This document shows, piece after piece, positions 1-64,000 of a DNA stretch of 64,000 nucleotides. The position numbers and the translations under genes were made by a program. Each line of letters begins with the position of its first letter. The first letter of the stretch is position 1. The notes beneath the pieces were generated by a model that was not told where the DNA came from, searched no databases, and was given only the letters and a program-made list of their open reading frames with translations. This DNA is from a bacterium (lineage in GTDB: Bacteria; Patescibacteriota; Minisyncoccia; Phycocordibacterales; Phycocordibacteraceae), in the NCBI GenBank assembly GCA_021811365.1, contig JAJZPB010000001.1, positions 32,312 through 96,311 on the forward strand, written 5' to 3'.

Positions 1-50
1 ATTAAGGGCGAGGATCAGCGTTGCTGGCCCCGCCCCTTCGTCAAACGGTT

Positions 51-893
51 TTATCGCTCTTTCTTCATGCCTCCGGAGTTTCGTTCGCCGGATTTGCCAC
101 GCATGTCGTTACGAATCTGCCGGTCGCGAGCAGCGCGGGCAGCGAGCCGCTGAGCCCGAGCTGGCTTTGGGCCACCGCGCTGACCTTCCGTGCGCGTCAC
201 CGAAGTTGCAGTACCGAACGCACCAACCGGCGCCATCTTCTTTGTCGCGCCAGCCACACAGTGCTGGTTAAAGAACAGCGCGAGGGCTGGTGAGTGTCGG
301 AGGCCAGAGATGACGTGGGATTTGACCAGCGGCCTGATGTCGCCATCTTGTGCTGCGGCGATGAGCGGAGCGAGCGCTTTGTCGAGAACGGTCGATGATC
401 GCTTGCCGCCAATGGCAACCACGGCGGCGAGCTGGTGATAGTGCCAGTCCCGCAGCTTAACGGAAGCGTCGCCCTCAAGCGAACGCGCTTCCGTCAGGCC
501 GCGAAGCACTTGTACAATGCGCACGTCGGCTTGCTCCTCATTCGAAAGGCGAATCAGCTCGAGTTTGTCACCCTGACGGACAACCCTGCGCACACTGCCG
601 TCTTCGTAGCAGATATCAACGGCATCGCCATTCTTGGTGAATTGGACGAGCGTTTCGGTGCCGCCGTAGGCGACAACCTTACCACTCGAGACGCCTCGCC
701 GGAAGCGTTCCTTGAGATGGACGTGTCCCGGCAAGGGCATCTGCACGTCAATGTGCAGGTAGATTCGAAGCTTACCCCGCTGGCTTTGCCGCGGGGACCT
801 TGGAGGAAAGTCTGAAAACCCTCGGTTTTCAGGTATGCTTCCTGCATGGGCGTCATTCGAAGCAACCACTGCGCATACGATGCGCACTATCAC
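51..893 (-). pseudogene. Metallophosphoesterase-like C-terminal fragment (GHVH motif; possibly SbcD/Mre11-like), 5' end running into the IS200 element
   Basis: ORF translation contains LPGHVHLKE (GHxH motif of calcineurin-like phosphoesterases) followed by ~220 aa and a basic tail. The N-terminal ~40 codons overlap the IS200 left-end hairpins and tnpA start. No phosphoesterase motifs I-IV are found upstream. Confidence 0.3.
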
Positions 894-1400
894 CTCGTCT
901 TTCCGGTCAAATACCGCAGAGCTCTCCTAGAGCCACATATCAGCCGAGCAGTTCTGGATATCGCCAAGGATATCGAAGATCGGTACGACATCACGTTTGA
1001 AAAGATCGGCACCGATGGTGACCACATACACCTGCTCTGCTCTTTCCACCCAAAGTACTCTGGCTCTCAAATAGTCGGAAGGTTCAAAAGCATCACTGCG
1101 CGCGAACTGTTCAGGCGATTTCCAGAATTGCGGAAGAAACTGTGGGGCGGTGAATTCTGGAGCGACGGTTATTATTTAAATACAGTGTCGGAACGGGGAA
1201 ATTGGAAAACAGTCGAGCGCTATGTCGCCAACCAAGGAAAGTCGAGGGAGAAGTCTGTTCAGCTCACGCTCTGGCATTAGCCCATGCATCACGTCATACC
1301 TCGTCCGCTTGCGGCGGGGTTGTTGATTTAACGCCCGTTTGCCCCGCGGTTTGTACCAAGTCAGAACCACACGTAGGAATACTTACGCCGACTATTTCGC
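775..1400 (+). mobile_element. IS200/IS605-family insertion sequence (tnpA only) with subterminal GC-rich hairpins; boundaries approximate
   Basis: tnpA ORF 846-1280. Left-end hairpins ccccgc..gcgggg (785-810) and ctgaaaacc-ctc-ggttttcag (~812-832). Right-end hairpin gcggcgggg..ccccgcgg (~1306-1345). Confidence 0.55.
846..1280 (+). CDS. tnpA: IS200/IS605 family Y1 (HUH) transposase TnpA
   Basis: 144 aa. YHLVFPVKYRR, GDHIHLL (HuH) and catalytic-Tyr region EFWSDGYYLNTV are classic IS200 TnpA signatures. Confidence 0.9.
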   Translation: MGVIRSNHCAYDAHYHLVFPVKYRRALLEPHISRAVLDIAKDIEDRYDITFEKIGTDGDHIHLLCSFHPKYSGSQIVGRFKSITARELFRRFPELRKKLWGGEFWSDGYYLNTVSERGNWKTVERYVANQGKSREKSVQLTLWH

Positions 1401-1421
1401 GGTAGTGAGGCGGTGGACAGT

Positions 1422-1979
1422 TTAACCGTTAAACGCTCCGGCGTGATTGCGCTGGCGCAATAACGACTTCTCTTTTGACCATTGCCACAGCGCTCGGTCG
1501 AGCATGCGCAGGTCAACGCGACTTTCCTTGGCTAGTTTCGAGCAGGCCTCAAGGTATTTAAGGTAGAAATCGACGGTTATCACAGCATTCGTGACGCCAA
1601 GGGCTTGAAGCGCACGAAAGTCGACGATGGTGAACCGTTCAGGGTAGATGGCGGTCACTATCGCGGAAGCCACGGGCACCTGCACGCCTGAGAGACCAGT
1701 GAGGACAGCGATGGCAGCGCGGTCGCTCTTCGCATCGAGAGCGAGCCGCAGAGTATCGGCGACTTCCTCTTCCTTGTTTTCCGCTAGCAGCGTACGTCTA
1801 CGACCACGCGTCTTCCATTCGCAGATGATGGCGAGGTTCTTGAAAGTGTATTGTCCTTTCCGTATGAGTTCTCCTGCCACTAGCGCGTCGGCCTCTCTTT
1901 TGTCGTAATACCTCGTCGCCAATGTCTTTATCTCCAAGGGAGAGAACTGGAGCCGGAAGAGAGGCGTTCTAATAGGCAT
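1422..1979 (-). CDS. Hypothetical protein (possible helix-hairpin-helix-like segment)
   Basis: 185-aa ORF with coherent codon usage. LTGLSGVQVPVASAIVTAIYPERFTIVD resembles an HhH element. No family assignable by eye. Confidence 0.4.
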   Translation of the reverse strand: MPIRTPLFRLQFSPLEIKTLATRYYDKREADALVAGELIRKGQYTFKNLAIICEWKTRGRRRTLLAENKEEEVADTLRLALDAKSDRAAIAVLTGLSGVQVPVASAIVTAIYPERFTIVDFRALQALGVTNAVITVDFYLKYLEACSKLAKESRVDLRMLDRALWQWSKEKSLLRQRNHAGAFNG

Positions 1980-2273
1980 GAGGGGATGCTAGCACGCATC
2001 TGGGATGAGTAAACTGCCATTGCGTTCCCACTTAGCAGGCGCAAACACGGATTGACGAAAGGGGTAGATTTTTGAACTATTTCGCCAAACCGTTGACCAC
2101 GGACTCCACAAAAGTAACAAGAAACTCCTCGGTCACACAACGCAGTTTTCTGCGTTGGCAGAGACCATACAGTTCCTCGACAACAGAGTAAGGGAAGAAG
2201 CGCGTGTTGAGGACCCTGTCTCAAGGCGATTCCCACCAGTGGGGAGGTGGTAAATCAGAGAAAAGCGTACTCA

Positions 2274-2302
2274 TTGACATTTGTATAGTTGCGTGCTAGG
2301 AT
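2274..2302 (+). promoter_or_regulatory. Candidate sigma70-like promoter (TTGACA-17 nt-TAGGAT) upstream of the secreted-protein gene
   Basis: ttgaca at 2274-2279, 17-nt spacer, taggat at 2297-2302, ~40 nt before the ATG at 2342. Confidence 0.35.
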
Positions 2303-2341
2303 ATCGGCAGTACAACAATCGAGCCATCACGGAGGAATCCC

Positions 2342-2833
2342 ATGCTCGCACGTTTGTTCTTTGCCTTCTCGCTGCTCGCTTCGGCTTTCGCCGGCACCGC
2401 GCTCGCGCAAAATACGGTGTCGCCGCCGATGCCCGCGCCCTGGTATGACCATGGGTATACGGGCACGGTGCCGACCACGCTCAAGGCGGCCACCGCGGAC
2501 GAGCGCGCGTTCCTCGGTGCGGACAACGTTGGGTGGCACATGCGCGGCCCCGAGGATGTTTGTGCAGCAATGCACAGCGTCCACCTGGCCTGCGACTACA
2601 ACACCCGCGTCGTCCTGGTGAACTTCCTGAACTACTATGGGAAGGACATCATGCACGGCACGAACCCGTATGTGAACGACCTGCGTAAGCGGGGGGACTG
2701 GTGGTCGTCGGACTTCGATATCTTCATCGGAGAACCGAATCAGAACCACCTGCTCGCTGTCGCCATCCAGCGCAACGAGCGCCTGTTCCATGACGGGAAC
2801 CTGACCGCGGCGGCGGTGAAGCATTGGCGCTAG
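2342..2833 (+). CDS. Secreted hypothetical protein (N-terminal signal peptide)
   Basis: N-terminus MLARLFFAFSLLASAFAGTALAQN is a typical Sec signal. 163 aa. Preceded by a ~360-nt non-coding region. Confidence 0.6.
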   Translation: MLARLFFAFSLLASAFAGTALAQNTVSPPMPAPWYDHGYTGTVPTTLKAATADERAFLGADNVGWHMRGPEDVCAAMHSVHLACDYNTRVVLVNFLNYYGKDIMHGTNPYVNDLRKRGDWWSSDFDIFIGEPNQNHLLAVAIQRNERLFHDGNLTAAAVKHWR

Positions 2834-2947
2834 GAGGAGCGCACAATAACGGGCGACAAGGGACGGCTTACGCTGTCCCTTTTGCTTTGGCACACATTAG
2901 TGAAGTTGCGCGGTATCCACTGGTGCTGCGAAAACACACCTACTTGA

Positions 2948-3322
2948 TTGCCGTTCACAAACCCTCCCTCCTCCCATACATTCACTCCAATGAAGCAAGG
3001 CCACCGCTCAGGCGGCAAGTACGTTTCCAATCACACAACGGTCATTCCTGCAGCAGGAGAACTGTCTGACATAGCAGACCGACAATCAGAAGTAACAAAA
3101 ATATCACTCGACTTCATCAAGGCTGGTCTCCCATCTCTATCAGGGAAGCGTCGTGCCAAGCTCACGGAGCGACAGGGCAATCTATTACTCATGATACGGG
3201 ACAACTCCTCGATGCAGGAAGTCGTGGTGTACACATCCGATCCTTCCAAGACGAAGCGCGCGCTTTATCGGGATGGCAAGAAAGCCAGTATCGAAGTGTC
3301 GTTCGTGAAGCTGGAGAAGTGA
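2948..3322 (+). CDS. Hypothetical protein
   Basis: 124-aa ORF in a lower-GC patch. No recognizable motifs. Confidence 0.3.
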   Translation: MPFTNPPSSHTFTPMKQGHRSGGKYVSNHTTVIPAAGELSDIADRQSEVTKISLDFIKAGLPSLSGKRRAKLTERQGNLLLMIRDNSSMQEVVVYTSDPSKTKRALYRDGKKASIEVSFVKLEK

Positions 3323-3506
3323 GGCTCACTTAGGAGAACCCTTTTGCCCACCCTTCGCGTCTCGCTTCTTGCGTTTCGGTCGACAGACGGGGCACGAACC
3401 GCTGCCACGATACTGGTGTCCTTTGCTCCACATGCTGCACGAAGTCAGAACCTGTGGGCTATGAAAGTTGAAGACCTACCGCAGGACCTCGACTCGGTGC
3501 TGCGTC

Positions 3507-3962
3507 CTATGGGAACGTCTTGATCAAAAGCATTCCAGGACAGTCGTCATCAGGATCGTTGATGGTGCCGTGCTGAACAAAACCGAGGTGCTCATAGAAT
3601 TTCCAAGAATTGCTGTGCGTACCTGGGCTGTAGCATTGGATCTCCGTAAACGACTCACGCTTCGCGCTCTCTTCAATCTTCGCTATGAGGGCGCTGCCTA
3701 CGCCTTCCCCGCTATGTTTTGATGCCACTATGTACAGTTCTGCGGGTTTTTTCGTCTTCGCGTGCGCCTTAAGATATTCTGGTGCGTCTCTATAGCCCGC
3801 AACGCCTACCACCTCGCCCTCTTTCTCCGCAATATAATAACGTCCATTGCGCGTATCAATGTTGTGCGAAAGCTCATTTAAAAATTCGTTGTCATTCCAG
3901 TATTGAGCAAAAATTTTTTCCACGCTTTCCTTGTCTGCGTCTTCGTATTCTCGGATTTTCAT
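3507..3962 (-). CDS. GNAT family N-acetyltransferase
   Basis: 151 aa. GVAGY...ELYIVASKHSGEGVGSALIAKIEE matches GNAT motif A (acetyl-CoA binding loop) ahead of a C-terminal beta strand. Confidence 0.8.
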   Translation of the reverse strand: MKIREYEDADKESVEKIFAQYWNDNEFLNELSHNIDTRNGRYYIAEKEGEVVGVAGYRDAPEYLKAHAKTKKPAELYIVASKHSGEGVGSALIAKIEESAKRESFTEIQCYSPGTHSNSWKFYEHLGFVQHGTINDPDDDCPGMLLIKTFP

Positions 3963-4001
3963 ATTCTAAATTATATCGTGTGCGGTATTTCAAATAGTAC
4001 A

Positions 4002-4027
4002 GTGCCGCGGGGTTGCCCCCGCGGCAC
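4002..4027. repeat. Perfect GC-rich palindrome (11-bp stem, ttgc loop) resembling the IS200-end / REP-like hairpins
   Basis: gtgccgcgggg-ttgc-ccccgcggcac. Shares the ccgcgggg/ccccgcgg arms with the hairpins flanking tnpA at 785-810 and 1306-1345. Confidence 0.5.
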
Positions 4028-4079
4028 CAATCCATCAATAGATGGTCGTCAGACCAGCGCGCGGCATGCCTCGAGCAAG

Positions 4080-4274
4080 ATGGCCGACAGGGAGACTTCG
4101 GCGGCCATGAAGAGGGTCCGGTCCAACCCGCAGGAACTGAAGAAGGCAAGCAGTGAACTCAAGAGCAACTGGGAGAAAATAAAGAACGAAGCAGGGAAAT
4201 CCAAAAAGCGGGTAGGGAAGCCAGTAAAGAAAGCCGCTATGAAGGTAACCGCAAAGCGGGGGCATAAAAAGTAG
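4080..4274 (+). CDS. Small lysine-rich basic protein (64 aa)
   Basis: MADRETSAAMKRVRSNPQELKKASSELKSNWEKIKNEAGKSKKRVGKPVKKAAMKVTAKRGHKK. Internal ATG at 4080 of the longer track ORF, whose upstream part is AT-rich non-coding. Confidence 0.4.
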   Translation: MADRETSAAMKRVRSNPQELKKASSELKSNWEKIKNEAGKSKKRVGKPVKKAAMKVTAKRGHKK

Positions 4275-4302
4275 TCGAAGGGCAATCTTGTTTGCGCCCT
4301 TG

Positions 4303-4420
4303 GCTGGACACGTTCAGAACTCTGGACTGCCCACAGATCGAGAGGGAACTGGAGGATGTGGGCTTTGTATAAAACGAAAACCGCTCCTTCATCGCAAGAC
4401 GAAGGTTTGGTTTTCGTCTT
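4303..4420. repeat. Structured intergenic repeat, copy A (GTTCAGA-AC-TCTGGAC inverted repeat ... TTTGTATAAAA ... nested terminator-like hairpin)
   Basis: Aligns with copies at 5801-5910 and 6455-6570. Shared blocks are ggacacgttcagaactctg.actgg, gagagggaa.tggagg.g.ggg.tttgtataaaa.gaaaaccgc, and a hairpin with A- and T-tracts. Confidence 0.7.
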
Positions 4421-4630
4421 GCAGAAGAGGTCGTCAACAGTTCGTGTGTGAGGCCCCTCGCACTTATGGCGCTATAGTCGTGCGCGACGACCAGGAGGGC
4501 ATTGGGGGTGGTCCTTGACCCGATAGGTGGGCTGGACGGTTTGGCACGCGGGGCACAGCTCACGTATGTAGTCGCCTACGCAGAATGAAATAGCCGTCCT
4601 TGTGGAAGGGACGGCTATGCCAGAATGAGT

Positions 4631-5233
4631 TCACAAGATCGGAATAACTGCCGATGCTGTTATGCGCCATGAGGCACCGCGCCAGACAGATAGCAGATAT
4701 TCCTCGCTCCAAGCCGCATTTCCTATCGCTAGAACTGGAGAGTATGCCCTCACGTTGGGTATCCTGTCGTCCATTACAAAGTAAAGGCCATCTTCAAAAC
4801 CTGCGATGACCACAATATGTGCCGCGACGGTTGCTGTTGGATTCGTCCGTACCCAGATCGCAATAGGTTTATCGGCATTGCGCCTGAGAAACTCCAGACG
4901 GTCCGCGAGCGAAACCCGATGAATTTCCGTCAGGATTCCAAATTCACCCAACCCAGCTTTCATCATTTTGGGAAATTCAGGGTGGAACAATTGCCAAGCG
5001 AGTCCACGACGCGGAATTAAATCTACAGGTTTGCCCAACCGTGTGGCCACGAACCTTTCGCAATCCTCTCCGCAGAACGGTGGGTGGCGTAGAACAAAAT
5101 CAGGAACTTTGCCGAGTTTTACCAACAGAACCTCCTGCTGTCGCAGTTGCCCATTACTACAGTAACGTATAACCTGTATGCTGTCAAGGTTTGGCTCGGT
5201 ACATTCAACCTCCAAGTGCAACGCCCACCTCAC
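4631..5233 (-). CDS. Putative papain-like/C39-like cysteine peptidase (BtrH-like)
   Basis: 200 aa. An N-proximal Cys-containing segment (PFCGEDC), a downstream AAHIVVIAGFEDG...VMDD His/Asp block resembling the peptidase_C39-like GHxVV motif. Confidence 0.35.
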   Translation of the reverse strand: MRWALHLEVECTEPNLDSIQVIRYCSNGQLRQQEVLLVKLGKVPDFVLRHPPFCGEDCERFVATRLGKPVDLIPRRGLAWQLFHPEFPKMMKAGLGEFGILTEIHRVSLADRLEFLRRNADKPIAIWVRTNPTATVAAHIVVIAGFEDGLYFVMDDRIPNVRAYSPVLAIGNAAWSEEYLLSVWRGASWRITASAVIPIL

Positions 5234-5800
5234 GCAAGTTCGAATCCCACCAGCCCGGCGGGAAGCATCTTGCTGGGTAGGGAAGTAGGAGTATATAGCT
5301 GTTCGTTTGCTCTCAGACCATATCGTTAATATAACTTCGGCATAAAACAGAAGACCGCCTCACCGAGACGACCCGGTGGGCGATCTCTGTGTGAAGGCGG
5401 TAAGGCCGAAGCTCAGATCGCTTGAGAATTCGAAGGCCGAGCGTTTGCTGTCCTCCCAAGCCTCAAGATGCTGTCGGCTTTTGCAACTTTGTCTGGCGTA
5501 GGGCCAAGCTGTGCAGCGGTCCTGTCTCGTTATTCGCATTTCGCTTGAACAAAACCCCGCATGAACGCGGCGTGCTCGGCGCGGTGTAGGGTGTGTTTTG
5601 GCTCTCTGTCAATGAAGGCTGGAAGTGCGGCGACATACACCCCTTGGCTTACGTATATCGCCAGTCGATGTCGCATGCGTCGTTGACGCCACCGACGGAC
5701 CCATCCGGCTATTGACATGGTGAGTGTCTCCTCTGCTGTCTAAGCATAGTGTGCCACAAAGGGCACCAGGATTCCACGATTCAAGAACATTTTCCCCGTA

Positions 5801-5910
5801 CTGGACACGTTCAAAACTTTGAACTGGCCACCAGCGGAGTGTCTATGCTTGTATAATGAAGAAAAACCGCCACTCCGTCGCGAGACGAAGCTTTGGTTTT
5901 TCGTCTCGCC
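5801..5910. repeat. Structured intergenic repeat, copy B (GTTCAAA-AC-TTTGAAC inverted repeat, tataat, hairpin)
   Basis: Same architecture as copies A and C. Compensatory changes in the inverted repeat (caaa/tttg versus caga/tctg). Confidence 0.7.
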
Positions 5911-5919
5911 GAGAGGCGG

Positions 5920-6429
5920 TTAGTTGGTGCTGCCTGTCGTTGCGAGCACTTGTTTCCTATGTTTTTCCAGCAGAAACGTCAGAAGCATGTGCCCCTTCAA
6001 TCCCGAGAGATTGTTGGACGGTACGGGTTCGATCGGACCGATTGTCTCGCAGAGCACTTTTTTCATCTGCTCGACACAGTCCGACCCGCTTCCCTTAGCC
6101 ACCTTGGCCATGAACCCCACTCCCGCGAGCAGGAACCAGCCAGTGTGAACGATCGGCCCCATCTTTTCGCAGAGAGAGGCCACGCCGTCTCCTTGCGATG
6201 ATTTTACATGCGCCAGCCACCCTGAGGTTTCGACGTCACCACTCCATTCAACATACGCCCCCTCATGTTCCCCGAGTGGGAAGCGATACATGGGATCGGT
6301 TACCGCAAACACCACTTCGTCGTGGTGATCGTGGGGTATCACCCCATGCGTGAGCAAAATCGGAAAGTCCTTCATTGCGATACCCTCCAGGAAGGTGAAC
6401 AACCAGCTGGACAATGAATACCACGACAT
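5920..6429 (-). CDS. Hypothetical protein (169 aa)
   Basis: Coherent ORF. Its stop codon directly abuts repeat copy B. Confidence 0.5.
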   Translation of the reverse strand: MSWYSLSSWLFTFLEGIAMKDFPILLTHGVIPHDHHDEVVFAVTDPMYRFPLGEHEGAYVEWSGDVETSGWLAHVKSSQGDGVASLCEKMGPIVHTGWFLLAGVGFMAKVAKGSGSDCVEQMKKVLCETIGPIEPVPSNNLSGLKGHMLLTFLLEKHRKQVLATTGSTN

Positions 6430-6454
6430 TTCATCTTTGTCAGCTCCCCATTGT

Positions 6455-6570
6455 GGCCAAGTTCAGAACTCTGAACTGGGCGCAGGTTGAGAGGGAAGTG
6501 GAGGTGGTGGGGTTTGTATAAAATGAAAACCGCCCCTTCGCACGAAACGAAGGGTTGGTTTTCGTTTCGT
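6455..6570. repeat. Structured intergenic repeat, copy C (perfect GTTCAGA-AC-TCTGAAC inverted repeat ... TTTGTATAAAATG ... hairpin)
   Basis: Aligns with copies A and B. The hairpin cccttcg-cacgaaa-cgaaggg is flanked by aaaacc/ggtttt. Confidence 0.7.
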
Positions 6571-6582
6571 TGAGTGAGGCGA

Positions 6583-6813
6583 TTATACGCTGATGACTTC
6601 GCCGCGAGGGCCGTACACCATGACCATGGCCATGAACATCGTCATGCCGCAGCTCGTGTGACTGGTCGACGCGATTGCGGCTGCGGCACCATTGAAGCCA
6701 GCTTCCGTCAGGCGTCTCCTAATATCATCCTCCGACTTGGAAGATGCGACGATGCGTTTGGCGACCGTTTCTGCTTCGTCGGTCGTCATTTCGTTGAAGG
6801 GTTTTTGGGACAT
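6583..6813 (-). CDS. Small hypothetical protein (76 aa)
   Basis: The ORF stop abuts repeat copy C. A TTGACA-17-TACATA promoter-like element lies ~80 nt upstream on the minus strand. Confidence 0.4.
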   Translation of the reverse strand: MSQKPFNEMTTDEAETVAKRIVASSKSEDDIRRRLTEAGFNGAAAAIASTSHTSCGMTMFMAMVMVYGPRGEVISV

Positions 6814-6981
6814 CGTTCTAGCGTCCTTCCGGGCGAGGTAGAATTAAGGGACGAAGCGGACGGACTGCCCGCATCTGATTGTTTATGTAGCACGACAGAA
6901 TACATTTGTCAAGTTTGCTCCCCATGTTGCACGAAGTAAGAACCTATGCACCTGCGATTTAAACAAATAAAGAACCGCCCT

Positions 6982-7410
6982 TCACGGGCGGCTCCAGCCG
7001 AGACGTAGCCTTGCTAGTTCGCGCACTTCCTTCAGGTCTTTTTGTCCCTCTCTGGGGTATTTTGCAAATTCCTCCAGCAGGTCCTGTGGACATACGGGAT
7101 TGTTTACAAGCGCCATGCAGATGTACCAGTGGCGCTCGGTCGCGACTTCACGATGCTGGTCGAGCGTCACACGGACGCTTGCGGCAACGGCTTGACGCAG
7201 TACCCAATTCGAGGACCGTAACGCCTTGGTGGCAAGTTCTTGTATAAAGGCATCCGGAATGGCGGGAGAAGTATTACCGATGACGCTCGCGCGTACTGCG
7301 TCGTCCGGATCGCAGCCCAGTTTGCGGAGCTCGTCGCCAGGCGTATGGACGCTCGACGCTCTCCTCACTCGCTCGTATCGAGTCCCGTCTGACTTATCTG
7401 CGTAGCTCAT
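6982..7410 (-). CDS. Hypothetical protein (142 aa)
   Basis: ORF followed on the minus strand by a hairpin terminator (ccgccc-ttca-cgggcgg at ~6968-6990). Overlaps the next gene by 17 nt. Confidence 0.5.
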   Translation of the reverse strand: MSYADKSDGTRYERVRRASSVHTPGDELRKLGCDPDDAVRASVIGNTSPAIPDAFIQELATKALRSSNWVLRQAVAASVRVTLDQHREVATERHWYICMALVNNPVCPQDLLEEFAKYPREGQKDLKEVRELARLRLGWSRP

Positions 7411-7651
7411 AGTACATTGCCTCGCTTTTCAGGCCGCGTTTGCGGCCAGCTTCCTTCTCTTTGTGATCCAGGTAGATGACCCGCTCGGAGTCCACAACAC
7501 TGAACCCTGGGCAGTTCCGGAGGGACACAGTTCTTTTCTTTCTTCCCTCGAGCGTCCCGTACGACTGGGGTGATGCTATACGCCCGGCTCGGCATTTCTG
7601 CTTGCGGTGCTCTATGGCGGAGCGACCGCAGTGCTGGCACAGTTCATTCAT
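7394..7651 (-). CDS. Hypothetical zinc-ribbon-like small protein (85 aa)
   Basis: A CQHCG...C cysteine pattern near the N-terminus. Translationally coupled to 6982-7410. Confidence 0.4.
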   Translation of the reverse strand: MNELCQHCGRSAIEHRKQKCRAGRIASPQSYGTLEGRKKRTVSLRNCPGFSVVDSERVIYLDHKEKEAGRKRGLKSEAMYYELRR

Positions 7652-7790
7652 GGGTCTACTCCACAGTTTCCTACCGAAACCTAGCTAAACGGAGGAGAGG
7701 AGTCAATGCCAAGCCGCTAGTCGGACATGAAGGCAATAAAACAGTAGACCGCCCTCACCGAGACGAACCCAGTGAGGGGCTGGTCTTCGG

Positions 7791-8066
7791 TCAGGCGGGT
7801 TCCAGTTTGAAGTGCTGCTCGGGCTTCGTATCGTCGGCGGGCCAGATGACGCCATATCCGCGCTCTTTCCACCACGCATTGGCGAGTGGCGTTACGTGGC
7901 GTGCCCATTCGGCAACGCGCACGTCGACTTCCGCACGCTCATCTGGGCACATGAGTTCGAGCACCTTCTTGGAGGTCACCCGCTTCGTTTCGAGCCAGGC
8001 CGTTCTCAGTTGTTCAATGTAGGCGCGGTAGTCCGGGCATAGTTGCTCAAAAGCCGTTTGGTCCAT
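7791..8066 (-). CDS. Hypothetical protein (91 aa)
   Basis: ORF followed on the minus strand by a hairpin plus TGTTTTATT terminator (7745-7790). Confidence 0.45.
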   Translation of the reverse strand: MDQTAFEQLCPDYRAYIEQLRTAWLETKRVTSKKVLELMCPDERAEVDVRVAEWARHVTPLANAWWKERGYGVIWPADDTKPEQHFKLEPA

Positions 8067-8153
8067 CGTCTAGTGCAAGCCAAATGTGATAGACTGCCGG
8101 TTGGAGCATCTGCACTGCGCAGAAGCGCGTCATACAATGGAAAGGGCAGCAGC

Positions 8154-8855
8154 ATGTTGATTTATGCGCCTCCGGAACTTGCGGCGCGTGCCTCGCGCCT
8201 TGTCGCTGAAACTGGTGTGGCTATGGTAGATCCAGACGGGTGGTTTACTTACACGGGAGGGATTCGCAGTCCGGTGTACCTGCAAATCCGTGACCTGACT
8301 AAATATGCGCCACAATGGATGGAAGTTGTGCGGTGCATGGCGGAGTTCATCCGATGGGCGATGACTGACGCTGTTAGCGGAAGTCAGCGCATACCGGAGC
8401 CGATGAAAGGGGTGTACGGAGTTCCTGAAGGGGCAACGCTCCTTTCCGGTGCACTTGCGTACGAGCTTGGAGTAGGTGCCATACGTATCCATCAAGAAAG
8501 GAAAGCGTATGGCATAGGGCAGACTTTATTCGGTATCCGCCCCTTCGAACAAGCTTGTGTCCTTGAAGACACGAGCTCCACCGGTACAGCTGTTGTCGCA
8601 AAGGGTGTTGCGCCACTCCGAGCATGTGGGGTGCGCGTTGAACACGCATTTCTCTTCGCTTCTCATGGCCTCGGAGTTGCCGAAACATTTGAGAGATGCG
8701 GGGTCACCGGCTTCTGTCTGTGCCGATCAGAGGATATATTTGGCCATGTTCTTGAACGCTCACAACACGACGAGCGAACACGGAGAATCGTCAGAGCATG
8801 GTTCGAAGACCCTGAGACTGCCTCGAACGCCTACGTCGTCTCGCATCCAGCGTAG
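8154..8855 (+). CDS. pyrE: Phosphoribosyltransferase, orotate PRTase (PyrE)-like
   Basis: Start taken at the ATG at 8154, preceded by ggaaaggg. TYTGGIRSPVYLQIRD matches the PyrE PRPP/orotate loop, and VLEDTSSTGTAV matches the PRTase type-I PRPP-binding motif. Confidence 0.6.
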   Translation: MLIYAPPELAARASRLVAETGVAMVDPDGWFTYTGGIRSPVYLQIRDLTKYAPQWMEVVRCMAEFIRWAMTDAVSGSQRIPEPMKGVYGVPEGATLLSGALAYELGVGAIRIHQERKAYGIGQTLFGIRPFEQACVLEDTSSTGTAVVAKGVAPLRACGVRVEHAFLFASHGLGVAETFERCGVTGFCLCRSEDIFGHVLERSQHDERTRRIVRAWFEDPETASNAYVVSHPA

Positions 8856-8920
8856 TGGGAGGAAACGCTTGTTCGAAAATACGCCGCATCTACTCGACCT
8901 ACATTGAGAGCGCCGTTTCC

Positions 8921-8956
8921 ACGGCGTGATTACCCCAATCACGCTGTGCTTTTTAT
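8921..8956 (+). terminator. Rho-independent terminator after the pyrE-like gene
   Basis: acggcgtgatt-acccc-aatcacgctgt forms an 11-bp stem, followed by gctttttat. Confidence 0.6.
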
Positions 8957-9299
8957 CCCATCCATGCGAGGCATTGTACCGACGCAGACGAAAGCTATTT
9001 TGTAGCGGCAGAGACAGTGTTAAACCTCGGTTAAACCTCGCAAAGCGAGCCCTCGAGATCTTCGAGAGTTCGGAAGTGCTCGAGAAACGAGCCCTTCTCA
9101 ACGTCTTATTTCAGAGCTCGGTTGTGGACGGAAAAACCCAGTGTTTGCACTGCGTCCTCCCTTTGACACTATCCTCACCTTGACTAAACAACCTACTCTG
9201 CCCCAGGCCATATCGTTAATATAACTGTGGTGTAAAAAAGAAGGTCTTCTCGCCGTTGCTTGTGACGAGAAGACCAACGCAGGTTCTAGGTGTGCGAAC

Positions 9300-10526
9300 T
9301 CACTTCATGCGGTTGAGTAACGCAGCTTTTGCAGCAAGTTCTCTTTCGTACTGACTTGCATGCCGGTGCGCCAGTTCTCCAGCCGCCGTCGTGTAGTCGT
9401 CGAGGAGCGCTTGCAGGCGTAACGAGAGCTGAGGGTCCCCTTTGCCGACTTTCCTGAGAAGATACCGGATGAAGTCGCATTTATCGTGCCTATTTATGTC
9501 ATCCGGATTGATCCTCACGAACTCGCGAGTGCCAAGCGCTTGCCGAATTATGGCAAACCGCAACGGACGCAGGTCAGGCGTCCCGAAGGTGGTGTCGAGA
9601 AGACGACGCGCTACTCCGTACAGCGTGCCCCGGCTCCTGTTCTCCTGGAGCCAGTTTTTGTCCCCGAGTTCTGCCGCGTGTTCCAAAGTGAACGCGGCTT
9701 GTGTCGCAAGGAGTTCCCGGCTATAGGGCAGGTTCTCCATGCGCGCACACTCCACAACGCGCTTGAAGTAGAAGACGTATGGGGAAGACTGAAGAGGGCG
9801 GGATGCCGTCTCCCTCTGCAGAACCTCCTGGCGCATGAGCGCGTTGCCCCTTTGCTTCCATTCTTCCGGCACAGCTGCGGTCAACAGGAGTGCAAAGGAT
9901 TGGTACACGTACATGTAGCCATTTGCGCCGTCCACAGGAACTGTTGCTTCGAGATGAAGACTCTTGAAGAGACGCTCCAGCTGCTGCCCGTCCTCCCTGT
10001 ATAGCTCCATGAGGAAGATGATCCACGTGTTGTAGACGAAGATGTGGCCATTACGGTGATCGTGCGCGGACAGGTCCGAGCAAGGGGCTTCAGCAAGGAT
10101 CTTGGCGCTGTACACCAAAAGATCCGTCAGAAAGGCACGCAGATGGGGGGTGAGCGCCTCAGCAACGCGTTCCCGATGTTCCGGCACGAGATCCCCAAAG
10201 CAGGTGTGACTCCAAAGACCGGAGTAAACCCAGTGCCCGCACAGAGGTCGGAGGGACCGCTTACCGAATGGGTAATAACTGTCACCTCCGTACCCATAGA
10301 ACGGCACTAAGCTCTGCGCTAGGCCTCGGGCCTTGAAGGCCGGGTTGATGTCAGGGTTTTCGAGCAAGCTGTAGAGGCGATCGTCAACCCCGAGGTACTC
10401 TTCGAACAGAGCGTTCCCCGTCCTTTCAGCTTCTTCCGTCAGGCCGAAGTGGAATCGCAGCAGTTTGCGCACCGCATTGCGATAGCGCAGGGCATTGCGT
10501 TGTTCAGTTGTCTGAGCAAAAGCCAC
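9300..10526 (-). CDS. Hypothetical protein (408 aa)
   Basis: Long coherent ORF, followed on the minus strand by a ggtcttctcg/cgagaagacc hairpin plus T-tract terminator (9228-9275). No recognizable motifs. Confidence 0.55.
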   Translation of the reverse strand: MAFAQTTEQRNALRYRNAVRKLLRFHFGLTEEAERTGNALFEEYLGVDDRLYSLLENPDINPAFKARGLAQSLVPFYGYGGDSYYPFGKRSLRPLCGHWVYSGLWSHTCFGDLVPEHRERVAEALTPHLRAFLTDLLVYSAKILAEAPCSDLSAHDHRNGHIFVYNTWIIFLMELYREDGQQLERLFKSLHLEATVPVDGANGYMYVYQSFALLLTAAVPEEWKQRGNALMRQEVLQRETASRPLQSSPYVFYFKRVVECARMENLPYSRELLATQAAFTLEHAAELGDKNWLQENRSRGTLYGVARRLLDTTFGTPDLRPLRFAIIRQALGTREFVRINPDDINRHDKCDFIRYLLRKVGKGDPQLSLRLQALLDDYTTAAGELAHRHASQYERELAAKAALLNRMK

Positions 10527-10723
10527 AGCACGACTCCTTTGTGTTGTTGTGAAAGGATCTGGGCGGCCTTTTTATGGTAAGTATACGGCCACTTTGGTCC
10601 GGTCAAATTAGTACCAAAAAATACGAAATTGTCAATTAGGCGTATTGGTTCACCTATTCGCGCGCTCCCCTGGGGAGCAGGACCTACTCAGGCAGGGAAG
10701 TGGGAGTATATTAAAGTTCTTTT

Positions 10724-10785
10724 GCTCCGCATGTAGGTCATTGTTCTAACCTAGATTTAGAGGCAAGAAAGGGTATTTCTAAGCA
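10724..10785. repeat. Imperfect direct repeat, left copy (attL-like), flanking the AT-rich island
   Basis: tgctccgcatgtaggtcattgttctaacctaga...aggcaagaaagggtatttc aligns with 13184-13245. Confidence 0.6.
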
Positions 10786-10840
10786 TCAATGGCTCTTATC
10801 TATTTGTTCCAATCATCACGAAAACTGCTACGATGAAAGT

Positions 10841-11350
10841 ATGGGAAAGAAGAACAATTCAGAACATAATCCACTCAAAGAAGCATATGCGCTTTTGCAA
10901 GTATCTTCCTCGAGCGAGCTAGCTCGCGAGTTTATTAAAGAAGACCAAAGGCTCTTAAAAGCACAAATCTGGGATTACAAAAAGTCAGGACTTGTTTTAA
11001 ATATAGTTAAAGAAATAGTTGAATCTGCCATTGATAATGAGTTTACAACACGTGATAAGGACAGTGAGGATGTTTTAAAAACCATTTTATGGTTTTGGTA
11101 CCATCATGCTATCGGATATGCAATCTGGGGTTATAAAGATAAGGCGGAAGCGCTCGAGTTTTCTTCAAAGGCGCTCAAGTACCAGACTTCTGATAATCCA
11201 AATAAAATCACGCGTTTACTCTACCTCTTGGTTCGCGACGAAGAGAAAGACGCGGCTCTTTGGTTGGAAACTATCGTCAATGAACCAGATAAAACTGCTT
11301 CTCACGGAATAATGAAAGAGTATTTGGATGGAAATTTCTTCAAACCCTGA
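10841..11350 (+). CDS. Hypothetical protein (169 aa) encoded in the low-GC island
   Basis: AT-rich codon usage distinct from the surrounding genome. Trp/Tyr-rich helical protein with no assignable family. Confidence 0.55.
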   Translation: MGKKNNSEHNPLKEAYALLQVSSSSELAREFIKEDQRLLKAQIWDYKKSGLVLNIVKEIVESAIDNEFTTRDKDSEDVLKTILWFWYHHAIGYAIWGYKDKAEALEFSSKALKYQTSDNPNKITRLLYLLVRDEEKDAALWLETIVNEPDKTASHGIMKEYLDGNFFKP

Positions 11351-11460
11351 GTTCAATAAGTAAACGCAACACTTCCGCTAATCTAGTTGATATTTCTTAT
11401 TATAACATATAGTATCCCTTTTGGATGGAGGGCCCTCTGTCTATGTAGTGTAAAAGGAGA

Positions 11461-11655
11461 TTGACAGTGGCTAAATCGAACGCTTTAAGGAAGGTGGATG
11501 TCTCAGCTACCGCTCCGCTCATGTTGCGGCGCGTTACTACAAAACCACTAACGATTATTCCCATGATGAACATGACTGTCGTTTCATCGCCTGGCAGACT
11601 TCCTGAAATGAGTGATCAGGTGGGTGACACGACTGCACCAAGGCACGATCGGTAA
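11461..11655 (+). CDS. Small ORF (64 aa), a weak candidate substrate peptide for the adjacent ATP-grasp ligase
   Basis: Convergent with the ATP-grasp gene. The C-terminal half is rich in T/S/D/E (TVVSSPGRLPEMSDQVGDTTAPRHDR). Coding status uncertain. Confidence 0.15.
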   Translation: MTVAKSNALRKVDVSATAPLMLRRVTTKPLTIIPMMNMTVVSSPGRLPEMSDQVGDTTAPRHDR

Positions 11656-11726
11656 GTTCGAATAAGTAGAAATAAGGCCGGAGCAGTGATGCTCCGGCCT
11701 TATATATTTGCTCAAAACTACAGATT

Positions 11727-12770
11727 TCAAAGCGACTTGAGCATGCTTGCGACAGCTTGCGGAATCGATAATTCTGCGTAGTGTTCAATCCACCCCCATT
11801 GCCCGCAAGGGTTTACTTCAAGAAAGACGTATTCTCCATTGGGCATTTCTATGAGATCAATTGCGCCGTAGTTTAATTCAATTTTCCGCATGAAGCGAAG
11901 TAAGTGCTTCTGAACTATAATTGGGAGTTCGACACGAATGTGTTCAACATTGTCGAAGTCGTAGTGACGCCAATCAGTCCTTGTCATTGAACTTGCTTGA
12001 GAGTCAATCCGACATGCCAAGACCTGATTGCCTATTACCATAACCCTGTACTCGTAACGTTTCTCAACGTATTGTTGCGCAAAGAGAGGACATGCTTGTA
12101 TTGCGTCTGGGCTGTTGAGTAACTCCTCATGCGAGAATCGCTCGGAATACAAGAAGTCATTACCAGCCGCGTCCAATTTCATATAGCCAAGCGTTTTTAG
12201 AAGAAGGCCATTTTCTTTTGTGGAAAAGGCCATAACACTTTCTGGATCATTGCTGATGATGGTTTGCGGAGTCTTGAGCCCGCAGCGTTGCGCAATTTGC
12301 TGCTGATACAATTTGTTACTGGAAACGCGGACGATGCTTTCTTTCCGGTTAACCCATTTGCAATCAAGAACAGATACGAACGATAGAAATGCACATCGCG
12401 ATTCATTTTCCGCAAAACGTATTTCCAAGGACGCATCAGCCTCTCGCGCATCATCACTGCTCTCGCGTATATACCACGCAACATCGATGTCTCGGATCTG
12501 AAGACGAGCTTCCACAAGTTCTTGCTCGACATATTTCAGCACATCGATGAACCCAAGAACAGAACCGGAATCATCAAGTGCCATATGTATAACGGCCTGA
12601 TCGAGGATTCGACCCGGGTCAAAGACATAGACACACAGACCTACTTCTATGCATGGAGCAACGAAGGCGTCGTAGTAATAACGCTCACTGAGGCTAGCTA
12701 CAAACAGAACATTTTTCACGAGCGTTCTCCCTTTCATGGATCGATGAATCGTCCAAAGAAAAGGATACAA
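11727..12770 (-). CDS. ATP-grasp family ligase (RimK/MdnC-like)
   Basis: 347 aa. YEYRVMVIGNQVLACRIDSQ...RTDWRHYDFDN...GAIDLIEMPNGEYVFLEVNPCGQWGWI matches the ATP-grasp C-terminal core, including the E-x-N Mg-binding motif. Confidence 0.8.
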   Translation of the reverse strand: MYPFLWTIHRSMKGRTLVKNVLFVASLSERYYYDAFVAPCIEVGLCVYVFDPGRILDQAVIHMALDDSGSVLGFIDVLKYVEQELVEARLQIRDIDVAWYIRESSDDAREADASLEIRFAENESRCAFLSFVSVLDCKWVNRKESIVRVSSNKLYQQQIAQRCGLKTPQTIISNDPESVMAFSTKENGLLLKTLGYMKLDAAGNDFLYSERFSHEELLNSPDAIQACPLFAQQYVEKRYEYRVMVIGNQVLACRIDSQASSMTRTDWRHYDFDNVEHIRVELPIIVQKHLLRFMRKIELNYGAIDLIEMPNGEYVFLEVNPCGQWGWIEHYAELSIPQAVASMLKSL

Positions 12771-13183
12771 CGAATCTAATGTTTTTCAATAGTTCATAGC
12801 TGACGACTTTGAAACTATTAACTGGGCTAAGGAGTATCCCGCGCCGGACTTCACGATACAGCAAATCAAGGCGGGTTCCGGCCGACATTGGTGGAGCGGA
12901 CGCCGCACGCATCGAGGAGATCAAAGGCACCCCCTCAATCTGATTGTGGGAGTGGCCGAAGTATTCCGTAGTGGCAATATAGAGGAGAAAAAGGAGGCTC
13001 TTCCAGAGCCCGGTTAGAACCTAGAACTCAAAGGCAAAAAACTCAGTGTTTCCACCAAGAAAGACCTTGAGGTGACTTCAAAAAGCTTTCTTGCGGTACG
13101 TGCGTAAAATCCGGTGTTTGAACCTAGAAATTGTGAGGCAGATAAAGACGAAACGGAGGCTTTCGCCTCCGTTCGTCCAGTCT

Positions 13184-13245
13184 TGCTCCGCATGTAGGTC
13201 ATTACTCTAACCTAAGGACGCGAGGAAGAATAAGGGTATTTCAGA
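13184..13245. repeat. Imperfect direct repeat, right copy (attR-like), flanking the AT-rich island
   Basis: tgctccgcatgtaggtcattactctaacctaagga..gaggaagaataagggtatttc aligns with 10724-10785. Confidence 0.6.
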
Positions 13246-13327
13246 GTCTTCGAGCCACGGGTCGGCCTGTTGAGACACTCGCGCCCCAGAGGACCACAGC
13301 AGGCCACAAGAGAGGTATGATGGGAGC

Positions 13328-14044
13328 ATGTCTCCAGACGAGATCGGGAAAGCGGCAATCGACTTTGCCAAGAAAAACAAGAATAAGATCGCCAATGAGC
13401 TCACCGACCTCAGCCGCTTCGTACCGGATGATCATCCGATTTCTGTGTTTATGGCGGGGTCACCGGGTGCGGGTAAGACCGAGTTCTCAAAGGAACTTCT
13501 CGGCATATTGGAGGCAGATGACCAACGTAAGGTGGTGCGTATTGATGGCGATGATATACGCGAGCGTATGCCGGGGTATGTCGGCAACAATTCGGCCTTG
13601 TTTCAAGGCGCAATTTCCATAGTAGTTGAGAAGATTCACGACCTCGTACTCGACAAGAAACAGAGCTTTATTCTCGATGGAACGTTCTCGAAATACGATA
13701 AGGCCGCGGACAACATTCGGCGTTCATTGCGCAAGAACCGAATCGTCTTTATTTTCTACGTCTACCAAACGCCCCATACCGCGTGGCGGTTTACTCAAGC
13801 CCGCGAGCGCCTCGAGGGGAGAAACATACCAAAGTCTGCCTTTATCGAGCAGTTCTGCGGGGCTAAGGAAACAGTCGAGCGGCTACATCGAGAGTTCACG
13901 GATAAAATAGTACTCTTCTTGGTGAAGAAAGACTTCAGTACGAGCGCAACTGAGGAGGTGGTAAAAATGATTGATCCAGCCACGTCGATTGACTCATATA
14001 TCGGCGAGCGATACACTAAAGAAGAACTTGAGAAATCACTATGA
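13328..14044 (+). CDS. Zeta-toxin family kinase (PezT/zeta-like, P-loop)
   Basis: 238 aa. The Walker A motif VFMAGSPGAGKTEF and the VVRIDGDDIRE motif are characteristic of zeta toxin UNAG kinases. Confidence 0.75.
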   Translation: MSPDEIGKAAIDFAKKNKNKIANELTDLSRFVPDDHPISVFMAGSPGAGKTEFSKELLGILEADDQRKVVRIDGDDIRERMPGYVGNNSALFQGAISIVVEKIHDLVLDKKQSFILDGTFSKYDKAADNIRRSLRKNRIVFIFYVYQTPHTAWRFTQARERLEGRNIPKSAFIEQFCGAKETVERLHREFTDKIVLFLVKKDFSTSATEEVVKMIDPATSIDSYIGERYTKEELEKSL

Positions 14045-14253
14045 AATGGCTTACAAAAATACTACGAAATGACGAACCTGAGGCGACAACTGTCGCTCGC
14101 ACGCCGTACATGAGCGAGTATAACGGCCTTTCGGATTTTCTTCGCAATGCTCCACAGCAAGAAAAGATTGATGTTTTTACAGAAGCTGCAAAACGTGCAA
14201 GCGAAGATCAAAGACGAACGCTTGAGAGGGCCAGAGTTCTGCACTCCAGCTAA
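14041..14253 (+). CDS. Small hypothetical protein (70 aa) overlapping the zeta-toxin stop by 4 nt (ATGA)
   Basis: Translational coupling to the zeta-like gene. Acidic/helical sequence. Possible cognate antitoxin in a non-canonical (downstream) position. Confidence 0.35.
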   Translation: MKWLTKILRNDEPEATTVARTPYMSEYNGLSDFLRNAPQQEKIDVFTEAAKRASEDQRRTLERARVLHSS

Positions 14254-14326
14254 AAACTAAAGAGCGTCACCCTCGGGTGACGCTCTTTAGTGTGCCTGTC
14301 TCCAGGCGTAACATACATTGCCCAGT

Positions 14327-14398
14327 ATAGGCTAGCTCCGCGGGTAGGATTCGAACCTACGACCAATCGATTAACAGTCGACCGCTCTACCACTGAGC
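14327..14398 (-). tRNA. tRNA-Asn (anticodon GTT)
   Basis: The reverse complement folds as a cloverleaf: acceptor tccgcgg/ccgcgga, D-arm gctc-agtggta-gagc, anticodon stem gtcga/tcgat with loop ctGTTaa, and T-arm gtagg-ttcgaat-cctac. CCA is not encoded. Confidence 0.85.
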
Positions 14399-14531
14399 TA
14401 CCGCGGAATGCGTCTTTGCCAACAAGAGAATGCAAGAGGCCCTTCTCGGCACGCCTCTCAAAGAGGCATGGGCATTGTAGCGGAAAAAGTTAGCAACGCA
14501 AAGGGCGGAAAAGGTTTGGTATAGTGCGCGT

Positions 14532-14774
14532 GTGTATAGGCTTTTTTATCGTCCTACCTGTCCGTACTGTCTGAAAGTGCTTCGCGCCAGCTGTGATCTT
14601 GGAGTCGAGCTAGACCTCCACGATATCGCGGAGGAACCAAACCGCGCGGCACTTATAGAGCGCGGTGGAAAACAGCAGGTACCTTTTTTCGTTGACGAGG
14701 AGAAAGGCATCGCGATGTACGAGTCGGATGATATCGTTGCGTATCTCGAAAGCGCTAAGAAGCTTTCAGCCTAA
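14532..14774 (+). CDS. Glutaredoxin-like protein (CPYC active site)
   Basis: 80 aa with RPTCPYCLKV at the N-terminus and a thioredoxin-fold pattern. Confidence 0.8.
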   Translation: MYRLFYRPTCPYCLKVLRASCDLGVELDLHDIAEEPNRAALIERGGKQQVPFFVDEEKGIAMYESDDIVAYLESAKKLSA

Positions 14775-14776
14775 GT

Positions 14777-15007
14777 ATGTATGTAAAAGTGTTCGTGGTA
14801 GCTGACGCAAAGCGAGAATCGGTTACGATGCGGGGCAATGCTTTTGAAATAACTGTGCGCGAACCGGCGCAGCAGAACAGAGCAAACACTCGAGTGCGCG
14901 AGATTATCGCGGCACATTTTGTTGTCCCGCTTGCTCAAGTGAGGATCATAAGCGGATATCATACAGGAGCAAAAATGCTCTCATTGCCGGACGCCGAGCA
15001 GAAATGA
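14777..15007 (+). CDS. DUF167/YggU family protein
   Basis: 76 aa. ...RGNAFEITVREPAQQNRANT...ISGYHT matches the UPF0235/YggU pattern. Starts 3 nt after the glutaredoxin stop. Confidence 0.65.
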   Translation: MYVKVFVVADAKRESVTMRGNAFEITVREPAQQNRANTRVREIIAAHFVVPLAQVRIISGYHTGAKMLSLPDAEQK

Positions 15008-15045
15008 AATACGCCCGCGGCTGTGCCGCGGGCGTATTTCATTTT

Positions 15046-15597
15046 TTACGAACGCAGGCTCTTGAGGTAGGCGAGCATGGTGTCCGCATCAGAGACCTCG
15101 AACGGGTCATCCGATGCATTGTCGGCAAGGCCAGGCTCGATGAAAAGCTTCTTAATTTTGCCATCTTCGACGTACATCGAGTATCGCCAGGAACGGTCGC
15201 CGAAACCAAGATTCTCCTTCTTCACGAGCATGCCCATGCCTCGGGTGAAGTCCGCGTTGCCGTCCGGAAGCATTTTCACCTTCGACACGCCAAGTTTATC
15301 CGCCCACTGTTTCATCACGAAAGCGTCATTGACCGCGATGCAGTATAGGTCGTCGATGCCGAGAGATCTAAATTCATCGTAGTGCCTCTCGTATCCGGGA
15401 AGGTGGGTAGAGGAACAGGTGGGGGTAAATGCGCCGGGGAGTCCAAATACGACAACTTTTCTACCATCGAAAATTTCACTCGCGGATACGTCCTGCCAAC
15501 GGTACGGATTCTCGCCGCCGACCGATTCGTCGCGCACGCGCGTTTTAAACACGACGGATGGAACTTGCGCGCCTTCTGTTGTTGGTTTTTGCGCCAT
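15046..15597 (-). CDS. Peroxiredoxin, Prx5-type (AhpC/TSA family)
   Basis: 183 aa. VVFGLPGAFTPTCSSTHLPGY contains the peroxidatic Cys in the PGAFTPTCS motif typical of Prx5. Confidence 0.85.
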   Translation of the reverse strand: MAQKPTTEGAQVPSVVFKTRVRDESVGGENPYRWQDVSASEIFDGRKVVVFGLPGAFTPTCSSTHLPGYERHYDEFRSLGIDDLYCIAVNDAFVMKQWADKLGVSKVKMLPDGNADFTRGMGMLVKKENLGFGDRSWRYSMYVEDGKIKKLFIEPGLADNASDDPFEVSDADTMLAYLKSLRS

Positions 15598-15665
15598 ATA
15601 TACTGTATGACAGGTTACTACTAGTAGAGGGAGTATACACTAATGGCCTAATCCGCAGCATTCCT

Positions 15666-16031
15666 ATGAATATCTCCTTTAACACAACGCAATTTGCCGA
15701 TATATCAGAAACGTCGCGCATAGCGGTGGAAGTCAAACTGCGCCCGATTGAACGGCTACTCGCGAGCGATAAGGACGTCGCGCTGCTTGACGTGGAGCTT
15801 GCGCATGCGCCACCGGAGGGTCGTTCTGCAACCCCAGTGCGGCTTACGGCAACGCTCCAGTTCAAAAACTACGTACTGCACGCAGAAGCAGTGAAGCCGA
15901 CGCCAGAGAGCGCCGCCGACCGCGTGCGTTCGGCGCTCGAGCAGGAGATACGCAGAGTACGGGGGAAAAAGCGCGGACTAGTGAAGCGCGGTGCGGCGCA
16001 GCTGAAAAAGATGCTGCGGTTCGGGGCGTGA
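15666..16031 (+). CDS. hpf: Ribosome hibernation promoting factor / RaiA (YfiA) family
   Basis: Start taken at the internal ATG at 15666. MNISFNTTQF...IAVEVKL...LTATLQFKNYVLHAEA matches the HPF beta-alpha-beta-beta-beta-alpha fold signature. Confidence 0.7.
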   Translation: MNISFNTTQFADISETSRIAVEVKLRPIERLLASDKDVALLDVELAHAPPEGRSATPVRLTATLQFKNYVLHAEAVKPTPESAADRVRSALEQEIRRVRGKKRGLVKRGAAQLKKMLRFGA

Positions 16032-16046
16032 ACAAGAGCGCGGCGC

Positions 16047-16919
16047 CTACGGCGCCGCGCTCTTTTTGGCAAACTCTGAGTATGTCATTTCTCTTTTCCC
16101 CTCGGGGATGACGCGCTCAATAACGAATGCGCCGTTTACCAGCACTGCCTTCGTAATTTTTACGCGGCTGCCATGCGGGGTGAAAAAATGCGTGCCAATG
16201 GTATCCGTATACGCGCGGTACTTGTTCCAGTTCTCCTCACCGGGAGCAGAGAGGTCAAGTTGTCCGTCTTCCTTTTTAAACTTACGCGCACGCGTTGCTT
16301 CTGACTCGTCTTGTGCAGTCGGCGTGCACAGTCCCTCTTCAAATGCGGGGAGCGTTTCGATAAGCAGTTTTGCGCCCGCCTCGATGAGCCGCGGACGCAG
16401 TTCCCGTGCCGTTTCGCCGGGAGTGATGGCGAGCGTTTCTTGCGCGAGTATATCGCCTGCGTCAAGCTTCCGAACCATTTTTTGAATAGTTACGCCTGTC
16501 TCACGTTCTCCGTTAAGAAGCGCTGTTTCCATCGGCGTCGCGCCGCGATACTTCGGGAGCAGGGAGTAGTGGACGTTGAGTACGCCAAGGGGGAACGCAG
16601 CAATGAGCTCCTCCGGGAAGATTTTTCCGTACGCAACGACGACTGCGTACGAGGCGCCAAACGCGGCAATGGACGCTTGTGCAGCTGAGTCAAGTTCGGG
16701 CGGCGTTAGCACAGGGATGCCGCGCTCCTCCGCAAGCCGCCTGACCGGAGAAGGCTGCAGTTCAAGGCCGCGTCCTTGTGGCGCGTCAGGGTTGGTGATG
16801 ACTACTCTCGGCGTAAAGTCTGCCTCAAGCAATGCCTCAAGCGTATGAGCGGCAACCGAGGGAGTGCCAAAGAACACAAATGGCTTACACAGTTGCGTCA
16901 TGGTTCGGCGAGGTTTCAA
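16047..16919 (-). CDS. fmt: Methionyl-tRNA formyltransferase
   Basis: FFGTPSVAAHTLEAL...VVITNPDAPQGRGL...LNVHYSLLPKYRGATP matches Fmt N- and C-terminal domain signatures. Overlaps the def 3' end. Confidence 0.9.
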   Translation of the reverse strand: MKPRRTMTQLCKPFVFFGTPSVAAHTLEALLEADFTPRVVITNPDAPQGRGLELQPSPVRRLAEERGIPVLTPPELDSAAQASIAAFGASYAVVVAYGKIFPEELIAAFPLGVLNVHYSLLPKYRGATPMETALLNGERETGVTIQKMVRKLDAGDILAQETLAITPGETARELRPRLIEAGAKLLIETLPAFEEGLCTPTAQDESEATRARKFKKEDGQLDLSAPGEENWNKYRAYTDTIGTHFFTPHGSRVKITKAVLVNGAFVIERVIPEGKREMTYSEFAKKSAAP

Positions 16920-17430
16920 TCAGGTGGTCGGCGTGGTCGATAAAAAGTATGCCGTTTAGGTGATCAGTTTCGTGTTCAAATATCTGGGCGAGGAGCCCTC
17001 CTCCGCCACGCTCAAAACGCGTGCCGTTAGGGTGCCGCGCGCGCACGGTAACGCGCTCGTGGCGCCGCGTGGTGCCGTACACGCCGCGAACCGAGAGACA
17101 CCCTTCCTCCATTTCAGCTCGACGGCGCGAGGTTTTGACGATTTCTGGATTGATATAAACGTCCACCTGTGGCCCGGGTGCCGGCAGCGCGTCCGGCTCG
17201 TTTTCATCGTGAGGAGGTGCCGGAAGGGTGCGGTCGACGCGCACGATGAAAATGCGATAGGGAACAGCGATTTGCGGTGCGGCAAGTGCAACCCCGTCCG
17301 GCTCGCGGTTGAGCGCCTCAGCCATGTCCTGCAGAATAGACATAAGCTTCTGAGACCCGAAAAGGTTTTCGGGTACTGGCACGGCGATTTCGCGCAATAC
17401 GGGCGCATCCTCTTGCACGATGGTCTTCAT
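16885..17430 (-). CDS. def: Peptide deformylase
   Basis: Motifs GxGxAAxQ-like (ALAAPQIAV), EGCLS and HEHETDHLNG are present. Confidence 0.9.
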   Translation of the reverse strand: MKTIVQEDAPVLREIAVPVPENLFGSQKLMSILQDMAEALNREPDGVALAAPQIAVPYRIFIVRVDRTLPAPPHDENEPDALPAPGPQVDVYINPEIVKTSRRRAEMEEGCLSVRGVYGTTRRHERVTVRARHPNGTRFERGGGGLLAQIFEHETDHLNGILFIDHADHLIETSPNHDATV

Positions 17431-17602
17431 ATGGCAAAAAATAACAGAAAACGCATCGGATTCCTACCGATGCGTGAGAAAGGGCGTCTGAAGAGGGTGC
17501 CGGCTGGCGCGTTTGCGCGGTGTCCCGGGGAGGGGTAGCGCGCCAGCCGGCGCAGCTTGTCTCAAGGGTGAGCAGCAAACTGCACGTGCATTCTACCACA
17601 AT

Positions 17603-17944
17603 TCAAAAAGGCTGGTCGTTTTCTTTAAGATGCTTCTTGGGGTCGACCTCCCACCAAAATTTCTTGCTGAAATGTTTAGCCTTTGAGCAGACGCTCTGGA
17701 GGTAGTACAGGTCTTCGGTAGGGATGCCTTCAAGGATTTTACCCATGCGCGGCATGCTGATGGCGGCATGCCCGTCTTTTGCGCGTGCGAAGTTGAGGTG
17801 CCGACAGAAAAAGCGCATAAGTTCGCCGCGTTCGGTGAGTCGGTTGCGGCCTTTGGGTGCTTGCGCTCGCCGCCGCTCAAGCTCTTCCTGCAGTTTCTTT
17901 GCGCGATCGCCGATGGACTCCATAGTGCTAGTATAGCGGACCAC
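17603..17944 (-). CDS. Hypothetical protein (113 aa)
   Basis: ORF between def and murA with a basic/helical N-terminus. Confidence 0.4.
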   Translation of the reverse strand: MVRYTSTMESIGDRAKKLQEELERRRAQAPKGRNRLTERGELMRFFCRHLNFARAKDGHAAISMPRMGKILEGIPTEDLYYLQSVCSKAKHFSKKFWWEVDPKKHLKENDQPF

Positions 17945-17967
17945 CGCTCGAACCGAACTCGGCTCAG

Positions 17968-19323
17968 CTACTGCCTAACGGGATCTTGCTCGAGCACGAG
18001 GCTCACGATATTTTCTGCCTGGACTTCTTCGATGGCAGCGCCCAAAGCGCGTAGCCGCGGGACCAGATTCTCGTAGCCTCGGTTAATTGTGTAAACGTTG
18101 CGCAGCATCGAGCGGCCTTTGGCCGCGAGCATCGCAATCACCAGCATAGCGCCGATGCGCAAGACGCTCGGGCAGACGACTTCAGCGCCCTTGAGTCGGG
18201 TCGGGCCGTCGATAGAAATGCGGTGGGGGTCGTGTAGGAGTGTGCGGGCTCCAAGGCGCTCGAGTTCGGTGTAGTAAATCGCGCGCTTGTCGTACACCCA
18301 ATCATGGAGCATGGTCGTGCCTTGTGCCTGCGTCGCTATCACAGCGAAGAATGGAAGGTTGTCCATATTGAGGCCGGGGTACGGGCGCGGATGAATCTTT
18401 TCCGGGAAGGCAGTGAGTTCCGATGGGCGAAGACTGATATCTGCAAGGCGCGTCACGCCGTTTTCTGAAACTCCCGTTTCCGTTATCGAAAAATCGAGGC
18501 CCATTTTTTCCAGTACCGCAAGCTCGAGTTCGAGAAAGGCGAGCGGCGCGCGACGGACCGTGAGCGCGGAGCGCGTCGTTGCCGCTAGTGCAATAAAGAA
18601 CATGCTGTCTATCGGGTCTTCCGCAACGCTATAGGCAAGGTCGGTAGCGATGTTTGGTACGCCGTGGACTGTAAGTGTCGTGGTGCCGACGCCTTCAATG
18701 TGCACGCCGAGTGCCGCAAGAAACCCGCACAGTTCTTGCACCATGTAGTTTGCGGAGGCGTACTTGATGACGCTCGTTCCGGGTAAACGCGCGGCAGCCA
18801 AGAGCGCGTTCTCTGTGGCAGTGTCGCCTGATTCGAGCAGTACGACTTCGGCAGGGGTAAGGCCGTGGTGCTCAATCTGGAAGCGGTCGCTCAGCGCTTC
18901 GATGTGTACGCCGAATTTCTCAAGCGCCCAAAGGTGGGGGCGGACGGTGCGCGTTCCGAGCGTGCAGCCGCCTGACTGCGGGATGTCGAACGTCTTCAGT
19001 TCGTGAATGAGCGCGCCGATGAACAGAATGATGCTGCGCGTCTTGGTGGCCGCTTCGGCGTCGATGCGTTCAAGCGAAAGGGTCGTCGTCGGCGTGATGA
19101 CGAGATCGTTACCCTGCCACGCTGCAGCGACGCCGATTGACTGCAAAACCTCCACAAGCCGATACACCTCCTCTATATGCGGCATATTGCGCAGAGTGGT
19201 TGTGCCGCGATTAAGGAGTGTTGCAGCGAGAAGGGCAACGGCGCCATTTTTCGAGCGGCTGGTAACGACGTCGCCGGAAAGCTCGCGAGCGCCCTCAATA
19301 ATGAAATTGGTACTGTTGTGCAT
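17968..19323 (-). CDS. murA: UDP-N-acetylglucosamine 1-carboxyvinyltransferase
   Basis: 451 aa. The N-terminus (FIIEGARELSGDVVTSRSKNGAVALLAATLL) and overall EPSP-synthase-like pattern match MurA. Confidence 0.9.
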   Translation of the reverse strand: MHNSTNFIIEGARELSGDVVTSRSKNGAVALLAATLLNRGTTTLRNMPHIEEVYRLVEVLQSIGVAAAWQGNDLVITPTTTLSLERIDAEAATKTRSIILFIGALIHELKTFDIPQSGGCTLGTRTVRPHLWALEKFGVHIEALSDRFQIEHHGLTPAEVVLLESGDTATENALLAAARLPGTSVIKYASANYMVQELCGFLAALGVHIEGVGTTTLTVHGVPNIATDLAYSVAEDPIDSMFFIALAATTRSALTVRRAPLAFLELELAVLEKMGLDFSITETGVSENGVTRLADISLRPSELTAFPEKIHPRPYPGLNMDNLPFFAVIATQAQGTTMLHDWVYDKRAIYYTELERLGARTLLHDPHRISIDGPTRLKGAEVVCPSVLRIGAMLVIAMLAAKGRSMLRNVYTINRGYENLVPRLRALGAAIEEVQAENIVSLVLEQDPVRQ

Positions 19324-19399
19324 CAGGGCGATTTTACCACCTTTACCGCTGTACTTTTGCGCAAGCGCAAGCTCGTGCGGTATGATGCGCTAGCAAGAC

Positions 19400-20443
19400 A
19401 TGTCGCTTTTTTCTCCCAAATTCGGTATCGACCTCGGAACGACAAACGTGCTCGTCTTTGTCCCCAGCAAGGGGGTAGTCATAAACGAGCCCTCGGTAGT
19501 TGCGGTGGGGAAGGGACGGGAGCGGCAAAAAAAGGGGAAGATGCGCGGCGGAAACAAAATACTCGCCATCGGCATAGAGGCCAAGAAAATGATCGGACGT
19601 ACGCCGGACGACATTGTGGCGTACCGCCCCATGAAGGACGGGGTCATTGCCGACTACCGTGTGACCGAGGCGATGCTGCGCTATTTCATGCGCAAAGCGC
19701 TCGGGAGAAATCCGTTCAAGCCGACCGTACTCATCTCGGTGCCGGCAGGCGTAACGAGCACCGAGAAACGCGCGGTGATTGAAGCGGCCATGAAGGCGGG
19801 CGCGAAGAACGCGTACGTGGTCAAGGAGCCGATTCTCGCGGCGATCGGTGCAGGCATTCCGATCCACGAGCCGATGGGTCGCATGATTGTGGATATCGGC
19901 GGCGGCACTATCGACGTCGCGGTGATTTCGCTCGGCGGCATTGTTGCTTCGACGAGCGTGAAGTGCGCTGGCGACCGACTCGACCACGCGATTGTGGATT
20001 ATGTAAAGAAACAGTTTAATTTAGCGATTGGCGATAAGACTGCAGAACAGATTAAGATTGAAGTGGGTGCTGCGGTTCCGCTGGGCGAAGAGCTCTCGCT
20101 TTCCGTAAAAGGGCGCGACCTCGTTTCGGGGTTGCCGCGCACGGTTGAGCTCTCAACCAACGATGTGGTTCAGGCGATGGCGCGCGAGTTGCGAGAAATG
20201 ACTCAGGCGATCCGCAAAGTACTGCAAGAGACGCCGCCCGAGCTCGCTGCGGACATTATCGACAACGGCATCATACTGACGGGCGGTTCCTCGCAGCTGC
20301 GCCAGATGCCGGAGTTGGTGTATCGCCGCACAGGGGTTATCGCCAAGCTCGCCAACGACCCGTACTACTGCGTTGCGCGCGGGACTGGTATCGCGCTCAA
20401 GCATTTGGATACGTACCAAAAAAGCATTATTGCCAAAAAGTAG
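19400..20443 (+). CDS. mreB: Rod shape-determining protein MreB (paralog 1)
   Basis: GIDLGTTNVLVFV, the actin-fold phosphate motifs, and IVDIGGGTIDVAVISLGGIV are present. Confidence 0.9.
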   Translation: MSLFSPKFGIDLGTTNVLVFVPSKGVVINEPSVVAVGKGRERQKKGKMRGGNKILAIGIEAKKMIGRTPDDIVAYRPMKDGVIADYRVTEAMLRYFMRKALGRNPFKPTVLISVPAGVTSTEKRAVIEAAMKAGAKNAYVVKEPILAAIGAGIPIHEPMGRMIVDIGGGTIDVAVISLGGIVASTSVKCAGDRLDHAIVDYVKKQFNLAIGDKTAEQIKIEVGAAVPLGEELSLSVKGRDLVSGLPRTVELSTNDVVQAMARELREMTQAIRKVLQETPPELAADIIDNGIILTGGSSQLRQMPELVYRRTGVIAKLANDPYYCVARGTGIALKHLDTYQKSIIAKK

Positions 20444-20550
20444 AGCCCGATCGGTTTGAATCAAGGGTGGACTCGTTTGCGATCTCGAACGGGCCCGGTA
20501 TGTAGCAACGCGCCGGGCTTGAATCTTGTAAAAGGTTTATACTTTTAGCA

Positions 20551-21237
20551 GTGGCCCACGCTTTTGTTATCGAGGCAGAGAAAGAAGAAGGAATCGCTGT
20601 TGCTACCGCTTGTATCGAGCGCGAGTTTGGGCTGCCAGCGCACGATCCGGACGTAACCATTCTGCGCTACGGGCTATTTTCTGTTGATGACGCGCGAGAC
20701 GTAGCAACCGTGGCAGCCCGCGCGCCTTCGGGCGCACGCGGCAGCGTACTTGTGCTTGCGGCCGATCGCGCGTACCACGAAGCGCAAAATGCGCTGCTGA
20801 AGCTATTTGAAGAACCGCCTGAGGGCGTCCGACTTTTTTTAATACTACCTACCTTAGGCGGCCTACTGCCCACGCTACGTTCGCGCGTGCAGGTGCTCGC
20901 GCACGAAAGCGGCGCGCACGGAGTGAGTCACGAGCGAAACAGCAGCCCCTTAGCGGAAGCATTTTTGCACGCGAGTAAAGAGAAGCGTACGGCGCTTATA
21001 AAAAAGCTTGTGAGCGGCAAAGACGAAGAGGAACGCCGTTTGCATCGCGACGAAGCCATTGCGCTGGTGAACGGCATAGAAGGTAGTGCGTACGAACGCT
21101 TTGCCAAAGGCGAGCGCGTGGTAGCGGAACTGCTTTCCGACATCGCTACGTTACGAAGCTACCTCTACGACCGCAGCGCGCCGGTGCGCCTCATCCTTGA
21201 ACATCTTGCGTTACTGGTGGACGCGGTGTCGTGGTGA
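20551..21237 (+). CDS. holB: DNA polymerase III delta-prime subunit-like
   Basis: QNALLKLFEEPPEGVRLFLI...LPTLRSRVQV (sensor/arginine finger region of clamp-loader subunits). Confidence 0.65.
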   Translation: MAHAFVIEAEKEEGIAVATACIEREFGLPAHDPDVTILRYGLFSVDDARDVATVAARAPSGARGSVLVLAADRAYHEAQNALLKLFEEPPEGVRLFLILPTLGGLLPTLRSRVQVLAHESGAHGVSHERNSSPLAEAFLHASKEKRTALIKKLVSGKDEEERRLHRDEAIALVNGIEGSAYERFAKGERVVAELLSDIATLRSYLYDRSAPVRLILEHLALLVDAVSW

Positions 21238-21296
21238 AATGCGCGCCGCGCAACGCATTCCAGCGGTTCCAAGTTATTTGGTATGATGGGTCGCAT

Positions 21297-21848
21297 ATGG
21301 CATACGATTTTTCGACACTCGACGCGCAGATTACCGAGACGCATGACTGGCTTCAACGAGAACTTTCGGGCGTGCGCACCGGCCGCGCCACACCCGCTAT
21401 TCTCGACTCCGTAAAGGCGGAAGTGTACGGAGCGCGCACGCCGCTCCGCGAGCTCGCGAGTATCACCATTGAAGACGCGCGCACGCTGCGCGTGGCGCCC
21501 TGGGATGCATCTACGATTAAGGCGGTAGAGAAAAGTATAGTGGATGCGGACCTAGGAGTGGGTGTTGCCGTAGACGGTCAAGGAGTGCGCGTGCTTTTCC
21601 CTGAACTTACGTCGGAGCGTCGCACGCAGCTTCTGAAGATTGCCGGCGATCGTACCGAGCAAGCGCGCGTGACGCTTCGCGGGCACCGCACCGAGGCTAT
21701 CAAAGAGCTCGAAGCGGCTGAAAAAGACGGCGGCATGGGCCAAGACGAAGTGGCGCGCCTTAAAAGCGAAATTCAAAAGCGCATCGATGCGGGTAACGAA
21801 ACCCTTGCCGAACTACTTAAGAAAAAAGAAGTCGAGATAGCGCGGTAA
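21297..21848 (+). CDS. frr: Ribosome recycling factor
   Basis: Start at the internal ATG at 21297. ...LSGVRTGRATPAILDSV...VAPWD...TEQARVTLR... matches RRF. Confidence 0.9.
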   Translation: MAYDFSTLDAQITETHDWLQRELSGVRTGRATPAILDSVKAEVYGARTPLRELASITIEDARTLRVAPWDASTIKAVEKSIVDADLGVGVAVDGQGVRVLFPELTSERRTQLLKIAGDRTEQARVTLRGHRTEAIKELEAAEKDGGMGQDEVARLKSEIQKRIDAGNETLAELLKKKEVEIAR

Positions 21849-21892
21849 CGCGCGCGCGAGTTTTTGTCGCTTTCGTGTAGTACACTGCGGAA

Positions 21893-23008
21893 ATGATTGC
21901 AGCATTTGGACTATTCGGACAGGGACTCATTGTGCTTGTGGCGCTGTGCGCGCTCATTCTCGTGCATGAATTCGGGCATTTCGTCGTCGCGAAACTCTCG
22001 CGAATGCAGGTCGACGAGTTTGGCCTAGGTTTCCCTCCGCGCGCCCTTACGCTCGGGAAAATGGGCGGAACGACCTACACCCTTAACTGGCTGCCGCTCG
22101 GAGGTTTCGTGAAAATTCGTGGCGAAGACGGCGGTGATGAACAAAACCCGCGTAGCTTCGCGGCGCGGCCGCGCATTCTCCAGGCGCTCGTGCTCGTGGC
22201 GGGTATTGCGATGAACTTTTTGTTTGCGTTCGTACTCATTGCCGCAGCGCTTATGGCGGGTACCCCGCGCGCGCTTTCGCAGAGCGAGATTGCTCGTGCG
22301 CACGATGTACATGTGGCGGTAACCGCGGTGCTGCCGAACTCCCCGGCAGCACAGGCCGGATTGCAGCCGGGCGATGAAATTCTTTCAGCGCGCGCTGAAC
22401 AGAGCACATGGTCTGCGACCAGTACAGCGAGCTTCTCAGCTTTCGTTAATGCTAGTAAGGGGACACCCATCGCGCTTTCTGTGCAGCAGGTTGCTGGCGG
22501 GGTAGCGACCGCAACAGCGACCCCGGTTGCGGGGCTCGTCGCAACTGATCCTGCGCGCTATGTGCTTGGCGTAGATATTTACCCGGTGGGCGTTACGCCC
22601 GTATCGTTTCCCTCGGCGATAACACAAAGTGCGTCGCTTACCTGGGGCGTGACGGTGCTCACTGTGCACGGCCTCTGGCAGCTTATTTCGGGTCTGTTTA
22701 CCTTCTCCGCGAATCTCTCGCAGGTGTCGGGTCCTATTGGCATTGTTTCGCACATTAGCAGCGCGTCGACTCAGGGATTTGGCAATCTGCTCTCCTTGAT
22801 TGCGGTCATATCCGTGAATCTTGCGCTTATCAACCTGATTCCGATTCCGGCGCTCGACGGCGGCCGTCTGCTGTTTGTCGCTATCGAAGCGGTGCGCCGC
22901 CGCGCGATTAACCCAACTATAGCGGCGACGGTGAACACGGTTGGATTTGCGCTGCTTATTTTGCTCGTGGTGGTCGTCTCGGTCCACGACGTGCTTCGGT
23001 TCGTATAG
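21893..23008 (+). CDS. rseP: RseP-like site-2 intramembrane zinc metalloprotease (PDZ domain)
   Basis: The HEFGHFVVAK HExxH motif lies in TM1. A PDZ-like middle region is followed by the C-terminal NLIPIPALDGGRLLF motif. Confidence 0.85.
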   Translation: MIAAFGLFGQGLIVLVALCALILVHEFGHFVVAKLSRMQVDEFGLGFPPRALTLGKMGGTTYTLNWLPLGGFVKIRGEDGGDEQNPRSFAARPRILQALVLVAGIAMNFLFAFVLIAAALMAGTPRALSQSEIARAHDVHVAVTAVLPNSPAAQAGLQPGDEILSARAEQSTWSATSTASFSAFVNASKGTPIALSVQQVAGGVATATATPVAGLVATDPARYVLGVDIYPVGVTPVSFPSAITQSASLTWGVTVLTVHGLWQLISGLFTFSANLSQVSGPIGIVSHISSASTQGFGNLLSLIAVISVNLALINLIPIPALDGGRLLFVAIEAVRRRAINPTIAATVNTVGFALLILLVVVVSVHDVLRFV

Positions 23009-23064
23009 GCCTCTGTTTGGCCTTTTTTGCGCTTCGCCCGCGGCCAGCTTATACTGAGCTCACT

Positions 23065-24315
23065 ATGAAGCAGTCGAAGCTGTTTACGAAGGCGCGGCGC
23101 GAGGCGCCCGCTGATGAAGTCTCTAAAAATGCGCAGCTGCTCATTCGCGCTGGCTACGTGCATAAAGAAATGGCCGGCGTATATGACTTCCTTCCGCTCG
23201 GTTTGAAGACGCTCAATAACGTCATTGGCATCATTCGCGAAGAAATGAACGCTATCGGCGGGGAAGAGGTGCTGCTTTCTTCGCTTCAGGACCCGGAACT
23301 CTGGAAGAAAACTAAACGCTGGGGCGACGAAGACGTCGATGTATGGTTTAAGACCAAGCTCAAGAATGACGCCGAGCTGGGCTTAGGCTTCACGCACGAA
23401 GAGCCGATCACACGGCTCATGCGCGACCATATTGCTTCGTATAAAGATCTGCCGCGCTATGCGTATCAGTTCCAAAATAAGTTTCGCAATGAGACGCGGG
23501 CCAAAAGCGGCATCATGCGTTCCCGCGAGTTCATTATGAAAGATTTATATTCGTTCAATCGCGATGAAGCGCAGTTTAAGGAATTTTATGAACAGGCGGC
23601 CGAGGCATACTTGCGCGTCTTTACCCGTGCTGGCATTGGCGGCCAGACGTACCGCACCTTTGCTTCGGGAGGATCGTTTAGCAAATTCAGCGATGAATTC
23701 CAAACCGTGTGCGAGGCGGGTGAAGACCTCATTTACATCCACGAGGGGAAAAAGATCGCTATAAACGAAGAGGTGTGTACGGACGACGTCCTTGCCGACC
23801 TCGGTATCAAAAAAGAAGAGCTCCGTCAGGAGAAGTCGATAGAGGTGGGTAATATTTTTCCGCTCGGAACGAAGTATTCAGCCGCGCTTGGACTCACTTT
23901 TAAAAACGCCGACGGCAAAGACGAACCGGTATGGATGGGTTCCTACGGTATCGGTCCCGCGCGGCTTATGGGGACAATCGTAGAACTGCTCTCCGACGAA
24001 AGAGGAATTGTGTGGCCCGCGAGCGTCGCGCCGTTTGCGGTGCATGTGGTCTCGCTCGGGAAGCCGGGCGATGAGGTCGCAGCGCTTGCCGACGGGCTTT
24101 ATGCCGAACTTTCGGAGAAGGGTGTCGCAGTACTCTACGACGATCGCGACTTGCGGCCCGGAGAGAAATTTGCGGAGAGCGATTTGCTCGGCATGCCTGC
24201 GCGCGTGGTGGTCGGCAAGGACGCGGTAGCGACCGATACATTTGAGGTCGTAGATCGCAAGACGGGTACGGTAGAAAAGGTAGCGCGCGCGGCACTGGTC
24301 GCACGATTTTCCTAG
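23065..24315 (+). CDS. proS: Prolyl-tRNA synthetase
   Basis: Start at the ATG at 23065. Class II aaRS motifs (FRNETRAKSGIMRSREFIMKD, GSYGIGPARL) and an anticodon-binding C-terminus. Confidence 0.9.
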   Translation: MKQSKLFTKARREAPADEVSKNAQLLIRAGYVHKEMAGVYDFLPLGLKTLNNVIGIIREEMNAIGGEEVLLSSLQDPELWKKTKRWGDEDVDVWFKTKLKNDAELGLGFTHEEPITRLMRDHIASYKDLPRYAYQFQNKFRNETRAKSGIMRSREFIMKDLYSFNRDEAQFKEFYEQAAEAYLRVFTRAGIGGQTYRTFASGGSFSKFSDEFQTVCEAGEDLIYIHEGKKIAINEEVCTDDVLADLGIKKEELRQEKSIEVGNIFPLGTKYSAALGLTFKNADGKDEPVWMGSYGIGPARLMGTIVELLSDERGIVWPASVAPFAVHVVSLGKPGDEVAALADGLYAELSEKGVAVLYDDRDLRPGEKFAESDLLGMPARVVVGKDAVATDTFEVVDRKTGTVEKVARAALVARFS

Positions 24316-24316
24316 C

Positions 24317-25369
24317 ATGGCCCGCTTTTCAAAAAACTCGCTTTTCTCGAGCGACATAGGTATCGACCTCGGTACGAGCAACACGCTTGTCTACGTACGC
24401 GGCCGGGGCATTGTGCTCAACGAACCATCGGTTGTCGCGGTAAACGATAAAACCGGTCAGGTGGTTGCGGTGGGGAAGGAGGCTAAGGCGATGCTCGGCA
24501 AAACGCCGCCGCATATCCGTGCGGTGCGACCGCTCTCGCACGGCGTTATAAGCGACTTTGAGGTGACCGAGGAGCTGCTCACGTACCTTATTCGTAAAGC
24601 GGATAACGGCCGCATGCGGCTCTTTGGTCCGCGCGTTGTCGTGGGCGTGCCGACGGGGGTCACAAACGTCCAGAGCCGCGCGGTACGCGATGCGGCGCTG
24701 AATGCCGGCGCGCGTCAGGCCATTATTCTTGAGGAGCCGGTCGCTGGCGCAATCGGCGCCAAACTTCCGGTCTCTGAAGCATTCGGCACCATGGTGCTCG
24801 ACATTGGCGCTGGCACAACGGACATCGCGGTCATTGCGCTCAAAGGAACGGTCGCATCAAAAAGCTCGCAGGTTGCGGGCGACCGATTCAACGACAACAT
24901 CATAGACTTCGTGAGAAGCGAGTTTAAACTCGGAATTGGCGAGCGCACCGCTGAAGACGTGAAGGTCGCGATAGGCTCGGTGATGCCGCTCGACGAGCAG
25001 CTCTCGCACAGTGTGCGCGGCCGTGACCTGGCGACTGGGCTGCCTCGGGAAATTGTGCTTAACGATGGCCACGTGCGCGAGGCGCTCGCCTCTTCGTTTG
25101 ATGCGCTTATGGATGCTATGAAGGAGGTCATCGAAGCGACGCCGCCGGAGCTGCTGTCCGATGTGCTTGAACGCGGGGTGTTCGTGTTTGGCGGCGGCGC
25201 GCTCCTGCGCGGGCTGCCGCCGCTTCTCGCGAAGATGCTCGGTGTTCCGGTTACCGTAGCGCCTGAACCGCTCACCGCCGTGGTGCGCGGCACGGGCATA
25301 GTGACGGAGTCGCCGGAGCACTATCAGGATTTTTTCATAAATGAAGAGGACCTACTTAGCGAGACGTAA
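24317..25369 (+). CDS. mreB: Rod shape-determining protein MreB (paralog 2, heads the mreBCD-PBP2 operon)
   Basis: DIGIDLGTSNTLVYV...MVLDIGAGTTDIAVIALKGTV. Starts 2 nt after the proS stop. Confidence 0.9.
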   Translation: MARFSKNSLFSSDIGIDLGTSNTLVYVRGRGIVLNEPSVVAVNDKTGQVVAVGKEAKAMLGKTPPHIRAVRPLSHGVISDFEVTEELLTYLIRKADNGRMRLFGPRVVVGVPTGVTNVQSRAVRDAALNAGARQAIILEEPVAGAIGAKLPVSEAFGTMVLDIGAGTTDIAVIALKGTVASKSSQVAGDRFNDNIIDFVRSEFKLGIGERTAEDVKVAIGSVMPLDEQLSHSVRGRDLATGLPREIVLNDGHVREALASSFDALMDAMKEVIEATPPELLSDVLERGVFVFGGGALLRGLPPLLAKMLGVPVTVAPEPLTAVVRGTGIVTESPEHYQDFFINEEDLLSET

Positions 25370-26174
25370 TGCGCTCCTTTCGCAGGCGCGGTTTACCTGG
25401 GGTGCATTCGCGCTGCTTTTTTCTGTCTGCGCGCTTGTGCTGCGCATTGCTGCGCCGAATGCCTTCTTTGCGTCCGTCGCGCCGCTTGAGCGCGGCGCAA
25501 CCGCTGCGGCGCGGTCGGTGCACAGCGTTCTGCCGGGAAGCACCACCGGGCTTGCCGCAAAGTACCGCGCGCTCGAAAGCGAGAACGCAGCGCTTGTAGT
25601 CGAGAACCGCGCGCTCGTTCAGAAGAACGTCGATCTCGCTGCGCTTTTGAACGCCACTTCGTCTGCGTCTCAAGCGCCGGGTGTTGTGGCGGGGGTGCTT
25701 GCGGCCCCGCCGGAGGATCCGTACGGCGCACTCATGCTCGCGGCAGGAACGCGCTCGGGCGTTTCGGTCGGTATGGAAGTATTCGGTACTAGCGGGGTAC
25801 CGGTAGGCATTGTCACGATGGCACTTGCCGATCAGTCGCGGGTAACGCTCTTTTCAGCGCCGGGACAAAAAATGAACGCGTGGATTGGGTCGCAGCAGTT
25901 GCCGGTGGTGCTTGCGGGAGCGGGAGCAGGAGCGTTTTCCGCCTCCATTCCTTCAACGGCAAGTGTAGCCGTTGGCGACGATGTGTACGCGCCCGGTCCG
26001 GGGGCTCTGCCCGTAGGACAGGTGTTGCGCATCGACCGCAGTCCTTCTTCGCCGAGCGCACAGTTGCGGATTGCGCCGGCGGTGAATCCTTTCTCGCTCG
26101 CGTGGGTGGTTCTGCGCCCCGGAACGCAGCAGCTCCAAAGCGCGCTTTCGTGCGCCACAAGCACGCACCCATGA
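25341..26174 (+). CDS. mreC: Rod shape-determining protein MreC
   Basis: N-terminal TM segment, a coiled-coil (LESENAALVVENRALVQKN), and a beta-rich periplasmic domain (GVVAGVL...GMEVF..GVPVGIV). Position is immediately after mreB. Confidence 0.7.
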   Translation: MKRTYLARRNALLSQARFTWGAFALLFSVCALVLRIAAPNAFFASVAPLERGATAAARSVHSVLPGSTTGLAAKYRALESENAALVVENRALVQKNVDLAALLNATSSASQAPGVVAGVLAAPPEDPYGALMLAAGTRSGVSVGMEVFGTSGVPVGIVTMALADQSRVTLFSAPGQKMNAWIGSQQLPVVLAGAGAGAFSASIPSTASVAVGDDVYAPGPGALPVGQVLRIDRSPSSPSAQLRIAPAVNPFSLAWVVLRPGTQQLQSALSCATSTHP

Positions 26175-26422
26175 TAAAAGGTGCGCTCACCGTTGCTGCG
26201 CTGCTTTCGGTCATTGCGCTTCCGTGGCAGTTCGCGGCGTTCTTTGTGCTCGCAGCGGGTACGGTCGTGCCGCTTCTACCGCTCGCGTGCGGTCTCTTTT
26301 TGGAAGCACTGTATTGGACGCCAGGCGCGTACCCGGTGCCGATTTTTGCTCTTTTAGGCGCGGTGGCGACCTTCGGCTTGTACCTCGTGCGGGGACGGGT
26401 CAAAGCGAGTATCATCGAATAA
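26171..26422 (+). CDS. mreD: MreD-like small polytopic membrane protein
   Basis: 83 aa, almost entirely hydrophobic helices. ATGA overlap with the mreC stop. Sits between mreC and PBP2. Confidence 0.45.
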   Translation: MIKGALTVAALLSVIALPWQFAAFFVLAAGTVVPLLPLACGLFLEALYWTPGAYPVPIFALLGAVATFGLYLVRGRVKASIIE

Positions 26423-26424
26423 CG

Positions 26425-28152
26425 ATGCTCTGGCGACGTAGGCGAAAGTGGAATGCGGAGATTGCGCCGGACGAGATTTTTTTGGACGCAGCGACCTCCA
26501 CTTCCTTTAATAGAGACCAGTTCGAGGGGCGCCTCGAGAAACCGCTTACGCGCAGAACGTATGTGTCCTTGATGATTGTGATCGCAGGACTCATAAGCGT
26601 ACTGTTGCTGCGGGCAGGCCAGCTGGAGATTGTGCAAGGCAAGGCGTTTGCTGCAGAGAGCGCTAATAACAGTCTTGCAGTCACGACGCTGTTCGCGTCA
26701 CGTGGCGCAATTGTGGACGTGAACGGCGTGCCGCTTGCAGAGAACGTATCGCACTCCGACGGTTCGGTAACGCGCTACTACGCGCTTCCATCAATGGGGC
26801 AGATCATGGGCTATGTTTCGTACCCGAAAAAGGACGCGCACGGTAATTACTACGACACGAAAGAATCCGGCATTGCGGGCCTCGAGGCGCAGTACAACAG
26901 TCTCCTCTCAGGCACAAACGGTCAGCTTCTCGCGGAGCGTGACGCGCTTGGGCATATTCGTTCTGAGGGAGACATCGTCCCACCTCAGCCGGGCAAGACG
27001 CTGCGGCTTTCCGTGAATGCGAATCTCGAGGAGCTCTTTGCTCGGGCGCTGCAGAACGTAACCGTTCAACAGGGGTTCGTTGCGGGAGCGGGCGTTATTA
27101 TGGATGTGCATACTGGTGCGGTGCAGGCCATTGTGTCGTATCCGAGCTACGACCCAAATGTGATGAGTAACGGCGGCCCGGCGAGCGCGATTGCTGCGTA
27201 CAATACGGACCCCGGGCATCCGTTCCTTGACCACGCAGTGCAAGGCGTATATACGCCCGGCTCTATCGTGAAGCCGTTTGAGGCGGCAGGGGCGCTCACC
27301 GATGGCGTCATAACGCCCGAGACGACTATCGACGACACCGGCCTCCTCACGATAAAGGACCCCTACCACCCCGGGCAAGTATTTCGGTATACCGGCTGGA
27401 AGGCACTTGGACTCGTCACGGTGCGCCAGGCAATCGCGTGGTCGTCAGACGTGTTCTTCTACACTGTGGGAGGCGGTTTTGGGCCGATAAAAGGGCTTGG
27501 TATCAACAGGCTCGATTACTGGTACCGGCAGTTTGGACTCGGCACGACAACGGGCATTGACCTGCCGGGCGAGGCGAGCGGGCTCGTGCCTAGTCCTGCC
27601 TGGAAGCAGCAAGTCTTCGGCTCTCCCTGGTATCTTGGAGACACCTACTTTACTGCAATCGGCCAGTACGGAATGCAGGTGACGCCGATTCAGATGGTCC
27701 GTGCGACGGCGGCAGTCGCTAACGGCGGCACGCTCTACACGCCAACGCTTCTTGCGGGGCAGAAGGCACTTGGTACGCCAGTTGCTGCGTCTCCCTCCGC
27801 GCTCCAGGTGGTGCGTGAAGGCATGCGGCTCGGTGTAACGGGGACGACGCTTATCGGGAGAATTAACCTGCCGTACCTCGCGGTAGCGGCAAAGACTGGT
27901 ACGGCGCAGGTAGGGAGCCAGAACCAGTATGACAACACTTGGGTTGAGGGCTTCTTCCCCTACGATCACCCCCAGTACGCGTTTTCGGTCGTGCTTGAAC
28001 GCGGTCCCTCGGGCGCTGGTGAAGACGCTGTATGGGTGATGCAGCAACTCTTCGATGCGCTTTATGCTGAAAACTCTCCGTACGTGGGCGGAACGTCAAC
28101 CAGTACGGATGTCCTCGCGTCTTCAACGGTGCCCGCGCTCACGGGCGGGTAG
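26425..28152 (+). CDS. mrdA: Penicillin-binding protein 2 (class B transpeptidase)
   Basis: Start at the ATG at 26425. A TM anchor, then a transpeptidase domain with an active-site-Ser region and KTGTA motif (AKTGTAQV). Confidence 0.85.
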   Translation: MLWRRRRKWNAEIAPDEIFLDAATSTSFNRDQFEGRLEKPLTRRTYVSLMIVIAGLISVLLLRAGQLEIVQGKAFAAESANNSLAVTTLFASRGAIVDVNGVPLAENVSHSDGSVTRYYALPSMGQIMGYVSYPKKDAHGNYYDTKESGIAGLEAQYNSLLSGTNGQLLAERDALGHIRSEGDIVPPQPGKTLRLSVNANLEELFARALQNVTVQQGFVAGAGVIMDVHTGAVQAIVSYPSYDPNVMSNGGPASAIAAYNTDPGHPFLDHAVQGVYTPGSIVKPFEAAGALTDGVITPETTIDDTGLLTIKDPYHPGQVFRYTGWKALGLVTVRQAIAWSSDVFFYTVGGGFGPIKGLGINRLDYWYRQFGLGTTTGIDLPGEASGLVPSPAWKQQVFGSPWYLGDTYFTAIGQYGMQVTPIQMVRATAAVANGGTLYTPTLLAGQKALGTPVAASPSALQVVREGMRLGVTGTTLIGRINLPYLAVAAKTGTAQVGSQNQYDNTWVEGFFPYDHPQYAFSVVLERGPSGAGEDAVWVMQQLFDALYAENSPYVGGTSTSTDVLASSTVPALTGG

Positions 28153-28223
28153 GGTATCGTTTGCGTTGCTGCTTGCGCTTCCGCATGCCTCGCGTACAAT
28201 GACGCCACATAATCTACCTATAT

Positions 28224-28697
28224 ATGCCCGACGCAACTGACAGCTACGTCTCGCAAGAGAAGTTCGACGAGATGGTGAAAGAGCTTGAACACCTCAAAAC
28301 CACGCGTCGTACGGAAATTGCAAAAAATCTCGAGTACGCTCGGTCGCTGGGAGATTTGTCCGAAAACGCCGAATACCAAGAAGCGCGCGACTTGCAAGCT
28401 GCAACCGAGGAGCGCATTAAGAAGCTCGAGGAATTTGTGAAGCACGCCAAGATCGCCTCAAGTGGCGCAAAAAAGAACGAAGTCGGCTTCAATTCGAAGG
28501 TGTGGATTCGCAAGGATGGCAGCAGTGACGTGCACGAATACACAATTGTGGGGAGCGAGGAGGCGGACATGCGCGTGAAAAAGCTTTCGCACGTTTCGCC
28601 GCTCGGCGCTGCGCTTATGGGGAAAAAGAAAGGCGACGTGTTTACGTTTGAAACTCCGGCAGGGAAGCAGACCTACGTCGTCGAAAAAATCGGCTAA
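28224..28697 (+). CDS. greA: Transcription elongation factor GreA
   Basis: An N-terminal coiled-coil with conserved acidic residues (SENAEYQEARD) and a C-terminal FKBP-like domain. Confidence 0.9.
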   Translation: MPDATDSYVSQEKFDEMVKELEHLKTTRRTEIAKNLEYARSLGDLSENAEYQEARDLQAATEERIKKLEEFVKHAKIASSGAKKNEVGFNSKVWIRKDGSSDVHEYTIVGSEEADMRVKKLSHVSPLGAALMGKKKGDVFTFETPAGKQTYVVEKIG

Positions 28698-28720
28698 CGT
28701 CTCGCACAGCGTTCTTGCCC

Positions 28721-28752
28721 GAGAAGCCGCCGGCCGCCGGCTTCTCGTTTTT
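28721..28752 (+). terminator. Rho-independent terminator after greA
   Basis: gagaagccg-ccggccgc-cggcttctc followed by gttttt. Confidence 0.6.
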
Positions 28753-28778
28753 CCCGCCGCTCGTGGTAGCATTCCGCT

Positions 28779-30284
28779 ATGGCTCTAGAGGAGATACGCG
28801 CACAGCGGCTCGAAAAGCTGCATCGAATGGAAGAAGCAGGCGTGGACCCGTATCCGGTTAGCAGCAACCGAACCCACGACGTCGCTTCCTTTCTAGCCGA
28901 CTACGAGCGACTTGAGGCAACGAAATCGCCGGTCACTATAGCGGGGCGCATTGTGTCATTTCGCGAGCACGGTGGGGCTATGTTTATCGACGTAAGCGAC
29001 GGGTCGGGCAAGGTACAGGCGTATCTGCAAAAGGATGTCCTCGGCGCGGATTCGTTTGTTTCGTTTCAGAAAAGCGTCGATACGGGCGATTTCGTAGAGT
29101 TTGCTGGGTATGCATATACCACGAAACGCGGCATGCGCTCGGTGCATGCCGAATCCTGGCGTATGCTGGCGAAATCTCTTTTGCCGATACCCGATCAGTG
29201 GTTTGGCCTTAAGGATGAGGATGAACGGTATCGCAAACGGTATCTTGATATCTTATTGTCTGAAGAAACGGCGAATCGCATTCGCCGTCGATCAAAGTTT
29301 TGGAATGTTATTCGTGCGTATTTGCTTGAGCGGGGCTTCGTGGAGGTGGAGACCCCAGTGCTTGAAACGACGACTGGCGGGGCAGAGGCTGCGCCGTTTG
29401 TAACACATCACAGCGCGCTCGATATTGATGTGTACTTGCGCATTAGCGCGGGCGAGCTGTGGCAGAAGCGGCTTATGGTCGCTGGACTGCCTAAAGTGTT
29501 TGAGATCGGGCGTATTTTCCGTAATGAGGGCATGAGCGCTGAGCACGCGCAGGACTACACGCAGCTTGAGTTTTATGAAGCATACAAAGACTATCGGCAG
29601 GGCATGGACATGATTCGCGACCTGTATCGAAAAATTGCTGACGAAGTCTACGGGACCCGCGTTTTCACCATAAAGGGCGCGGAGGTTGATCTTGGAAAAG
29701 AGTGGGAGATGTTTGATTTCAGCGCCCGAATGAAAGCGGCGTATGGGTTTGATCCGCGCGATGCGCTTGATATGCCGCTTGCGAGCCTGCACGCGCAGCT
29801 CGCAAAAATGGGCATCGGCAGCGAGGACGTACAGGATGCGGGTCGAGCGGTAGACCTGCTTTGGAAGAAGATTCGTAAGGAACTCGTTGGACCGGGTTTC
29901 TTGATAAACGTACCGGTGTACATGGAGCCGCTTGCAAAAAAAGACCCCAAAGATCCGCGCGTCGTCGAGCGCTTTCAGATTATGCTTGCGGGCAGCGAAA
30001 TGGGGAAGGGTTTCAGTGAGCTTAATGACCCGATTGATCAGGCAGAACGTTTTAAACGCCAGGGCGACCTGCGTGCTGCTGGAGACGAAGAGGCACAGAT
30101 GCCGGATGCTGAGTACGTCGAAGCGCTTGAGTACGGCATGCCGCCAGCGTTCGGTTTTGGCGTCTCAGAGCGGCTTTTTAGCACGCTCGAGGGCGTGCCG
30201 ATTCGCGAAGGTCAGACCTTCCCGCTCATGCGACCGCGTCCGCTTCGGGTAGACGTCTCAGATAAAACAGACATGCTCGGCTAA
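28779..30284 (+). CDS. lysS: Lysyl-tRNA synthetase (class II)
   Basis: An OB-fold N-terminus, plus class II motifs 2/3 (FRNEGMSAEHAQDYTQLEFYEAY, ...GMPPAFGFGVSERL). Confidence 0.9.
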   Translation: MALEEIRAQRLEKLHRMEEAGVDPYPVSSNRTHDVASFLADYERLEATKSPVTIAGRIVSFREHGGAMFIDVSDGSGKVQAYLQKDVLGADSFVSFQKSVDTGDFVEFAGYAYTTKRGMRSVHAESWRMLAKSLLPIPDQWFGLKDEDERYRKRYLDILLSEETANRIRRRSKFWNVIRAYLLERGFVEVETPVLETTTGGAEAAPFVTHHSALDIDVYLRISAGELWQKRLMVAGLPKVFEIGRIFRNEGMSAEHAQDYTQLEFYEAYKDYRQGMDMIRDLYRKIADEVYGTRVFTIKGAEVDLGKEWEMFDFSARMKAAYGFDPRDALDMPLASLHAQLAKMGIGSEDVQDAGRAVDLLWKKIRKELVGPGFLINVPVYMEPLAKKDPKDPRVVERFQIMLAGSEMGKGFSELNDPIDQAERFKRQGDLRAAGDEEAQMPDAEYVEALEYGMPPAFGFGVSERLFSTLEGVPIREGQTFPLMRPRPLRVDVSDKTDMLG

Positions 30285-30312
30285 CACTCGGGTCTGGTTA
30301 TCGTGCAGGAGA

Positions 30313-30342
30313 AAAGGCGGCCACAGGGGCCGCCTTTTTTGC
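30313..30342 (+). terminator. Rho-independent terminator after lysS
   Basis: aaggcggcc-acagg-ggccgcc followed by tttttt. Confidence 0.7.
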
Positions 30343-30348
30343 GCATCG

Positions 30349-30789
30349 TCAGAGGGCCAGGGGCCGCTCGTCGCGGGTGCGACGACGCCAGCCATGCGCG
30401 TTGCCACCGGACGGCCGTCGCACCCTCAGCAGGTTATCGCCGGTGAGTCGAGCGTGCACGTGGAGGAGCGAGGCGCGGAGCCCCGCCAGACGTGGCGCTT
30501 CCGTAGTGCTGGTTGACCAAGGCCGCAGCGCGAGCTTGCGTGCAGGGAGCGAGGCGATTGCCGCCGGGATTCGATAGCGACTCCCGGGAGCACAGTCTTC
30601 CTCACTCAAAAATCGTGAGTACACGCCTCTGTTGTGGTACGGCCCGTCACAAGTGAAGACCACAATGAGCTCGAGCGGAGGAGCAGTGTCCGCAGAGAGT
30701 AGCACCGTAGGAATTTCTTCTGCCGCCAACAATTCCAACGCGCGGCAGGCGAGCATATCTCCAGCAAAAGCGCCGTAGGTCACGGTCAT
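30349..30789 (-). CDS. Hypothetical protein (146 aa; shorter start chosen)
   Basis: Internal ATG with gggag 9 nt upstream. The longer track ORF extends through a probable non-coding leader. Confidence 0.3.
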   Translation of the reverse strand: MTVTYGAFAGDMLACRALELLAAEEIPTVLLSADTAPPLELIVVFTCDGPYHNRGVYSRFLSEEDCAPGSRYRIPAAIASLPARKLALRPWSTSTTEAPRLAGLRASLLHVHARLTGDNLLRVRRPSGGNAHGWRRRTRDERPLAL

Positions 30790-31112
30790 TGCGTAGTTCT
30801 CCCTAGGGGTGCTGGCGCGTTCAGGCGCGCAAGCGCGGAAGGTACAAACTCGTCCCTGGAAACGAGCGAACCCCCGACCATTCGGTCGGGGGTTCGCTTC
30901 AATGTTCTTCTTTTTAGATTCTCTGGGAAGAAAACTCAAGCGAAACCCCGACCGGCAGTAGGACGAGGCTGGTAATCGCAAGGAGGAGGAGCGATGGGTT
31001 TGCAAAAGATTGCATCACCAACAGATTACCCTAGAGCCGCCGCGTTCGTCAAATACGCGTGCAAGCGACTGGGGATAGCGGACACGGCCGCTCGTGCGGT
31101 ACAGTGCCCAAT

Positions 31113-31847
31113 ATGCAGCAGAAGATTCTTGTGCTCCAGTCGCGAATGAATGCAGAGCTTTTGGCGCGCGAGCAGCGTACGTACGCCGAGCTCGTTCCTG
31201 AGGCGGAATGGGCGTTTATAAGTACGCTCGACGAGCGAATTTCCTGGCAAGACCCGGAGGTCGTCGTAGGAAGCATGGACACGGTGATTATCGGCGGGTC
31301 AGGAGATTTCGATTTCGACGAGGGCCGCGCGCCAGATGATGAAGCGCGGCGCACCTCGCATCGTTTAGCCGAACGCCTGCGGCCGCTCGTGAACTACGTA
31401 ATGGACACGGCGCTGCCTACGCTTGGTATTTGTTACGGGCACCAACTTGTGGCCGAAATTCACGGCGTACCGGTGGTACACGACCCCGAACAAGCAAAGA
31501 GTGGCTCCGAAGACGTTACGCTTACTGAAGAGGGGAAGCGCGATGTCTTTCTCGGTGAACTGCCGGAAACGTTCGTTGCGCAGTACGGACACAAGGACAG
31601 TCTTTCTGCTCTACCGGAGGGAGCAACCCTTCTGGCCACTGGCGAGCGCTGTCGTTTTAGCGCATTACGATACACCCCTGCGTTCTATACGTTTCAGTTC
31701 CACCCGGAGCTCACTGCAGCGGATATGGCACAGCGGCTTTCGAATTTACCCGGGTACATGCCCGACGGCGCCGAAATCAATCACGTCATGCGCGCATCGC
31801 CGGAAGCATCGCTACTCATTCCGCGATTTATCGAACATTTCGCGTAA
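31113..31847 (+). CDS. Class I glutamine amidotransferase-like protein
   Basis: A GICYGHQ nucleophile-elbow-like motif and a distal FHPE (His-Glu) pair. Confidence 0.65.
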   Translation: MQQKILVLQSRMNAELLAREQRTYAELVPEAEWAFISTLDERISWQDPEVVVGSMDTVIIGGSGDFDFDEGRAPDDEARRTSHRLAERLRPLVNYVMDTALPTLGICYGHQLVAEIHGVPVVHDPEQAKSGSEDVTLTEEGKRDVFLGELPETFVAQYGHKDSLSALPEGATLLATGERCRFSALRYTPAFYTFQFHPELTAADMAQRLSNLPGYMPDGAEINHVMRASPEASLLIPRFIEHFA

Positions 31848-32018
31848 GTGCTTCAAGTACACGTCGCGACGAAAAGCGCCTGATCACGGGCGTTTTTCTG
31901 TTGCGTGGGGATAACTTCATGGTGTAAACAGAAGGGAAGTGTCATATAATCCCATCAAGTGGGATGAAGTGGGAAGCGGAATGGTGGTCCGCTTCTCACT
32001 CCAGCCCACGAACCACCC

Positions 32019-32441
32019 ATGTTCATCGGCGAATACACTCATACGCTCGATCCGAAGAATCGGATTTCATTGCCGGCAAAGTTCCGCAAGGACCTTGGCC
32101 GGTCGGTGGTTATTACGCGGGGGCTTGATCACTGCTTGTTCGTGTACTCGAAAAAAGAGTGGGCGAAAGAAGCAGAGAGCCGCGCTTTTCATGCCGGTGG
32201 TAACGCAGCCGGGCGCGGCCTTGCGCGCCTCTTCCTTGCGGGGGCCATGGAGGTCGATGTCGACAGCGCCGGACGCGTGCTCATCGCTGATCATTTGCGC
32301 GCCTACGCCGGACTGAGTTCAAAAGCAATTATTGCGGGGGTCGCCAGTCGCATAGAAATTTGGGACGAAGGGGCGTGGAAGACGTATACCGCCTCGATTG
32401 AGCGCGACGCCGATGCGCTCGCGGAGTCGCTTACCGCATAG
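32019..32441 (+). CDS. mraZ: Transcriptional regulator MraZ
   Basis: MFIGEYTHTLDPKNRISLPAKFR plus a second DxxxR-type repeat. Heads the dcw-type cluster. Confidence 0.9.
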   Translation: MFIGEYTHTLDPKNRISLPAKFRKDLGRSVVITRGLDHCLFVYSKKEWAKEAESRAFHAGGNAAGRGLARLFLAGAMEVDVDSAGRVLIADHLRAYAGLSSKAIIAGVASRIEIWDEGAWKTYTASIERDADALAESLTA

Positions 32442-32446
32442 AGAGT

Positions 32447-33400
32447 ATGGAAGCGAAGCACGCAACCGTCTTGCTCGCTGAGGCTATTGAGGCGCTAGCT
32501 CCGCTCAAAAACGACACAATTGTAGACGCTACCTTGGGCGGGGCGGGGCACTTCGCTGCGATTCTCGCCCGGCTCGGTGGTGACGGCACGATCGTCGGTA
32601 TCGACGCCGACCCAGAAGCGGTCGAACGCGCCCGTGCGGAATATGCGGCAGATCGTCGAGAAGCACGCCCGACCGCGCACTTGGTCAATGACAATTTTCG
32701 CAACCTTGCGCACATCCTTGAGCGGCTCGACCTCGGCAAGGTACAGGGCGTGCTCTTCGACTTGGGCTGGAGCGGCTACCAGATATCTGCACCGCGAGGC
32801 TTTTCATTCCAGCGAGACGAGCCGCTTCTTATGACGTATGGGGAGAACGGCGAAACAGCTGCCCAGGTGGTCAACTCCGCGAGCGAAGCTGAATTAGCCG
32901 ACCTTATTTTCAATTACGGTGAGGAGCGGTTTGCGCGTGGTATCGCTCGTTCGATAGTCATAGCACGAGCGCACGAGCGCATTCTCACTACTGGCGCGCT
33001 TGTGGCGGCGATTATGTCCGGTACGCCAAACTGGTATCACCATCGTCGTATCCACCCCGCAACGAAGACCTTCCAAGCGCTGCGCATTGCCGTCAACGAC
33101 GAACTGGGAGCGCTCAAGGAGGGTGTGTCAGCAGCGCTCGCAGCGCTTGCGGCGGGCGGACGGCTTGCGGTCATTTCGTTCCACAGCATCGAGGACAGGA
33201 TCGTAAAAAAGATGCTCCGTGCTGCGGAGGACTCTGGTTTAGGGTCGCTCTCTCCCAAAAAGCCCTTGGTGCCGAGCCGCGCGGAACTCGCAGCAAATCC
33301 GCGCGCGCGTAGCGCTAAGCTCCGTGTCTTTGAACGCTCGATGCAGCCCGCGGACAGTGCGCTTCTTATTCCTTCAACTCATCACTATACCTATGCGTAA
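32447..33400 (+). CDS. rsmH: 16S rRNA (cytosine1402-N4)-methyltransferase RsmH (MraW)
   Basis: An N-terminal HxxVLL-type element and the SAM-binding region DATLGGAGH. Position is after mraZ. Confidence 0.9.
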   Translation: MEAKHATVLLAEAIEALAPLKNDTIVDATLGGAGHFAAILARLGGDGTIVGIDADPEAVERARAEYAADRREARPTAHLVNDNFRNLAHILERLDLGKVQGVLFDLGWSGYQISAPRGFSFQRDEPLLMTYGENGETAAQVVNSASEAELADLIFNYGEERFARGIARSIVIARAHERILTTGALVAAIMSGTPNWYHHRRIHPATKTFQALRIAVNDELGALKEGVSAALAALAAGGRLAVISFHSIEDRIVKKMLRAAEDSGLGSLSPKKPLVPSRAELAANPRARSAKLRVFERSMQPADSALLIPSTHHYTYA

Positions 33401-33704
33401 TGCTGCTTTCACGTCGCCTGCGCGCGCCCGGGCTTCGTTTTCTCCCATCGCGCTTTTAACGGGCCTTGTAGCAACGCTCGGCGTGGCGTACGTGGGGCTT
33501 ATCGCCGTTGTTATGGCGTACGCTGCCGTTACGGTACAGTTTTCCCAATCGGTGCGCAGCGACGAAGCGCAGGTCGCCGTTCTTGAGGGGCAGTACCTGT
33601 CGGCGATAGCGGGCATCAACAGCACCGACTACGCTGCGGCCGGGTATGCAAAGCCGATTGCTGAGGTATATGTGCCCGGCGCTCGGGCTACGGCGCTGCG
33701 GTAG
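33393..33704 (+). CDS. ftsL: FtsL-like cell division protein (single TM)
   Basis: 103 aa. A short cytoplasmic tail, one TM helix (LLTGLVATLGVAYVGLIAVVMAYAAV), and a coiled-coil-like periplasmic part. Position between rsmH and ftsI. 8-nt overlap with rsmH. Confidence 0.5.
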   Translation: MRNAAFTSPARARASFSPIALLTGLVATLGVAYVGLIAVVMAYAAVTVQFSQSVRSDEAQVAVLEGQYLSAIAGINSTDYAAAGYAKPIAEVYVPGARATALR

Positions 33705-33713
33705 ACTGCGTGC

Positions 33714-35447
33714 ATGCGCGCTGTATTCCGGCTACGAGTTCGTGTGGTGCTTGCGGTGGTGCTTGCCGTAGCAACGCTTATCGTGGGGCGGCTCTATTTC
33801 GTGCAGGTAGCACAGGGTGCCGAGTATAGCCGTAAGGCTGAACAGCAATTTGCGGCCGCCGGACAGAGCGGTCTTTTTGATCGTGGTTCTATTTATTTCA
33901 CGACCAAAAATGGGATACATGTAAGCGCAGCCACGCTCGCTGCGGGGTATCTCGTCGCCATAAACCCGCGCTTGCTTGCCGCGCCTACGGCAGCGTATGA
34001 CGCCATAAGCGCCGTAGCAACCACGACGCTTTCAAAGTCGGCGTTTCTTACGGCTGCCGCCAATAAAAATCTCGTCTACGTCGAGGTGGCGCATGGCCTC
34101 TCGTCTGCTGCTGGGCAATCGCTCGCGGCACAAAATATCACGGGCGTAGAGCTGCTGCCGGAACGCTGGCGCTGGTATCCAGGAGCGTCGCTAGCGACTA
34201 AAACAATCGGCGTGGTCGGCTACGGGTCCGGCTCCACGCTCATTGGACAATCAGGTCTCGAGGAAGAGTACGATTCAGTGCTCGAGCGCTCAGGAGGCGA
34301 CCTGCTCGGCAATTTCTTTGCTACGCTTTTTTCCGGCGCGGGGAGTACGCTGGTAAGCGCACAAAACGCGCGTGAAGGCGACGTCGTGACAACGATAGAG
34401 CCGGAGGTGGAGACGCGGCTTATGGACGACGTTGCCGCCATGAACGCAACGCACTCGAGCCACAGTAGCGGGGGTATTATTATGGATCCAAAAACGGGCG
34501 CTATTATCGCCCTAGCTTCGTACCCGACCTATAACCCGAATGACCTTACAAATGTAAATCCGCAACTACTGGAGAACCCACTGGTCTCGCACGTATATGA
34601 ATTCGGCTCCATTATGAAGCCGATTACCATGGTTTCGGCACTATCGGCCGGGGTCATCTCCGCAACCTCGACCTACAACGACACGGGCTGTTTCCACGTA
34701 GATGGCAGTCGAATCTGCAACTGGAACTACCATGCGTACGGCGTCATTCCGATGAAGACAATCATCATGCAGTCGCTCAACGTCGGTGCTTCGTGGGTGG
34801 CAGAGCAGCTCGGACATGCGCGCATGCATGACTACTTCACGAAAGTATTCGGGAGCAAAACAGGCATAGATTTGCCCAACGAAGCAACGGCGCTGATGAG
34901 CAATCTCTCAAAGCCGCAGCAAATTTACTACGACACGGCGTCCTTCGGAGAAGGCATTGCGGTAACGCCCGTGCAGATGATTCGCGCGGAAGCGGCTATC
35001 GCCAATGGCGGCACGCTCGTGACGCCGCACGTTGTTTCGAGCATCGTGCTCCAGTCGGGGCAAACGAAGGAGCTTTCGTGGCCAAGCGGTCCGCGAGTAT
35101 TTACGCCGCAAGCGACGCGCGAGACGGCGTCAATGATGGACGGCCTCTTCAGTCAGGTGCTCTATAACGGCAAGTACAACATTCCCGGCATACCGGTCGC
35201 AATGAAAACCGGAACGGCGCAGCTGCCGACTCCGACTGGCACGTACTACAACAACAGATTTTTTGACGACGAAGTGGTGTTCTTTCCTTCGAACAACCCC
35301 CGCTTTGTCATCCTGCTCTACACCGAGGACCCAAAGAACGCCATCTACGGCACGGACACCATCACGCCGCCGATGATTGACCTTATTCACTTTCTGATTA
35401 ACTATTACAACATTACGCCCACCGAGGCGGGGACCACAACACCATGA
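33714..35447 (+). CDS. ftsI: Penicillin-binding protein (FtsI/PBP3-like class B transpeptidase)
   Basis: A TM anchor, a dimerization domain, and a transpeptidase domain (active-site-Ser region and KTGTAQ motif). Confidence 0.85.
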   Translation: MRAVFRLRVRVVLAVVLAVATLIVGRLYFVQVAQGAEYSRKAEQQFAAAGQSGLFDRGSIYFTTKNGIHVSAATLAAGYLVAINPRLLAAPTAAYDAISAVATTTLSKSAFLTAAANKNLVYVEVAHGLSSAAGQSLAAQNITGVELLPERWRWYPGASLATKTIGVVGYGSGSTLIGQSGLEEEYDSVLERSGGDLLGNFFATLFSGAGSTLVSAQNAREGDVVTTIEPEVETRLMDDVAAMNATHSSHSSGGIIMDPKTGAIIALASYPTYNPNDLTNVNPQLLENPLVSHVYEFGSIMKPITMVSALSAGVISATSTYNDTGCFHVDGSRICNWNYHAYGVIPMKTIIMQSLNVGASWVAEQLGHARMHDYFTKVFGSKTGIDLPNEATALMSNLSKPQQIYYDTASFGEGIAVTPVQMIRAEAAIANGGTLVTPHVVSSIVLQSGQTKELSWPSGPRVFTPQATRETASMMDGLFSQVLYNGKYNIPGIPVAMKTGTAQLPTPTGTYYNNRFFDDEVVFFPSNNPRFVILLYTEDPKNAIYGTDTITPPMIDLIHFLINYYNITPTEAGTTTP

Positions 35448-36724
35448 AGCAACTACTTAAAGCAATCGGAGCAAGCATTCTCGCGGTTTGCGCGCGGCTT
35501 GTCATTCGGCGCTATAAGCCGAAGATTGTCATGGTTACCGGCTCCGTCGGTAAAACCTCCACAAAGGACGCGGTGGCTGCGGTCCTCGCGGCGCGTTTTT
35601 TCGTTCGCAAGAGCGAGAAAAGCTTCAACAGCGAGTTTGGCGTGCCGTTCACGATTCTGGGCGTGGGGAACCCATGGGGCAAGCCGACCGCCTGGCTTGC
35701 AGTGCTTAAGAGCGCTTTTACGCTTCTCGTCCTCCCTAACCACTACCCCGCACTGCTCGTGCTTGAAGTGGGTGCAGACAGGCCCGGCGATCTTGAACGA
35801 ATACTACGTATCGCGACGCCGGACGCAGTTGTTTTAACGCGCTTGCCGGAAATCCCAGTCCATGTCGAGGCTTACGCATCGCCTGACGCGGTACGCGAAG
35901 AGGAGTCGCTGCCAGCCTATGCACTGTCGTCGGGAGGACCTCTTATCGTGAACGCCGACGACGAGTACGCGCTCGAGGTTGCGGCGCGCACGAGCGCGCG
36001 CGTTATCACCTACGGCGTGAGCGACGAGTCGCGGGTGCGCGTAAGCGCTACAGACTTTTACATAGAAGAAGGTGTAGTCGTTGGAATGCAGACGAAAGTG
36101 CAGGTGGGCGAAGAGGATGCAATCGTGACAGTGCGTGGATCGGTAGGGAAGGCGCAGGTGTTACCAGCCGCGGCGGCAATCGCTATAGCGACCACGTTTG
36201 ACATAGCTCTTCCCGAAGCGCTCGAGGCGCTGGCTGCGTATGAGCCGCCGCCCGGTCGCGGTCGTTTGTTCCGTGGGAAACGCGGCAGCGTCATTGTCGA
36301 TGACTCGTATAACGCGTCGCCGGCAGCCGTTGAGGAGGCGCTCACTACCCTGAAAGCCTTTCCAGGCGCGCGTCGCCGCATTGCTGTTCTTGGCGACATG
36401 CTTGAGCTCGGCCGCTATTCCGTGATGGAGCACGAGCGTCTCGGCGCGCTCGCCGCGGAGAGCTGTGATGTAGTGGTTAGTGTCGGCATTCGCGCGCGCG
36501 GCCTTGCCGCGGCAGCAATCAAGGCGGGCGCCCAGACCGAAACATTTGACGAGTCGAATCGCGCAGGGCTCGCGCTCGCCGATATTGTGCAGGAGGGCGA
36601 TGTCGTGTTGGTCAAGGGTTCGCAAGGGGTGCGTATGGAACGGGTCGTCGAACAGCTGCTCGCGGACTCCGCTGACCGCGCGCGCCTCGTGCGCCAGGAA
36701 AAAGAGTGGCGTAAGCGTAGGTAG
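35444..36724 (+). CDS. murF: UDP-N-acetylmuramoyl-tripeptide--D-alanyl-D-alanine ligase
   Basis: The Mur-ligase P-loop VMVTGSVGKTSTKD and a Mur ligase C-terminal domain (DDSYNASP). ATGA overlap with ftsI. Confidence 0.85.
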   Translation: MKQLLKAIGASILAVCARLVIRRYKPKIVMVTGSVGKTSTKDAVAAVLAARFFVRKSEKSFNSEFGVPFTILGVGNPWGKPTAWLAVLKSAFTLLVLPNHYPALLVLEVGADRPGDLERILRIATPDAVVLTRLPEIPVHVEAYASPDAVREEESLPAYALSSGGPLIVNADDEYALEVAARTSARVITYGVSDESRVRVSATDFYIEEGVVVGMQTKVQVGEEDAIVTVRGSVGKAQVLPAAAAIAIATTFDIALPEALEALAAYEPPPGRGRLFRGKRGSVIVDDSYNASPAAVEEALTTLKAFPGARRRIAVLGDMLELGRYSVMEHERLGALAAESCDVVVSVGIRARGLAAAAIKAGAQTETFDESNRAGLALADIVQEGDVVLVKGSQGVRMERVVEQLLADSADRARLVRQEKEWRKRR

Positions 36725-36743
36725 TTGCTGGGCCCAGCAAACG

Positions 36744-38519
36744 CTAGAGGCCGCGAACCCCGAGCTTTCGATATTCTTCGGACGAAAGGTCGAGGAAATT
36801 CTGGATTTGACTTTCAGAGTAGGATTGGTCCAGGTCTGATAGAGTCACTAGCTGAAAAGATGAAAGCGGGACAGGAGCTTTTTGCAAGAAAAATGAAAGA
36901 TGACCACGCACTACGCTTTCGTTTCCGGCCAGGTAAAAAAGGGCAGGGTACGACCGGCTCAGATACAGCCAAAACGGGTTGAAGGGCAGACTTTGTTTCT
37001 GCATCATCGCGTTAATGCCCGCAATAATTGAGTTCATGGCAATGGCCGTCTGGATTTGTTGATCGAAAAGAGCAGACTGGTCGTGATATAGCGCGATTCG
37101 CCGTTCAAGTGCGTACACGGTGTCCGGAGATGTCTGTCTCGCAAGAGACTCTTCTCCTGTTGCTGATAGGAGATTAGAAATGGTGCCTACATATTGCGAA
37201 ATAGCGTCTTCGGATATAAAAGGCGCGTTCGTGATTTCACTTTCCTCTGTGGCAGCGCGCTTTATCAGCGGACTCCTTTTTTGGAAAGCTTTGCCTAAAA
37301 AAAGCGGCCGTTGAGCAATGCTGTCGGCAAGTCTATAGAGCGATGCGACGCGTGCAGATTCTATGCCCGAGTCGGGGCATTCATAGAAGTTCGACACCCT
37401 TTGCCCAAGGAAAGATAGTCCGTGAGCTTGAAGGTCGGTATAAAAAGCGCTCGACGTTTTCTTGCGCAGGTCGTAAAAATACATGTTGTTAATAGATTCG
37501 AATTGAAAATCTGGCACAGGTGAATGTGCATCTCGGATCGTCCATAGGTACATATAAAAAGGACCTGTGGTAGGCACGCAATCACTTTTTGTAAGTGCCA
37601 CCACGCCGAGGCCCATAAATTGTTCTCCAAGGACGGTGGCGTTTGTTTTTTCCATCGATGTGAGTACCGATTCCACGTGTGTGACTGGTGGTGGTAAGGC
37701 GGCAAGAGTTGTCGAAACTCCTGAAAGGGAACTGGTTCGCGGGAGCAGGCTTTGCAGGGGGGTGCATGCAGTGTTGTTTCCCTGTAGACAGCTAAATCGT
37801 GCAAGCGCTTTTTGTTGGTCGTCTTCCGCACTAGCAGCCAGAGCTGATAAGCGCGCACCGAAAACGCCGCTCGTGGTGTACCCATTAGGGAACGTATATT
37901 CGTTGTTGGCGATGCTTTTACTGCCAAGCCCGTCGAGAGCGGAGGCGGTTTCGTTAAGTGCTGATTGATAGTGCGTCAGCGCAGTTTGCAGCGACGTATT
38001 GTAGAGGAGCGCGCCACTGTAGCTTGGGTGCGTGAGTAGTGCGATACGGTTTTTCTCAAGCTGTGGAAGCGTCTCGAGGAAGGCGATAGGATAAAAACTA
38101 TTCGCGAGTACCGTACGAATGCTGCTGGGGTAGGCCGCCGAGAGCGAATCGACGGATTGCCTGAGGGCCGCTATTGCGAGTGTCAACTTCGCAGGGTCCG
38201 TCCCCCCGAGAGCCATGATGGGATCAAGCCGATTTGCAATTGTAAAGTATGCAATCCGAAAAACCTTAGAAACGGTATTTGGGTTGGTGACTACTTTTCC
38301 GCCTGTTGCCACGACGCCATGACTGACTGAGTAGGTGGTGCTCCCGATGGTAATATCGGGCACAATAAACTGAGAAAATTGCCGACTAAACGCCGAGGAA
38401 TTTGAAGCGAATACCCCCTCTGCTTGAGCGTAATAAACAAGCAGACCTATTCCTATAAAGAGAAAAGCAGAAAGTAAGAAGAATAAAGTACCCCGATGTC
38501 TGTGGATAAGGGATTGCAT
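36744..38519 (-). CDS. Large N-anchored extracellular hypothetical protein (591 aa; start at internal ATG)
   Basis: Start chosen at MQSLIHRHRGTLFFLLSAFLFIGIGLLVYYAQA, a signal-anchor. Ser/Thr/Ala-rich, with no enzymatic motifs. Convergent with murF across the palindrome ttgctgggcccagcaa. Confidence 0.55.
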   Translation of the reverse strand: MQSLIHRHRGTLFFLLSAFLFIGIGLLVYYAQAEGVFASNSSAFSRQFSQFIVPDITIGSTTYSVSHGVVATGGKVVTNPNTVSKVFRIAYFTIANRLDPIMALGGTDPAKLTLAIAALRQSVDSLSAAYPSSIRTVLANSFYPIAFLETLPQLEKNRIALLTHPSYSGALLYNTSLQTALTHYQSALNETASALDGLGSKSIANNEYTFPNGYTTSGVFGARLSALAASAEDDQQKALARFSCLQGNNTACTPLQSLLPRTSSLSGVSTTLAALPPPVTHVESVLTSMEKTNATVLGEQFMGLGVVALTKSDCVPTTGPFYMYLWTIRDAHSPVPDFQFESINNMYFYDLRKKTSSAFYTDLQAHGLSFLGQRVSNFYECPDSGIESARVASLYRLADSIAQRPLFLGKAFQKRSPLIKRAATEESEITNAPFISEDAISQYVGTISNLLSATGEESLARQTSPDTVYALERRIALYHDQSALFDQQIQTAIAMNSIIAGINAMMQKQSLPFNPFWLYLSRSYPALFYLAGNESVVRGHLSFFLQKAPVPLSSFQLVTLSDLDQSYSESQIQNFLDLSSEEYRKLGVRGL

Positions 38520-38832
38520 GGGTAACCGCAATGAGAGTACAGTATTCCTATCAGATGTGTAAGCAGTATACTGCATTAAATTACTCCCACCATGCATCCA
38601 CGTAAATTTCCTTGGGTTCAAAAGTCGGCACTGTTCATGGCTGTGATAGCTTTTGGATCGGCGGTAGCAAGTGTCTTCGTGGTCGTTCATGAAAAGCCAG
38701 GAAGCGAGGTTGCGGTGGCCCAGGCGGCACACGCATGCGTCGCACCAATCGGGAATACGTCTCCAACGAACGTACGCACGGCAAATCAAAGAAAACAGCT
38801 CTTCGTGAGCTGCGCAGGGTTTTTAAACTGAA

Positions 38833-39951
38833 TCAAATAGCAGGGTCTCTTTTTAGTACGACCCTCTTCTTCCCATTCGAGGCAATAGAAGCTACCTTTC
38901 TCGCAACGAGCGGTACAAATATGCCGGCCTCTATGAGCTGACTCAGCGTACGAGTCTTCGTTACAAAAAGCGAATCAGCAAGATACTTTCCAATCTCCGT
39001 CTCAGTCGACGCGGCACTGCGGGGTACAAAATCAAAAACAGCTTTTCCAGATAGTTTTCCGTCGTGGAGAATTTCTCCAACGCGGAGCTGATACTCAACG
39101 AGTGTACCCGCGAGAGGCTCAAGAACTCGCTCGAGCTCTTCTCGCAAGAAAAGAGCTCCGAGAATCGGTACTATGTCAAAATCTTTGCGTCCGTAGAGTA
39201 GTAACGTAGGCTGTTTCCCACAAGGGCAAGGGTTTGTATCGAGCTTACCTAGGTCGCCAGTGCGGTAGTTTTCGAGTTCAGTCGTCGTAGCAATGATTTC
39301 TCCTACACCTTCCTCGTCTGGTTCTGCGATTGCTAAAACCGTCTCCGAGTCCTCGAGAAGGTGGTAGCGTTCCTCATTTTCTGTCTCCAAGCACTGAGCA
39401 GTGGGATAAATAACCTCCGAAAGGGTGTACCCGCCTTGTATGGTCGCGTCAGGAAATAATGCTCGAAGGTGTTTTTTTTGCGTCGAAGTGCAGAGCTCGG
39501 CCATGGTCTGTATCAGACGTATATTTTTTAGTACGGAGGAACTAGTTTTAAAAAGCGTCTCGCCGAAACGCAGCGCTCGAGACGGTGTGGCGCGTATTGT
39601 GTGCGGTTCATACTCGTTCATAATAAAAGGCAGATTCTTCTCTTCAAGGTCGCGTTCGTCAAGTGTTAGGTACATTTCTATTGAGCTTGATGTAAGCGCT
39701 CGGCGAATAACATGTAGTGCGGCGAGGTTATTTAGCGGTAAACGAACATGCCTACCGAGATTTGCAATCCATATGTCATGTGTTTCCCCGCCTGGTTTGT
39801 CAGGCCGAAACAACGCGACGAGCGTTGGAAGGCCGGTAGTCGTTCCGCTCGAGACGGCCATGTGGATGTGCTGAGTAGACGGATCTCCGGGCGTATATCG
39901 CTCGATGCCGTAAATGCGTTTCGCCAGGTCCTTTTTTGTTAAGTAGTGCAT
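38833..39951 (-). CDS. PaaK/F390-synthetase-like adenylate-forming enzyme (ANL superfamily), last gene of the ycaO operon
   Basis: The AMP-binding P-loop SSGTTTGLP, the YRTGDLGKLD motif, and a CPCG Zn-knuckle typical of PaaK/CapK-like ligases. Confidence 0.75.
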   Translation of the reverse strand: MHYLTKKDLAKRIYGIERYTPGDPSTQHIHMAVSSGTTTGLPTLVALFRPDKPGGETHDIWIANLGRHVRLPLNNLAALHVIRRALTSSSIEMYLTLDERDLEEKNLPFIMNEYEPHTIRATPSRALRFGETLFKTSSSVLKNIRLIQTMAELCTSTQKKHLRALFPDATIQGGYTLSEVIYPTAQCLETENEERYHLLEDSETVLAIAEPDEEGVGEIIATTTELENYRTGDLGKLDTNPCPCGKQPTLLLYGRKDFDIVPILGALFLREELERVLEPLAGTLVEYQLRVGEILHDGKLSGKAVFDFVPRSAASTETEIGKYLADSLFVTKTRTLSQLIEAGIFVPLVARKVASIASNGKKRVVLKRDPAI

Positions 39952-39958
39952 ATTCTTC

Positions 39959-40762
39959 CTATGAAGTAGACGCGAGTTCGAATGCGCGAGTCCCTTTGCA
40001 GGAGCAGTCCTTTTCGAGAAATCGCACCGTGAGTCCTGGACGGTAGTTAATAATTGGCGTCGGCAGCATGTGCGTGCGCGTGACCGTCAAGTCAGTGGTG
40101 GTATCAACAACGTAGTTTTCCGATTCGTGGAAAACGATCTTTTGCCCGGCAAGTGCTACGGGGCAGGCGTACGCGATTCCTCCCGTTTCCGGCAGTCCGA
40201 GCACGAGGTGTATCTGCGTGGAAGGGAAAGTGCGTATAAGCAAAGGAAGGTTAAAAGTGATATCGACAACAGTTACGTAAGCAGTTTTGGTTGTGTCGTA
40301 GTGACGCGCCAAGGCCGTAGCCGTTTTCTCTATAGTTGCCGAGTCTGCGACGATTGAGTCCACTTCGTACCGCTGTGCAAGCATACCGGTAATGTCCTCG
40401 TCTTTGTCGGCGATGATTGGCAAGATATTTCTGGTTGTACACCACAGTGCCTTCTCAAGACATTCGTGGATAGAAGCAAAGGCTACGAGAGGTCGATTGC
40501 CAAGATCCCCATACTCTTCTCGTCCAATATCCGATAGGTGTCGACCAATTAAAAAAGGCCTCTCGTTGTAGTAAGCGACTTTCGCTAGAAGGTTGTCTGT
40601 ACGATAGAGCCGACGAGCGAAGGGAGTATTTGCGTATTGTTCTCGTTTTAGCGGTGGGAGCTCATTACGGGGAGTCCGAGAGTTCTCAGTATTCCAGACA
40701 GAACGATAAAAGTCCGACGCAGTCTCTTCAAAGACAAGCCTTTCAATCGGTGTAGGACTCAT
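39959..40762 (-). CDS. Degenerate PaaK-like protein lacking the AMP P-loop
   Basis: Its C-terminal INYRPGLTVRF...DCSCKGT parallels NYRTGDL...CPCG of the neighbouring ligases, but there is no SSGTTG motif. 7-nt gap to the next gene. Confidence 0.35.
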   Translation of the reverse strand: MSPTPIERLVFEETASDFYRSVWNTENSRTPRNELPPLKREQYANTPFARRLYRTDNLLAKVAYYNERPFLIGRHLSDIGREEYGDLGNRPLVAFASIHECLEKALWCTTRNILPIIADKDEDITGMLAQRYEVDSIVADSATIEKTATALARHYDTTKTAYVTVVDITFNLPLLIRTFPSTQIHLVLGLPETGGIAYACPVALAGQKIVFHESENYVVDTTTDLTVTRTHMLPTPIINYRPGLTVRFLEKDCSCKGTRAFELASTS

Positions 40763-40773
40763 AAAGCAGCCTT

Positions 40774-41607
40774 CTAACTAAGTTTTGCCGGAGCGTGCAA
40801 CCACTGAATTATCGAGTGCCGATTTTTTCGATTCGTCTGGAACGTATGCATGGAACGAAGGCTGGTCTGAAAAGCGAAAAGAGTGTTGTTTATGGGTGGG
40901 ACGACTTTCAGTCGTGTGGCGCGGTCCGCAGAATATACGCCAGTCTCGCCACCATCGCCCTCGTGCCACCCGTCATTCAGTAGATAGAAAAGTATCGCAA
41001 TAGCCTGGAATGGTGCGGCTCCTTGCTTTGAGCTGCGTGTCAGGTCAGTATAGCTTTGTGAAATGGAGGTGAGTGGCTTATACCCGATAACGCCATTCGA
41101 CAAGGGGACAGAGATCGCCGGGGACCGTTCAATATGGTCGTGGTGTACCGACCCGGTCTTATCGCCGGCTGGATGGTAATGAAATACCACCTTCGTTTCA
41201 GTAGTCGTACATTGATTGAATAACTTTGAGAAGAAAAGATTCCACTCAATGCTGTAAAAAATGCTGAGCGGATGCCTCGGATCTACGGTCGGTTGTGGCG
41301 AGTGCGTATAGCCGTCATACGCTATATCAAACGCATGAAAGCCGTCGAGAGTGTAGTCTCGCTTGTCGTGTAAGCCTCCTCGCATTGCTTCAGTGAAAAC
41401 AGAACAAAGGTTTTCATATGCCGTGGGCTTAAAAAAGTCAGGGATGACAACGTGCGGATATGGATCAGACATGATGCACACGTCGTATTTCCGCACGTTC
41501 GTAACCTCATCCAAATCAACGTTTTCGCGCGAGTGCAGGATTGACTTATGTACCTTGATTTGTGCCTTTCGGAAGCGGTCGTATAAGGTCATAGACGCAG
41601 TATACAA
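40774..41607 (-). CDS. Putative 2-oxoglutarate/Fe(II)-dependent oxygenase
   Basis: An HxD triad element in VHHDH, a distal His (SMHTF) ~90 aa later, and RHS (RxS) 10 aa after it. The pattern fits the 2OG-Fe(II) oxygenase facial triad plus 2OG-binding Arg. Confidence 0.5.
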   Translation of the reverse strand: MYTASMTLYDRFRKAQIKVHKSILHSRENVDLDEVTNVRKYDVCIMSDPYPHVVIPDFFKPTAYENLCSVFTEAMRGGLHDKRDYTLDGFHAFDIAYDGYTHSPQPTVDPRHPLSIFYSIEWNLFFSKLFNQCTTTETKVVFHYHPAGDKTGSVHHDHIERSPAISVPLSNGVIGYKPLTSISQSYTDLTRSSKQGAAPFQAIAILFYLLNDGWHEGDGGETGVYSADRATRLKVVPPINNTLFAFQTSLRSMHTFQTNRKNRHSIIQWLHAPAKLS

Positions 41608-41629
41608 TGTCTATTCAGACTGTAAGTAT

Positions 41630-42343
41630 CTAACAAAATTTGATAGAGTACACCGCTTGTTCGTTATTCGGGTCGATTGCGAGCATGTCTGAGACGATAC
41701 TGTCTTTGAAACCGGCCATAGGCCGTGCATTTATATTGTGCGCCGCCGCTAGTAGTAGCATGTTTTGCGCCACGTGACCTGCCTCAAGTAGGGCAAGGTT
41801 GTACGCAAAGTCGCCATATTTAGTAGCACTACGTTCCCACACAGCGGTGAAGACGATAGCAGCAGCAGCGGGACTAACCGCCTCGTCTTCAGGATAGAAA
41901 AATAGATCATTCACGCCGGCATGCACTGGCAGTTCCCAAAGACGCTCGAGGGCGTGAGTTTTCGGGTGGTAATGAAAGACGCTTGGAGAAAAGCTGTCAA
42001 CCTGACCGAACAGGTACGTTTCGATAGGATAGAGCGCTCCGCCGGAAGGGTAGGGACGCGTTTTGTCAGCGCGCATGCGTGCCGCCTGGAAAAGAAAACT
42101 CACGTCATTAAGTGAAAAAGATGTAAGGGGCGCATGTTTATTTTCCGAAGAGCGCAGAGAAAGTGCTTCGACAAGGCTCGCTGTGTTACTCACCGCACTT
42201 TCTGGAAGCGTAATCCGTTCCATGCGCGGATACTCTTTATGTTGCCAACGTATTGCGTCCTGCACAAGCGTCGCTGCTCCTCGACCAACTAGTAGTGCGT
42301 GGCGCAGGTCTGTATGTAGGCGAGAAATAAGGTGGCGTCTCAT
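41630..42343 (-). CDS. SagB-type (McbC-like) FMN-dependent dehydrogenase, nitroreductase fold
   Basis: The hallmark RPYPSGGALYPIETY motif of SagB/McbC azoline dehydrogenases. Start chosen 4 nt after the ycaO stop; the track ORF extends to 42406. Confidence 0.8.
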   Translation of the reverse strand: MRRHLISRLHTDLRHALLVGRGAATLVQDAIRWQHKEYPRMERITLPESAVSNTASLVEALSLRSSENKHAPLTSFSLNDVSFLFQAARMRADKTRPYPSGGALYPIETYLFGQVDSFSPSVFHYHPKTHALERLWELPVHAGVNDLFFYPEDEAVSPAAAAIVFTAVWERSATKYGDFAYNLALLEAGHVAQNMLLLAAAHNINARPMAGFKDSIVSDMLAIDPNNEQAVYSIKFC

Positions 42344-42347
42344 AGAG

Positions 42348-43835
42348 CTACGCAAATGGATGGGGCTCTTCACTGGAGTGCGCCTCCTTTTCAACAAGAT
42401 AGCCAAATTGCTTAGGTATTTCGTTCACGCGAAGGCCATCTACGGGACGATTTTTTTCCTTCAAGTAAAGCGGCTGTAGTTCAGGTATGATGACTCGTTC
42501 TAGATGCCATGGAGTTGGATTGCCTTCGGACTTCGTCAATGAAACAGAAACGCACTCATAGCCTTTCTCTCGACACCACGAGACAATGCGCGCAAGATGT
42601 TCTTCGTCAGTATCGGATTCCCAGGATTCGGCCGTAAGGTTTACGGTCGGCCCGGCTGTCAAAAAAGCAAGACCTTTAGCCCTATTGTGTTTTGTCCAGT
42701 AGCGGAGACGGTCAAAGTGGCCAATGTCGGCAATTTGCTCTTGAACTTCCTTGGGTGTTTCGTTTTCCATTGCGCGGATATCAGGTCGGATGCGTAGCGC
42801 TTCAAGTAGAGCGCCTTCTGCTGCTTGCGCAGGATCGCGATGCGCTTTTAGGCCGAGTGACATATTTGGCGTCATTCCGGATTCGTCTTCCAAGACTACA
42901 GCTAGCGCGTATGTCGGTGCGTCGGTCAGCATGCGAATCACCTGTGGTATCAGCCGGTAGCGCACGCAAAGCTTCATGAGTCGCGAAAGAGAAGCACTGC
43001 GGAGAGCAAGTTGTTCAACGTTTATACGAGGCAAGATGAGTCGATTGAGCCAGAGAATCATGTACGCATCGCGTTCGATAGCCTCAAGAGCTCCTTGGAG
43101 TATGGCCGCTTCCTTCGTCTTTCCACCCGCGCAGCCATTTGTATTTTGTTCCCGCAAAAGCGGCTCATTGAGCGAAGTTAGTACGCCTGGGTTCCCACTC
43201 ACGAGTTGCGCGGGAACCCATAACGGGCGTTTTGAGATGAGTGAGTCACCCCGAATCCACAGGAATTTTTGTTCCGGAGAGGACTTTTGCGGGAGTCCTA
43301 CAAGACGTTCGAGATCTAGCGCGGCAACCCTCTTGCGCCGCATACTCTCAGCCGTCGCTTTTTTTTGAGCGGCAAAGTAGTCGACCCGACTTGCCCACAC
43401 ATGCCGTTCCACTGCCTCGGCTAGCGCTGTAGTGAGTGCTACTCGCTCGTTGTCGAAAGAAATTCCCGAGGCTATAAGGTTCTCACGAACGGCGTAATCA
43501 CGAACACAAGAAGCCGACCAGATGTAGAGCGGCGGTTCATCTGGTAAGGACTCAGTGAGCTGTATTGTTTGGATGACGCCCGCAGCATGCAACGTCTCCG
43601 CAACCGAAAAAAGATCCAAAAGTTCCGGTTTTTGGAAGGGGATAACAGCTCTGTCATACACAACTCGAGCATGTAGACGACGCTCGAGAAAACGAATGAA
43701 TGAGGAAACAGCCTCCTTTTGGATGCTTGATACACCAGACCTACTCCATATTTCCTCGAATGGTATAGCGTCGAACATTTCATTTTTTATGCTAGCAGTG
43801 TTTAACGACGAGTCAATGTACAAAAAAGTACACAA
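42348..43835 (-). CDS. ycaO: YcaO-domain protein (ATP-dependent cyclodehydratase family)
   Basis: The three YcaO signatures occur in order: ALAEAVERHVW, NTNGCAGG (SNGxAAG-like) and ALEAIERDAYMILW (ATP/Mg-binding ExxERD). Confidence 0.85.
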   Translation of the reverse strand: MCTFLYIDSSLNTASIKNEMFDAIPFEEIWSRSGVSSIQKEAVSSFIRFLERRLHARVVYDRAVIPFQKPELLDLFSVAETLHAAGVIQTIQLTESLPDEPPLYIWSASCVRDYAVRENLIASGISFDNERVALTTALAEAVERHVWASRVDYFAAQKKATAESMRRKRVAALDLERLVGLPQKSSPEQKFLWIRGDSLISKRPLWVPAQLVSGNPGVLTSLNEPLLREQNTNGCAGGKTKEAAILQGALEAIERDAYMILWLNRLILPRINVEQLALRSASLSRLMKLCVRYRLIPQVIRMLTDAPTYALAVVLEDESGMTPNMSLGLKAHRDPAQAAEGALLEALRIRPDIRAMENETPKEVQEQIADIGHFDRLRYWTKHNRAKGLAFLTAGPTVNLTAESWESDTDEEHLARIVSWCREKGYECVSVSLTKSEGNPTPWHLERVIIPELQPLYLKEKNRPVDGLRVNEIPKQFGYLVEKEAHSSEEPHPFA

Positions 43836-43931
43836 TAGCGGTTATGAAGGTTATCCACAAAACTAACAGACACAGCGCGTCGCCAGACAGGCAGTCTGCT
43901 CTATACTAAGAATTAGTTATAATATTATTTT

Positions 43932-44222
43932 ATGGCAACGATTTTAAAAAAGAATATGCGAGCTGGGCATTCATTTCTCAAGGGGACAGGTTCGCTACTG
44001 CTAGCCGTAGTTGGATTTTTCATGATTTTTTTTGGACCCGGAACGGTGTCGACGGGGAAGTCCAACACGTTCTTGAGCATGATGGACTTCAACGTAGCTC
44101 ATGCGGATACGAATACCTGCGGCCAAACATGCTATACCACCTACGTTAAAGGTGGTGGCTCCTCTTCAAGCTATTGCACGTCGACTTGCACCGTTGGTGG
44201 TTCATCGTGCGCCTGTAGTTAA
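43932..44222 (+). CDS. Candidate RiPP precursor peptide with a Cys/Ser/Thr/Gly-rich C-terminal core
   Basis: 96-aa ORF divergent from ycaO across an AT-rich 96-bp promoter region (tatact, tataat). The C-terminus is TNTCGQTCYTTYVKGGGSSSSYCTSTCTVGGSSCACS. The N-terminus carries a hydrophobic signal/anchor-like stretch. Confidence 0.6.
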   Translation: MATILKKNMRAGHSFLKGTGSLLLAVVGFFMIFFGPGTVSTGKSNTFLSMMDFNVAHADTNTCGQTCYTTYVKGGGSSSSYCTSTCTVGGSSCACS

Positions 44223-44255
44223 CGGATAAAGCGTTGTTTATGTTACATCAACACA

Positions 44256-45347
44256 ATGAGCGGCGTATATAATGGCAAGCGTATAATTTATGCTTCCGCA
44301 ATTATCGTTGCGGTGGCGTTGGTGATTGCGGCTGGAATTTTATTGTACGTACGTTACGAGCATCGTATACGGTTCAATCATCTTATTTTGCAGGCCGAGT
44401 CTTCTTATCATGAATATAACTATGATACTGCGATTACGGCTGCGTCAGATGCTATTTCATTTGCTCCAACAAGGGCTGACGCCGACCTAGCCAAATACTA
44501 TGTTGCCGCCTCGCTTTATAATAGAGGGAACAGTAAAGACACCGTCACTAGCATAACGCTTCTTAAGTCAATTATCGCTGACCCAGCAGCAAGCGCACAG
44601 CTCAAGAGTTCTGCCTATATCAGGCTCGGTTTGCTGTACTCCCCATCAGGAGTTAATAGTTCGCTCAACAAGCTGGTATTCAGCGGACCTCCGTACAGCG
44701 ATTATCTGGCGAGCGCCAAGGGGAACATGGGTAAAGCGACGCTATCGCTGTATGAGAAGGCAAATGAATTGTATCCATCGGCAGCGGCAAATTACGCCAT
44801 TGCAGCATCGCAAGCAATGGGGATTTACACGCAAGGGATAAACGTCAAGGACCCAACCCAGCTGCAGGTTGCCCAAGCGGTCCAAAGGACGGTTGCTAAC
44901 GGCGACGCGCTATTGGCGGCTGGATCGTCGACCCTCGCGCAACTGCCGCAACTTTACATGTTACGTTCTTTTGCACTCAGCACGGCTTCGTATTATGTAC
45001 CCGAAATATCCCCGCAAATTGTTGATAGTTCCTACGAACATGCGTTATCGCTCATGAACGCAGCCAGTACGAGTATATCCTACCTAAAGCTGACTACCGT
45101 CATGCTTAACTTGACTTATGCAGCCTCCCTAGTCGAAAGAGAACCCGGAGCCCAAAATACAAAAATTAGCAGCCTGCTTTCAGACTTTTTAAATGAGACG
45201 AACGCATTTCCGACTCTTCTCCCGCAAAATGTACTCGCGATTCGCGCTTATAAGCCAGGAACCCCTATTCTCGACGCGATTCCAAAACTTGCAAAACTCT
45301 ATCCACCCTTTGCTGCGTACTTAGTTCAAATAGGCTGGAATAAATAA
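44256..45347 (+). CDS. N-anchored membrane protein with helical repeat (TPR-like) ectodomain
   Basis: A TM helix IIYASAIIVAVALVIAAGILLYV, then a 330-aa Ala/Leu/Tyr-rich helical domain. Immediately downstream of the precursor gene. Confidence 0.5.
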   Translation: MSGVYNGKRIIYASAIIVAVALVIAAGILLYVRYEHRIRFNHLILQAESSYHEYNYDTAITAASDAISFAPTRADADLAKYYVAASLYNRGNSKDTVTSITLLKSIIADPAASAQLKSSAYIRLGLLYSPSGVNSSLNKLVFSGPPYSDYLASAKGNMGKATLSLYEKANELYPSAAANYAIAASQAMGIYTQGINVKDPTQLQVAQAVQRTVANGDALLAAGSSTLAQLPQLYMLRSFALSTASYYVPEISPQIVDSSYEHALSLMNAASTSISYLKLTTVMLNLTYAASLVEREPGAQNTKISSLLSDFLNETNAFPTLLPQNVLAIRAYKPGTPILDAIPKLAKLYPPFAAYLVQIGWNK

Positions 45348-45370
45348 AACGCGAGCAGTTTGTTCTTATG

Positions 45371-46816
45371 CTACAGGAGAGGAACAAACATTCTCATTTT
45401 TCCCTCAGATCCCGCTCCCCATAGTGCTGGGTATTCAAATATGATGGATAGTTCGGTACCGATGTGTTTATAAAGTTCATTAGAAAAGCGACTCTCAAAA
45501 GATTGTTTATCACCGTGCCGTAACTTAACTCGAATTACCAACTGGCCAAGCGTCGGTTGCATGATTTGATAAAACTCGATTTCGTCAAAAAAAAGTGGAA
45601 GCAGAAAGCGATTTATCTGGCGAAAAGGCGCTATTTTTCCGCTCGGGAAGCGAATGAAGTCCATCTGTTTTCCTGAGAAGGCAAGAAGAGGCAGCGTGCG
45701 GCCGCAAGGACACTTTTCAGGTACGATTCGACCACGATCACCGATGTGATACCTGAGAAGCGGAAGGGCGCGATTCTCAAGGGAGGTTAGTGTGATCAGT
45801 CCCTCTTCGCCGTCGGGAAGGCGTCTACCTTGTTCATCAGTTATTTCTAGAAACAGGCGCTCGGCGTGAACGTGGTAATGATGCCGCAGCTTTGGACACT
45901 CGATAGCTATCTGCCCGACCTCGGTACTTCCGTAGGTTGCTACCACAGGACAACCGAGGACTTTTTCCGCATACTCACGCGAATCGTCGTCAAGACGCTG
46001 GCCTCCGGCTACGACTAGTTGAAATGGTAGTTTTTGACGCGACTCAGCGAGCTTTTTTGCAAATAGGAGAAGATTTGTTGGGTAAATGTACAATACTCGA
46101 TACCGTCCCGTCGTTATCTGGTCAAGTAGATTTTGAAATGCCTGATCAGCATTAGTTTCAACAGGACTCCAGTTACAGGCCACAGACGGCTGTGCCGTGG
46201 TTGGTCCGGTAAAGCTAGCTATGAATGGACGTCTCCCATCTCTTTTTGGTGAAATGCCGTGCCATACGAGGATGCGATGAAAATATGAGGCGGACTCGAC
46301 GAAGCTTGTATTTCTGTCGCCGCCCCACTCGAACGGTGCGCCGGTCGTACCAGAGGTGCGAAACAACACAAGACGTTCCCGGTCTTTAAATGCCGGCGCA
46401 AGAAGTTCCGCTCGAGAAGTATTCGTAAACGACTGTTTGGAAACTGGGGGTAAGCGCTCCAAAACAGACAGAGCCGTCAGTGACTCCCTTTGTATTCCTG
46501 CGCCCTCCAGCCGGTCTCGCCACCAGGGAATGGTTTCAGCAATTCGTAGTATCTTTTTGAGCCGAAGCAGTTGCAGCTCGTGCATGAGAGACGGGTCGGC
46601 GTATTCGGTTTCGGGCAAAAGGTTTCGATAAGCATTGGTGACGAATTCGTGCCGATACCCATACAGGGAGCGGTAGGGTTGCAAAAATTCCGCTACTGCC
46701 CGCACCACCATGCGTTTTTTTTCGTTTCGGGTGGGGTTAAAAATTTTACGTTTCATCTGCGACTTCGCGTAAGTGTAATACCAGAAACGTGTCGTGTACA
46801 ATGTAAGCACCTGCAC
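45371..46816 (-). CDS. PaaK/F390-synthetase-like adenylate-forming enzyme (second copy)
   Basis: The P-loop RTSGTTGAPFE, YGSTE, YHIGDRGRI and CPCGR motifs. The true start may be an internal Met (M21 or M36). Confidence 0.75.
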   Translation of the reverse strand: MQVLTLYTTRFWYYTYAKSQMKRKIFNPTRNEKKRMVVRAVAEFLQPYRSLYGYRHEFVTNAYRNLLPETEYADPSLMHELQLLRLKKILRIAETIPWWRDRLEGAGIQRESLTALSVLERLPPVSKQSFTNTSRAELLAPAFKDRERLVLFRTSGTTGAPFEWGGDRNTSFVESASYFHRILVWHGISPKRDGRRPFIASFTGPTTAQPSVACNWSPVETNADQAFQNLLDQITTGRYRVLYIYPTNLLLFAKKLAESRQKLPFQLVVAGGQRLDDDSREYAEKVLGCPVVATYGSTEVGQIAIECPKLRHHYHVHAERLFLEITDEQGRRLPDGEEGLITLTSLENRALPLLRYHIGDRGRIVPEKCPCGRTLPLLAFSGKQMDFIRFPSGKIAPFRQINRFLLPLFFDEIEFYQIMQPTLGQLVIRVKLRHGDKQSFESRFSNELYKHIGTELSIIFEYPALWGAGSEGKMRMFVPLL

Positions 46817-46818
46817 CT

Positions 46819-47613
46819 ATGAGACGCGAATGCAAAGAGCCAAAGTTTTCATATGTCATCTGTACTACTCCGCGTTCAGGTAGCACCCTCCTTACCACGA
46901 CGCTTGGGCAAACCGGGGTGGCAGGGAAACCTGATGAATCAATCACGCTTTCTTTTCGAGAGGAGGTGCGCCGCGCCAAACAGCTTGGTACGCAAGACTT
47001 TCGTGAGTATATCGAGAGAGCAATTACTGCCTCCACAACGGAAAATGGCGTTTTCGGAACCAAACTCCACGCGTTTCAGACGATGGCATTTCTTACGAGG
47101 ATTTCCGAGTTTCGGAGTGAGCCCATTGTTTCTCTACAGGCCGCTTTTAATAGGCAATTTCCGAACACGCGTTATATTTTTCTGACCCGTGGCGAAAAGG
47201 TTAAACAAGCGATATCGTATTACCGAGCGCTCATGACCGACGAGTGGCACCGCTTGTCGAAAACGGGAGAAATCGAACGTGTCGCTGGTCCAATTTCGTT
47301 TGACCAGTACGGTATAAAAAAAAGTCTTGCGTTTATCGAACGCTCTGACGCGTATTGGGAGAGCTACTTTAAAGCGCATAAGCTTTCGCCACTGCGATTG
47401 ACTTACGAAGAGCTGGTTGGGTCGTATGAGAGCTCGATACGGCGCGTTCTTGACTTCCTCGGACTTCCTGCCGATGTCTCTGTACCGGGGCAGGTTGTAC
47501 AAAAAATGGGTGACGAACGCGCTATCGCCTGGGAAAAGGAGTTTTTGTCGCTCGAAAAAGTCGCCCCTGCAACTGTGTCAATCCTTAGCGACATATTGCT
47601 TGCGCCGTACTAG
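46819..47613 (+). CDS. Stf0-like sulfotransferase (PAPS-dependent)
   Basis: An N-terminal 5'-PSB loop YVICTTPRSGSTLL and a later RGEKVKQAISYYRA (3'-PB-like) region. Confidence 0.7.
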   Translation: MRRECKEPKFSYVICTTPRSGSTLLTTTLGQTGVAGKPDESITLSFREEVRRAKQLGTQDFREYIERAITASTTENGVFGTKLHAFQTMAFLTRISEFRSEPIVSLQAAFNRQFPNTRYIFLTRGEKVKQAISYYRALMTDEWHRLSKTGEIERVAGPISFDQYGIKKSLAFIERSDAYWESYFKAHKLSPLRLTYEELVGSYESSIRRVLDFLGLPADVSVPGQVVQKMGDERAIAWEKEFLSLEKVAPATVSILSDILLAPY

Positions 47614-47689
47614 TGGCGGTTACACAGAAAGTCCTCCTTATCAGTTAACGGCTACCTCTGAAGACTAGGTGCTATAGTTAAAGCGCATT

Positions 47690-48529
47690 TTGACCATGTG
47701 GACAGAACGTCGTAACCATAAATATATAGCGAGCGCTGTCTTATTTGTTGTCGCGGTAATGGTTGCCTGGGTGGCTACAGTCGTTCCGTCAACAAGCATA
47801 TATCGCACGCTGGTACGGACGGTGTGGAGTCATGGCTATCCTGGAATAGCTTACGAACTTAATCAGACCGACCCGACGCTCGCCATGGCCGTCGGTAACT
47901 ACTATTTCGGCGGCGGGCAGTACAATCTTACAAGGGCGATAGACTCTTTTCAGCTTGCTGTTCGGTTGGATCCAACCATACTTTGGGGACACTACCAGCT
48001 TGCGCGCATCTATTTCGTGCAGTCACACTTTGATCGGGCGCTGAGCGAGATTAACGCGGAACTTGTAGCGAATCCCGCAAACCTCCGCTCCCTGTACGTT
48101 AGGGGGCTTATCTACATGTATCGTGGACGCACGGGTGACTTGAGTCTTGCCGCAACTGATTTCGAGCATTTTATTCCTTGGGCGCCTACTGAGTGGGCTG
48201 GCTACAATGACTTAGCATTCGTCCTTGCGGAGGAAGGGGAGTATGCGGCATCGGAAAACATATTGCAGGAAGCTTTTATCCACGTTCCAAATGCTAATAA
48301 GAATCCATGGATTTGGAACGGTATTGGTCTCGACCAGTTAAATGAGCATCACTATGCTGCCGCAAAGAGCTCTTTCAAACAGGCGGCGATGTTCGCAAAG
48401 ACGCTTACGCTCACCGACTGGCAAAACGCCTACTCCGCTGACAATCCCGCCGCTGACGCCTCCAGCATCGCGACGTTCCAGAAAGCGATTGCGGAAAATT
48501 TGCAGATAGCAACCGCAAAAATGAATTGA
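47690..48529 (+). CDS. N-anchored TPR-repeat protein
   Basis: A TM helix, then degenerate 34-aa TPR-like repeats (LAVRLDPTILWGHYQLARIYFVQSHFDRALSEINAEL...). Confidence 0.55.
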   Translation: MTMWTERRNHKYIASAVLFVVAVMVAWVATVVPSTSIYRTLVRTVWSHGYPGIAYELNQTDPTLAMAVGNYYFGGGQYNLTRAIDSFQLAVRLDPTILWGHYQLARIYFVQSHFDRALSEINAELVANPANLRSLYVRGLIYMYRGRTGDLSLAATDFEHFIPWAPTEWAGYNDLAFVLAEEGEYAASENILQEAFIHVPNANKNPWIWNGIGLDQLNEHHYAAAKSSFKQAAMFAKTLTLTDWQNAYSADNPAADASSIATFQKAIAENLQIATAKMN

Positions 48530-48643
48530 TTTTTGCATAGTGGCGAGCGGGATGGCCCCCCCACAGTCGTCCTAAAAGTTCTCCACACAGGTGACTAGTA
48601 CAAAAGAACACCATCAATCCTTTACAGTATACTGAGCACACGT

Positions 48644-50704
48644 ATGACTCGCGCACACCGTAAGCTGCTTCGCAAAGCTGCGCATTCTCTGAGGAAGAAA
48701 AAACGAGCTATCCATACAGCTTCTCGCATTGTTGCTGGCAGGTTTAAAAAATCTAGTCAACTGCTTGTTGCGGGAGGAGTGCTTGCGATTTTCTTTGGAG
48801 TGGCCATAGTGAGCTACTCCGGAACGTCTTCACTCGGTAAGGTAGCTGTTCCCGCACCAGCAGCGCTTACTCCCAGCTCCGTTGGGTTGGGAAAGGGGGT
48901 CCCCGCATGTGCTAGCGCTCAAGGTCCAACATGCACATCAAATGGGACTGCGTCCGTGACGATTAATTGGAATTTTCTCAGCGATTCAGGTCAATGCCAG
49001 TTTGTAATAATGGCTCCTGACGCTGGCATTCCTTCACCGTATCTTGATGTACCTTATTCAAGTGGGGCTTGTTATGCGGGGTGGGGCGGGTGTGTTTACC
49101 AGGAGCTTCCATGTGTCGGGAGCCACACGTTTACTGGCTTGCAACGAAACACGAGCTATGCGTACTGGTTCCACATTCATCATGCGTGGAATTGGAATAC
49201 TGACCCCAGTACGGACCCTTCAAATACCTACGGAGAAAAGAATTCTCTTACGGTGCCCAATTGTACTGCTTCTAACTACGGTCAGTCCTGCACCTCAACA
49301 GCAAACTCTTGCGGTCAAACAAACTCGGGTACATATGACGTCAATGGCAACTGCACCGCAAGCACACCACCGAATCCTGGGAATTTAGGTCAGTCCTGCG
49401 CCTCCTCAGCTAACGCGTGTGGCCAGACGAGCGGAGGCACCTACCAATGCAACGGATCTTGTTCTGCAAGCGCACCACCTAACTCAAGTTGTCCTCAACC
49501 TGCAGATGTCAGCAGTATTTCAGCTTCCTGCAATTCGACAGGTAATCTAGTGGTTTTTTCTTGGCCCGCAGTTTCCGGAGCGAATATATACCAGATCCAG
49601 TACTATTCAGCGAATGGTTCCTGCTCATCTGGATGGGCACTCTATACAGACGGAACAACCTGCTACAAAGATATTGCAGGTACTTCTGCAGCGGCTTCTG
49701 TTACGCCGGGGCAAAGTTCATATGCCTGGGTGAATGCCGGTAACACGAACACTGGCCAGTGGGCGAACTGGAGTACTCAGCCGAAGACAAGCTTCACCTG
49801 CCAATCCCCAACCCCCACTGTCACCTGGTTAGGGAGCCAGGGCTGCGTGCTTCCCAACAATAATTCCGGTTGCAACCTTACGGCTCACTGGACTGCCTCG
49901 AATCTGCCACCGGGCAACGGGCTGGTAGATTTACAGATAACGGGAGTTCCCCCGGTTTCTTACAATAAAACCTTCACAGGCTTACCGCCGACCGACCCTC
50001 AGTACCTTGTGACGCAAGCAGGTAAATACATCTTTACCCTGTTTACGGACAATAATGGGACTCCGGGGACGCAAATCGGGACAACGGCGTCGATGGCAGT
50101 GTGTCCGTTTGGTTATACGCTCGATACAACGAATGAAGTTTGTGTCCCGCCTCCTCTGCCAACCGTCGCGTTCTATCCGAGTCCAAGCACAATCGACAGC
50201 GGACAGTCAACGACTCTTTACTGGAGCTCAACGAACGCCTCGTCTTGCTCTGAAGAGCCGGGCACGAGCGGTTTCAGTACGGGCGCGGGTTCTCCTGTCA
50301 AAGGCAGTACATCCACCGGCACACTCACCACCACTACGAACTATGGCATTACTTGCACGGGTCCCGGTGGCTCAACAATTGGCCACGCTACCGTCACCGT
50401 GCTGCAGCCCACCGTTAGCATCTCTGCCGCTCCGACGCGCGTAGTATCCGGCGGCTCAACGGTTGTCTCCTGGGACGCCACCAACGTCGACACCTGCTCG
50501 ATCAGCAGAAACGGTCAGCCCTGGCCTACCGGTGGAAGTACGTTTACGGCAAACAGTAGTCGTCAGGTGACTGGAAACAAGACAGATACTATTACCTCCG
50601 ACACAACCTACATGATTACCTGCACGAATAATGCGCATACAGCAACTTCCGCCGTCTCCGCGACTCAGGTTGTAAGCGTTGTGCCGGGCTACGCTAACTT
50701 CTAG
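48644..50704 (+). CDS. Giant N-anchored Cys-rich extracellular protein (686 aa) with beta-rich repeat modules
   Basis: A highly basic N-tail, one TM helix, then >25 Cys in repeated Cxx(Q/N)(T)xxGTY/CT(S/A)S(T/A)PPN modules and Ig/FN3-like Ser/Thr-rich segments. Confidence 0.6.
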   Translation: MTRAHRKLLRKAAHSLRKKKRAIHTASRIVAGRFKKSSQLLVAGGVLAIFFGVAIVSYSGTSSLGKVAVPAPAALTPSSVGLGKGVPACASAQGPTCTSNGTASVTINWNFLSDSGQCQFVIMAPDAGIPSPYLDVPYSSGACYAGWGGCVYQELPCVGSHTFTGLQRNTSYAYWFHIHHAWNWNTDPSTDPSNTYGEKNSLTVPNCTASNYGQSCTSTANSCGQTNSGTYDVNGNCTASTPPNPGNLGQSCASSANACGQTSGGTYQCNGSCSASAPPNSSCPQPADVSSISASCNSTGNLVVFSWPAVSGANIYQIQYYSANGSCSSGWALYTDGTTCYKDIAGTSAAASVTPGQSSYAWVNAGNTNTGQWANWSTQPKTSFTCQSPTPTVTWLGSQGCVLPNNNSGCNLTAHWTASNLPPGNGLVDLQITGVPPVSYNKTFTGLPPTDPQYLVTQAGKYIFTLFTDNNGTPGTQIGTTASMAVCPFGYTLDTTNEVCVPPPLPTVAFYPSPSTIDSGQSTTLYWSSTNASSCSEEPGTSGFSTGAGSPVKGSTSTGTLTTTTNYGITCTGPGGSTIGHATVTVLQPTVSISAAPTRVVSGGSTVVSWDATNVDTCSISRNGQPWPTGGSTFTANSSRQVTGNKTDTITSDTTYMITCTNNAHTATSAVSATQVVSVVPGYANF

Positions 50705-50780
50705 AATCAAAATAGTGCATTTTAATTGCCGGGGAAGTGTATAGCGATTCTGCGGCTGGTTTGCTATAACTACAAACGAA

Positions 50781-50852
50781 GGCCCTATCGTCTAACGGCT
50801 AGGACAGCGCCCTCTCACGGCGCAAATCGGGGTTCGATCCCCCGTGGGGTCA
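50781..50852 (+). tRNA. tRNA-Glu (anticodon CTC)
   Basis: The cloverleaf parallels E. coli tRNA-Glu: acceptor ggcccta/tggggtc, D-arm gtc-taacggcta-ggac, anticodon stem gcgcc/ggcgc with loop ctCTCac, and T-arm cgggg-ttcgatc-ccccg. No encoded CCA. Confidence 0.75.
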
Positions 50853-50932
50853 CAGGTAGAGGTTTGTCATCAGTAAATTTGCCGTATAGCATTATAAGAA
50901 AGGGCTCCGCACGTTGCGGAGCCCGTGCGCTA

Positions 50933-51625
50933 CTACTTAAAGTAGCGCTCAATGGTAAAGGTAAGTCCGCCCGCTATCCGTCGGAGTTGGTAGCCAGACT
51001 CGTCGCCGTCACCGAGCGCAATCACAGGCGCCGCTGCTGGTACGGGAGCTCGTATCCAAAGCTGGTGTCTCCGACACAGTGCCTCGAGTTCGTCTGCGAA
51101 CGATGCTATACGGATAGCGATGCTATCCTTCCAAGGCAGCTCCGGCCAAATGGCCTCGGCCAGTCGGCGGGCAAGACGTACCGAGTGCGCTCGCACGTAG
51201 TCCGGTTCGCCTTCGCGTACCAGGTCGGCAACGGTGACCTCGCGTATGTCATACGGCGGCACTAGGCCGAACGGTGACCCGAGTTCCTCCTCCGTAATAC
51301 GGCCCCGCGCATCGTGAAAGAATCCCTCAGGGTCCTGAACCACCGCATGACGGATTTCGGTTCCGATCATAAGACCGAGAATCGGCCACCCGAGTCCTTC
51401 GTGGAGGGCGGTAGCGAAGGCGTAGCACTCGCCGTTGAGATAAGTGGGCATGCAGTGACCACGAAGGATCTCTGCGCTTTCCTGGTCTTCGTCGTGTCGA
51501 AAAACGATTGTGGGCATGAGCTTCTCCTCTGGCAGACTTGCTCGTTTGGGTCTGTCGGAGACTCTAACACAAAAGGAGAGATACCTGTGTATCGTTGCGT
51601 AAAAAAGATCGTCAAAGCGCTTCAC
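50933..51625 (-). CDS. Hypothetical protein (start uncertain)
   Basis: 230-aa track ORF. A plausible shorter start is at MPTIVFRHDED. No motifs. Confidence 0.35.
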   Translation of the reverse strand: MKRFDDLFYATIHRYLSFCVRVSDRPKRASLPEEKLMPTIVFRHDEDQESAEILRGHCMPTYLNGECYAFATALHEGLGWPILGLMIGTEIRHAVVQDPEGFFHDARGRITEEELGSPFGLVPPYDIREVTVADLVREGEPDYVRAHSVRLARRLAEAIWPELPWKDSIAIRIASFADELEALCRRHQLWIRAPVPAAAPVIALGDGDESGYQLRRIAGGLTFTIERYFK

Positions 51626-51763
51626 TCATGCTGCGGCTTAACCGACGCATTTTGGTTGTTCTTGCCCACTCTAAGTTGGCAAAAGCGGTGGTTACCGATG
51701 GTTCCCGCTATCAGGTACGCCTGCCCGATTCGAGAAGGGTATTCCGGTATAGGGGGTCACTAG

Positions 51764-52219
51764 CTACGCGAGCAAGGAGTCGACTACCGCTTTTACATCG
51801 GCGCCGTCTGCTTTGCCCGACACGTCTTTCATAAGTGCCCCGATAAGTTTTCCGGCGTCAGCTTTTTGCGTGACGCCGAGTTCGGCGATTTTCGTTTCCG
51901 CTATACGGGTGATCTCCTCGCGAGTCATTTGTGCAGGCAGATACGAACCGACGATAGACAACTCCTCCTTCTCCGGATCGGCGAGGTCGGTGCGACCTGC
52001 CTTTTCGAATTGTTCTATGGAGTCCCTGCGCTGATTTGCTGCGCGTTTGAGAATGGCAATGGCCTCGTCGTCCGTCAGCAGCTGGTCGGGCTTGCGTTTT
52101 TTTGCGACCAGCTCGTTAGTCATTGCGGTTACCAACGAGCGCAGCGTGCGTAAGCGCACCTCGTCGTGAGCGCGCAGCGCCTCAGGAATGCCTTTCTTAA
52201 GCGTTTCGTGGATGGTCAT
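51764..52219 (-). CDS. GatB/YqeY domain-containing protein
   Basis: 151 aa. ...LRTLRSLVTAMTNELVAKKRKPDQLLTDDEAIAILKRAANQRRDSIEQFEKAGRTDLADPEKEEL matches the YqeY family pattern. Confidence 0.7.
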   Translation of the reverse strand: MTIHETLKKGIPEALRAHDEVRLRTLRSLVTAMTNELVAKKRKPDQLLTDDEAIAILKRAANQRRDSIEQFEKAGRTDLADPEKEELSIVGSYLPAQMTREEITRIAETKIAELGVTQKADAGKLIGALMKDVSGKADGADVKAVVDSLLA

Positions 52220-52240
52220 GTGGGAAGTATACTATACGGT

Positions 52241-53305
52241 ATGGACCCGCTTTCACTGCTGCTCACGATAGCCGCGCTTATCGTTGCGCAAGTGGTTGGA
52301 CTCGCTGTTATTTTTGGCTGGCTTAAACGACAAAAAAACGCTCCATCGCCGGAGGAAACTGGCGGCATGGTACTGCTGCAGCAGCAGATGCAGGAGCTTG
52401 GGCGTACGCTCGATACGCGCGTAGCCGAGTCCTCTCGAGCGATGCAGGAGAGTTCGCATCGACAGTTTTCAGAGTCAGCGCGTCTTATTAAGGAAATTAC
52501 CGAAGAGGTCACGAGCGTCAAGGAGATTGGTCGGCAAACCCAGAACTTCGCCGAGCAGCTCAAGGGCCTTCAGGATATTCTGAAGAACCCTAAGCAGCGC
52601 GGTATTCTCGGGGAATACTATTTGGAGACGGTCCTGAAGAACGTATTGCCGCCGGGCGGCTACCGGATGCAGTACGCATTCGAGAACGGGGAAATAGTCG
52701 ATGCGGCGGTGTTTCTTGACGAAAAAATTGTTCCGGTGGACTCGAAGTTTTCTCTCGATAACTACAACCGGTTGGTAAACGCATCGGAGGCGGAACGGCC
52801 TGCGTTTGAGAAAGCGTTCGTGAACGACCTCAAGCTTCGTATTCAGGAAACCGCGAAGTATATACGGCCAGAAGAAAGGACTATGGATTTCGCCTTTATG
52901 TTTATCCCGAGCGAGGCAATTTACTACGATCTGCTGACCAACCAAGTCGGGGGAGGGGAGGAAGAAAATTTGATACAGCGCGCGGCGGGAAAGTATAAGG
53001 TGATTATTGTCTCCCCGACGTCATTTCTTGCGTACCTTCAAACGGTCATGCAGGGTCTCAAAGCGATGGAAATTGAGAAGCGCGCTGAGGAAATCCAGAA
53101 GCGGGTAGGGGAGCTCGGTAAGCACTTGGGCACGTACGAATCGTACTATAAGAAGCTTGGTCTCTCGCTCGGTACGACAGTCTCGCACTACAACAGCGCC
53201 TACAAGGAGCTTGGCAAAATCGATAAGGATGTCTACCGGATCGTCGGCGAAAAGATCGGGATTGAAACGGACCTTCTTGAAAAGCCTGTGCTTAGCGAAG
53301 ATTAG
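52241..53305 (+). CDS. rmuC: DNA recombination protein RmuC
   Basis: Start at the ATG at 52241 (N-terminal TM). A coiled-coil is followed by the RmuC C-terminal nuclease-like domain (FMFIPSEAIYYDLL, VIIVSPTSFLAYL). Confidence 0.8.
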   Translation: MDPLSLLLTIAALIVAQVVGLAVIFGWLKRQKNAPSPEETGGMVLLQQQMQELGRTLDTRVAESSRAMQESSHRQFSESARLIKEITEEVTSVKEIGRQTQNFAEQLKGLQDILKNPKQRGILGEYYLETVLKNVLPPGGYRMQYAFENGEIVDAAVFLDEKIVPVDSKFSLDNYNRLVNASEAERPAFEKAFVNDLKLRIQETAKYIRPEERTMDFAFMFIPSEAIYYDLLTNQVGGGEEENLIQRAAGKYKVIIVSPTSFLAYLQTVMQGLKAMEIEKRAEEIQKRVGELGKHLGTYESYYKKLGLSLGTTVSHYNSAYKELGKIDKDVYRIVGEKIGIETDLLEKPVLSED

Positions 53306-53372
53306 TGTATCAGGCGCCCGATAACTGCTTCGGCCTTGTCCTTTTTGAGCCGCATGCTATACTCGAGCCACT

Positions 53373-53690
53373 ATGGAAGTGGCCGTAATTAAGACCGGCG
53401 GGAAGCAGTATGTCGTCTCCAAGGGCGACACAATCTCTATTGAGAAGCTTCCGGGCGATCTCAAGAAGGGTGACGCTGTCGTTTTCGGCGAGGTACTCCT
53501 CGTTGATAACGGTAAGGACACGACCATCGGCGCGCCTACGATCAAAGGCGTGGAGGTCAAGGGCACAGTCGCGGCAGTTGGTCGCGCAAAAAAGGTTGAT
53601 GTCGTTCGCTACAAGGCGAAAAGCCGTTATTTCAAACGCATCGGCCACAAACAGCCCCTCCTCAAAGTAACGATTGACTCAATCGCTTAA
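53373..53690 (+). CDS. rplU: 50S ribosomal protein L21
   Basis: MEVAVIKTGGKQYVVSKGDTISIEKL...RYKAKSRYFKRIGHKQPLLKV. Confidence 0.9.
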   Translation: MEVAVIKTGGKQYVVSKGDTISIEKLPGDLKKGDAVVFGEVLLVDNGKDTTIGAPTIKGVEVKGTVAAVGRAKKVDVVRYKAKSRYFKRIGHKQPLLKVTIDSIA

Positions 53691-53752
53691 TTCGCGGCGC
53701 GCTGATCTTGCGCTGCAACGGCCGCTTTGGCGTCCGCTAACTACGATACGTA

Positions 53753-55108
53753 ATGCAAATAGGACGATGGAATCACCAGGAAACTGGTGGCAGTGATTAC
53801 CGACCGGCAACGGGCGGTACAGAGACGTTTCCGAGCCGAAGACCTCAGGTGGGCGGTTCCTTTGACAGTGGCCGTCCCCGCAGGGGTGGGCGCGGTGGTT
53901 TTGACCGCAGAAGCCCCTCACGCCCTGGCTACTCTGGCGCACAGGGACGCCCACGCCGCAAGACCGGCGTTGGAGCTTTTGGCGAAACAGAGACGGAAAT
54001 CTCAAAGTTTGTTAATAGGGCAGTCGTGACTACCGAAGAGGAACCGGCGTTCATGCCGGAACATGCGTTTGCTGATTTTCCGGTTGACCCCCGCCTTAAG
54101 AAAAATATAGAAACAAAAGGGTACGCGCTCCCGAGTCCGATTCAAGACAAGGCGATTCCCCACGTGCTTACGGGTCGCGATGTCGTCGGCCTCGCGGAAA
54201 CTGGCACGGGCAAAACCGCGGCGTTTCTCATCCCGCTTATCGACAAGGTGGTTAAACACATGGCGCTCGGGGAGCGTGAACGCGTGCTCATAATGGCTCC
54301 GACGCGCGAGCTTGCGGTGCAAATCGAGCGCGAGCTTGCCGGTTTTGCTCAGGGTCTCGGCTTCCGCGGAATGGTTGCGGTCGGCGGCGCAAATATTAAT
54401 CCGCAAATCGTGGCGCTTCGCAACGATCCATCGTTTGTAATCGGCACGCCGGGCCGACTCAAAGACCTCATGGAACGCAAGGTGCTCAGTCTTGCGGGAT
54501 TTCATTCTGTGGTGCTCGACGAAGCAGACCGTATGCTTGATATGGGCTTCATTGACGACATGCGCTTTATTCTGAGCAAGATGCCGAAGGAGCGCCACAC
54601 GCTTTTCTTTTCGGCAACCATGAGCCGCGAGATCGAAAAGCTTATTGGCGAATTCCTTATCGACCCGACGATAATCTCGGTAAAGACGCGCGACACGTCA
54701 AAAAACATCGATCAGGATGTGGTGCGCATTCCGCGCGGTGCTGACAAGCTTGATGTGCTCGTCGACCTCTTGCAAGATCGAGACTTCAGCAAAGTACTCG
54801 TTTTCGGCCGCACGAAGTATGGGGTAGAGAAGCTTGCTAAGGCTCTCTCGCGCAAGCATATTTACGCAGAGAGCATTCATGGCGATAAGACCTATCGTGC
54901 GCGCATCAAAGCGCTTGAGGCTTTTAAGCGTGGGGAGGTGACGGTGCTTGTAGCCACCGATGTCGCAGCGCGCGGGCTCGATATACCCGCCGTTTCGCAC
55001 GTCATTAACTATGACCTGCCTTCAACCTACGAAGACTATGTGCATCGCATTGGCCGTACCGGCCGTGCGTCTCTAAAAGGGAAGGCTTTGACCTTCGTAC
55101 AAGGGTAA
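53753..55108 (+). CDS. DEAD-box ATP-dependent RNA helicase with an Arg/Gly-rich N-terminal extension
   Basis: Q-motif region GYALPSPIQ, motif I AETGTGKT, PTRELA, DEAD, SAT, and HRIGRTGR. Confidence 0.9.
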   Translation: MQIGRWNHQETGGSDYRPATGGTETFPSRRPQVGGSFDSGRPRRGGRGGFDRRSPSRPGYSGAQGRPRRKTGVGAFGETETEISKFVNRAVVTTEEEPAFMPEHAFADFPVDPRLKKNIETKGYALPSPIQDKAIPHVLTGRDVVGLAETGTGKTAAFLIPLIDKVVKHMALGERERVLIMAPTRELAVQIERELAGFAQGLGFRGMVAVGGANINPQIVALRNDPSFVIGTPGRLKDLMERKVLSLAGFHSVVLDEADRMLDMGFIDDMRFILSKMPKERHTLFFSATMSREIEKLIGEFLIDPTIISVKTRDTSKNIDQDVVRIPRGADKLDVLVDLLQDRDFSKVLVFGRTKYGVEKLAKALSRKHIYAESIHGDKTYRARIKALEAFKRGEVTVLVATDVAARGLDIPAVSHVINYDLPSTYEDYVHRIGRTGRASLKGKALTFVQG

Positions 55109-55138
55109 GCGCGCTCGTAAGCCCATCTGAAATGAGAC

Positions 55139-55170
55139 CGCGCGACGCCGAAAGGCGTCGCGCGTTTTTC
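55139..55170 (+). terminator. Rho-independent (bidirectional) terminator between the helicase and recR
   Basis: cgcgacgcc-gaaa-ggcgtcgcg followed by cgttttt. Confidence 0.7.
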
Positions 55171-55190
55171 GTTAGTTCCCGGCGTACGCG

Positions 55191-55790
55191 CTACTTGCGT
55201 CCAGCTAGCGCGGCACGGACGGTCTCCGCGTCGGAGTACTCAAGCTCGCTGCCGGTCGCGAGCCCGCGGCCAAGTGCCGAAATAACGAGCTGTTCCCGAT
55301 ACGGGGCAAGCAGTTCCCGGACGCGATCAGCGGTGTGCTCGCCCTCGCTCGTTGCCGAGAGTGCGAGTACTACTTCCTGGAGCCCGTTCTCCGCGCGCTT
55401 CTTTACGGCAGCAATGAGCTCGCTTTCGCGAATCGCGCCTTTGCCTGAGAGTGTGAGCACACCGCCGAGGACGAAGTACCGGCCCGTATAGGTGCCAGCG
55501 CGCTCCACGGCGGCCAGGTCCTGGTCCTTTTCTACCAGCATCAAAAGAGAATCGTCGCGGTTCGAGTTCGAACAGTAACTGCACGGGCCAGCGCGCCCGT
55601 TGGTAAAAAAGCGGCGACAGTCAGGGCACTGATGCACGTCGCTCCCAAGCTGTTCAATGAGTTTCGCGAGCCGCTGGCGCTCACTTGCTGGAGCGCTCAG
55701 CAGGTGAAAGACAAACCGCTTGCCTTGTCGCGGCCCTATGCCTGGCAAGCGTGCGAAGGCGCTTGCCAGTTCGTCAATGCGATCAGCCAT
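55191..55790 (-). CDS. recR: Recombination protein RecR
   Basis: Start at MADRIDELASAFARLPGIGPRQGKR (HhH). A C4 zinc finger CPDCRRFF...CSYC, then Toprim. Confidence 0.9.
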   Translation of the reverse strand: MADRIDELASAFARLPGIGPRQGKRFVFHLLSAPASERQRLAKLIEQLGSDVHQCPDCRRFFTNGRAGPCSYCSNSNRDDSLLMLVEKDQDLAAVERAGTYTGRYFVLGGVLTLSGKGAIRESELIAAVKKRAENGLQEVVLALSATSEGEHTADRVRELLAPYREQLVISALGRGLATGSELEYSDAETVRAALAGRK

Positions 55791-56037
55791 ATACGCTTCG
55801 AATGATATTAGCGATAGCGACAAGCGCAATGAGTGCCCAAATAAGGTTTAGCCAGAACGGTTGGTAGTCTTTGCGGTCCCATGTCTCGATCGTAACACCA
55901 GCTGCGCCCGTCAAGTTGAGTCCCTGGTAGAGCAGTGAATCAGGCCGTAGCAGAGAAAAACTGACTAGCGCGTACGCGGCAATGGTCGCCATGACTCCAT
56001 ACCAGCCTAGCCAGTCGATAAGCATCGTTCGAGACAT
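55783..56037 (-). CDS. Small hypothetical membrane protein (84 aa)
   Basis: Two predicted TM helices. Overlaps the recR start by 8 nt. Confidence 0.4.
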   Translation of the reverse strand: MSRTMLIDWLGWYGVMATIAAYALVSFSLLRPDSLLYQGLNLTGAAGVTIETWDRKDYQPFWLNLIWALIALVAIANIIRSVYG

Positions 56038-56040
56038 ACG

Positions 56041-57417
56041 CTAGAATTCCGCAGCAAGCTCGCCGTAGTCGACGGTCGACTCTATAGGCTGGAATGAGGC
56101 GCGCTTGGCATCGAAGTAGAGGTCGATTTTACCCGTCGGCCCGTTGCGGTGCTTTTCAACGAGAATTTCCGCGAGATATCCTGTGCGGCTGCCTGCAGCG
56201 CCATCATCCATCTGGCTTTCGCCGCGGTGAATGAACATAACGACGTCGGCATCCTGCTCGATAGAGCCGGAGTCGCGGAGGTCACTGAGACGCGGTTTTC
56301 CGCCGCGCTGCTCGACTGCGCGCGAGAGTTGCGAAAGCGCTAGTACCGGAACGCTCAACTCGCGGGCGAGCGCTTTAAGAGAACGCGAGATTTCAGTGAC
56401 CTGCTGCACTACAGAATCGGATGCTCTCGTAGTGGTCGGCATCATAAGCTGGAGGTAGTCGACCACGATAAGCCCGATGCCTCGCTCGCGCTTGAGTCGA
56501 CGTGCGACCGCCCGCATAGCGAGGATGTTGTTTGCAGGCTTGTCGTCAATATAAATCGGCGCTTTGGAAAGGCTTTCGAGCGCATCGCGGATGCGGGAGA
56601 AGTCCTCTTCGTCCTTCATTTGCCCAGTGCGCAGCTTCCAAGAATTTACGAATGACTCAGCAGCGAGCATGCGGTCGATAATCTGCTCAGTGCTCATTTC
56701 AAGCGAGAAGATGCCGACGGGAATGTTGTGGCGTACCGCTGCATTACGAGCGATGTCGAGCGCGAGCGAGGTCTTGCCGACCGATGGGCGTGCAGCAAGT
56801 ATTACCAGGTCTGAAGGGTGGAAGCCGGAAAGAAGGGTATCGAGCGCAGGGAAGCCGCTCGGTACCCCGCGGATGCCGTCTTCGCGTTTAGAAAGCGCCT
56901 CGATGCGATCCCACGCTTCGTGAACCTTGTCGCCTATCGCCGTAAACTTGTGCGAGGCTGACTGATCGCCGATGGCGTAAATAGACTTCTCAGCCTCGTC
57001 GAGTACGGCCATCGGTTCACGAGCATCGTCGTAGGCGCTTTCGTTGATGGTGTACGCAGCGTCGATGAGCGAGCGCATGAGGTGCTTGCGCGAGACTAGG
57101 TCAGCGTAGTGGGAGTAGTTTCCGGGTGCGGGCGCCGAGTCGACGAGTTCCGCGAGGTAGCTACGACCGCCTGCACGCTCGAGCAGACCTTGGTCAGTGA
57201 GGCGCTGCGAAAGAGTGAGTAGGTCGATTGGCTCGCCGCGCTCTGCTAGCTCGCGCATGGCAGCGAAAATAAGTCGATGCTTTTCCGCGTAAAACGAGTC
57301 TTGGTGGATGGAGTCCGAAACATCGTGAATCGCGTCCGGCTTAAGCAGAAGAGCACCCAAAAGCGCGCGCTCTGATTCGAGCGACTGCGGGGGTACACGA
57401 TCAGTCGTGCGTGCCAT
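56041..57417 (-). CDS. dnaB: Replicative DNA helicase DnaB
   Basis: Start at MARTTDRVPPQSLESERALLGALLL. Walker A ARPSVGKTS, the RecA-like core, and LIVVDYLQLM. Confidence 0.9.
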   Translation of the reverse strand: MARTTDRVPPQSLESERALLGALLLKPDAIHDVSDSIHQDSFYAEKHRLIFAAMRELAERGEPIDLLTLSQRLTDQGLLERAGGRSYLAELVDSAPAPGNYSHYADLVSRKHLMRSLIDAAYTINESAYDDAREPMAVLDEAEKSIYAIGDQSASHKFTAIGDKVHEAWDRIEALSKREDGIRGVPSGFPALDTLLSGFHPSDLVILAARPSVGKTSLALDIARNAAVRHNIPVGIFSLEMSTEQIIDRMLAAESFVNSWKLRTGQMKDEEDFSRIRDALESLSKAPIYIDDKPANNILAMRAVARRLKRERGIGLIVVDYLQLMMPTTTRASDSVVQQVTEISRSLKALARELSVPVLALSQLSRAVEQRGGKPRLSDLRDSGSIEQDADVVMFIHRGESQMDDGAAGSRTGYLAEILVEKHRNGPTGKIDLYFDAKRASFQPIESTVDYGELAAEF

Positions 57418-57491
57418 TAGGGCAATGGTACCACGGGTGCCGCGAGATCTCTCGAGAGCGATCGGCGCCACCCGTTCTATCGGCTTATTTC

Positions 57492-58949
57492 CTAACTATT
57501 TTTGCTTAACTCCGTGCCGCCGGGGCGGTCTTCAACCGTAAAGCCCTCAGCAGCGATTTCGGCTCTGAGATTGTCCGCGCGGGCGTAGTCTTTCTCAGCT
57601 CGGGCTGCCTCGCGCTCGCGAAGGAGGGCGCGTACCCGTTCTGGTGCGTCTTCGAGCGCGACTACGCCGTACGCGTTCGGTATATCGAGCGCGAGCCCTA
57701 AGTGCGCCTCCGCATCCAGTATGAGCCCCCATTTTTCGCGCGGGTGATACTCTTCGCTTCTCAGTGACTCCCAGAGAATGCTCAATGCTTGCGGCGTGGC
57801 GAGGTCGTCGCGCATTGCGGCGAGAAATCGTTCGCGTGCTTCCGAATGCGTGCTCTTTCTGTTTGACTCCGCGCCAATGTCAGCGGTGATGCGCCGCAGG
57901 GTATCAAGTGCGCTCTGGGCTGCCTCGAGGGCGGCCCACGAGAAGGAGAGAGGTGTGCGGTAGTGCGCCTGCAAGTAGAAGTAGCGTAGCGCGAGAGGGT
58001 CGAAACCTTTCTCAGTAATATCGGAGAGGTACACCACGTTCCCAAGCGACTTCGAAGCTTTTTCACCGTTCATTGTGAGGAAGGCGTTATGCATCCAGTA
58101 CCGAACGAACCGGCGTCCGCTTGCCGCTTCAGACTGCGCGATCTCGTTGTTGTGGTGCACTTGGATGTGGTCTTCGCCGCCCGTGTGGATGTCTATTTCT
58201 GTGCCCAAAAGGGAACGGCTCATGGCTGAGCATTCGAGGTGCCAGCCAGGGTTTCCTTTTCCCCACGGGCTATCCCACTGTTGAAGATCGTGCAGTTTAG
58301 CAGCACGCCAGAGCGCAAAATCGGTCGGGTGACGTTTGCCATGTGCAACAGCAACACGCGCGCCCGCTTCGAGATCCGCGGAAGAGAAATTTCCGAGCTT
58401 GCCGTATCCGGGAAACTTTCCGGTATCAAAGTAGAGGCCATCTGCGATCCGGTACGCGAATCCCTTTTGTTCAAGCGTTTGGGCGAGCGCAATTTGTTCG
58501 CGAATATATTGGGTCGCGCGCGGGAAGCGGATTTCTTCGGTATCTATATTGAGCGCGTGCAAATCGTCGACAAAACGTTTCGTATAGCGGTCGGCTATGG
58601 CCGCAGGGCTTGTGTGCTCACGCGCGGCCCCTATGGCCATTTTGTCTTCGCCGTCGTCCTCGTCGCTTACAAGGTGGCCCACGTCGGTAATATTGATGAC
58701 GCGCTGCACGCGGTAGCCCGCCGCCTCAAGGACCCGGACGAGCGTGTCGGAAAAAACATAGGAGCGCAGGTTCCCGATGTGTGCCGGGCCGTACACGGTA
58801 GGGCCGCACGAGTATAACAGTGTTTTCCCGGGCTTCAGTGGAACAAAAAGTTCCTTTTTGCTGGTGAGCGTGTTCGTGAGAAAAATCTGCGGTGTGCCGC
58901 GGGCGTTTTTTGGTGAGGAACCTGAAAAGAGGCGGCGCAAGAGAGACAT
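57492..58949 (-). CDS. cysS: Cysteinyl-tRNA synthetase
   Basis: Class I HIGH (GPTVYGPAHIGNLRSYV), the Zn-binding Cys/His pattern, and a KMSKS-like loop (GEKASKSLGN). Confidence 0.9.
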   Translation of the reverse strand: MSLLRRLFSGSSPKNARGTPQIFLTNTLTSKKELFVPLKPGKTLLYSCGPTVYGPAHIGNLRSYVFSDTLVRVLEAAGYRVQRVINITDVGHLVSDEDDGEDKMAIGAAREHTSPAAIADRYTKRFVDDLHALNIDTEEIRFPRATQYIREQIALAQTLEQKGFAYRIADGLYFDTGKFPGYGKLGNFSSADLEAGARVAVAHGKRHPTDFALWRAAKLHDLQQWDSPWGKGNPGWHLECSAMSRSLLGTEIDIHTGGEDHIQVHHNNEIAQSEAASGRRFVRYWMHNAFLTMNGEKASKSLGNVVYLSDITEKGFDPLALRYFYLQAHYRTPLSFSWAALEAAQSALDTLRRITADIGAESNRKSTHSEARERFLAAMRDDLATPQALSILWESLRSEEYHPREKWGLILDAEAHLGLALDIPNAYGVVALEDAPERVRALLREREAARAEKDYARADNLRAEIAAEGFTVEDRPGGTELSKNS

Positions 58950-58958
58950 GCTGGTATT

Positions 58959-59960
58959 CTAGAAAATCCAGCGATTACGCGCAAAGTACAGCGCGAGGAA
59001 CCCAAGCATGATACCCATAATGCCAATCACTATCCAAAACGCATCCGGGTTCTGAGCCAGCGGCGTTCCGGGCAGATGCATGGAAAAGATAAAGGTAATG
59101 AGCTCAAGCGGAAGCACCAAGAACGTAATGACGGTCAGCGTTTTCATAATCGCATTCTGGCGCGCCTCAAGAAGGGATGTGTTGGTTTCTCGCAACTCCG
59201 TTGCAACGGCGCGATGGGTGCGGATGACATGTTCGACCTGTTGCCGCTCGGAAACGATACGCGTTCCGCGTTCCGTGAAGGAGCTCCCCAAGAAAGCCGG
59301 TTCTGCAAGCTGATGTAAAAAACGCGCTAGCGGGCCCTCTTGGTTTGCGAGCGCCGCTTCAAGGTGAAGAAACTCCCTGCTCACTACTGATATTGCGCGT
59401 ACCGTATAGCGCTCTTGGCCGCTAAACATCTGTTCTTCAACGCGAACGAGTCTTCCTGCGACATGGTTAGTGTGCTCGCGAATCGACGCATAGAGATGCG
59501 CGAAGAGAATTTCGATTAGCTCGTCGGTCGACAAGGCCATATCGGCGTTCAGAAGCTGCTGGGTTTCAAGTAGCTTCTGCAGATGGTAGAGCGGTGCGAC
59601 TACTTCGTAGCGTATTGTCGCGACAAAGTGCTTTCCCACGACGAAGTCAATTTCTTGGTCTTTAGCGGTGCCGTCCTCGTGGCCGTGCGACGGGAAGTGC
59701 ATGACCAAGAGAGCAGCTTCACCATCGCATGTAAAGAGCGGCGAAAGCGTGGGGGAGAGCAGTTCCGATTCAATGCGTTCACTTATTCCGAACTCGAGCG
59801 CAAACGCGCGTACCTCGTCCTGCGACGGTTGCTCAAGATCAATCCACACGCCGTCAGAGTACTTATGCCGGAATAGCATCGCTACAAAGCATAGCACGAG
59901 CACGTGGTTCGCCTTGAAGCGAGGTAGCGGCAGTTCGGCGTCTCGATACGCGGACAGCAC
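58959..59960 (-). CDS. corA: CorA-like divalent metal ion transporter
   Basis: A cytoplasmic helical domain followed by two C-terminal TM helices. The loop motif is degenerate (MHLPG rather than GMN). Confidence 0.6.
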   Translation of the reverse strand: MLSAYRDAELPLPRFKANHVLVLCFVAMLFRHKYSDGVWIDLEQPSQDEVRAFALEFGISERIESELLSPTLSPLFTCDGEAALLVMHFPSHGHEDGTAKDQEIDFVVGKHFVATIRYEVVAPLYHLQKLLETQQLLNADMALSTDELIEILFAHLYASIREHTNHVAGRLVRVEEQMFSGQERYTVRAISVVSREFLHLEAALANQEGPLARFLHQLAEPAFLGSSFTERGTRIVSERQQVEHVIRTHRAVATELRETNTSLLEARQNAIMKTLTVITFLVLPLELITFIFSMHLPGTPLAQNPDAFWIVIGIMGIMLGFLALYFARNRWIF

Positions 59961-60009
59961 AGGCGTCCTGCTAGTCGTCTCTAAATTCGCACAGTGAGCC
60001 TATCGCGCC

Positions 60010-61347
60010 TTGGTGGACAGCCGCTGTACACTTTCCGTGAGAAGTGTGCGTGGTATGCTAGGGCGCATAACACATATGGATGACGAAACGCAAACCACTC
60101 CCGACTCGAAACGGTTTCCAAGACGATCTCTTGTGCTTCATGCTGCCGCGTATGTGCTTGTCGCGGCGGCATTCTTCAGTTTGGGCGTTGGGCTTGCGGG
60201 TAACGGCTCGGTTGCGGCGGCAGTTGCGCAGGTGCCGATTATCGGCAGCGGGCTTAATCCAAATCCGGTCCAAAATGTTGACCTCACGGACTTTTGGGAA
60301 GCATGGCACGCCTTGCAGGACAATTACGTCATAACGCACGCTTCCACGACGATGCCGAGCGTGCAGGACCGCGTCTACGGAGCAATACAAGGTCTCGCTG
60401 CTTCCTACGGTGACCCGTATACGGTTTTCTTTCCTCCGACCCAGGCGAAAGCATTTTCCGACAACATCTCCGGAAGCTTTGCCGGCGTGGGTATGGAGAT
60501 AGACATGAAAGGCAACGTACTTACGGTCATTGCGCCGCTCAAAGGTACGCCCGCTGAAAAGGCAGGCGTTAAATCAGGCGACCAAATCATGGCAATCAAT
60601 GGCACGTCTACGCAGGGTATGTCGCTCGATGCGGCGGTAGCGGCAATTCGCGGACCCGCGGGATCAGTCGTTGACCTTTCGGTGGTGCGTAACGGTACTC
60701 CGCTAGACATCAAAGTCACGCGCGAAACGATTCAGGTTCCGGAAACCAATGACGGGTTGGATCAGAAAACCGGGGTCTACCACATCGCGCTCTACGAGTT
60801 CACGTCGAACTCCGCGCAGCTTTTCGACCAAGCCTTCAACCGTTTTAAGGCATCCGGCAGCAAGAAGCTTGTCATCGACCTGCGCGGTAACCCCGGCGGC
60901 TATCTCGACGCAGCCGTACACATTGCGAGCCACTTCCTGCCCAAGGGCGCGACCATCGTCACTGAGGACTATGGCGGCAAACAGCCGAAGCAGGTCTACA
61001 CAAGTCTCGGCTACGACGACGTGCCGGCGGGAACCAAAGTTGTAGTGCTTATCGACGGCGGATCCGCTTCGGCTTCTGAGATTCTCGCGGGGGCGCTTAA
61101 AGACAACCACGTTGCTACTCTGGTGGGCACTAAATCGTTTGGCAAAGGTTCGGTGCAGACGCTCATTCCGATTGGCGGCGGCTCGCTGAAAGTAACGGTG
61201 GCCCGATGGCTTACGCCGAGCGGCGCGTGGATTATGGGCAACGGTATTACGCCTGACATCGTCGTTCCGTACACCCAGAGCGATGCGAATGCGGGTATTG
61301 ATCCGCAGATGCAGCGCGCCGTGCAGTTCCTCACAACCGGTAAGTAA
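60010..61347 (+). CDS. ctpA: Carboxyl-terminal processing protease (S41 family, PDZ domain)
   Basis: An N-terminal anchor, a PDZ (GVKSGDQIMAING), and the S41 catalytic region DLRGNPGGYLDAAV...SASASEILAGALKDN (Ser/Lys dyad). Confidence 0.85.
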   Translation: MVDSRCTLSVRSVRGMLGRITHMDDETQTTPDSKRFPRRSLVLHAAAYVLVAAAFFSLGVGLAGNGSVAAAVAQVPIIGSGLNPNPVQNVDLTDFWEAWHALQDNYVITHASTTMPSVQDRVYGAIQGLAASYGDPYTVFFPPTQAKAFSDNISGSFAGVGMEIDMKGNVLTVIAPLKGTPAEKAGVKSGDQIMAINGTSTQGMSLDAAVAAIRGPAGSVVDLSVVRNGTPLDIKVTRETIQVPETNDGLDQKTGVYHIALYEFTSNSAQLFDQAFNRFKASGSKKLVIDLRGNPGGYLDAAVHIASHFLPKGATIVTEDYGGKQPKQVYTSLGYDDVPAGTKVVVLIDGGSASASEILAGALKDNHVATLVGTKSFGKGSVQTLIPIGGGSLKVTVARWLTPSGAWIMGNGITPDIVVPYTQSDANAGIDPQMQRAVQFLTTGK

Positions 61348-61355
61348 AAAATCCG

Positions 61356-61625
61356 ATGGGGCATGCGGCTACTGGCGAACTGGTGCGCAGGCTTGAAGAA
61401 GCGGCGCGGTACGTTGCAGTGGGCGCGCGGTATGTACACTACAAACATCCGGCCCGACAATATGAGGTGACAGCGCTTGCAATCGTCGAAGCGACGGAAG
61501 AAGTCGCCGTAGTATACCGAGCGCTTTACGGCGACGAGCTTACGTTCATCCGGCCGCTCCAAAACTGGCTTGCTGTGGTGGAGACAGGGGAGGGGAGACG
61601 CGTTCAGCGCTTCATGCGTGCCTAA
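61356..61625 (+). CDS. DUF1653 domain protein
   Basis: ARYVHYKHPARQYEVTALAIVEATEEVAVVYRALYGDELTFIRPLQNW matches the DUF1653 pattern. Confidence 0.6.
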   Translation: MGHAATGELVRRLEEAARYVAVGARYVHYKHPARQYEVTALAIVEATEEVAVVYRALYGDELTFIRPLQNWLAVVETGEGRRVQRFMRA

Positions 61626-61683
61626 CGCCCTTGTATGTAGGCGAAATATTGCGTAAAAGCAAATGCACTGGTAGTATCGACAC

Positions 61684-62127
61684 ATGAAGGTACTCATGCT
61701 TAAAGATGCAAAGGGCGTCGGCCGGGCCAACGAAGTTATTGAAATTGCCGATGGTTTTGCGCTCAATTATTTGATCCCAAAAAAAATCGCCGTTGTAGCC
61801 ACGGGCGGAGCCCTGGGTGTCGCTGCCGCACGCAAAGCGCGTGTCTCTGAGCGTCAGGCGCTTACTGCGCAACTGGTTGCGCAGAATCTTGCAACACTTG
61901 CTTCGTCGCGCATCGTGGTGAAGTCGAAAGTAAATGAAAAGGGACATCTCTATGATGCGGTGGGAGAAAAAGAGATTATGGCTGCCATTAAGGATCAAGC
62001 GCATGTTGAGTTGCCTGCAGACGCGCTCCGTATCGAGCGGCCCTTTAAAGAAGCGGGTGAATTCCGTGTGCCAGTGGCGGTAGGCGAGGCGTTCGGTGAG
62101 TTTACTCTTGCAGTGGAAGCGGAGTAA
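61684..62127 (+). CDS. rplI: 50S ribosomal protein L9
   Basis: MKVLMLKDAKGVGRANEVIEIADGFALNYLIPKKIA... Confidence 0.9.
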   Translation: MKVLMLKDAKGVGRANEVIEIADGFALNYLIPKKIAVVATGGALGVAAARKARVSERQALTAQLVAQNLATLASSRIVVKSKVNEKGHLYDAVGEKEIMAAIKDQAHVELPADALRIERPFKEAGEFRVPVAVGEAFGEFTLAVEAE

Positions 62128-62177
62128 TCACGGAGGTGGAAGCCGGATTTGAGTACGAAAAATAAAATTTAAGCACA

Positions 62178-62212
62178 AAAAAGGGCAGCATCAGCGGCCC
62201 TTTTTTGTGTAC
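62178..62212. terminator. Bidirectional rho-independent terminator between convergent rplI and rpmA
   Basis: aaaaaagggc-agcatcagc-ggccctttttt, with an A-tract and a T-tract on either side of a GC stem. Confidence 0.55.
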
Positions 62213-62235
62213 GCTACTGCGTACTACCACTGTCT

Positions 62236-62508
62236 TTAAGAGACGTTAGCAACGCGCTTGCGAACGATTGTTCCGTCGAAGTTGCGCTTACGGCGCGAGG
62301 TGAAGGAGACGCGGCCTTCGACCATTGAAAAAAGGGTGTGGTCACGACCAACACGAACGTTCGTTCCAGCCTCAATTTTTGTGCCGCGTTGGCGGACGAT
62401 GATCATACCTGGACGCGCCTGGGCGCCGTCCGCAAGCTTCACGCCGAGGTATTTCGGCTGAGAATCGCGTAGGTTTCTTGTTGATCCGGCTGCTTTTGTT
62501 GATGCCAT
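62236..62508 (-). CDS. rpmA: 50S ribosomal protein L27
   Basis: [44 protein letters not shown]... Confidence 0.9.
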
Positions 62509-62530
62509 GGTGGTATAGTTTTACCAGCCT

Positions 62531-62875
62531 ATGATAGCAGACCTGCGGGAGAAGTGCAAAGTCAAGCTCGGAAAGGTCCCCCGGGATGTGCTTGTGCTCG
62601 CGGTCCTTGTGCTCGTTGCGCTCGCGAGCTTTGGTCTCGGGTATGTGACGGGGGAGGGCGCTGCCGCACAGCGCGCCGTTCATATCGGGGTTGCGCCGGA
62701 TGTCGCGACGAGTTCTGACGGTTTGGTCGTCGCCTCGCGCAATGGGTCGAAGTACTACCTGCCGTGGTGTGGCGGCGCGGACCGTATATCCGAAGCAAAC
62801 AGAGTTTGGTTTACGAGCGAAACCCAAGCAAAGATGCAAGGATATTCACCGGCGAGTAACTGCGACGGTCTGTAA
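62531..62875 (+). CDS. Hypothetical N-anchored protein (114 aa)
   Basis: A TM helix VLVLAVLVLVALASFGLGYV, then a small domain with two Cys. Its 3' end overlaps the longer LOG-frame track ORF. Confidence 0.35.
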   Translation: MIADLREKCKVKLGKVPRDVLVLAVLVLVALASFGLGYVTGEGAAAQRAVHIGVAPDVATSSDGLVVASRNGSKYYLPWCGGADRISEANRVWFTSETQAKMQGYSPASNCDGL

Positions 62876-62915
62876 CCTCTTTGCATCTGGTACACTGAAA
62901 GGGAAGAAGATTCAC

Positions 62916-63695
62916 ATGGACGATGCTACTCCCCACCCTGTGCCGAACACCGCGTCGCCGAATGCTCAAAGCGAGCGGTTAGACGCGCATGCGCGGACGC
63001 TTATTGCGACGGTACACGAAGGACGCCGCACAATGCCCGAAGATCAGCCGCTGCTTGTCTGTAAGCCAAACAAGGTTGAGTCGTGGCGTGTGTTTAAGAT
63101 TATGTCCGAGTTTATCGAAGGGTTTGAGACTATTCGGCGGTATGGGCTTGCCGCAACGTTCTTCGGCAGCTCGCGGGCAAGCCTCGGAGACGCCGTCTAC
63201 GAGGAGGCTACACAGCTCGCTGCTAAGTTAGTCAAACGGGGCTTCACCATCATTACCGGTGGTGGCGGCGGGATAATGGAGGCGGCAAATAAAGGCGCTT
63301 TTGAGGCGGGCGGGTCGTCAGTCGGTCTCAATATCCGGCTCCCGCACGAGCAGCACTACAACCCCTACCTGACCGACAAACTCGAATTCAATCATTTTTT
63401 CGTACGGAAGGTTATGCTCACCTACGCGTCCGAAGTGTACATTTACTTTCCTGGCGGCTTCGGAACGCTCGACGAATTTTTTGAAATTATTACGCTAATC
63501 CAAACTGGGAAGATTCGCAAAGTGCCGGTGGTGTGTATCCGAAAGGCGTACTGGGAACAGATCTCGTCGATGATTAATCAGACGCTGTATCGCGAAAACC
63601 ATACGATAGACGAAAAAGACGAAGACTTGTACCACATCGTCGATACGGTTGATGAGGCGTACGAGTACATTCTTGAGAAAGTTAAGACGTCGTAG
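62916..63695 (+). CDS. LOG family protein (cytokinin riboside 5'-monophosphate phosphoribohydrolase-like, TIGR00730)
   Basis: Start at the ATG at 62916. The Rossmann-like GGG motif ITGGGGGIMEAANKGAFEAGGSSVGLNI and PGGFGTLDEFFEI are diagnostic. Confidence 0.85.
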   Translation: MDDATPHPVPNTASPNAQSERLDAHARTLIATVHEGRRTMPEDQPLLVCKPNKVESWRVFKIMSEFIEGFETIRRYGLAATFFGSSRASLGDAVYEEATQLAAKLVKRGFTIITGGGGGIMEAANKGAFEAGGSSVGLNIRLPHEQHYNPYLTDKLEFNHFFVRKVMLTYASEVYIYFPGGFGTLDEFFEIITLIQTGKIRKVPVVCIRKAYWEQISSMINQTLYRENHTIDEKDEDLYHIVDTVDEAYEYILEKVKTS

Positions 63696-64000
63696 TTACT
63701 TGAGAATTAACGCGCAGAAAACTAGCGAAATTGAACAGAGGGGGAAATAGAAGGGGACCGCTTGCGTACCGTCTTATTTTTTGCTGGTCGCTTGTCGACA
63801 TTATTATTTTGAGCTCAATGAAGGGCTAGGGAGTAGGTCGGTGTCTCTCTATAAAGTGCGCACAATATATCTTTTGCGCATTCCCCCTTACCGCTACATA
63901 CTAACCCACTGGGTCGCAAAACAATACTGGCCTCGTGTACCTATTGTCTACTCGGCGTGGTGCTGCGCGATAAGCCGAGCGGAAGCGGTCTGAATGCGCC

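Follow-up and report, generated by a model that had tools for sequence, protein, structure and literature searches.

The window, that is, the whole 64-kb stretch of DNA that was analyzed, carries two small adjacent genes on its forward strand. The first gene (13328–14044) encodes a kinase of 238 aa, which is the proposed toxin, and the second (14041–14253) encodes a protein of 70 aa, the proposed antitoxin, referred to below as the partner. The ATG of the partner shares the tetranucleotide ATGA (14041–14044) with the TGA of the kinase, giving the 4-nt overlap that the original prediction had described, and the two genes are predicted to be translationally coupled through it. A sigma-70-like site at 13989–14017 was considered as an internal promoter for the partner and was rejected, with 2 sites in the scan versus 1.5 expected. 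Upstream of the kinase there is a spacer of 558 nt.

A tRNA-Asn(GTT) gene (14335–14407, minus strand), recognized by ARAGORN and by Rfam with 75.6 bits, is convergent with the gene pair, and its 3′ end is directed towards the cassette. This gene begins 81 nt past the stop codon of the partner and not 73 nt, as had been stated, and the end of the region as first delimited (14398) cuts through the tRNA. Using a repeat search and a terminator scan, a perfect 17-bp inverted repeat (14256–14291) was found between the partner stop codon and the tRNA. Since TTTTT follows this repeat on the minus strand, it is the predicted terminator of tRNA-Asn; it possibly has terminator activity in both directions. 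In addition, a GC scan and a comparison with relatives delimited a low-GC variable segment (10500–14300), which contains the cassette, an ATP-grasp gene and a 169-aa orphan ORF.

A comparison with Pfam attributed the kinase to the Zeta_toxin family (PF06414; 137.8 bits, cut-off 22.3, E = 4.1e-40, profile positions 5–183 of 199). The next matches were AAA_33 (40.4 bits, E = 4e-10) and APS_kinase (24.3 bits, E = 4e-5), so that Zeta_toxin exceeded every other Pfam family by 30 orders of magnitude. The AlphaFold 2 model of the kinase (pLDDT 88.5, pTM 0.83) was compared with known structures using Foldseek, and the top matches were zeta (1gvn), PezT (2p5t), ng_zeta1 (6eph) and AvrRxo1 (4z8q), each of which is the toxin of a validated TA (toxin–antitoxin) pair. 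Ranks 1–8 were occupied by zeta (1gvn and 3q8x) and PezT (2p5t), with E-values of 1e-8 to 1e-7 and TM-scores of 0.63–0.70, and the best eighteen whole-fold matches included toxins of TA systems only. Polynucleotide kinases are also present among the fold matches. When the kinase profile was compared with PDB sequences, Ser-tRNA(Sec) kinase and PezT matched equally well (E = 3e-4 and 9.5e-4, respectively). The homologue search returned 2984 sequences, the best 120 of which are 235–306 aa long, mostly 237–239 aa. Some homologues bear the name 'adenylylsulfate kinase-like' in JGI records.

The Walker A motif (P-loop) GSPGAGKT (13457–13480; kinase residues 44–51) is invariant in an alignment of 20 kinase sequences, and the motif IDGDDIR (13541–13561) occupies residues 72–78; both had been noted at the outset. 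An hhalign comparison, in which RIDGDDIR was aligned with VIDNDTFK of zeta, placed K50 of the kinase on K46 of zeta and D75 on D67, the catalytic base of zeta (PMC6362051). Both D73 and D75 are invariant in the 20-sequence alignment. A global alignment to zeta paired E101 with E100, D117 with E116, T119 with T118 and R165 with R171, and all of the residues K50, D75, E101, D117, T119 and R165 are conserved in the kinase family. In zeta, UDP-GlcNAc is bound by the GTXR motif (G117–T121; PMC6362051), and the corresponding stretch of the kinase, D117-G118-T119-F120-S121 (13676–13690), retains G-T and has serine in place of arginine, so the canonical motif is incomplete in this register, which comes from a low-identity global pairwise alignment and is probable rather than certain. 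The family consensus at this site is LDGTFSK, or GT[FLS][SA] in general, with no arginine at the fourth position. As the kinase does not conserve the GTXR motif for UNAG binding, the substrate of the kinase may be other than UDP-GlcNAc, and the canonical poisoning mechanism would not be simply transferable to this enzyme.

The original prediction would have been overturned by a housekeeping P-loop kinase scoring better and belonging to the core genome, and an enzyme of the APS, gluconate, shikimate or nucleoside kinase type, conserved in the lineage, would agree with the weak secondary matches to AAA_33 and APS_kinase and with the JGI names. This explanation is very improbable. Apart from the gap of 137.8 bits to 40 or less in Pfam, the best NCBIfam models were PSTK (25.1 bits, E = 1e-5, cut-off 290.5) and APS kinase (20.9 bits, cut-off 127), and all NCBIfam housekeeping models gave 10–25 bits versus cut-offs of 127–670. 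Moreover, the gene is missing in syntenic relatives, has unrelated surroundings in each lineage, and is found on plasmids and in prophages. Thus, the kinase is a member of the Zeta_toxin family and neither a housekeeping enzyme nor a core gene.

A search with a family HMM revealed the partner gene directly 3′ of the kinase, on the same strand and in one copy, in all 130 informative loci, namely 78/78 species genomes and 52/52 viral contigs. The 4-nt overlap was found in 49 of 79 genome loci, the window included, and in most of the others the two genes were −17 to +20 nt apart. The claim that an upstream antitoxin is missing was borne out: the 558-nt spacer contains no conserved ORF, and no upstream ORF family is common to 80 related loci. 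Neither a conserved flanking gene nor co-occurring pathway genes were found across the related loci. The kinase clade itself comprises at least 558 species genomes and 52 viral contigs. The kinase and the partner co-diverge (Mantel r = 0.76, a value reached by 0 of 500 permutations), and the partner evolves faster, with a mean identity of 31% versus 50% for the kinase. Antitoxins usually evolve faster than toxins. About 10 loci contain a broken kinase next to an intact partner and none the converse; this asymmetry, with p of about 0.1 after gene-length correction and with some of the breaks possibly being assembly errors, weakly favors toxin and antitoxin roles for the two genes. The pair therefore is a strict two-gene unit, and it has the general layout of type II TA systems, that is, two small co-directional genes which overlap, are inherited together and are horizontally mobile.

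The partner family includes 627 cluster representatives, nearly all of 52–70 aa. The conserved core of the partner is LSDFLRNAPQQEKIDVFTEAAKRASEDQRR, and the family motif is [FL]SDF..A...EK..VF.EAA..AN.DQR. AlphaFold 2 modeling predicted a long helix at residues 39–69 with a pLDDT of about 95. A Pfam search with 49 members of the family gave no significant match: the lowest E-value, 0.0022, was seen in 2 members, and DUF6940 was matched in 4 members with an E-value of 0.025 at best. Neither the epsilon antitoxin nor HTH_3 was matched by the partner in Pfam. NCBIfam and PADLOC searches did not return a match to the partner; nor did a comparison with PDB sequences (E ≥ 0.48) or a Foldseek search with its model. 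Accordingly, Pfam, PDB and Foldseek gave no sign of a recognizable DNA-binding fold in the partner, nor of any resemblance to epsilon, PezA or Arc1, and the family is previously unnamed. The small ORF had been predicted to be acidic, which was not the case: it contains 11 D+E versus 12 K+R and has a pI of 8.1, and across the family the pI has a median of 10.0. The kinase, for its part, is close to neutral. In TA systems, the antitoxin is commonly acidic and the toxin basic, so a basic partner with a near-neutral kinase is the opposite of the common pattern.

The NCBI annotation of the close relative L082 omits the small ORF. A stand-alone 'orphan' zeta-like kinase followed by a chance reading frame, which had been proposed as one of two alternatives, would account for this omission and for the small protein being without a database family. 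This alternative is hardly tenable and is rejected, given that no informative locus is without the partner. The ORF is kept at the protein level across phyla in the 130 informative loci and has a specific motif; its family has 627 cluster representatives, its core helix is confidently predicted, and it co-diverges with the kinase. The partner ORF is a real gene, and it is the other alternative, a pair in reversed order, that the comparative evidence favors.

Members of the family occur in CPR/Patescibacteria, Gammaproteobacteria, Bacteroidota and Bdellovibrionota. DNA similarity to the nearest copies was confined to the two ORFs, the flanks being unrelated even between copies of the pair that are 79–82% identical. 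The GC content is 0.459 in the segment 10500–14300 and 0.487 in the cassette versus 0.575 in the part of the window from 14.4 to 36 kb. Presence or absence at the tRNA-Asn locus was checked in relatives, and the pair was missing in four syntenic ones, which are more distant relatives, the exact protein of the neighboring peroxiredoxin being found only in the same sample. These genomes keep the order def-fmt-prx-DUF167-grx-tRNA-Asn and diverge completely past the tRNA, which thus forms the edge of conserved synteny. No match was found between the segment 10500–14300 and the regions past tRNA-Asn in these relatives. In the family as a whole, a tRNA lies within 300 nt of the cassette in 10 of 78 loci versus 1.4 expected, and in all 10 its 3′ end faces the cassette, as in the window. 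In the Shewanella plasmid pSA70-4, the pair sits between integrase genes; no integrase was found in the left 14 kb of the window. The pair is therefore accessory and mobile, and the synteny break, the low GC content and the enrichment of tRNA 3′ ends lend support to the proposed integration hotspot.

The 32-nt repeats of the repeat-flanked island proposed in the vicinity (10722–10753 and 13183–13214) are 94% identical; they are 2 of the 5 copies of an intergenic repeat family and not detectable duplications of the tRNA end. By eye and with MAFFT, the repeats at 10722 and 13183 look like the 3′ end of tRNA-Asn. As candidate att copies of this end they were rejected: their local-alignment score was 22 versus 22–24 elsewhere in the window. 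A repeat search did not reveal a tRNA duplicate in positions 1–15000 of the window.

Taken together, these characteristics allow us to propose, with some confidence, that the pair is an autonomous, mobile, toxin-first module resembling type II TA systems, and we infer its function by analogy with such systems. The product of the first gene would be an ATP-dependent kinase with the zeta/PezT fold, in which ATP would be bound through K50 and T51 of the P-loop, with D75 as the putative catalytic base. Once released, the kinase would attack an essential metabolite of the nucleotide type by phosphorylation, possibly one other than UDP-GlcNAc (the substrate of canonical zeta) or NAD (that of AvrRxo1), and growth would be arrested. 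The partner, of 50–70 aa, would be translated by termination–reinitiation at ATGA; it is predicted to have a conserved core of the helix-turn-long-helix type behind a flexible N-terminus, and, presumably being labile, it would bind the kinase and block the active site of the latter. Since the pair is carried on tRNA-3′-end islands, on plasmids and in prophage immunity regions, its role would most likely be stabilization of the carrier element, abortive infection/exclusion, or both.

The kinase is 58–65% identical across CPR classes and near-constant in length, which is unusually conserved for a TA toxin, and a beneficial enzyme could fit this as well. The pair could then be a non-toxic two-subunit accessory enzyme acting on a metabolite or a nucleic acid (a tRNA or RNA end, or a nucleotide), in which the small basic helical partner would not inhibit the kinase but activate or target it, for example, as an adaptor that binds nucleic acids. 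The basic partner (median pI 10), the equal fit of the kinase profile to Ser-tRNA(Sec) kinase and PezT, PSTK as the top NCBIfam model, the polynucleotide kinases among the fold matches and the absent GTXR arginine agree with such an enzyme as does the high conservation. However, the Pfam score of Zeta_toxin is far ahead, TA toxins account for every one of the top eighteen whole-fold matches, and the patchy, context-free distribution on mobile elements is typical of selfish or defence cassettes and not of metabolic accessories. The lack of co-occurring pathway genes and the faster evolution of the partner also speak against it, and we regard this explanation as doubtful.

The pair was found in 52 viral loci of IMG/VR. 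In proteobacterial prophages, its recurrent neighbors are a CI-like repressor, CII, Ant and replication genes, which mark the immunity/early region of the prophage, where exclusion genes are classically located. In addition, five longer proteins (125–187 aa) carry the core motif of the partner, and no kinase ORF was found on their contigs, which are 0.9–15 kb long. One of these contigs encodes phrog_98 and a phage glycosyltransferase as neighbors, and another the phage DNA methyltransferase phrog_799. These observations are consistent with a dedicated anti-phage abortive-infection system, which would go beyond an addiction module; the kinase would be set free upon infection, and partner-like decoys would allow some phages to counter it. 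This reading is tentative, as a kinase could be present elsewhere on the same element in the case of such short contigs. A membership in a defence system, which had also been suggested, found no support in PADLOC-DB v2.0: no known system matched, the best match of the kinase (E = 0.0014) covered the P-loop only, and the partner had none. Furthermore, no partner-like gene was found in 50,697 cultured phage genomes (INPHARED), where the sole record with the pair is marked UNVERIFIED_ORG and contains a truncated kinase. It is conceivable, and rather improbable, that an abortive-infection TA system with a kinase not acting on UDP-GlcNAc has in its partner core of ~35 residues ([FL]SDF...EAA..AN.DQR) a portable inhibitor module, which phages infecting CPR and other bacteria would have taken up into larger proteins to serve as anti-defence decoys; if so, this would be the first described defence/counter-defence pair for Patescibacteria.

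One large Zeta_toxin clade has a strictly conserved, unnamed downstream partner. If the partner is an antitoxin, a new antitoxin family would be defined, a block of 'orphan' zeta toxins would be explained, annotation pipelines overlooking the small ORF could be corrected, and a simple two-gene system would be available for the substrates of zeta-fold kinases that are devoid of the UNAG motif. The pair would also add to the small number of mobile toxin modules that are abundant in CPR/Patescibacteria, bacteria in which conflict systems are little studied. A literature search of incomplete coverage did not reveal a description of zeta toxins in these bacteria or of the downstream partner.

A comparison with known systems indicated that epsilon/zeta of pSM19035 and PezAT of Streptococcus pneumoniae share PF06414 with the kinase and provide its best fold matches. 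The equivalents of the Walker A lysine, the catalytic aspartate, E100, E116, T118 and R171 of zeta/PezT are kept in the kinase, and like the pair in the window, both systems are carried on mobile elements. However, the identity of the kinase to zeta/PezT is 15–18% and the GTXR arginine is replaced; the antitoxin comes first in these systems, whereas the order is reversed in the window, where epsilon, PezA and omega are absent. The partner is also basic and shorter than epsilon, which has about 90 aa. Among other relatives, ng_zeta1 of the Neisseria ng_epsilon1/ng_zeta1 system is a fold match of the kinase, and the antitoxin is located upstream there; in PezAT-Mtb (Rv0366c-Rv0367c), PezA-Mtb is of the RHH type and likewise upstream, in contrast to the downstream partner of an unnamed family. 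In EzeT of E. coli, the antitoxin is fused N-terminally, whereas the partner in the window is a separate downstream gene.

Non-canonical zeta systems combine zeta-fold toxins with unrelated antitoxins, and some of these toxins do not have GTXR and probably act on other substrates (PMC10532202, PMC6362051). In a 2023 RefSeq survey, most Zeta_toxin-domain proteins were without a known antitoxin, many were without PezA or epsilon, and new antitoxins were sought upstream of the toxin only (PMC10532202). The kinase studied here would fall in the 'orphan' PezT/zeta class of that survey. Since a conserved partner lies downstream, the 'orphan' kinases of this clade would not be orphans, and their antitoxin would have been missed because the search was confined to the upstream side.

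AvrRxo1-Arc1 of Xanthomonas, Acidovorax and Burkholderia, an experimentally validated zeta-like toxin with a downstream antitoxin (PMC4938570), likewise has a zeta-fold kinase first and a small helical protein directly downstream on the same strand. Its GC content is below that of the host genome, its flanks vary between species, and the toxin is sometimes inactivated with the downstream gene intact (PMC4938570); lower GC, differing flanks and a broken toxin next to an intact second gene are thus common to this system and the cassette family. AvrRxo1 (4z8q) matches the fold of the kinase with E = 1.4e-5, ranks below zeta and PezT and is about 12% identical. It differs in its length (414–421 aa in the plant-pathogen homologues listed) and in being a type III-secreted effector that phosphorylates NAD. 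Arc1 has 81–98 aa in most homologues and the motif KExFD(x25-27)[YL]ExxYY (PMC4938570), which is absent from the 70-aa partner and from the consensus of its family, and no match of the partner to Arc1 in PDB sequence or fold was found, even though the PDB library includes structures of Arc1 (4z8q and others). The pair is therefore best read as analogous to AvrRxo1-Arc1 in its architecture, with a partner that would be unrelated to Arc1.

The kinase gene (13328–14044, plus strand, 238 aa) and the ORF for its 70 aa partner (14041–14253, plus strand) were located using the ORF list and the window sequence. The kinase motifs named in the original prediction were present, namely GSPGAGKT (residues 44–51) and IDGDDIR (residues 72–78), and so was the overlap of the small ORF with the kinase stop, its ATG being shared with the kinase TGA in the tetranucleotide ATGA. 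The small product had been described as acidic, but it contains 11 D+E against 12 K+R residues (pI 8.1), and the median pI of its family is 10.0. A tRNA-Asn(GTT) gene was found downstream with ARAGORN and Rfam (14335–14407, minus strand); it is convergent with the pair and begins 81 nt past the partner stop codon, rather than 73 nt as claimed. A perfect 17-bp inverted repeat (14256–14291) lies between the partner stop and the tRNA gene. A TTTTT run follows it on the minus strand, and it was therefore taken as a terminator for tRNA-Asn, possibly acting in both directions.

The kinase matched the Pfam family Zeta_toxin (PF06414; E = 4.1e-40, 137.8 bits), with lesser scores for AAA_33 (40.4 bits) and APS_kinase (24.3 bits), and this HMM comparison agrees with the predicted zeta-toxin-like nature of the protein. 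A housekeeping kinase was rejected, as the NCBIfam models gave 10–25 bits against cut-offs of 127–670; the streptococcal PezT equivalog of NCBIfam gave just 16 bits, and a search against PADLOC returned only P-loop noise. Modeling with AlphaFold2 from an alignment of 20 homologues led to a confident model (pLDDT 88.5, pTM 0.83). When it was compared against all solved structures, the top matches were, in order, zeta (1gvn, 3q8x), PezT (2p5t), ng_zeta1 (6eph, 6epg) and AvrRxo1 (4z8q), with TM of 0.55–0.70 and identity of only 12–18%; generic kinases (PFKFB, PSTK, polynucleotide kinase) ranked lower.

For comparison of residues, the reference sequence of the pSM19035 zeta was taken as correct because it matched at 100% Enterococcus plasmid genes annotated as "zeta toxin family protein". 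The profile alignment paired K50 with K46 and D75 with the catalytic D67, and the global alignment paired E101 with E100, D117 with E116, G118-T119 with G117-T118 and R165 with R171. All these residues are invariant or nearly so across the family. Every testable feature places the kinase in the Zeta_toxin superfamily and, as judged from its sequence, it is a zeta-fold kinase with an intact catalytic core. Note that zeta and PezT bind UDP-GlcNAc (UNAG) through a GTXR motif (PMC6362051), and that its Arg is replaced by Ser in the window kinase and by Ser or Ala across its family. On these residues, the window kinase appears to lack a feature that defines the canonical UNAG-kinase subgroup, as does the mycobacterial Rv0366c.

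A scan with one genome per species revealed at least 558 kinase loci, 80 of which were kept for analysis; they belong to many CPR/Patescibacteria classes, Halomonadaceae, Pseudomonas, Thiotrichaceae, Ferruginibacter, Bdellovibrionales and others. In almost all of the 80 loci, an ORF of 50–70 aa starts at or just past the kinase stop. These ORFs carry the motif [FL][SA]DF..x.A[SP]..EK..VF.EAA..AN.DQR, also present in the window protein. In 78 of 80 loci, an HMM built from these downstream ORFs gave exactly one match, always directly downstream and in the orientation of the kinase, which favours the suggested reversed order; in the other two the contig stops before the partner position. The 4-nt ATGA overlap was found in 49 of 79 loci, and the spacing of most others was −17 to +20 nt. 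Neither an upstream ORF family nor any other flanking family was shared among the loci, apart from guaBA within Halomonadaceae, consistent with the predicted absence of an upstream antitoxin. Kinase and partner distances correlate (Mantel r = 0.76, reached by 0 of 500 permutations), and the partner diverges faster (mean identity 31% vs. 50% for the kinase). In IMG/VR, the kinase was found in 52 viral contigs, mostly prophages of 30–55 kb, all of which (52/52) carry the partner. A 269 aa kinase with about 40% identity to that of the window is encoded on the P. aeruginosa plasmid pNY5530-NR1 (L088 2947–3756) without a partner ORF; a lytic transglycosylase gene in opposite orientation comes next, and PcfJ and strawberry-notch genes surround the kinase. 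This kinase either marks the limit of the paired clade or is a relative that truly lacks a partner.

These results indicate that the small ORF is a genuine gene and a dedicated partner of the kinase. The 70 aa protein as a sole query found only eight close homologues; an exhaustive profile search yielded 627 cluster representatives, nearly all of 52–70 aa. All named homologues are "hypothetical protein" without a Pfam domain, and no significant match was found for the family in Pfam, NCBIfam, PADLOC, PDB sequences or folds. The AlphaFold2 model contains a short amphipathic helix and disordered residues 11–20 in the N-terminal part, then two short helices and a long helix (39–69) with pLDDT of about 95. 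A partner ORF (8714–8914) was called in a JGI record (L083) and is absent from the annotation of NCBI assembly GCA_035533615.1 (L082); annotation of the family in public genomes is thus probably incomplete.

The pair is accessory and mobile. Its closest copies (79–82% protein identity) adjoin glutathione S-transferase genes or glycosyltransferase clusters, with neither tRNA-Asn nor an ATP-grasp gene alongside. The 72% nucleotide similarity to them starts no more than 27 nt from the kinase start codon and stops inside the partner ORF. GC content is 0.487 in the cassette, 0.459 at 10.5–14.3 kb and 0.575 in the adjacent core region. The block def-fmt-prx-DUF167-grx-tRNA-Asn is shared in part by five metagenomic relatives (L093, L097, L103, L106 and L107), with tRNA-Asn detected in four; none of the five contains the cassette, and the kinase is not a core gene. 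In the window, conserved grx-like, DUF167, peroxiredoxin, HPF-like, fmt and def genes (14532–17430) end at tRNA-Asn, and they also occur in L093, L097, L106 and L107. Past the tRNA, L097 and L106 carry P-type ATPase and DsbA, and AI-2E transporter, AlgH and VanY genes, with no match to the 64-kb window; this complete change of gene content marks a synteny breakpoint. In 10 of 78 loci, the cassette has a tRNA gene no farther than 300 nt away, against 1.4 expected from how densely tRNAs occur in the outer flanks (Poisson P ~2e-6). These tRNAs have nine different anticodons, and all 10, like that of the window, have the 3' end towards the cassette, with upstream tRNAs on the strand of the cassette and downstream ones on the opposite strand. 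This is the geometry expected of integration at tRNA 3' ends. The Shewanella plasmid pSA70-4 carries the pair with a DUF3596 integrase-like gene on one side and an integrase fragment on the other. The left 14 kb of the window contained no integrase, only an IS200-like Y1 transposase, GNAT and unknowns, and no duplicate of the tRNA end was found in the window. Thus, the proposed integration hotspot agrees with synteny, composition and family statistics, but a recognisable att/int pair was not found.

Several other features were noted elsewhere in the window. The upstream neighbour (11727–12770, minus strand), located in the same low-GC segment, encodes an ATP-grasp enzyme of the ribosomal-peptide maturase type (graspetide/microviridin MvdC/MvdD-like; TIGR04187 188 bits, TIGR04185 172 bits, both under equivalog cut-offs), and an obvious precursor peptide was not found. 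An intergenic repeat of about 30–65 nt (core TTTGCTCCnCATG...GAACC) has all five copies found, in the same orientation, within the first 14 kb (1338–1368, 3422–3452, 6914–6946, 10721–10753 and 13183–13214), and those at 10722 and 13183 form a small hairpin on the minus strand. Convergent genes flank three of the copies, and the distance from one copy to the IS200-like Y1 transposase gene (846–1277) is 58 nt, which suggests REP/RAYT-like elements; their resemblance to the tRNA-Asn 3' end was no higher than background. A second family of direct repeats of about 100 nt with 77–95% identity (4288–4417, 5801–5903 and 6437–6565), ending in a small inverted repeat ACGAAGG.TTGGTTTTCGT, is located amid orphan ORFs without a Pfam match.

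To our knowledge, all characterised members of the zeta fold are toxins of toxin-antitoxin pairs. The zeta-type fold, the intact catalytic core, the coupled and co-inherited small gene, its faster evolution and the selfish, context-free spread on islands, plasmids and prophages make a putative toxin-first type II toxin-antitoxin-like module the best-supported reading. Split, truncated or internally deleted kinases followed by an intact partner were found in about 10 loci (L006, L010, L022, L038, L057, L205, L214 and L221–L223) and the true converse in none, the sole apparent case, L013, containing masked bases; errors in assembly may account for some of the breaks. Because the gene lengths differ (p ~0.1), this asymmetry favours the toxin-antitoxin reading weakly. 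Caution is called for mainly because the GTXR Arg is missing, the partner is basic and the kinase is unusually well conserved. These points leave room for an alternative in which the small protein serves as a subunit that activates the kinase or targets it to nucleic acids. In a toxin-antitoxin-like module, the free kinase would be toxic and the partner would neutralise it through binding. Epsilon occludes the ATP or substrate cleft of zeta, and by analogy the FSDF/long-helix core of the partner would do the same, while its flexible N-terminal part would make it labile.

The partner core also occurs in a few longer proteins of 125–187 aa, where it is joined to extensions that are unrelated and in part Cys-rich. 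Five of these proteins (L170 1112–1669, L171 1452–2003, L231 579–956, L229 96–659 and L230 164–631) are encoded on short contigs in which no ORF for a zeta-like kinase was found. Phage-family neighbours were a DNA methyltransferase in L170, and phrog_98/YopX-like and phage glycosyltransferase genes in L171; cultured phage genomes contained no partner homologue. Recurrent neighbours of the pair in IMG/VR were a CI-like repressor, a CII-like activator, the anti-repressor Ant and primosomal/replication genes. The longer proteins may be phage-borne antitoxin mimics. The phage-family neighbours on two of the contigs and the position of the pair in prophage immunity regions hint at a role in abortive infection, with decoys carried by phages, a tentative reading given the short contigs and the negative result in cultured phage genomes.

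Both the upstream antitoxin and GTXR, which define the canonical UNAG-kinase systems epsilon/zeta and PezAT, were tested and found absent, and the window pair was therefore kept apart from them. A 2023 survey of PezT/zeta reported many "orphans" and sought new antitoxins in upstream genes only (PMC10532202), and our literature search found no paper on the downstream partner family seen here. The interest is moderate at present and would be greater if toxicity, a new substrate or a defence/counter-defence relationship holds true. AvrRxo1-Arc1 is a validated zeta-like toxin with a downstream antitoxin (PMC4938570); the window pair has the same gene order but does not belong to that family, as Arc1 differs from the 70 aa partner in motif and size, with undetectable homology. 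Thus, the new element here is an unnamed partner family attached to a large clade of zeta-fold kinases.

Follow-up and report, generated by a model that had tools for sequence, protein, structure and literature searches.

The window analysed here, a 64,000-nucleotide stretch of bacterial DNA, contains a string of five minus-strand open reading frames at 38833-39951 (372 aa), 39959-40762 (267 aa), 40774-41607 (277 aa), 41630-42406 (258 aa) and 42348-43835 (495 aa), the last two being maximal ORFs, and, diverging from it, plus-strand ORFs at 43932-44222 (96 aa) and 44256-45347 (363 aa). All the ORFs, gaps and motifs described in the original prediction, according to which this is an azol(in)e-type RiPP cluster, were found in the window. 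The gaps within the minus-strand string are 7, 11, 22 and ~4 nt, the last of these, between the YcaO and SagB genes, presupposing that SagB starts at Met22 (42343) of the ORF running to 42406, which is its probable start. Homologues of the YcaO protein align from Met20, so that its gene probably starts at 43778 and the AT-rich region (GC 0.359) separating it from the 96-aa ORF spans 153 bp (43779..43931). Of the AT-rich 96-bp divergent promoter proposed originally, the base composition stood (GC 0.385 in the 96 bp between the maximal YcaO and precursor ORFs vs. 0.50 in the cluster and 0.557 in its flanks), whereas its length is probably greater. The region carries one promoter-like site per strand, these being consensus matches only, and the promoter scan as a whole was not above chance (13 sites vs. 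10.8 expected). A terminator-like hairpin was detected only after the last gene of the five-gene string.

The protein encoded by the YcaO gene (42348..43778, minus strand; 476 aa from Met20) matched PF02624 with 144.5 bits. Its best NCBIfam family was that of TOMM SagD, with 179 bits, compared with 76 for the McrA-thioamidation type. The family has two invariant ExxER motifs, its C-terminal P-H-P-F is conserved at 90% or more, and the window protein terminates in the conserved ...PHPFA. The PxPxP motif marks azoline-forming YcaOs, and the P-H-P-F terminus resembles it; the window YcaO is closest to azoline-forming enzymes. Its N-terminal domain of ~105 aa was found only in this YcaO clade. The adjacent gene (41630..42343, minus strand) encodes a SagB-type FMN dehydrogenase, predicted to convert azolines to azoles, with 96.3 bits to TIGR03605 (cutoff 78.4) and 49 bits to PF00881; 61 family members have kept the motifs R.YPSGG..YP, KY and EAGH, and the gene follows that of YcaO in 62-70 of the 85 related loci. 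Of these two enzymes, the dehydrogenase thus scored above its cutoff, while YcaO, with 179 bits to TIGR03604, stayed under the trusted cutoff of 219.

The 96-aa ORF (43932..44222, plus strand), which ends with ...DTNTCGQTCYTTYVKGGGSSSSYCTSTCTVGGSSCACS, had been proposed to encode the precursor peptide. Its residues 1-58 (43932-44105) constitute a signal-peptide-like leader, in which a basic N-terminus is followed by the hydrophobic helix SLLLAVVGFFMIFF, then by a linker and the motif NVAHA|D, and the core (residues 59-96, 44106-44219; 38 aa) contains 6 Cys, 8 Ser, 8 Thr and 3 Tyr. The public protein collection does not include this ORF. A jackhmmer search revealed ~60 distinct precursor-like ORFs in the 85 YcaO loci, those possessing them being CPR (Paceibacteria-type) metagenome loci. 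Such an ORF lies divergently, at most 700 bp upstream, in 50 of the 76 YcaO genes having enough upstream DNA, and elsewhere in the locus for ~12 more. The family is built of a basic N-terminus (net charge of the N-flank +3.4), one hydrophobic helix, a ~20-aa linker, the motif [VI]-A-H-A|D-x-P (Ala at -3 in 44, His at -2 in 36 and Pro at +3 in 35 of 59 sequences) and a core, which is hypervariable, the leader being conserved. The cores are acidic and Gly/Ser/Cys/Asp-rich (13% Asp). Their mean length is 46 aa, and Cys+Ser+Thr, Asp+Glu and Lys+Arg average 15.4, 6.5 and 0.37 residues per core, respectively; four of the 59 have no Cys. In comparison with the related locus L015, the pN/pS ratio was 0.09 in the leader and 0.45 in the core, and all six core cysteines were kept. 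The 96-aa ORF is thus a real gene under purifying selection, and its conservation, selection and synteny in relatives bear out its designation as the precursor. The arrangement of precursor, YcaO and SagB is far beyond chance, being repeated in dozens of independent loci among the 85 surveyed.

These data bear on another possible reading, namely that YcaO catalyses a reaction other than azole formation, on the peptide or some other protein (thioamide or amidine formation, or MusD-like ATP-dependent proteolysis), the nitroreductase-fold protein serving another role. The low TIGR03604 score and the cores lacking Cys do count against the azole assignment and would fit such chemistry, as would the lack of an E1-like or RRE partner in the cluster and the fact that the best PDB sequence match, MusD, also has peptidase activity according to the entry title. 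Nevertheless, we regard this reading as very improbable, considering that HMM searches detected no TfuA domain in any cluster protein, that the McrA-type score of 76 compares with a cutoff of 365, that a SagB-type dehydrogenase scoring above its family cutoff is fixed beside YcaO, and that the YcaO C-terminus resembles that of azoline-forming enzymes.

The conserved system comprises, besides the precursor, YcaO and SagB, two membrane-anchored TPR proteins and a large secreted protein, and reaches rightwards to ~50704, i.e., well beyond the bounds of 38833-45347 drawn originally. The 363-aa membrane-anchored TPR-like protein (44256..45347, plus strand), a conserved component of the family that shares an operon with the precursor, had no Pfam match, yet its family profile matches TPR proteins in the PDB; the gene directly follows that of the precursor in ~41-43 of the 85 loci. 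The 279-aa membrane-anchored TPR protein (47690..48529, plus strand), with several TPR Pfam matches, occurs in ~32-39 of them. The string ends with a large secreted or anchored Cys-rich protein of 686 aa (48644..50704, plus strand), which had no Pfam match itself; its relatives occupy the same position in 16-19 loci, and the homologues in L002 and L091 match CARDB/TSP1.

Three further genes of the cluster encode candidate tailoring enzymes. The 277-aa 2OG-Fe(II) oxygenase (40774..41607, minus strand; PF13640, 32.9 bits at a cutoff of 27), weakly matching the RiPP oxygenase YhhC, was found only in the window, L002 and L003 (3 of 85 related loci), and is probably a lineage-specific hydroxylase. 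The second PaaK-like ligase, a PaaK-family adenylate-forming enzyme (45371..46816, minus strand; 481-aa ORF with a probable start at Met21, 46756), matched PF00501 (34.7 bits) and PaaK in the PDB (4r1l, E 1e-24), with the P-loop TSGTTG, YxxGD and CPCG intact. Related ligases, sometimes as tandem pairs after SagB, occur in 13 of the 85 loci, making this enzyme a recurrent accessory of YcaO clusters. An Stf0-type sulfotransferase (46819..47613, plus strand; PF09037, 130.9 bits) occurs in six of the 85 loci and, in addition, in L091, and is replaced by an arylsulfotransferase in L004 and L005. Judging from adjacency, the oxygenase, the sulfotransferase and the ligase (in 3, 6 and 13 loci, respectively) may have tailoring roles.

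The two promoter-distal minus-strand genes are part of a separate conserved four-gene module and do not belong to the azole pathway. The 267-aa product of the first one (39959..40762, minus strand) had no HMM match and only 14 homologues; its AF2 model (pLDDT 72.7) has its best fold matches among the PaaK-family ligases, namely AjiA1, ClxA and NatL2 (E ~1e-8), so that its description as a P-loop-less PaaK-like protein was borne out by the fold. The second gene (38833..39951, minus strand), which always follows the first one in L086, L087, L089 and L090, encodes a short, 372-aa PaaK-like adenylating enzyme with the P-loop SSGTTTG and CPCG, its assignment being confirmed by matches to NCBIfam PaaK (E 1e-8) and the PDB phenylacetate-CoA ligase (E 2e-6). 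Convergent with it is the gene of a 79-aa small membrane peptide (38592..38831, plus strand), which ends with ...NQRKQLFVSCAGFLN, aligns with small genes in L086, L087, L088, L089 and L090 and shows a pN/pS of 0.21 vs. L089. The fourth gene (36744..38519, minus strand; its maximal ORF to 38789 would overlap the 79-aa gene) encodes a membrane protein of ~590 aa without Pfam matches, 41-68% identical to the same-position proteins in L086, L087, L089 and L090.

The idea of one pathway encoded by all five minus-strand genes, with the 372-aa/267-aa pair adenylating or acylating the azole peptide, is favoured by their co-directional arrangement with gaps of 4-22 nt and the single hairpin at the end; moreover, PaaK-like ligases related to that at 45371-46816 recur within YcaO clusters, and in one other genome no more than three housekeeping genes separate the four-gene module from the YcaO cluster. 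We find this idea unlikely, and the five genes, proposed originally as one operon, do not hold together as one functional unit. None of the 85 YcaO loci except the window carries either gene of the 372-aa/267-aa pair within 10 kb, and these genes are always accompanied by their own small peptide gene and a ~550-aa protein. The module adjoins tsf in L086 and L090, has no YcaO within 10 kb in L087 and, in the 78%-identical version of L089, lacks the upstream 2OG gene, while the syntenic relative L002 has two methyltransferases in its position.

HMM and structure evidence bear out every original family assignment, that of the oxygenase included. With the dehydrogenase above its cutoff, the precursor syntenic and YcaO nearest to azoline-forming enzymes, we consider it likely that the locus codes for the production of a linear azol(in)e-containing peptide (LAP/TOMM-type RiPP), by a kind of system widespread among Paceibacteria-type CPR bacteria. 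The 96-aa precursor would be made in the cytoplasm and recognized presumably via the ~105-aa N-terminal domain of YcaO; this ATP-dependent enzyme would cyclodehydrate Cys and possibly Ser/Thr of the core to azolines, which the SagB-type FMN dehydrogenase would oxidize to azoles, and the oxygenase, sulfotransferase and 481-aa ligase may decorate the core, the genes at 39959-40762 and 38833-39951 staying outside this route. As had been predicted with respect to E1/ThiF-like partners and ABC exporters, domain searches revealed no exporter, peptidase or E1-like domain in any cluster protein. Since the leader has the architecture of a long signal peptide, the layout of the precursor family suggests export by the general secretion machinery and cleavage by signal peptidase I at AHA|D, with bufferins, matured by Sec and signal peptidase, as a precedent. 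Such a route would explain why the cluster lacks an exporter and a leader peptidase; the co-conserved TPR and secreted proteins probably work on the product, or together with it, outside the cell. The distance from the helix to the AxA site (median 21 aa, range 6-36) is, however, far longer than in ordinary signal peptides and counts against this export route, and the strongly hydrophobic leader could carry the core across the membrane before the cytoplasmic YcaO acts, which counts against the pathway.

The same distance, together with the length of the hydrophobic stretch, is compatible with the modified peptide staying unreleased, its helix being a permanent anchor and the acidic azole tail being displayed on the cell surface, where, instead of being a diffusible antibiotic, it would work with the TPR and secreted proteins, e.g., to bind metals or attach to a host. 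The other conserved genes of the precursor strand all encode membrane-anchored or secreted proteins, the cores are nearly devoid of Lys/Arg, and in four loci the helix-linker-A.AD.P element is embedded within proteins of 530-570 aa. The cluster adjoins murF at a conserved chromosomal position in several lineages, suggesting vertical inheritance, and bufferins are exported peptides with Cys-derived heterocycles able to act as metallophores (PMC11626156). Still, small residues are almost invariant at -3 and -1, a classical signal-peptidase I signature that favours cleavage, and hypervariability of the core is a typical trait of conflict or antibiotic peptides, so that permanent display seems to us an unlikely outcome as compared with release of an azole peptide.

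Among solved structures, the closest sequences to the window YcaO are LynD, TruD and MusD (E 5e-15 to 2e-14), and LynD chains were the top Foldseek matches (TM-score 0.71). The N-terminal part of cyanobactin heterocyclases is a fused RRE and E1-like domain; these enzymes have ~780 residues vs. 476 aa in the window, and the ~105-aa N-domain is unrelated to that part. Microcin B17 synthetase McbBCD needs the E1-like leader-binding McbB, TldD/E removes the McbA leader and McbEF exports the product; McbB, TldD/E and McbEF have no counterpart in the window, and the CPR cores, unlike that system, are strongly acidic. The 481-aa ligase has sequence matches to AjiA1 and NatL2 and shares with the 372-aa ligase a match to ClxA (PDB 9s3l). 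AjiA1, NatL2 and ClxA activate small aromatic acids, whereas the PaaK-like genes of the window travel with small membrane peptides, one partner being P-loop-less.

The combination is less unprecedented than originally implied, since CPR clusters with YcaO and a nitroreductase have been published: relying on antiSMASH detection and a single Microgenomates example, which has a peptidase, Sharrar et al. (2020, mBio, PMC7298704) report 110 LAP clusters in 93 CPR genomes (51 Parcubacteria), 89 of the clusters with a nitroreductase. Like the window, they combine YcaO, a nitroreductase-type dehydrogenase and a small Cys/Ser-rich precursor; the passages searched make no mention of the AxA|D.P signal-like leader or the N-domain of YcaO, nor of TPR and secreted proteins conserved alongside or of accessory enzymes such as the sulfotransferase, oxygenase and ligase. 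Bufferins, the MNIO-modified Cys-heterocycle metallophores, for which maturation by Sec and signal peptidase was shown experimentally (PMC11626156), are modified by MNIO and DUF2063 proteins instead of YcaO and SagB, and have conventional signal peptides, in contrast to the ~20-aa helix-to-AxA linker of the window precursor, whose export is predicted. Neither cluster type has a dedicated exporter, Cys is converted to a heterocycle in both (predicted for the window), and in both an N-terminal signal-type sequence replaces the classical leader.

The ORFs of the original prediction, which had drawn a five-gene minus-strand operon for an azol(in)e-type RiPP at 38833-45347, were all recovered in place, and its family calls for the five genes proved right on HMM, motif and fold evidence. 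The YcaO protein (476 aa, 42348-43778, minus strand) has a cyclodehydratase domain (PF02624, 144.5 bits); its best subfamily model was that of TOMM SagD, TIGR03604, at 179.4 bits under the trusted cutoff of 219.25, and the generic YcaO model gave 56 bits. Thioamidation of the McrA type was not indicated, as TIGR03266 (methanogenesis marker 1) scored 76.5 against a cutoff of 365, and HMM searches revealed no TfuA domain among the cluster proteins. Two ExxER motifs, E121/E124/R125 and E232/E235/R236, which by comparison with the E. coli YcaO would be the ATP/Mg-binding acidic motifs, were invariant in 30 homologues. The protein terminates in P-H-P-F-A, with conservation of 90% or more at P472, H473, P474 and F475; relative to the PxPxP motif of azoline-forming YcaOs, the final proline is replaced by alanine. 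The SagB-type dehydrogenase (237 aa, 41630-42343, minus strand) exceeded the cutoff of its model (TIGR03605, 96.3 bits vs 78.4), retained the motifs R.YPSGG..YP, Lys-Tyr and EAGH across 61 relatives, and was encoded directly 3' of YcaO in 62-70 of 85 related loci. These loci came chiefly from a metagenome scan with an alignment; a scan of genome contigs with a single sequence gave one locus. The 2OG-Fe(II) oxygenase (277 aa, 40774-41607, minus strand; PF13640, 32.9 bits vs a cutoff of 27) was found in only 3 of the 85.

Between the minus-strand genes lie gaps of 7, 11, 22 and roughly 4 nt. GC content is 0.385 in the 96 bp that separate the divergent 96-aa ORF from the maximal YcaO ORF; homologues align from Met20 of the YcaO ORF, so that its start is probably at 43778 and the divergent spacer measures 153 bp. 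It contains one promoter-like site per strand, in a promoter and terminator scan which overall was not above chance and served positional consistency only.

The opposite strand begins with the presumed precursor (96 aa, 43932-44222, plus strand; leader residues 1-58, core residues 59-96). Jackhmmer searches of the related loci, seeded with this ORF and with an uncalled 75-aa ORF of L002, the closest long relative, yielded about 60 distinct precursor-like small ORFs. A divergent one lay within 700 bp of YcaO in 50 of the 76 genes with enough upstream DNA, and about a dozen further YcaO genes had one elsewhere in the locus. The family shares a basic N-terminus (mean net charge of the N-flank +3.4), one hydrophobic helix (hydropathy 1.8-3.2 in the best 15-residue window), a linker, the motif [VI]-A-H-A-[DE]-x-P and a hypervariable tail. 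In the motif, position -3 is Ala in 44 and Val in 7 of 59 sequences, His occupies -2 in 36 and Pro +3 in 35; the Ala at -1 was fixed by the search pattern and is not an independent observation. The tails, 46 aa on average, are composed of 31% Gly, 16% Ser, 13% Cys and 13% Asp, with a mean of 15.4 Cys, Ser and Thr residues and 0.37 Lys and Arg. Compared with L015, a locus with 82% identity in YcaO, the precursor showed high synonymous divergence (pS 0.49); its leader had a pN/pS of 0.09 and its core one of 0.45, and all six Cys were kept. Judged by this substitution pattern, the 96-aa ORF is a genuine, selected gene with the classical RiPP arrangement of conserved leader and variable core.

The precursor found no match, not even itself, in a public protein collection of 5.8 billion clusters, and is therefore unannotated. 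A YcaO protein identical to that of the window (P0001, from a 233-kb JGI contig) is present in the same collection, and gene callers overlook such precursors in several loci, L002 among them. Cores of the window's subgroup are Tyr- and Thr-rich and end in C(G)ACS. Precursors L004:14994-15272 and L004:16709-17032, as well as many of a distant subgroup, carry an invariant C-terminal Tyr (...DELY, ...DGGY, ...SGCY), possibly a phenol acceptor.

We conclude that this is a genuine RiPP cluster of the LAP type, and the sequence evidence makes a LAP mechanism for it probable. Its limits as first drawn, however, were wrong at both ends. In L002 (YcaO 48% identical) the gene order matches that of the window from the secreted protein to murF, with two methyltransferases in place of the window's 267-aa and 372-aa genes, so that the conserved system extends from 40774 to about 50704, well past the 45347 proposed originally, as the gene content of related loci also indicates. 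The whole region 36744-50704 has a GC content of 0.50 vs 0.557 on either flank. The flanks are housekeeping, with mraW, PBP and murF on the left and tRNA-Glu, rmuC, dnaB and cysS on the right; the region is bounded by murF (dcw cluster) and tRNA-Glu (50781-50853). L002 has the murF junction in common with the window, and in L004, L019, L039, L047 and L074 the distance from YcaO to murF is at most about 10 kb.

At the other end, the two PaaK-like genes of the predicted operon belong to a different unit. The P-loop-less protein (267 aa, 39959-40762, minus strand) is recognized by a fold match only: it had no HMM match, its sequence lacks the P-loop, and its AF2 model (pLDDT 72.7) resembles the PaaK-family ligases AjiA1, ClxA, BT_0428 and NatL2 with E about 1e-8. 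Only 14 homologues of it were found. The short PaaK-like ligase next to it (372 aa, 38833-39951, minus strand) has sub-threshold HMM matches (E 1e-8) and the motifs SSGTTTG (P-loop), YRTGD and CPCG. In four other loci, L086, L087, L089 and L090, the 267-aa gene is followed by genes for a PaaK-like protein (336-379 aa), a small protein encoded convergently (74-82 aa) and a protein of 451-577 aa. The same four genes stand in the window, where the module is completed by the 79-aa gene (38592-38831, plus strand) and the gene for a ~590-aa membrane protein (36744-38519, minus strand). The maximal ORF of the latter, 681 aa long, overlaps the 79-aa gene with its N-terminal extension, so that its start is probably near 38519. 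Alignment of the small peptides is good; they have a membrane helix and two invariant Cys and share the C-terminus ...N-x-x-KQLF(V/I)SCAG(F/Y)L(D/N); that of the window ends ...KQLFVSCAGFLN, and its gene has a pN/pS of 0.21 against L089.

No such module was present within 10 kb in any of the 85 related YcaO loci. In L086/L091, rpsB, prfA and rpmE separate it from the YcaO cluster; in L087 no YcaO gene occurs within 10 kb of it, and in L089 (78% identical) the gene upstream of it is not the oxygenase. On this distribution the module does not depend on the YcaO cluster, and the supposed single operon therefore consists of two juxtaposed units, even if they are co-transcribed in the window. The PaaK-like enzymes with their own small membrane peptide are a second, uncharacterised peptide-enzyme pairing.

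The conserved system itself includes several genes beyond YcaO and SagB. Relatives of the 363-aa membrane TPR-like protein (44256-45347) occurred in about 41 of the 85 loci, a 279-aa TPR protein in 32-39, a large secreted protein in 16-19, a PaaK-family ligase resembling 45371-46816 in 13 and a Stf0 sulfotransferase in 6. The 481-aa ligase of the window (45371-46816) exceeded the PF00501 cutoff (34.7 bits vs 29.9) and contains TSGTTG, YHIGD and CPCG. PaaK-like ligase genes follow SagB or lie nearby in L014, L031, L033, L034 and L036, as tandem pairs in L014, L033 and L034; where one or two such ligases are encoded, the cores tend, in this small sample, to end in Lys (...GEGK, ...CACGK, ...GDSK, ...GSGK), their sole basic residue, and a ligase might act on this C-terminal Lys or on the carboxylate. 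In some loci an arylsulfotransferase (PF05935; L004:12603-13715, L005:4260-5387) replaces Stf0, and the precursors of these loci are among those with the C-terminal Tyr. The secreted protein of the window (686 aa, 48644-50704) contains a Cys-rich repeat, GQSC.S.AN.CGQT..GTY..NG.C.AS.PPN, in two near-identical copies, besides long stretches rich in Thr, Ser and Gly; it had no Pfam match, while its L002 and L091 homologues match CARDB/TSP1.

Directly after SagB, 37 of the 85 loci encode a fusion of about 550 aa (e.g., L031:13699-15354) of a phosphoribosyltransferase-like N-domain (weak PF00156) and a PQQ/BamB-type beta-propeller (PF13360, 154 bits; PF13570, 172 bits). In the most distant loci the place of the 363-aa gene is occupied by a membrane-anchored protein (11 loci, e.g., L057:2528-3709, L065:1284-2489, L078:8262-9458) with C-terminal TPRs and a weak match to the papain-like Peptidase_C70 (21 bits); this family has no invariant Cys and may hence lack cysteine peptidase activity. 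Homology between it and the 363-aa protein was rejected (hhalign probability 20%). Neither the fusion nor the peptidase-like TPR proteins were found in the window by tblastn.

Domain searches of the proteins encoded at 36744-50704 recognized no E1-like, Ocin-ThiF-like or RRE domain, ABC transporter or peptidase, and a gene for an E1-like or RRE partner was absent from the co-conserved gene clusters of the 85 loci. The N-terminal ~105 residues of YcaO form a conserved domain, which, when searched against 1.84 billion representative proteins, was confined to the N-terminus of the same clade (70 clusters); the YcaO model gave no match to an RRE-like or winged-helix fold. This clade-specific domain may stand in for the usual leader-binding partner.

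As regards export, the signature of a signal peptidase I site is a pair of small residues at -3 and -1 that follow a basic, hydrophobic N-terminus, and signal-peptide heuristics show the precursors with a basic N-region, a hydrophobic core and small -3/-1 residues. This signature, the near-absence of basic core residues and the lack of a dedicated exporter or peptidase suggest that the peptide would be exported by the general secretion machinery and cut by signal peptidase I at AHA|D. Taken by itself, we give this Sec and signal-peptidase step slightly less than an even chance. A motif scan of the window and all loci revealed no signal-peptidase I gene; the enzyme would presumably be encoded at another place in the genome. 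Against the export reading, the c-region is not short: the linker from helix to site has a median of 21 aa (range 6-36) vs about 3-7 aa expected of signal peptides, a spacing three to four times the ordinary one. Furthermore, the helix-linker-A.AD.P element is embedded within proteins of 530-570 aa in four loci. Given the long spacing and the embedded element, the motif could be a recognition or sorting signal, and the modified peptide might remain on the cell as a membrane-anchored surface tail instead of being released. In the embedded cases (L004:6789-8501, L039:1212-2825, L047:4922-6580, L056:56-1657) a hydrophobic helix is followed by a linker of ~20 aa, A-x-A-[DE]-V/F-P, a Gly/Ser(/Cys) stretch and then a folded domain, which suggests that the motif may serve more generally in processing or recognition; tblastn found no such protein in the window. 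Export through Sec with signal-peptidase cleavage has been proven experimentally for bufferins (PMC11626156), and signal peptidase goes unmentioned in a recent review on the leader proteases of RiPPs.

The YcaO family to which this locus belongs comprises more than 130 relatives at E <= 1e-88, nearly all of about 480 aa, several being labelled Candidatus Paceibacterota, Kaiserbacteria or Minisyncoccia by their sources; they form more than 130 clusters at 90% identity. Taken together, these data allow us to propose, tentatively and with considerable doubt for the scheme as a whole, a largely vertical CPR system, in which a partner-less YcaO with its clade-specific N-domain and SagB would form azoles in acidic peptides rich in Gly, Ser, Cys and Asp, their leader would also be a Sec signal cut at A-H-A|D, and the product would have, together with the two TPR proteins and the large secreted protein, a surface role such as metal binding or host interaction, not that of an antibiotic. 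If true, no YcaO-type RiPP routed through Sec would precede it, and CPR episymbionts would have their first natural product with a functional frame. Bacteria of the CPR, with their tiny genomes, were for a long time believed to produce almost no natural products; in view of such genomes and of the number of YcaO clusters, a conserved azole-peptide system would rank among their few dedicated biosynthetic investments. Should the leader indeed route the YcaO product through Sec, the recently proven bufferin-type route would extend to the azole class, it would be seen how a minimal cell dispenses with an exporter of its own, a leader peptidase and an E1-like partner, and genome mining would gain a simple rule for unannotated precursors, combining a basic N-terminus and a single helix with A-x-A-D-x-P and an acidic tail of G/S/C.

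Clusters of this kind are known: LAP clusters with YcaO and nitroreductase are reported from antiSMASH screens of CPR genomes in PMC7298704, which counted 110 clusters in 93 genomes, Parcubacteria accounting for 51. The original prediction was largely right in reading a LAP-type RiPP cluster, but the cluster is not unprecedented. None of the features that distinguish the CPR family from the characterised LAP systems McbBCD, SagBCD and the cyanobactin heterocyclases is described in the literature searched. Unlike these systems, the CPR family is missing the E1-like or RRE partner, its YcaO has a clade-specific N-domain and its leader is signal-like, while its loci co-conserve membrane TPR and secreted proteins and have sulfotransferases and PaaK-like proteins as recurrent accessories.

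Follow-up and report, generated by a model that had tools for sequence, protein, structure and literature searches.

Organization of the Locus

The window, i.e., the whole stretch of 64,000 nucleotides that was analyzed, encodes three proteins resembling PaaK-type ligases, which an earlier note on this DNA had described as an accessory set around a YcaO gene, with a sulfotransferase alongside. All four reading frames were found at the positions listed in Table 1 when the ORFs of the window were checked. Comparison loci are designated L001, L002, etc.

Table 1. Genes of the region and their positions in the window.
Feature	Position	Strand	Description
big591	36744..38519	-	591 aa; membrane-anchored, probably extracytoplasmic; four invariant Cys; fourth cassette member
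small79	38592..38831	+	79 aa; N-terminal membrane helix, two Cys; convergent with lig372
lig372	38833..39951	-	372 aa; PaaK-type ligase, assigned as catalytic subunit of the pair
pl267	39959..40762	-	267 aa; pseudoenzyme resembling the PaaK N-domain, P-loop-less
2OG-Fe(II) oxygenase, azole-peptide cluster	40774..41607	-	Pfam PF13640, 1.3e-7; L009 ortholog 46% identical
SagB-type FMN dehydrogenase	41630..42373	-	TIGR03605, 1.4e-27, above cut-off
YcaO (SagD-type) cyclodehydratase	42348..43835	-	Pfam YcaO 6e-42; TIGR03604 1e-52
Candidate precursor peptide	43932..44222	+	Core rich in Cys/Ser/Thr/Tyr; equivalents beside YcaO in L009, L010, L012
p363	44256..45347	+	Membrane-anchored all-alpha TPR-like protein; convergent with PaaK461
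PaaK461	45371..46756	-	Full-length adenylate-forming enzyme of the PaaK/CapK clade; longest ORF (481 aa) reaches 46816
Stf0-family sulfotransferase	46819..47613	+	264 aa; PF09037 at 7e-38; divergent from PaaK461
TPR protein	47690-48529	+	Recurrent neighbor of the block
Cys-rich surface protein	48644-50704	+	686 aa; recurrent neighbor of the block

The ATG at 38519 agrees with the starts of big591 homologs, and SagB likely begins at the GTG at 42373, which follows an AAGGAGG motif and overlaps the end of YcaO. The orthologs of PaaK461 begin at the equivalent of M21 (46756), as does the JGI gene call of 461 aa. The head-to-head spacing of 2 nt between this ligase and the sulfotransferase, given in the earlier note, stems from the GTG of the longest ORF at 46816; with the corrected start the divergent gap is 62 nt (74 nt in L009).

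Three Homologs of PaaK

Profile searches, hhalign and Foldseek between them identify the three proteins as PaaK-family (ANL) homologs. The family profile of PaaK461 aligns almost over its full length with PaaK BT_0428 (4r1l; E 1e-37, residues 50-439 onto 11-408), and the ANL motifs A3, A5, A7, and A10 are all present. In the family alignment (alignment A3) TSGTTG, C.CG, K453, and the G339 and GR of the A7 motif RY..G.(R/K)GR are invariant, the YG..E.GQ and C.CGR motifs are conserved, and four of the five members keep the A7 aspartate. PaaK461 matches Pfam AMP-binding (34.7 against a cut-off of 29.9) and, in NCBIfam, the DVU_1553-family ligase (2e-38) and the haloarchaeal PaaK (2e-28). It falls short of the PaaK equivalogs NF041878 (99.2 against 700) and TIGR02155 (69 against 646). 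The F390 synthetase TIGR03335 is not reached (52.9 against 458.7), and LuxE (PF04443) gave no match for any of the three proteins.

The paired ligase, lig372, has no Pfam match and only weak NCBIfam matches (1.3e-8). Its family profile aligns with BT_0428 across both the N- and C-domains (E 9e-19, 24-332 onto 84-408), the chain beginning at a (Y)LTKxDL motif with roughly the first 80 residues of PaaK absent. The top Foldseek matches of its low-confidence model are all PaaK family (E about 1e-11), and the PaaK equivalog scores 33.9 against a cut-off of 700. Both ligases carry a P-loop, as had been noted; that of PaaK461 is TSGTTG, while that of lig372 reads SSGTTTG rather than SSGTTG. In the alignment of the lig372 family (A2), SSGTTxG, YRTGD, CPCG, GRKD, and K362 vary little or not at all. 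Because every adenylation motif is kept, lig372 is, as judged from its sequence, the catalytic subunit of the pair.

The third protein, pl267, has on its own no family match. At the family level hhalign aligns it with lig372 (E 8.6e-6) and with PaaK461 (E 2.6e-5), in the latter case setting AYYNER opposite TSGTTG, and P0280, a single-chain relative of 427 aa, links pl267 (E 6e-9) with lig372 (E 7e-23). The AF2 model (pLDDT 72.7) has PaaK-family proteins as its top 14 Foldseek matches (E 1e-8 to 6e-7), the best being AjiA1, ClxA, BT_0428, and NatL2 (E about 1e-8, TM about 0.56). The collinear profile alignment and these structural matches place pl267 in the ANL/PaaK N-terminal large-domain fold. 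The absence of a P-loop was correctly seen in the earlier note, but the protein was credited only with a C-terminal region (NYRPG...CSC), whereas most of the N-terminal large domain is kept as well, including the entry motif LPPLxR..Y..PF and PETG (A5); the part that aligns to PaaK is the N-terminal domain. The chain stops about 10 residues past CxC. The features of a catalytically competent enzyme, namely the P-loop, the A7 aspartate (A7 here reads RY(R)PG(L/I)), and a C-domain with the A10 lysine, are all missing, and this is common to 119 family representatives.

The Azole-Peptide Cluster

The YcaO cyclodehydratase, the SagB dehydrogenase, and a Cys/Ser/Thr-rich precursor make this a LAP/TOMM cluster. 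The candidate precursor has a basic N-terminus and a hydrophobic helix, together with the motif NVAHA|D and a core ending in CACS, and its family recurs in L009, L010, and L012. With p363 immediately downstream on the same strand across a 33-nt gap, the two genes are probably co-transcribed; homologs of p363 stand in the same arrangement in L009 (44% identity) and L012 (29%). L009 is collinear with the window (murF 78%, PBP 85% identity) and contains murF, the 2OG oxygenase, two methyltransferases, SagB, YcaO, the precursor, p360, PaaK, Stf0, TPR, and CARDB.

Close relatives of PaaK461 form only four other protein clusters. The three orthologs with enough flanking sequence, in L009, L010, and L012 (60, 55, and 37% identity), all lie 0.3-4.4 kb from YcaO+SagB, always in a separate transcription unit that converges with the precursor operon. 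The flanks differ, with L25 and an aldolase in L010 and DUF2339 and TSP_3 in L012. In L010 the YcaO is of a different type (23% identity) and four genes separate it from the ligase, which is still present. The earlier note had asked whether such ligases might occur only with polysaccharide genes and never with ycaO; the larger ligase does recur with ycaO in relatives. Since these three orthologs lie close to YcaO+SagB despite different flanks, PaaK461 is probably a tailoring enzyme of the azole-peptide cluster, although the four independent contexts all come from related CPR lineages and the synteny may persist by descent. The enzyme might adenylate a peptide carboxylate or load a small acid onto the peptide.

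The sulfotransferase was rightly called Stf0-like: PF09037 scores 130.9 bits against a cut-off of 22, and the PAPS-loop motif PRSGS is visible within TTPRSGST. The trehalose-2-sulfotransferase equivalog is not reached (109 against 400). Homologs occur next to the PaaK ortholog in L009 and without one in L001. Like the ligase, Stf0 forms part of the variable block flanked by murF and yqeY, but the two do not consistently occur together.

The Four-Gene Cassette

The genes pl267, lig372, small79, and big591 form a cassette that is found together in L001/L002, L003, L006, L007, L008, and L020, with identities between 25% and 83%; it is widespread among the ultra-small Paceibacterota (CPR), where it recurs down to 25-34%. 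In L001, L007, and L008 it lies between tsf and rpsB. Across loci, the pseudoenzyme and ligase genes overlap by up to 8 nt or are separated by as much as 16 nt. In the window 7 nt separate the end of pl267 from lig372, and the latter is provided with a Shine-Dalgarno sequence (GGAAG) of its own. In the distant locus L004 the two homologs are 4 kb apart, with a small79 homolog beside the ligase. Further homologs of small79, with the C-terminal hallmark KQLFVSCAGFL(N/D), occupy the same position in L001, L003, L006, L007, L008, and L020. Homologs of big591 share 40-71% identity in L001, L003, L006, L007, and L008 and 25% in L020; the protein has no match in Pfam, NCBIfam, or the PDB.

The pl267 and lig372 genes are probably translationally coupled. 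As a paralogous N-domain devoid of the ATP-binding P-loop, the A7 aspartate, and the whole C-domain, pl267 would pair with lig372 as PaaK homodimers pair via their N-domains and serve as a scaffold or substrate-binding subunit. The pair may use ATP to activate a carboxylate in a process connected with the two envelope proteins.

The cassette of the window runs in the same direction as YcaO-SagB-2OG, and 11 nt separate the two; co-transcription, and hence a local functional link, is conceivable there. In L007 a nitroreductase gene lies about 8 kb from the cassette.

Two Systems or One

The region is, on balance, best read as a chance adjacency of two PaaK-type systems that are independent of each other, namely the cassette and the YcaO-linked PaaK461. 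In this genome the cassette would have come to lie directly after the 2OG oxygenase gene and co-oriented with it.

Several alternatives bear on parts of this reading. The first would make PaaK461 a CapK-like enzyme that modifies the surface or glycans together with Stf0, the TPR protein, and the large surface protein, its adjacency to YcaO reflecting a shared variable block; the earlier note had likewise raised a glycan or capsule module. The nearest outgroup of PaaK461 is indeed CapK-type (25-29% identity over most of the length, in polysaccharide loci), and these next-nearest homologs, such as P0034 and P0045, carry CapK_C (PF27533) and lie among glycosyltransferases, Wzy, exosortase, or Wzm/Wzt genes. 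Moreover, PaaK461 is divergently paired with Stf0 in both the window and L009, and TPR and surface-protein genes accompany all these blocks. However, precomputed domain annotation records PF00501 or nothing, and no CapK_C, for the five close members P0029-P0033, and the context of YcaO/SagB differs from the glycosyltransferase context of CapK-type ligases: genes for glycosyltransferases or sugar nucleotides are absent from the block of the window and from L009, L010, and L012. L010 and L012 have the ligase but no Stf0, whereas L001 has Stf0 without the ligase. A CapK-type role is possible but unlikely.

That all three ligase-like proteins form one integrated set acting on the YcaO-made peptide, the pair being expressed from the YcaO-SagB-2OG operon, is decidedly unlikely. 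YcaO, SagB, 2OG, pl267, and lig372 are co-directional in the window, with an 11-nt gap between the 2OG oxygenase stop and the start of pl267 and a 7-nt gap between pl267 and lig372, and all share the low GC of the block (0.48-0.52). However, seven other distinct loci contain the cassette with no YcaO adjacent to it, and YcaO gave no match in any of L001/L002, L003, L006, L007, L008, and L020. L006, the closest relative (78-83% identity), has a different upstream gene on the opposite strand. Conversely, in L009, which is collinear, the YcaO cluster and the larger ligase occur without the cassette. The pair travels with its own two conserved partner genes, and the single accessory set of the earlier note is therefore not supported. 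The adjacency of the cassette to 2OG-SagB-YcaO is not conserved, is seen only in this genome, and is a local juxtaposition.

It is very improbable that PaaK461 stands in for an E1-like or Ocin-ThiF-like partner (C protein) that YcaO lacks here. No such partner with an RRE was found among the ten genes scanned by Pfam/NCBIfam, where a cryptic RRE is possible, and PaaK461 is the one conserved cytoplasmic protein of the block that has no assigned role. Against this, its adenylation motifs are conserved, including the A7 aspartate in most members, pointing to real catalysis rather than scaffolding; it lies in a separate, convergent transcription unit; and the YcaO N-terminal region, about 110-130 residues without a family match (PDB matches cover the YcaO domain only), could carry the recognition function.

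Finally, pl267 could be taken for a functionless remnant, either a pseudogene in decay or the 5' half of a ligase gene that has been split, given its missing P-loop and C-domain and its place directly upstream of lig372, which itself lacks PaaK N-terminal residues; this is practically untenable, as pl267 and lig372 overlap across the N-domain and are thus paralogs rather than two halves, and conservation data already contradict it. The pl267 family comprises 387 clusters at 50% identity with E<=1e-3 (111 at E<=1e-30), with intact ORFs of near-constant length (nearly all 240-300 aa) and 49 invariant columns in alignment A1. A classical P-loop motif occurs in one of 148 newly listed members, and of 120 aligned members, 100 have Ile or Leu where the A7 aspartate would stand. 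Because it is conserved as a standalone family, pl267 fits the non-catalytic partner that the earlier note had suggested, and not a decayed gene, as far as its sequence tells. The few named clusters are Paceibacterota, and with a family of this size the pair is not, as had been thought, atypical for this style of genome.

Relation to Known Systems

All three proteins share with PaaK (BT_0428, 4r1l; Burkholderia PaaK1/PaaK2, 2y27 and 2y4o) the two-domain ANL fold or its N-domain, and PaaK461 and lig372 also keep the P-loop, YxxGD, CxCG, and the C-terminal lysine. They differ in scoring far under the equivalog cut-offs (99 and 34 against 700), in the lack of paa catabolic genes, in the loss of the first 80 or so residues from lig372, and in the absence of ATP motifs and C-domain from pl267. 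We know of no description of an enzyme paired with a dead paralog in the PaaK family. The best structural neighbors of pl267 and lig372 are the PaaK-like ester- or amide-forming ligases NatL2 (6siw), AjiA1 (6wuq), and ClxA (9s3l), with BagE/FevW, which extend acyl-adenylate transfer beyond CoA to hydroxyl or amine acceptors. These ligases use aminohydroxybenzoates in small-molecule pathways (benzoxazole and related), whereas this locus has no genes of that kind.

LuxE, which is related to PaaK, passes an acyl group to the thiol of a protein, and in both the Dlt and LuxE systems an adenylate-forming enzyme is encoded with small membrane and extracytoplasmic partners. The likeness of the cassette to these systems would be one of functional analogy, with no sequence relationship beyond the ANL fold, and no carrier protein, MBOAT, or LuxC/D homolog is present. 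A more daring reading, which is quite unlikely, combines a CPR-specific envelope acylation relay for the cassette with a role for PaaK461 as the first ANL-type azole-peptide tailoring enzyme. The enzyme-pseudoenzyme heterodimer would adenylate a scavenged carboxylic acid, e.g., a fatty or aryl acid, and load it onto the invariant C-terminal Cys motif of small79 (FVSCAGFL); this small membrane protein would then pass it to the large extracytoplasmic protein, a Dlt- or LuxE-like logic built from unrelated parts.

LAP clusters of CPR bacteria contain YcaO, nitroreductase, and peptidase genes (Sharrar et al., 2020; PMC7298704). The cluster described here resembles them in its YcaO next to a nitroreductase-type dehydrogenase, its Cys/Ser-rich precursor, and its occurrence in Parcubacteria-type genomes; that paper makes no mention of a PaaK-type ligase, a sulfotransferase, a 2OG oxygenase, or a signal-peptide-like leader. 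A full-text literature search found no paper linking YcaO with PaaK-type ligases.

Implications

CPR bacteria have tiny genomes with few recognizable enzymes for envelope building or chemical interaction. On the reading of two independent systems, PaaK461 marks a CPR azole-peptide subtype with extra tailoring genes (ligase, sulfotransferase, and 2OG oxygenase) and a signal-peptide-like leader, and such a subtype would add to the chemistry and the routes of export known for CPR azole peptides. For genome-mining tools, adjacency alone is no ground for merging the cassette into the peptide cluster. The cassette itself provides a clean example of an ANL enzyme-pseudoenzyme pair, and its conservation across hundreds of sequence clusters, often in the rpsB-tsf neighborhood, points to an apparently undescribed core function.

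The three ligase-like proteins

The open reading frames (ORFs) named in an earlier note are all present at the positions given there, and its Stf0-like sulfotransferase falls in the family proposed for it (see the table).

Coordinates of the features discussed, in the window unless a locus on another contig (L number) is named
Feature	Position	Strand	Remarks
murF	35444-36724		flanks the block
Variable block	36744-50704		~14-15 kb; GC 0.48-0.53
big591	36744-38519	-	cassette member; start set by homologues
small79	38592-38831	+	cassette member
lig372	38833-39951	-	372-aa ORF
pl267	39959-40762	-	267-aa ORF
2OG-Fe(II) oxygenase	40774-41607	-	Pfam/NCBIfam scan; between pl267 and PaaK461
2OG oxygenase, L009	16423-17268
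SagB-type dehydrogenase	41630-42406	-	TIGR03605, 1.4e-27
SagD-type YcaO	42348-43835	-	Pfam, 6e-42
Candidate azole-peptide precursor	43932-44222	+	96 aa; leader/core pattern common to L009, L010 and L012
Precursor, L009	about 12500-12730	-
Precursor, L010	14296-14562	-
Precursor, L012	7690-7941	-
PaaK461, longest ORF	45371-46816	-	481 aa
Stf0 sulfotransferase	46819-47613	+	264 aa; PF09037, 130.9 bits
Stf0, L009	9165-9926
Surface protein	48644-50704		686 aa; Cys-rich repeats
tRNA-Glu	50781-50853		flanks the block
yqeY	51764-52219		flanks the block
Serine-recombinase fragment, L009	4603-5211		PF07508
tsf-rpsB insertion, L001	9340-14673
tsf-rpsB insertion, L007	8510-13893
tsf-rpsB insertion, L008	442-5771
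Variant cassette, L004	3549-5611, 9776-11179

BLASTP comparison of the three proteins in pairs gives weak matches (4e-7, 0.029 and one without significance), so that profiles and structure are required to relate them. By profile, motif and structure matches each of the three is PaaK-like, as had been claimed. The 481-aa ORF of the larger ligase, PaaK461, exceeds the Pfam AMP-binding threshold and matches the NCBIfam DVU_1553 family (2e-38) and PaaK (2e-28), with FlxY, BagE/FevW and F390 scoring lower and every NCBIfam score far under the equivalog cut-off. The profile of its five-member family aligns with PaaK BT_0428 (4r1l) at E 1e-37 (residues 50-439 on 11-408), and the family alignment shows conservation of the P-loop TSGTTG, an A7-type adenylation motif RY..G.(R/K)GR, C.CGR and a Lys near the C-terminus.

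Gene callers give this protein conflicting lengths (479, 461 and 446 aa). The equivalent of M21 is the start in three of four orthologues (MKRK, MRKQ, MRRL, MKRL), and the fourth (P0030) begins a few residues after it. With M21 at position 46756, a divergent spacer of 62 nt separates the ligase from the Stf0 gene (74 nt in L009, a locus on another contig). The 2-nt spacing previously described between these genes is thus an artefact of the longest ORF, and a head-to-head promoter overlap is rejected.

The smaller ligase, lig372, has no Pfam match and weak NCBIfam matches. Its 11-member family profile aligns with 4r1l at E 9e-19 (residues 24-332 on 84-408), which identifies it as a two-domain PaaK-type enzyme without the first ~80 residues. 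The AF2 model is of low confidence (pLDDT 66.5, pTM 0.41) and only the identities of its top Foldseek matches were taken, the best being ClxA, BT_0428 and PaaK1. A hairpin and then a T-run lie directly 3' of the gene.

The P-loop-less protein, pl267, has on its own no Pfam or NCBIfam family match and marginal BLASTP matches, and its profile finds only noise among PDB sequences. Profile-profile alignment relates it to the lig372 family (E 8.6e-6) and to the PaaK461 family (E 2.6e-5, residues 30-259 on 97-355), where LPPLKREQY faces LPPVSKQSF and AYYNER faces TSGTTG. All of the top 14 structure matches of its AF2 model (pLDDT 72.7) belong to the PaaK family, including AjiA1, ClxA, BT_0428 and NatL2 (E 1e-8 to 6e-7, TM ~0.56). 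P0280, a single-chain 427-aa relative in the representative library, has matches to lig372 (7e-23) as well as to pl267 (6e-9). On these matches pl267 is a paralogous PaaK N-domain in which P-loop and A7 Asp are lost along with the entire C-terminal domain, while the entry and PETG (A5) motifs are retained. The protein aligns to the PaaK family through the N-domain, and not only through the C-terminal region named in the earlier note.

An HMM search with the pl267 family returned 387 representatives of 50%-identity clusters at E<=1e-3 (111 at E<=1e-30), nearly all 240-300 aa long. The classical P-loop motif is found in one of 148 newly listed members, and of 120 aligned members, 100 have Ile or Leu at the A7 Asp position. 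Judged from these sequences, pl267 belongs to a pseudoenzyme family that is stable and widespread, and is no gene in decay; the cluster number and near-constant length speak against a split gene or pseudogene.

The four-gene cassette

pl267 and lig372 have only 14 close homologues each, which co-occur on the same contigs; the few named ones are Candidatus Paceibacterota. They form part of a four-gene cassette that recurs in L001/L002, L003, L006, L007 and L008. The ligase gene lies between an 8-nt overlap with and 16 nt downstream of the P-loop-less gene, the third gene is a 74-82-aa ORF on the opposite strand, and the fourth encodes a protein of 530-590 aa. The window carries both extra genes (small79 and big591). 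Members of the small79 family are basic at the N-terminus, contain a single hydrophobic helix and two conserved Cys, and end in the hallmark sequence (K/R)xxF(V/I)SC(A/S)GFLx. The big591 family combines a membrane helix at the N-terminus with four invariant Cys; big591 itself has no relative in Pfam, NCBIfam or PDB.

The whole cassette is kept in the far more distant L020, the locus of P0150, where the four proteins are 33, 32, 25 and 34% identical and the small gene is relocated behind the big gene. It lies beside uvrA in L003 and between tsf and rpsB in L001, L007 and L008. In the latter insertions the cassette is on the opposite strand, and in several Paceibacterota it thus interrupts one of the most conserved bacterial gene pairs. 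A variant architecture occurs in a distant relative, L004 (37% and 31% identity), where the gene coupled to the P-loop-less one encodes an unrelated 401-aa protein, and the ligase and small antisense gene lie 4 kb off, past an ABC transporter; the proteins of this locus gave no family match. A metagenome scan with the pl267 family gave no new contexts.

Placement in a variable block

No YcaO match was found in the cassette loci L001/L002, L003, L006, L007, L008 and L020; L007 has a nitroreductase gene ~8 kb from the cassette, at the locus end. In L006, the closest relative of the window cassette (78-83% identity), the gene upstream has the opposite orientation and encodes an unrelated membrane protein. 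L009 and the window are collinear through mraW, PBP (85% identity), murF (78%), a variable block, yqeY, rmuC, L21 and a DEAD helicase. Its block holds 2OG, two methyltransferases, SagB, YcaO, precursor, p360 (homologue of the window's p363), ligase, Stf0, TPR and a CARDB protein, only 44-60% identical to their window counterparts, and has no cassette. The window genes at 36.7-48.5 kb have a GC of 0.48-0.52, against 0.56-0.61 for PBP and murF. The window block thus resembles an accessory region that changes quickly while its chromosomal site stays fixed, and in which the cassette was placed in this lineage.

The housekeeping genes flanking the whole block also have a GC of 0.56-0.61, and the same slot in L009 holds a differently composed block with a serine-recombinase fragment; the region seems to be an accessory island of variable content whose site is conserved.

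On these gene neighbourhoods, the adjacency of the cassette to YcaO is local to the window. Since the cassette and the 2OG gene share their orientation across an 11-nt gap, co-transcription of the two in the window is possible. A promoter and terminator scan of 36.5-47.8 kb gave counts not above those of shuffled sequence, and no operon inference is drawn. The proposal of three ligase-like proteins as one accessory set around YcaO is supported only in part: PaaK461 recurs near YcaO and SagB in L009, L010 and L012, and the pl267/lig372 pair occurs without adjacent YcaO in its relatives.

PaaK461 and the azole-peptide cluster

Only four further protein clusters are close to PaaK461 (81, 60, 55 and 37% identity). 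YcaO and SagB lie near the ligase in all three relatives with usable context. The arrangement in L009 is that of the window; in L012, flanked by DUF2339 and TSP_3, the ligase is followed by convergent p400 (another p363 homologue), precursor, YcaO and SagB; and in L010 (Kaiserbacteria), flanked by L25 and aldolase, it lies 4.4 kb from precursor-YcaO-SagB-PQQ. The L010 YcaO is only 23% identical to that of the window, against 55% for the ligase. Scans of species-representative genomes with PaaK461 and its family found only the known Kaiserbacteria contig and one remote match.

Beyond these, the nearest homologues reach at most 29% identity, have a CapK_C domain and belong to polysaccharide loci, which hold either glycosyltransferases, Wzy and exosortase or heptose genes and Wzm/Wzt. 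They favour the main rival reading, a CapK-like surface-modifying enzyme, which we consider unlikely. Stf0 and the 2OG oxygenase accompany the ligase in the window and L009 alone, and L001 has a Stf0 gene but no ligase. From the orthologues near YcaO and SagB, PaaK461 is probably a tailoring enzyme of an azole-peptide cluster subtype.

The precursors share an unusual leader with a basic N-terminus, one hydrophobic helix and, after a ~20-residue spacer, a sequence similar to the AXA site of signal peptidase, (V)AHA|D or AKA|E. The core is hypervariable and rich in Cys/Ser/Gly(/Tyr). Its final residues are C-A-(C)-S at three of the four loci, with CAS then NHS in L012. Such a leader points to export of the Sec type, the leader being removed extracellularly; this is reported for bufferins but, to our knowledge, not for azole peptides.

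Stf0 and 2OG accompany only the two clusters with Tyr-rich cores (window CYTTYVK..SSYC; L009 AYYSYYYYSCGACS), and the L010 and L012 loci, with cores free of Tyr, have neither. This co-occurrence, confounded by relatedness, hints at sulfation or hydroxylation of peptide tyrosines. L001 holds Stf0 without a visible azole-peptide cluster. In the 686-aa surface protein a Cys-rich unit is repeated (..CGQT[NS][SG]GTY..C..C..PPN..); its short CGQT string is also present in the precursor core (TCGQTCYTTY), probably by chance.

Neither protein families nor PDB entries match the ~110-130 N-terminal residues of YcaO, and the genes near YcaO in the window include no E1-like or Ocin-ThiF-like partner; substrate recognition may reside in this N-terminal part. 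The TPR-like membrane protein beside the precursor (p363) has no Pfam, NCBIfam or PDB relative, its TPR-like matches being marginal.

Possible functions and significance

The analysis establishes that the three proteins are homologous, which motifs each keeps, the cassette make-up and the neighbourhood patterns, and the earlier observation is borne out with corrections, its interpretation in part. PaaK enzymes dimerise through the N-domain, as in the Burkholderia PaaK structures. In the proposed mechanism, lig372 would adenylate a carboxylate and pl267 would pair with it via its N-domain as a non-catalytic subunit, the product relating to the two envelope proteins. PaaK461 would activate a peptide carboxylate, or a small acid transferred to the peptide. 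The structural neighbours NatL2, AjiA1 and ClxA and the sequence relative BagE/FevW show that the PaaK family is able to form esters and amides.

CPR LAP clusters (110 in 93 genomes) are described with YcaO, nitroreductase and peptidase (PMC7298704), and full-text literature matches pairing YcaO with PaaK or phenylacetate-CoA ligase concern unrelated topics only. The novelty is twofold: a predicted PaaK enzyme-pseudoenzyme pair in a widespread, uncharacterised CPR cassette, and what would probably be a rare ANL-type accessory of azole-peptide clusters.
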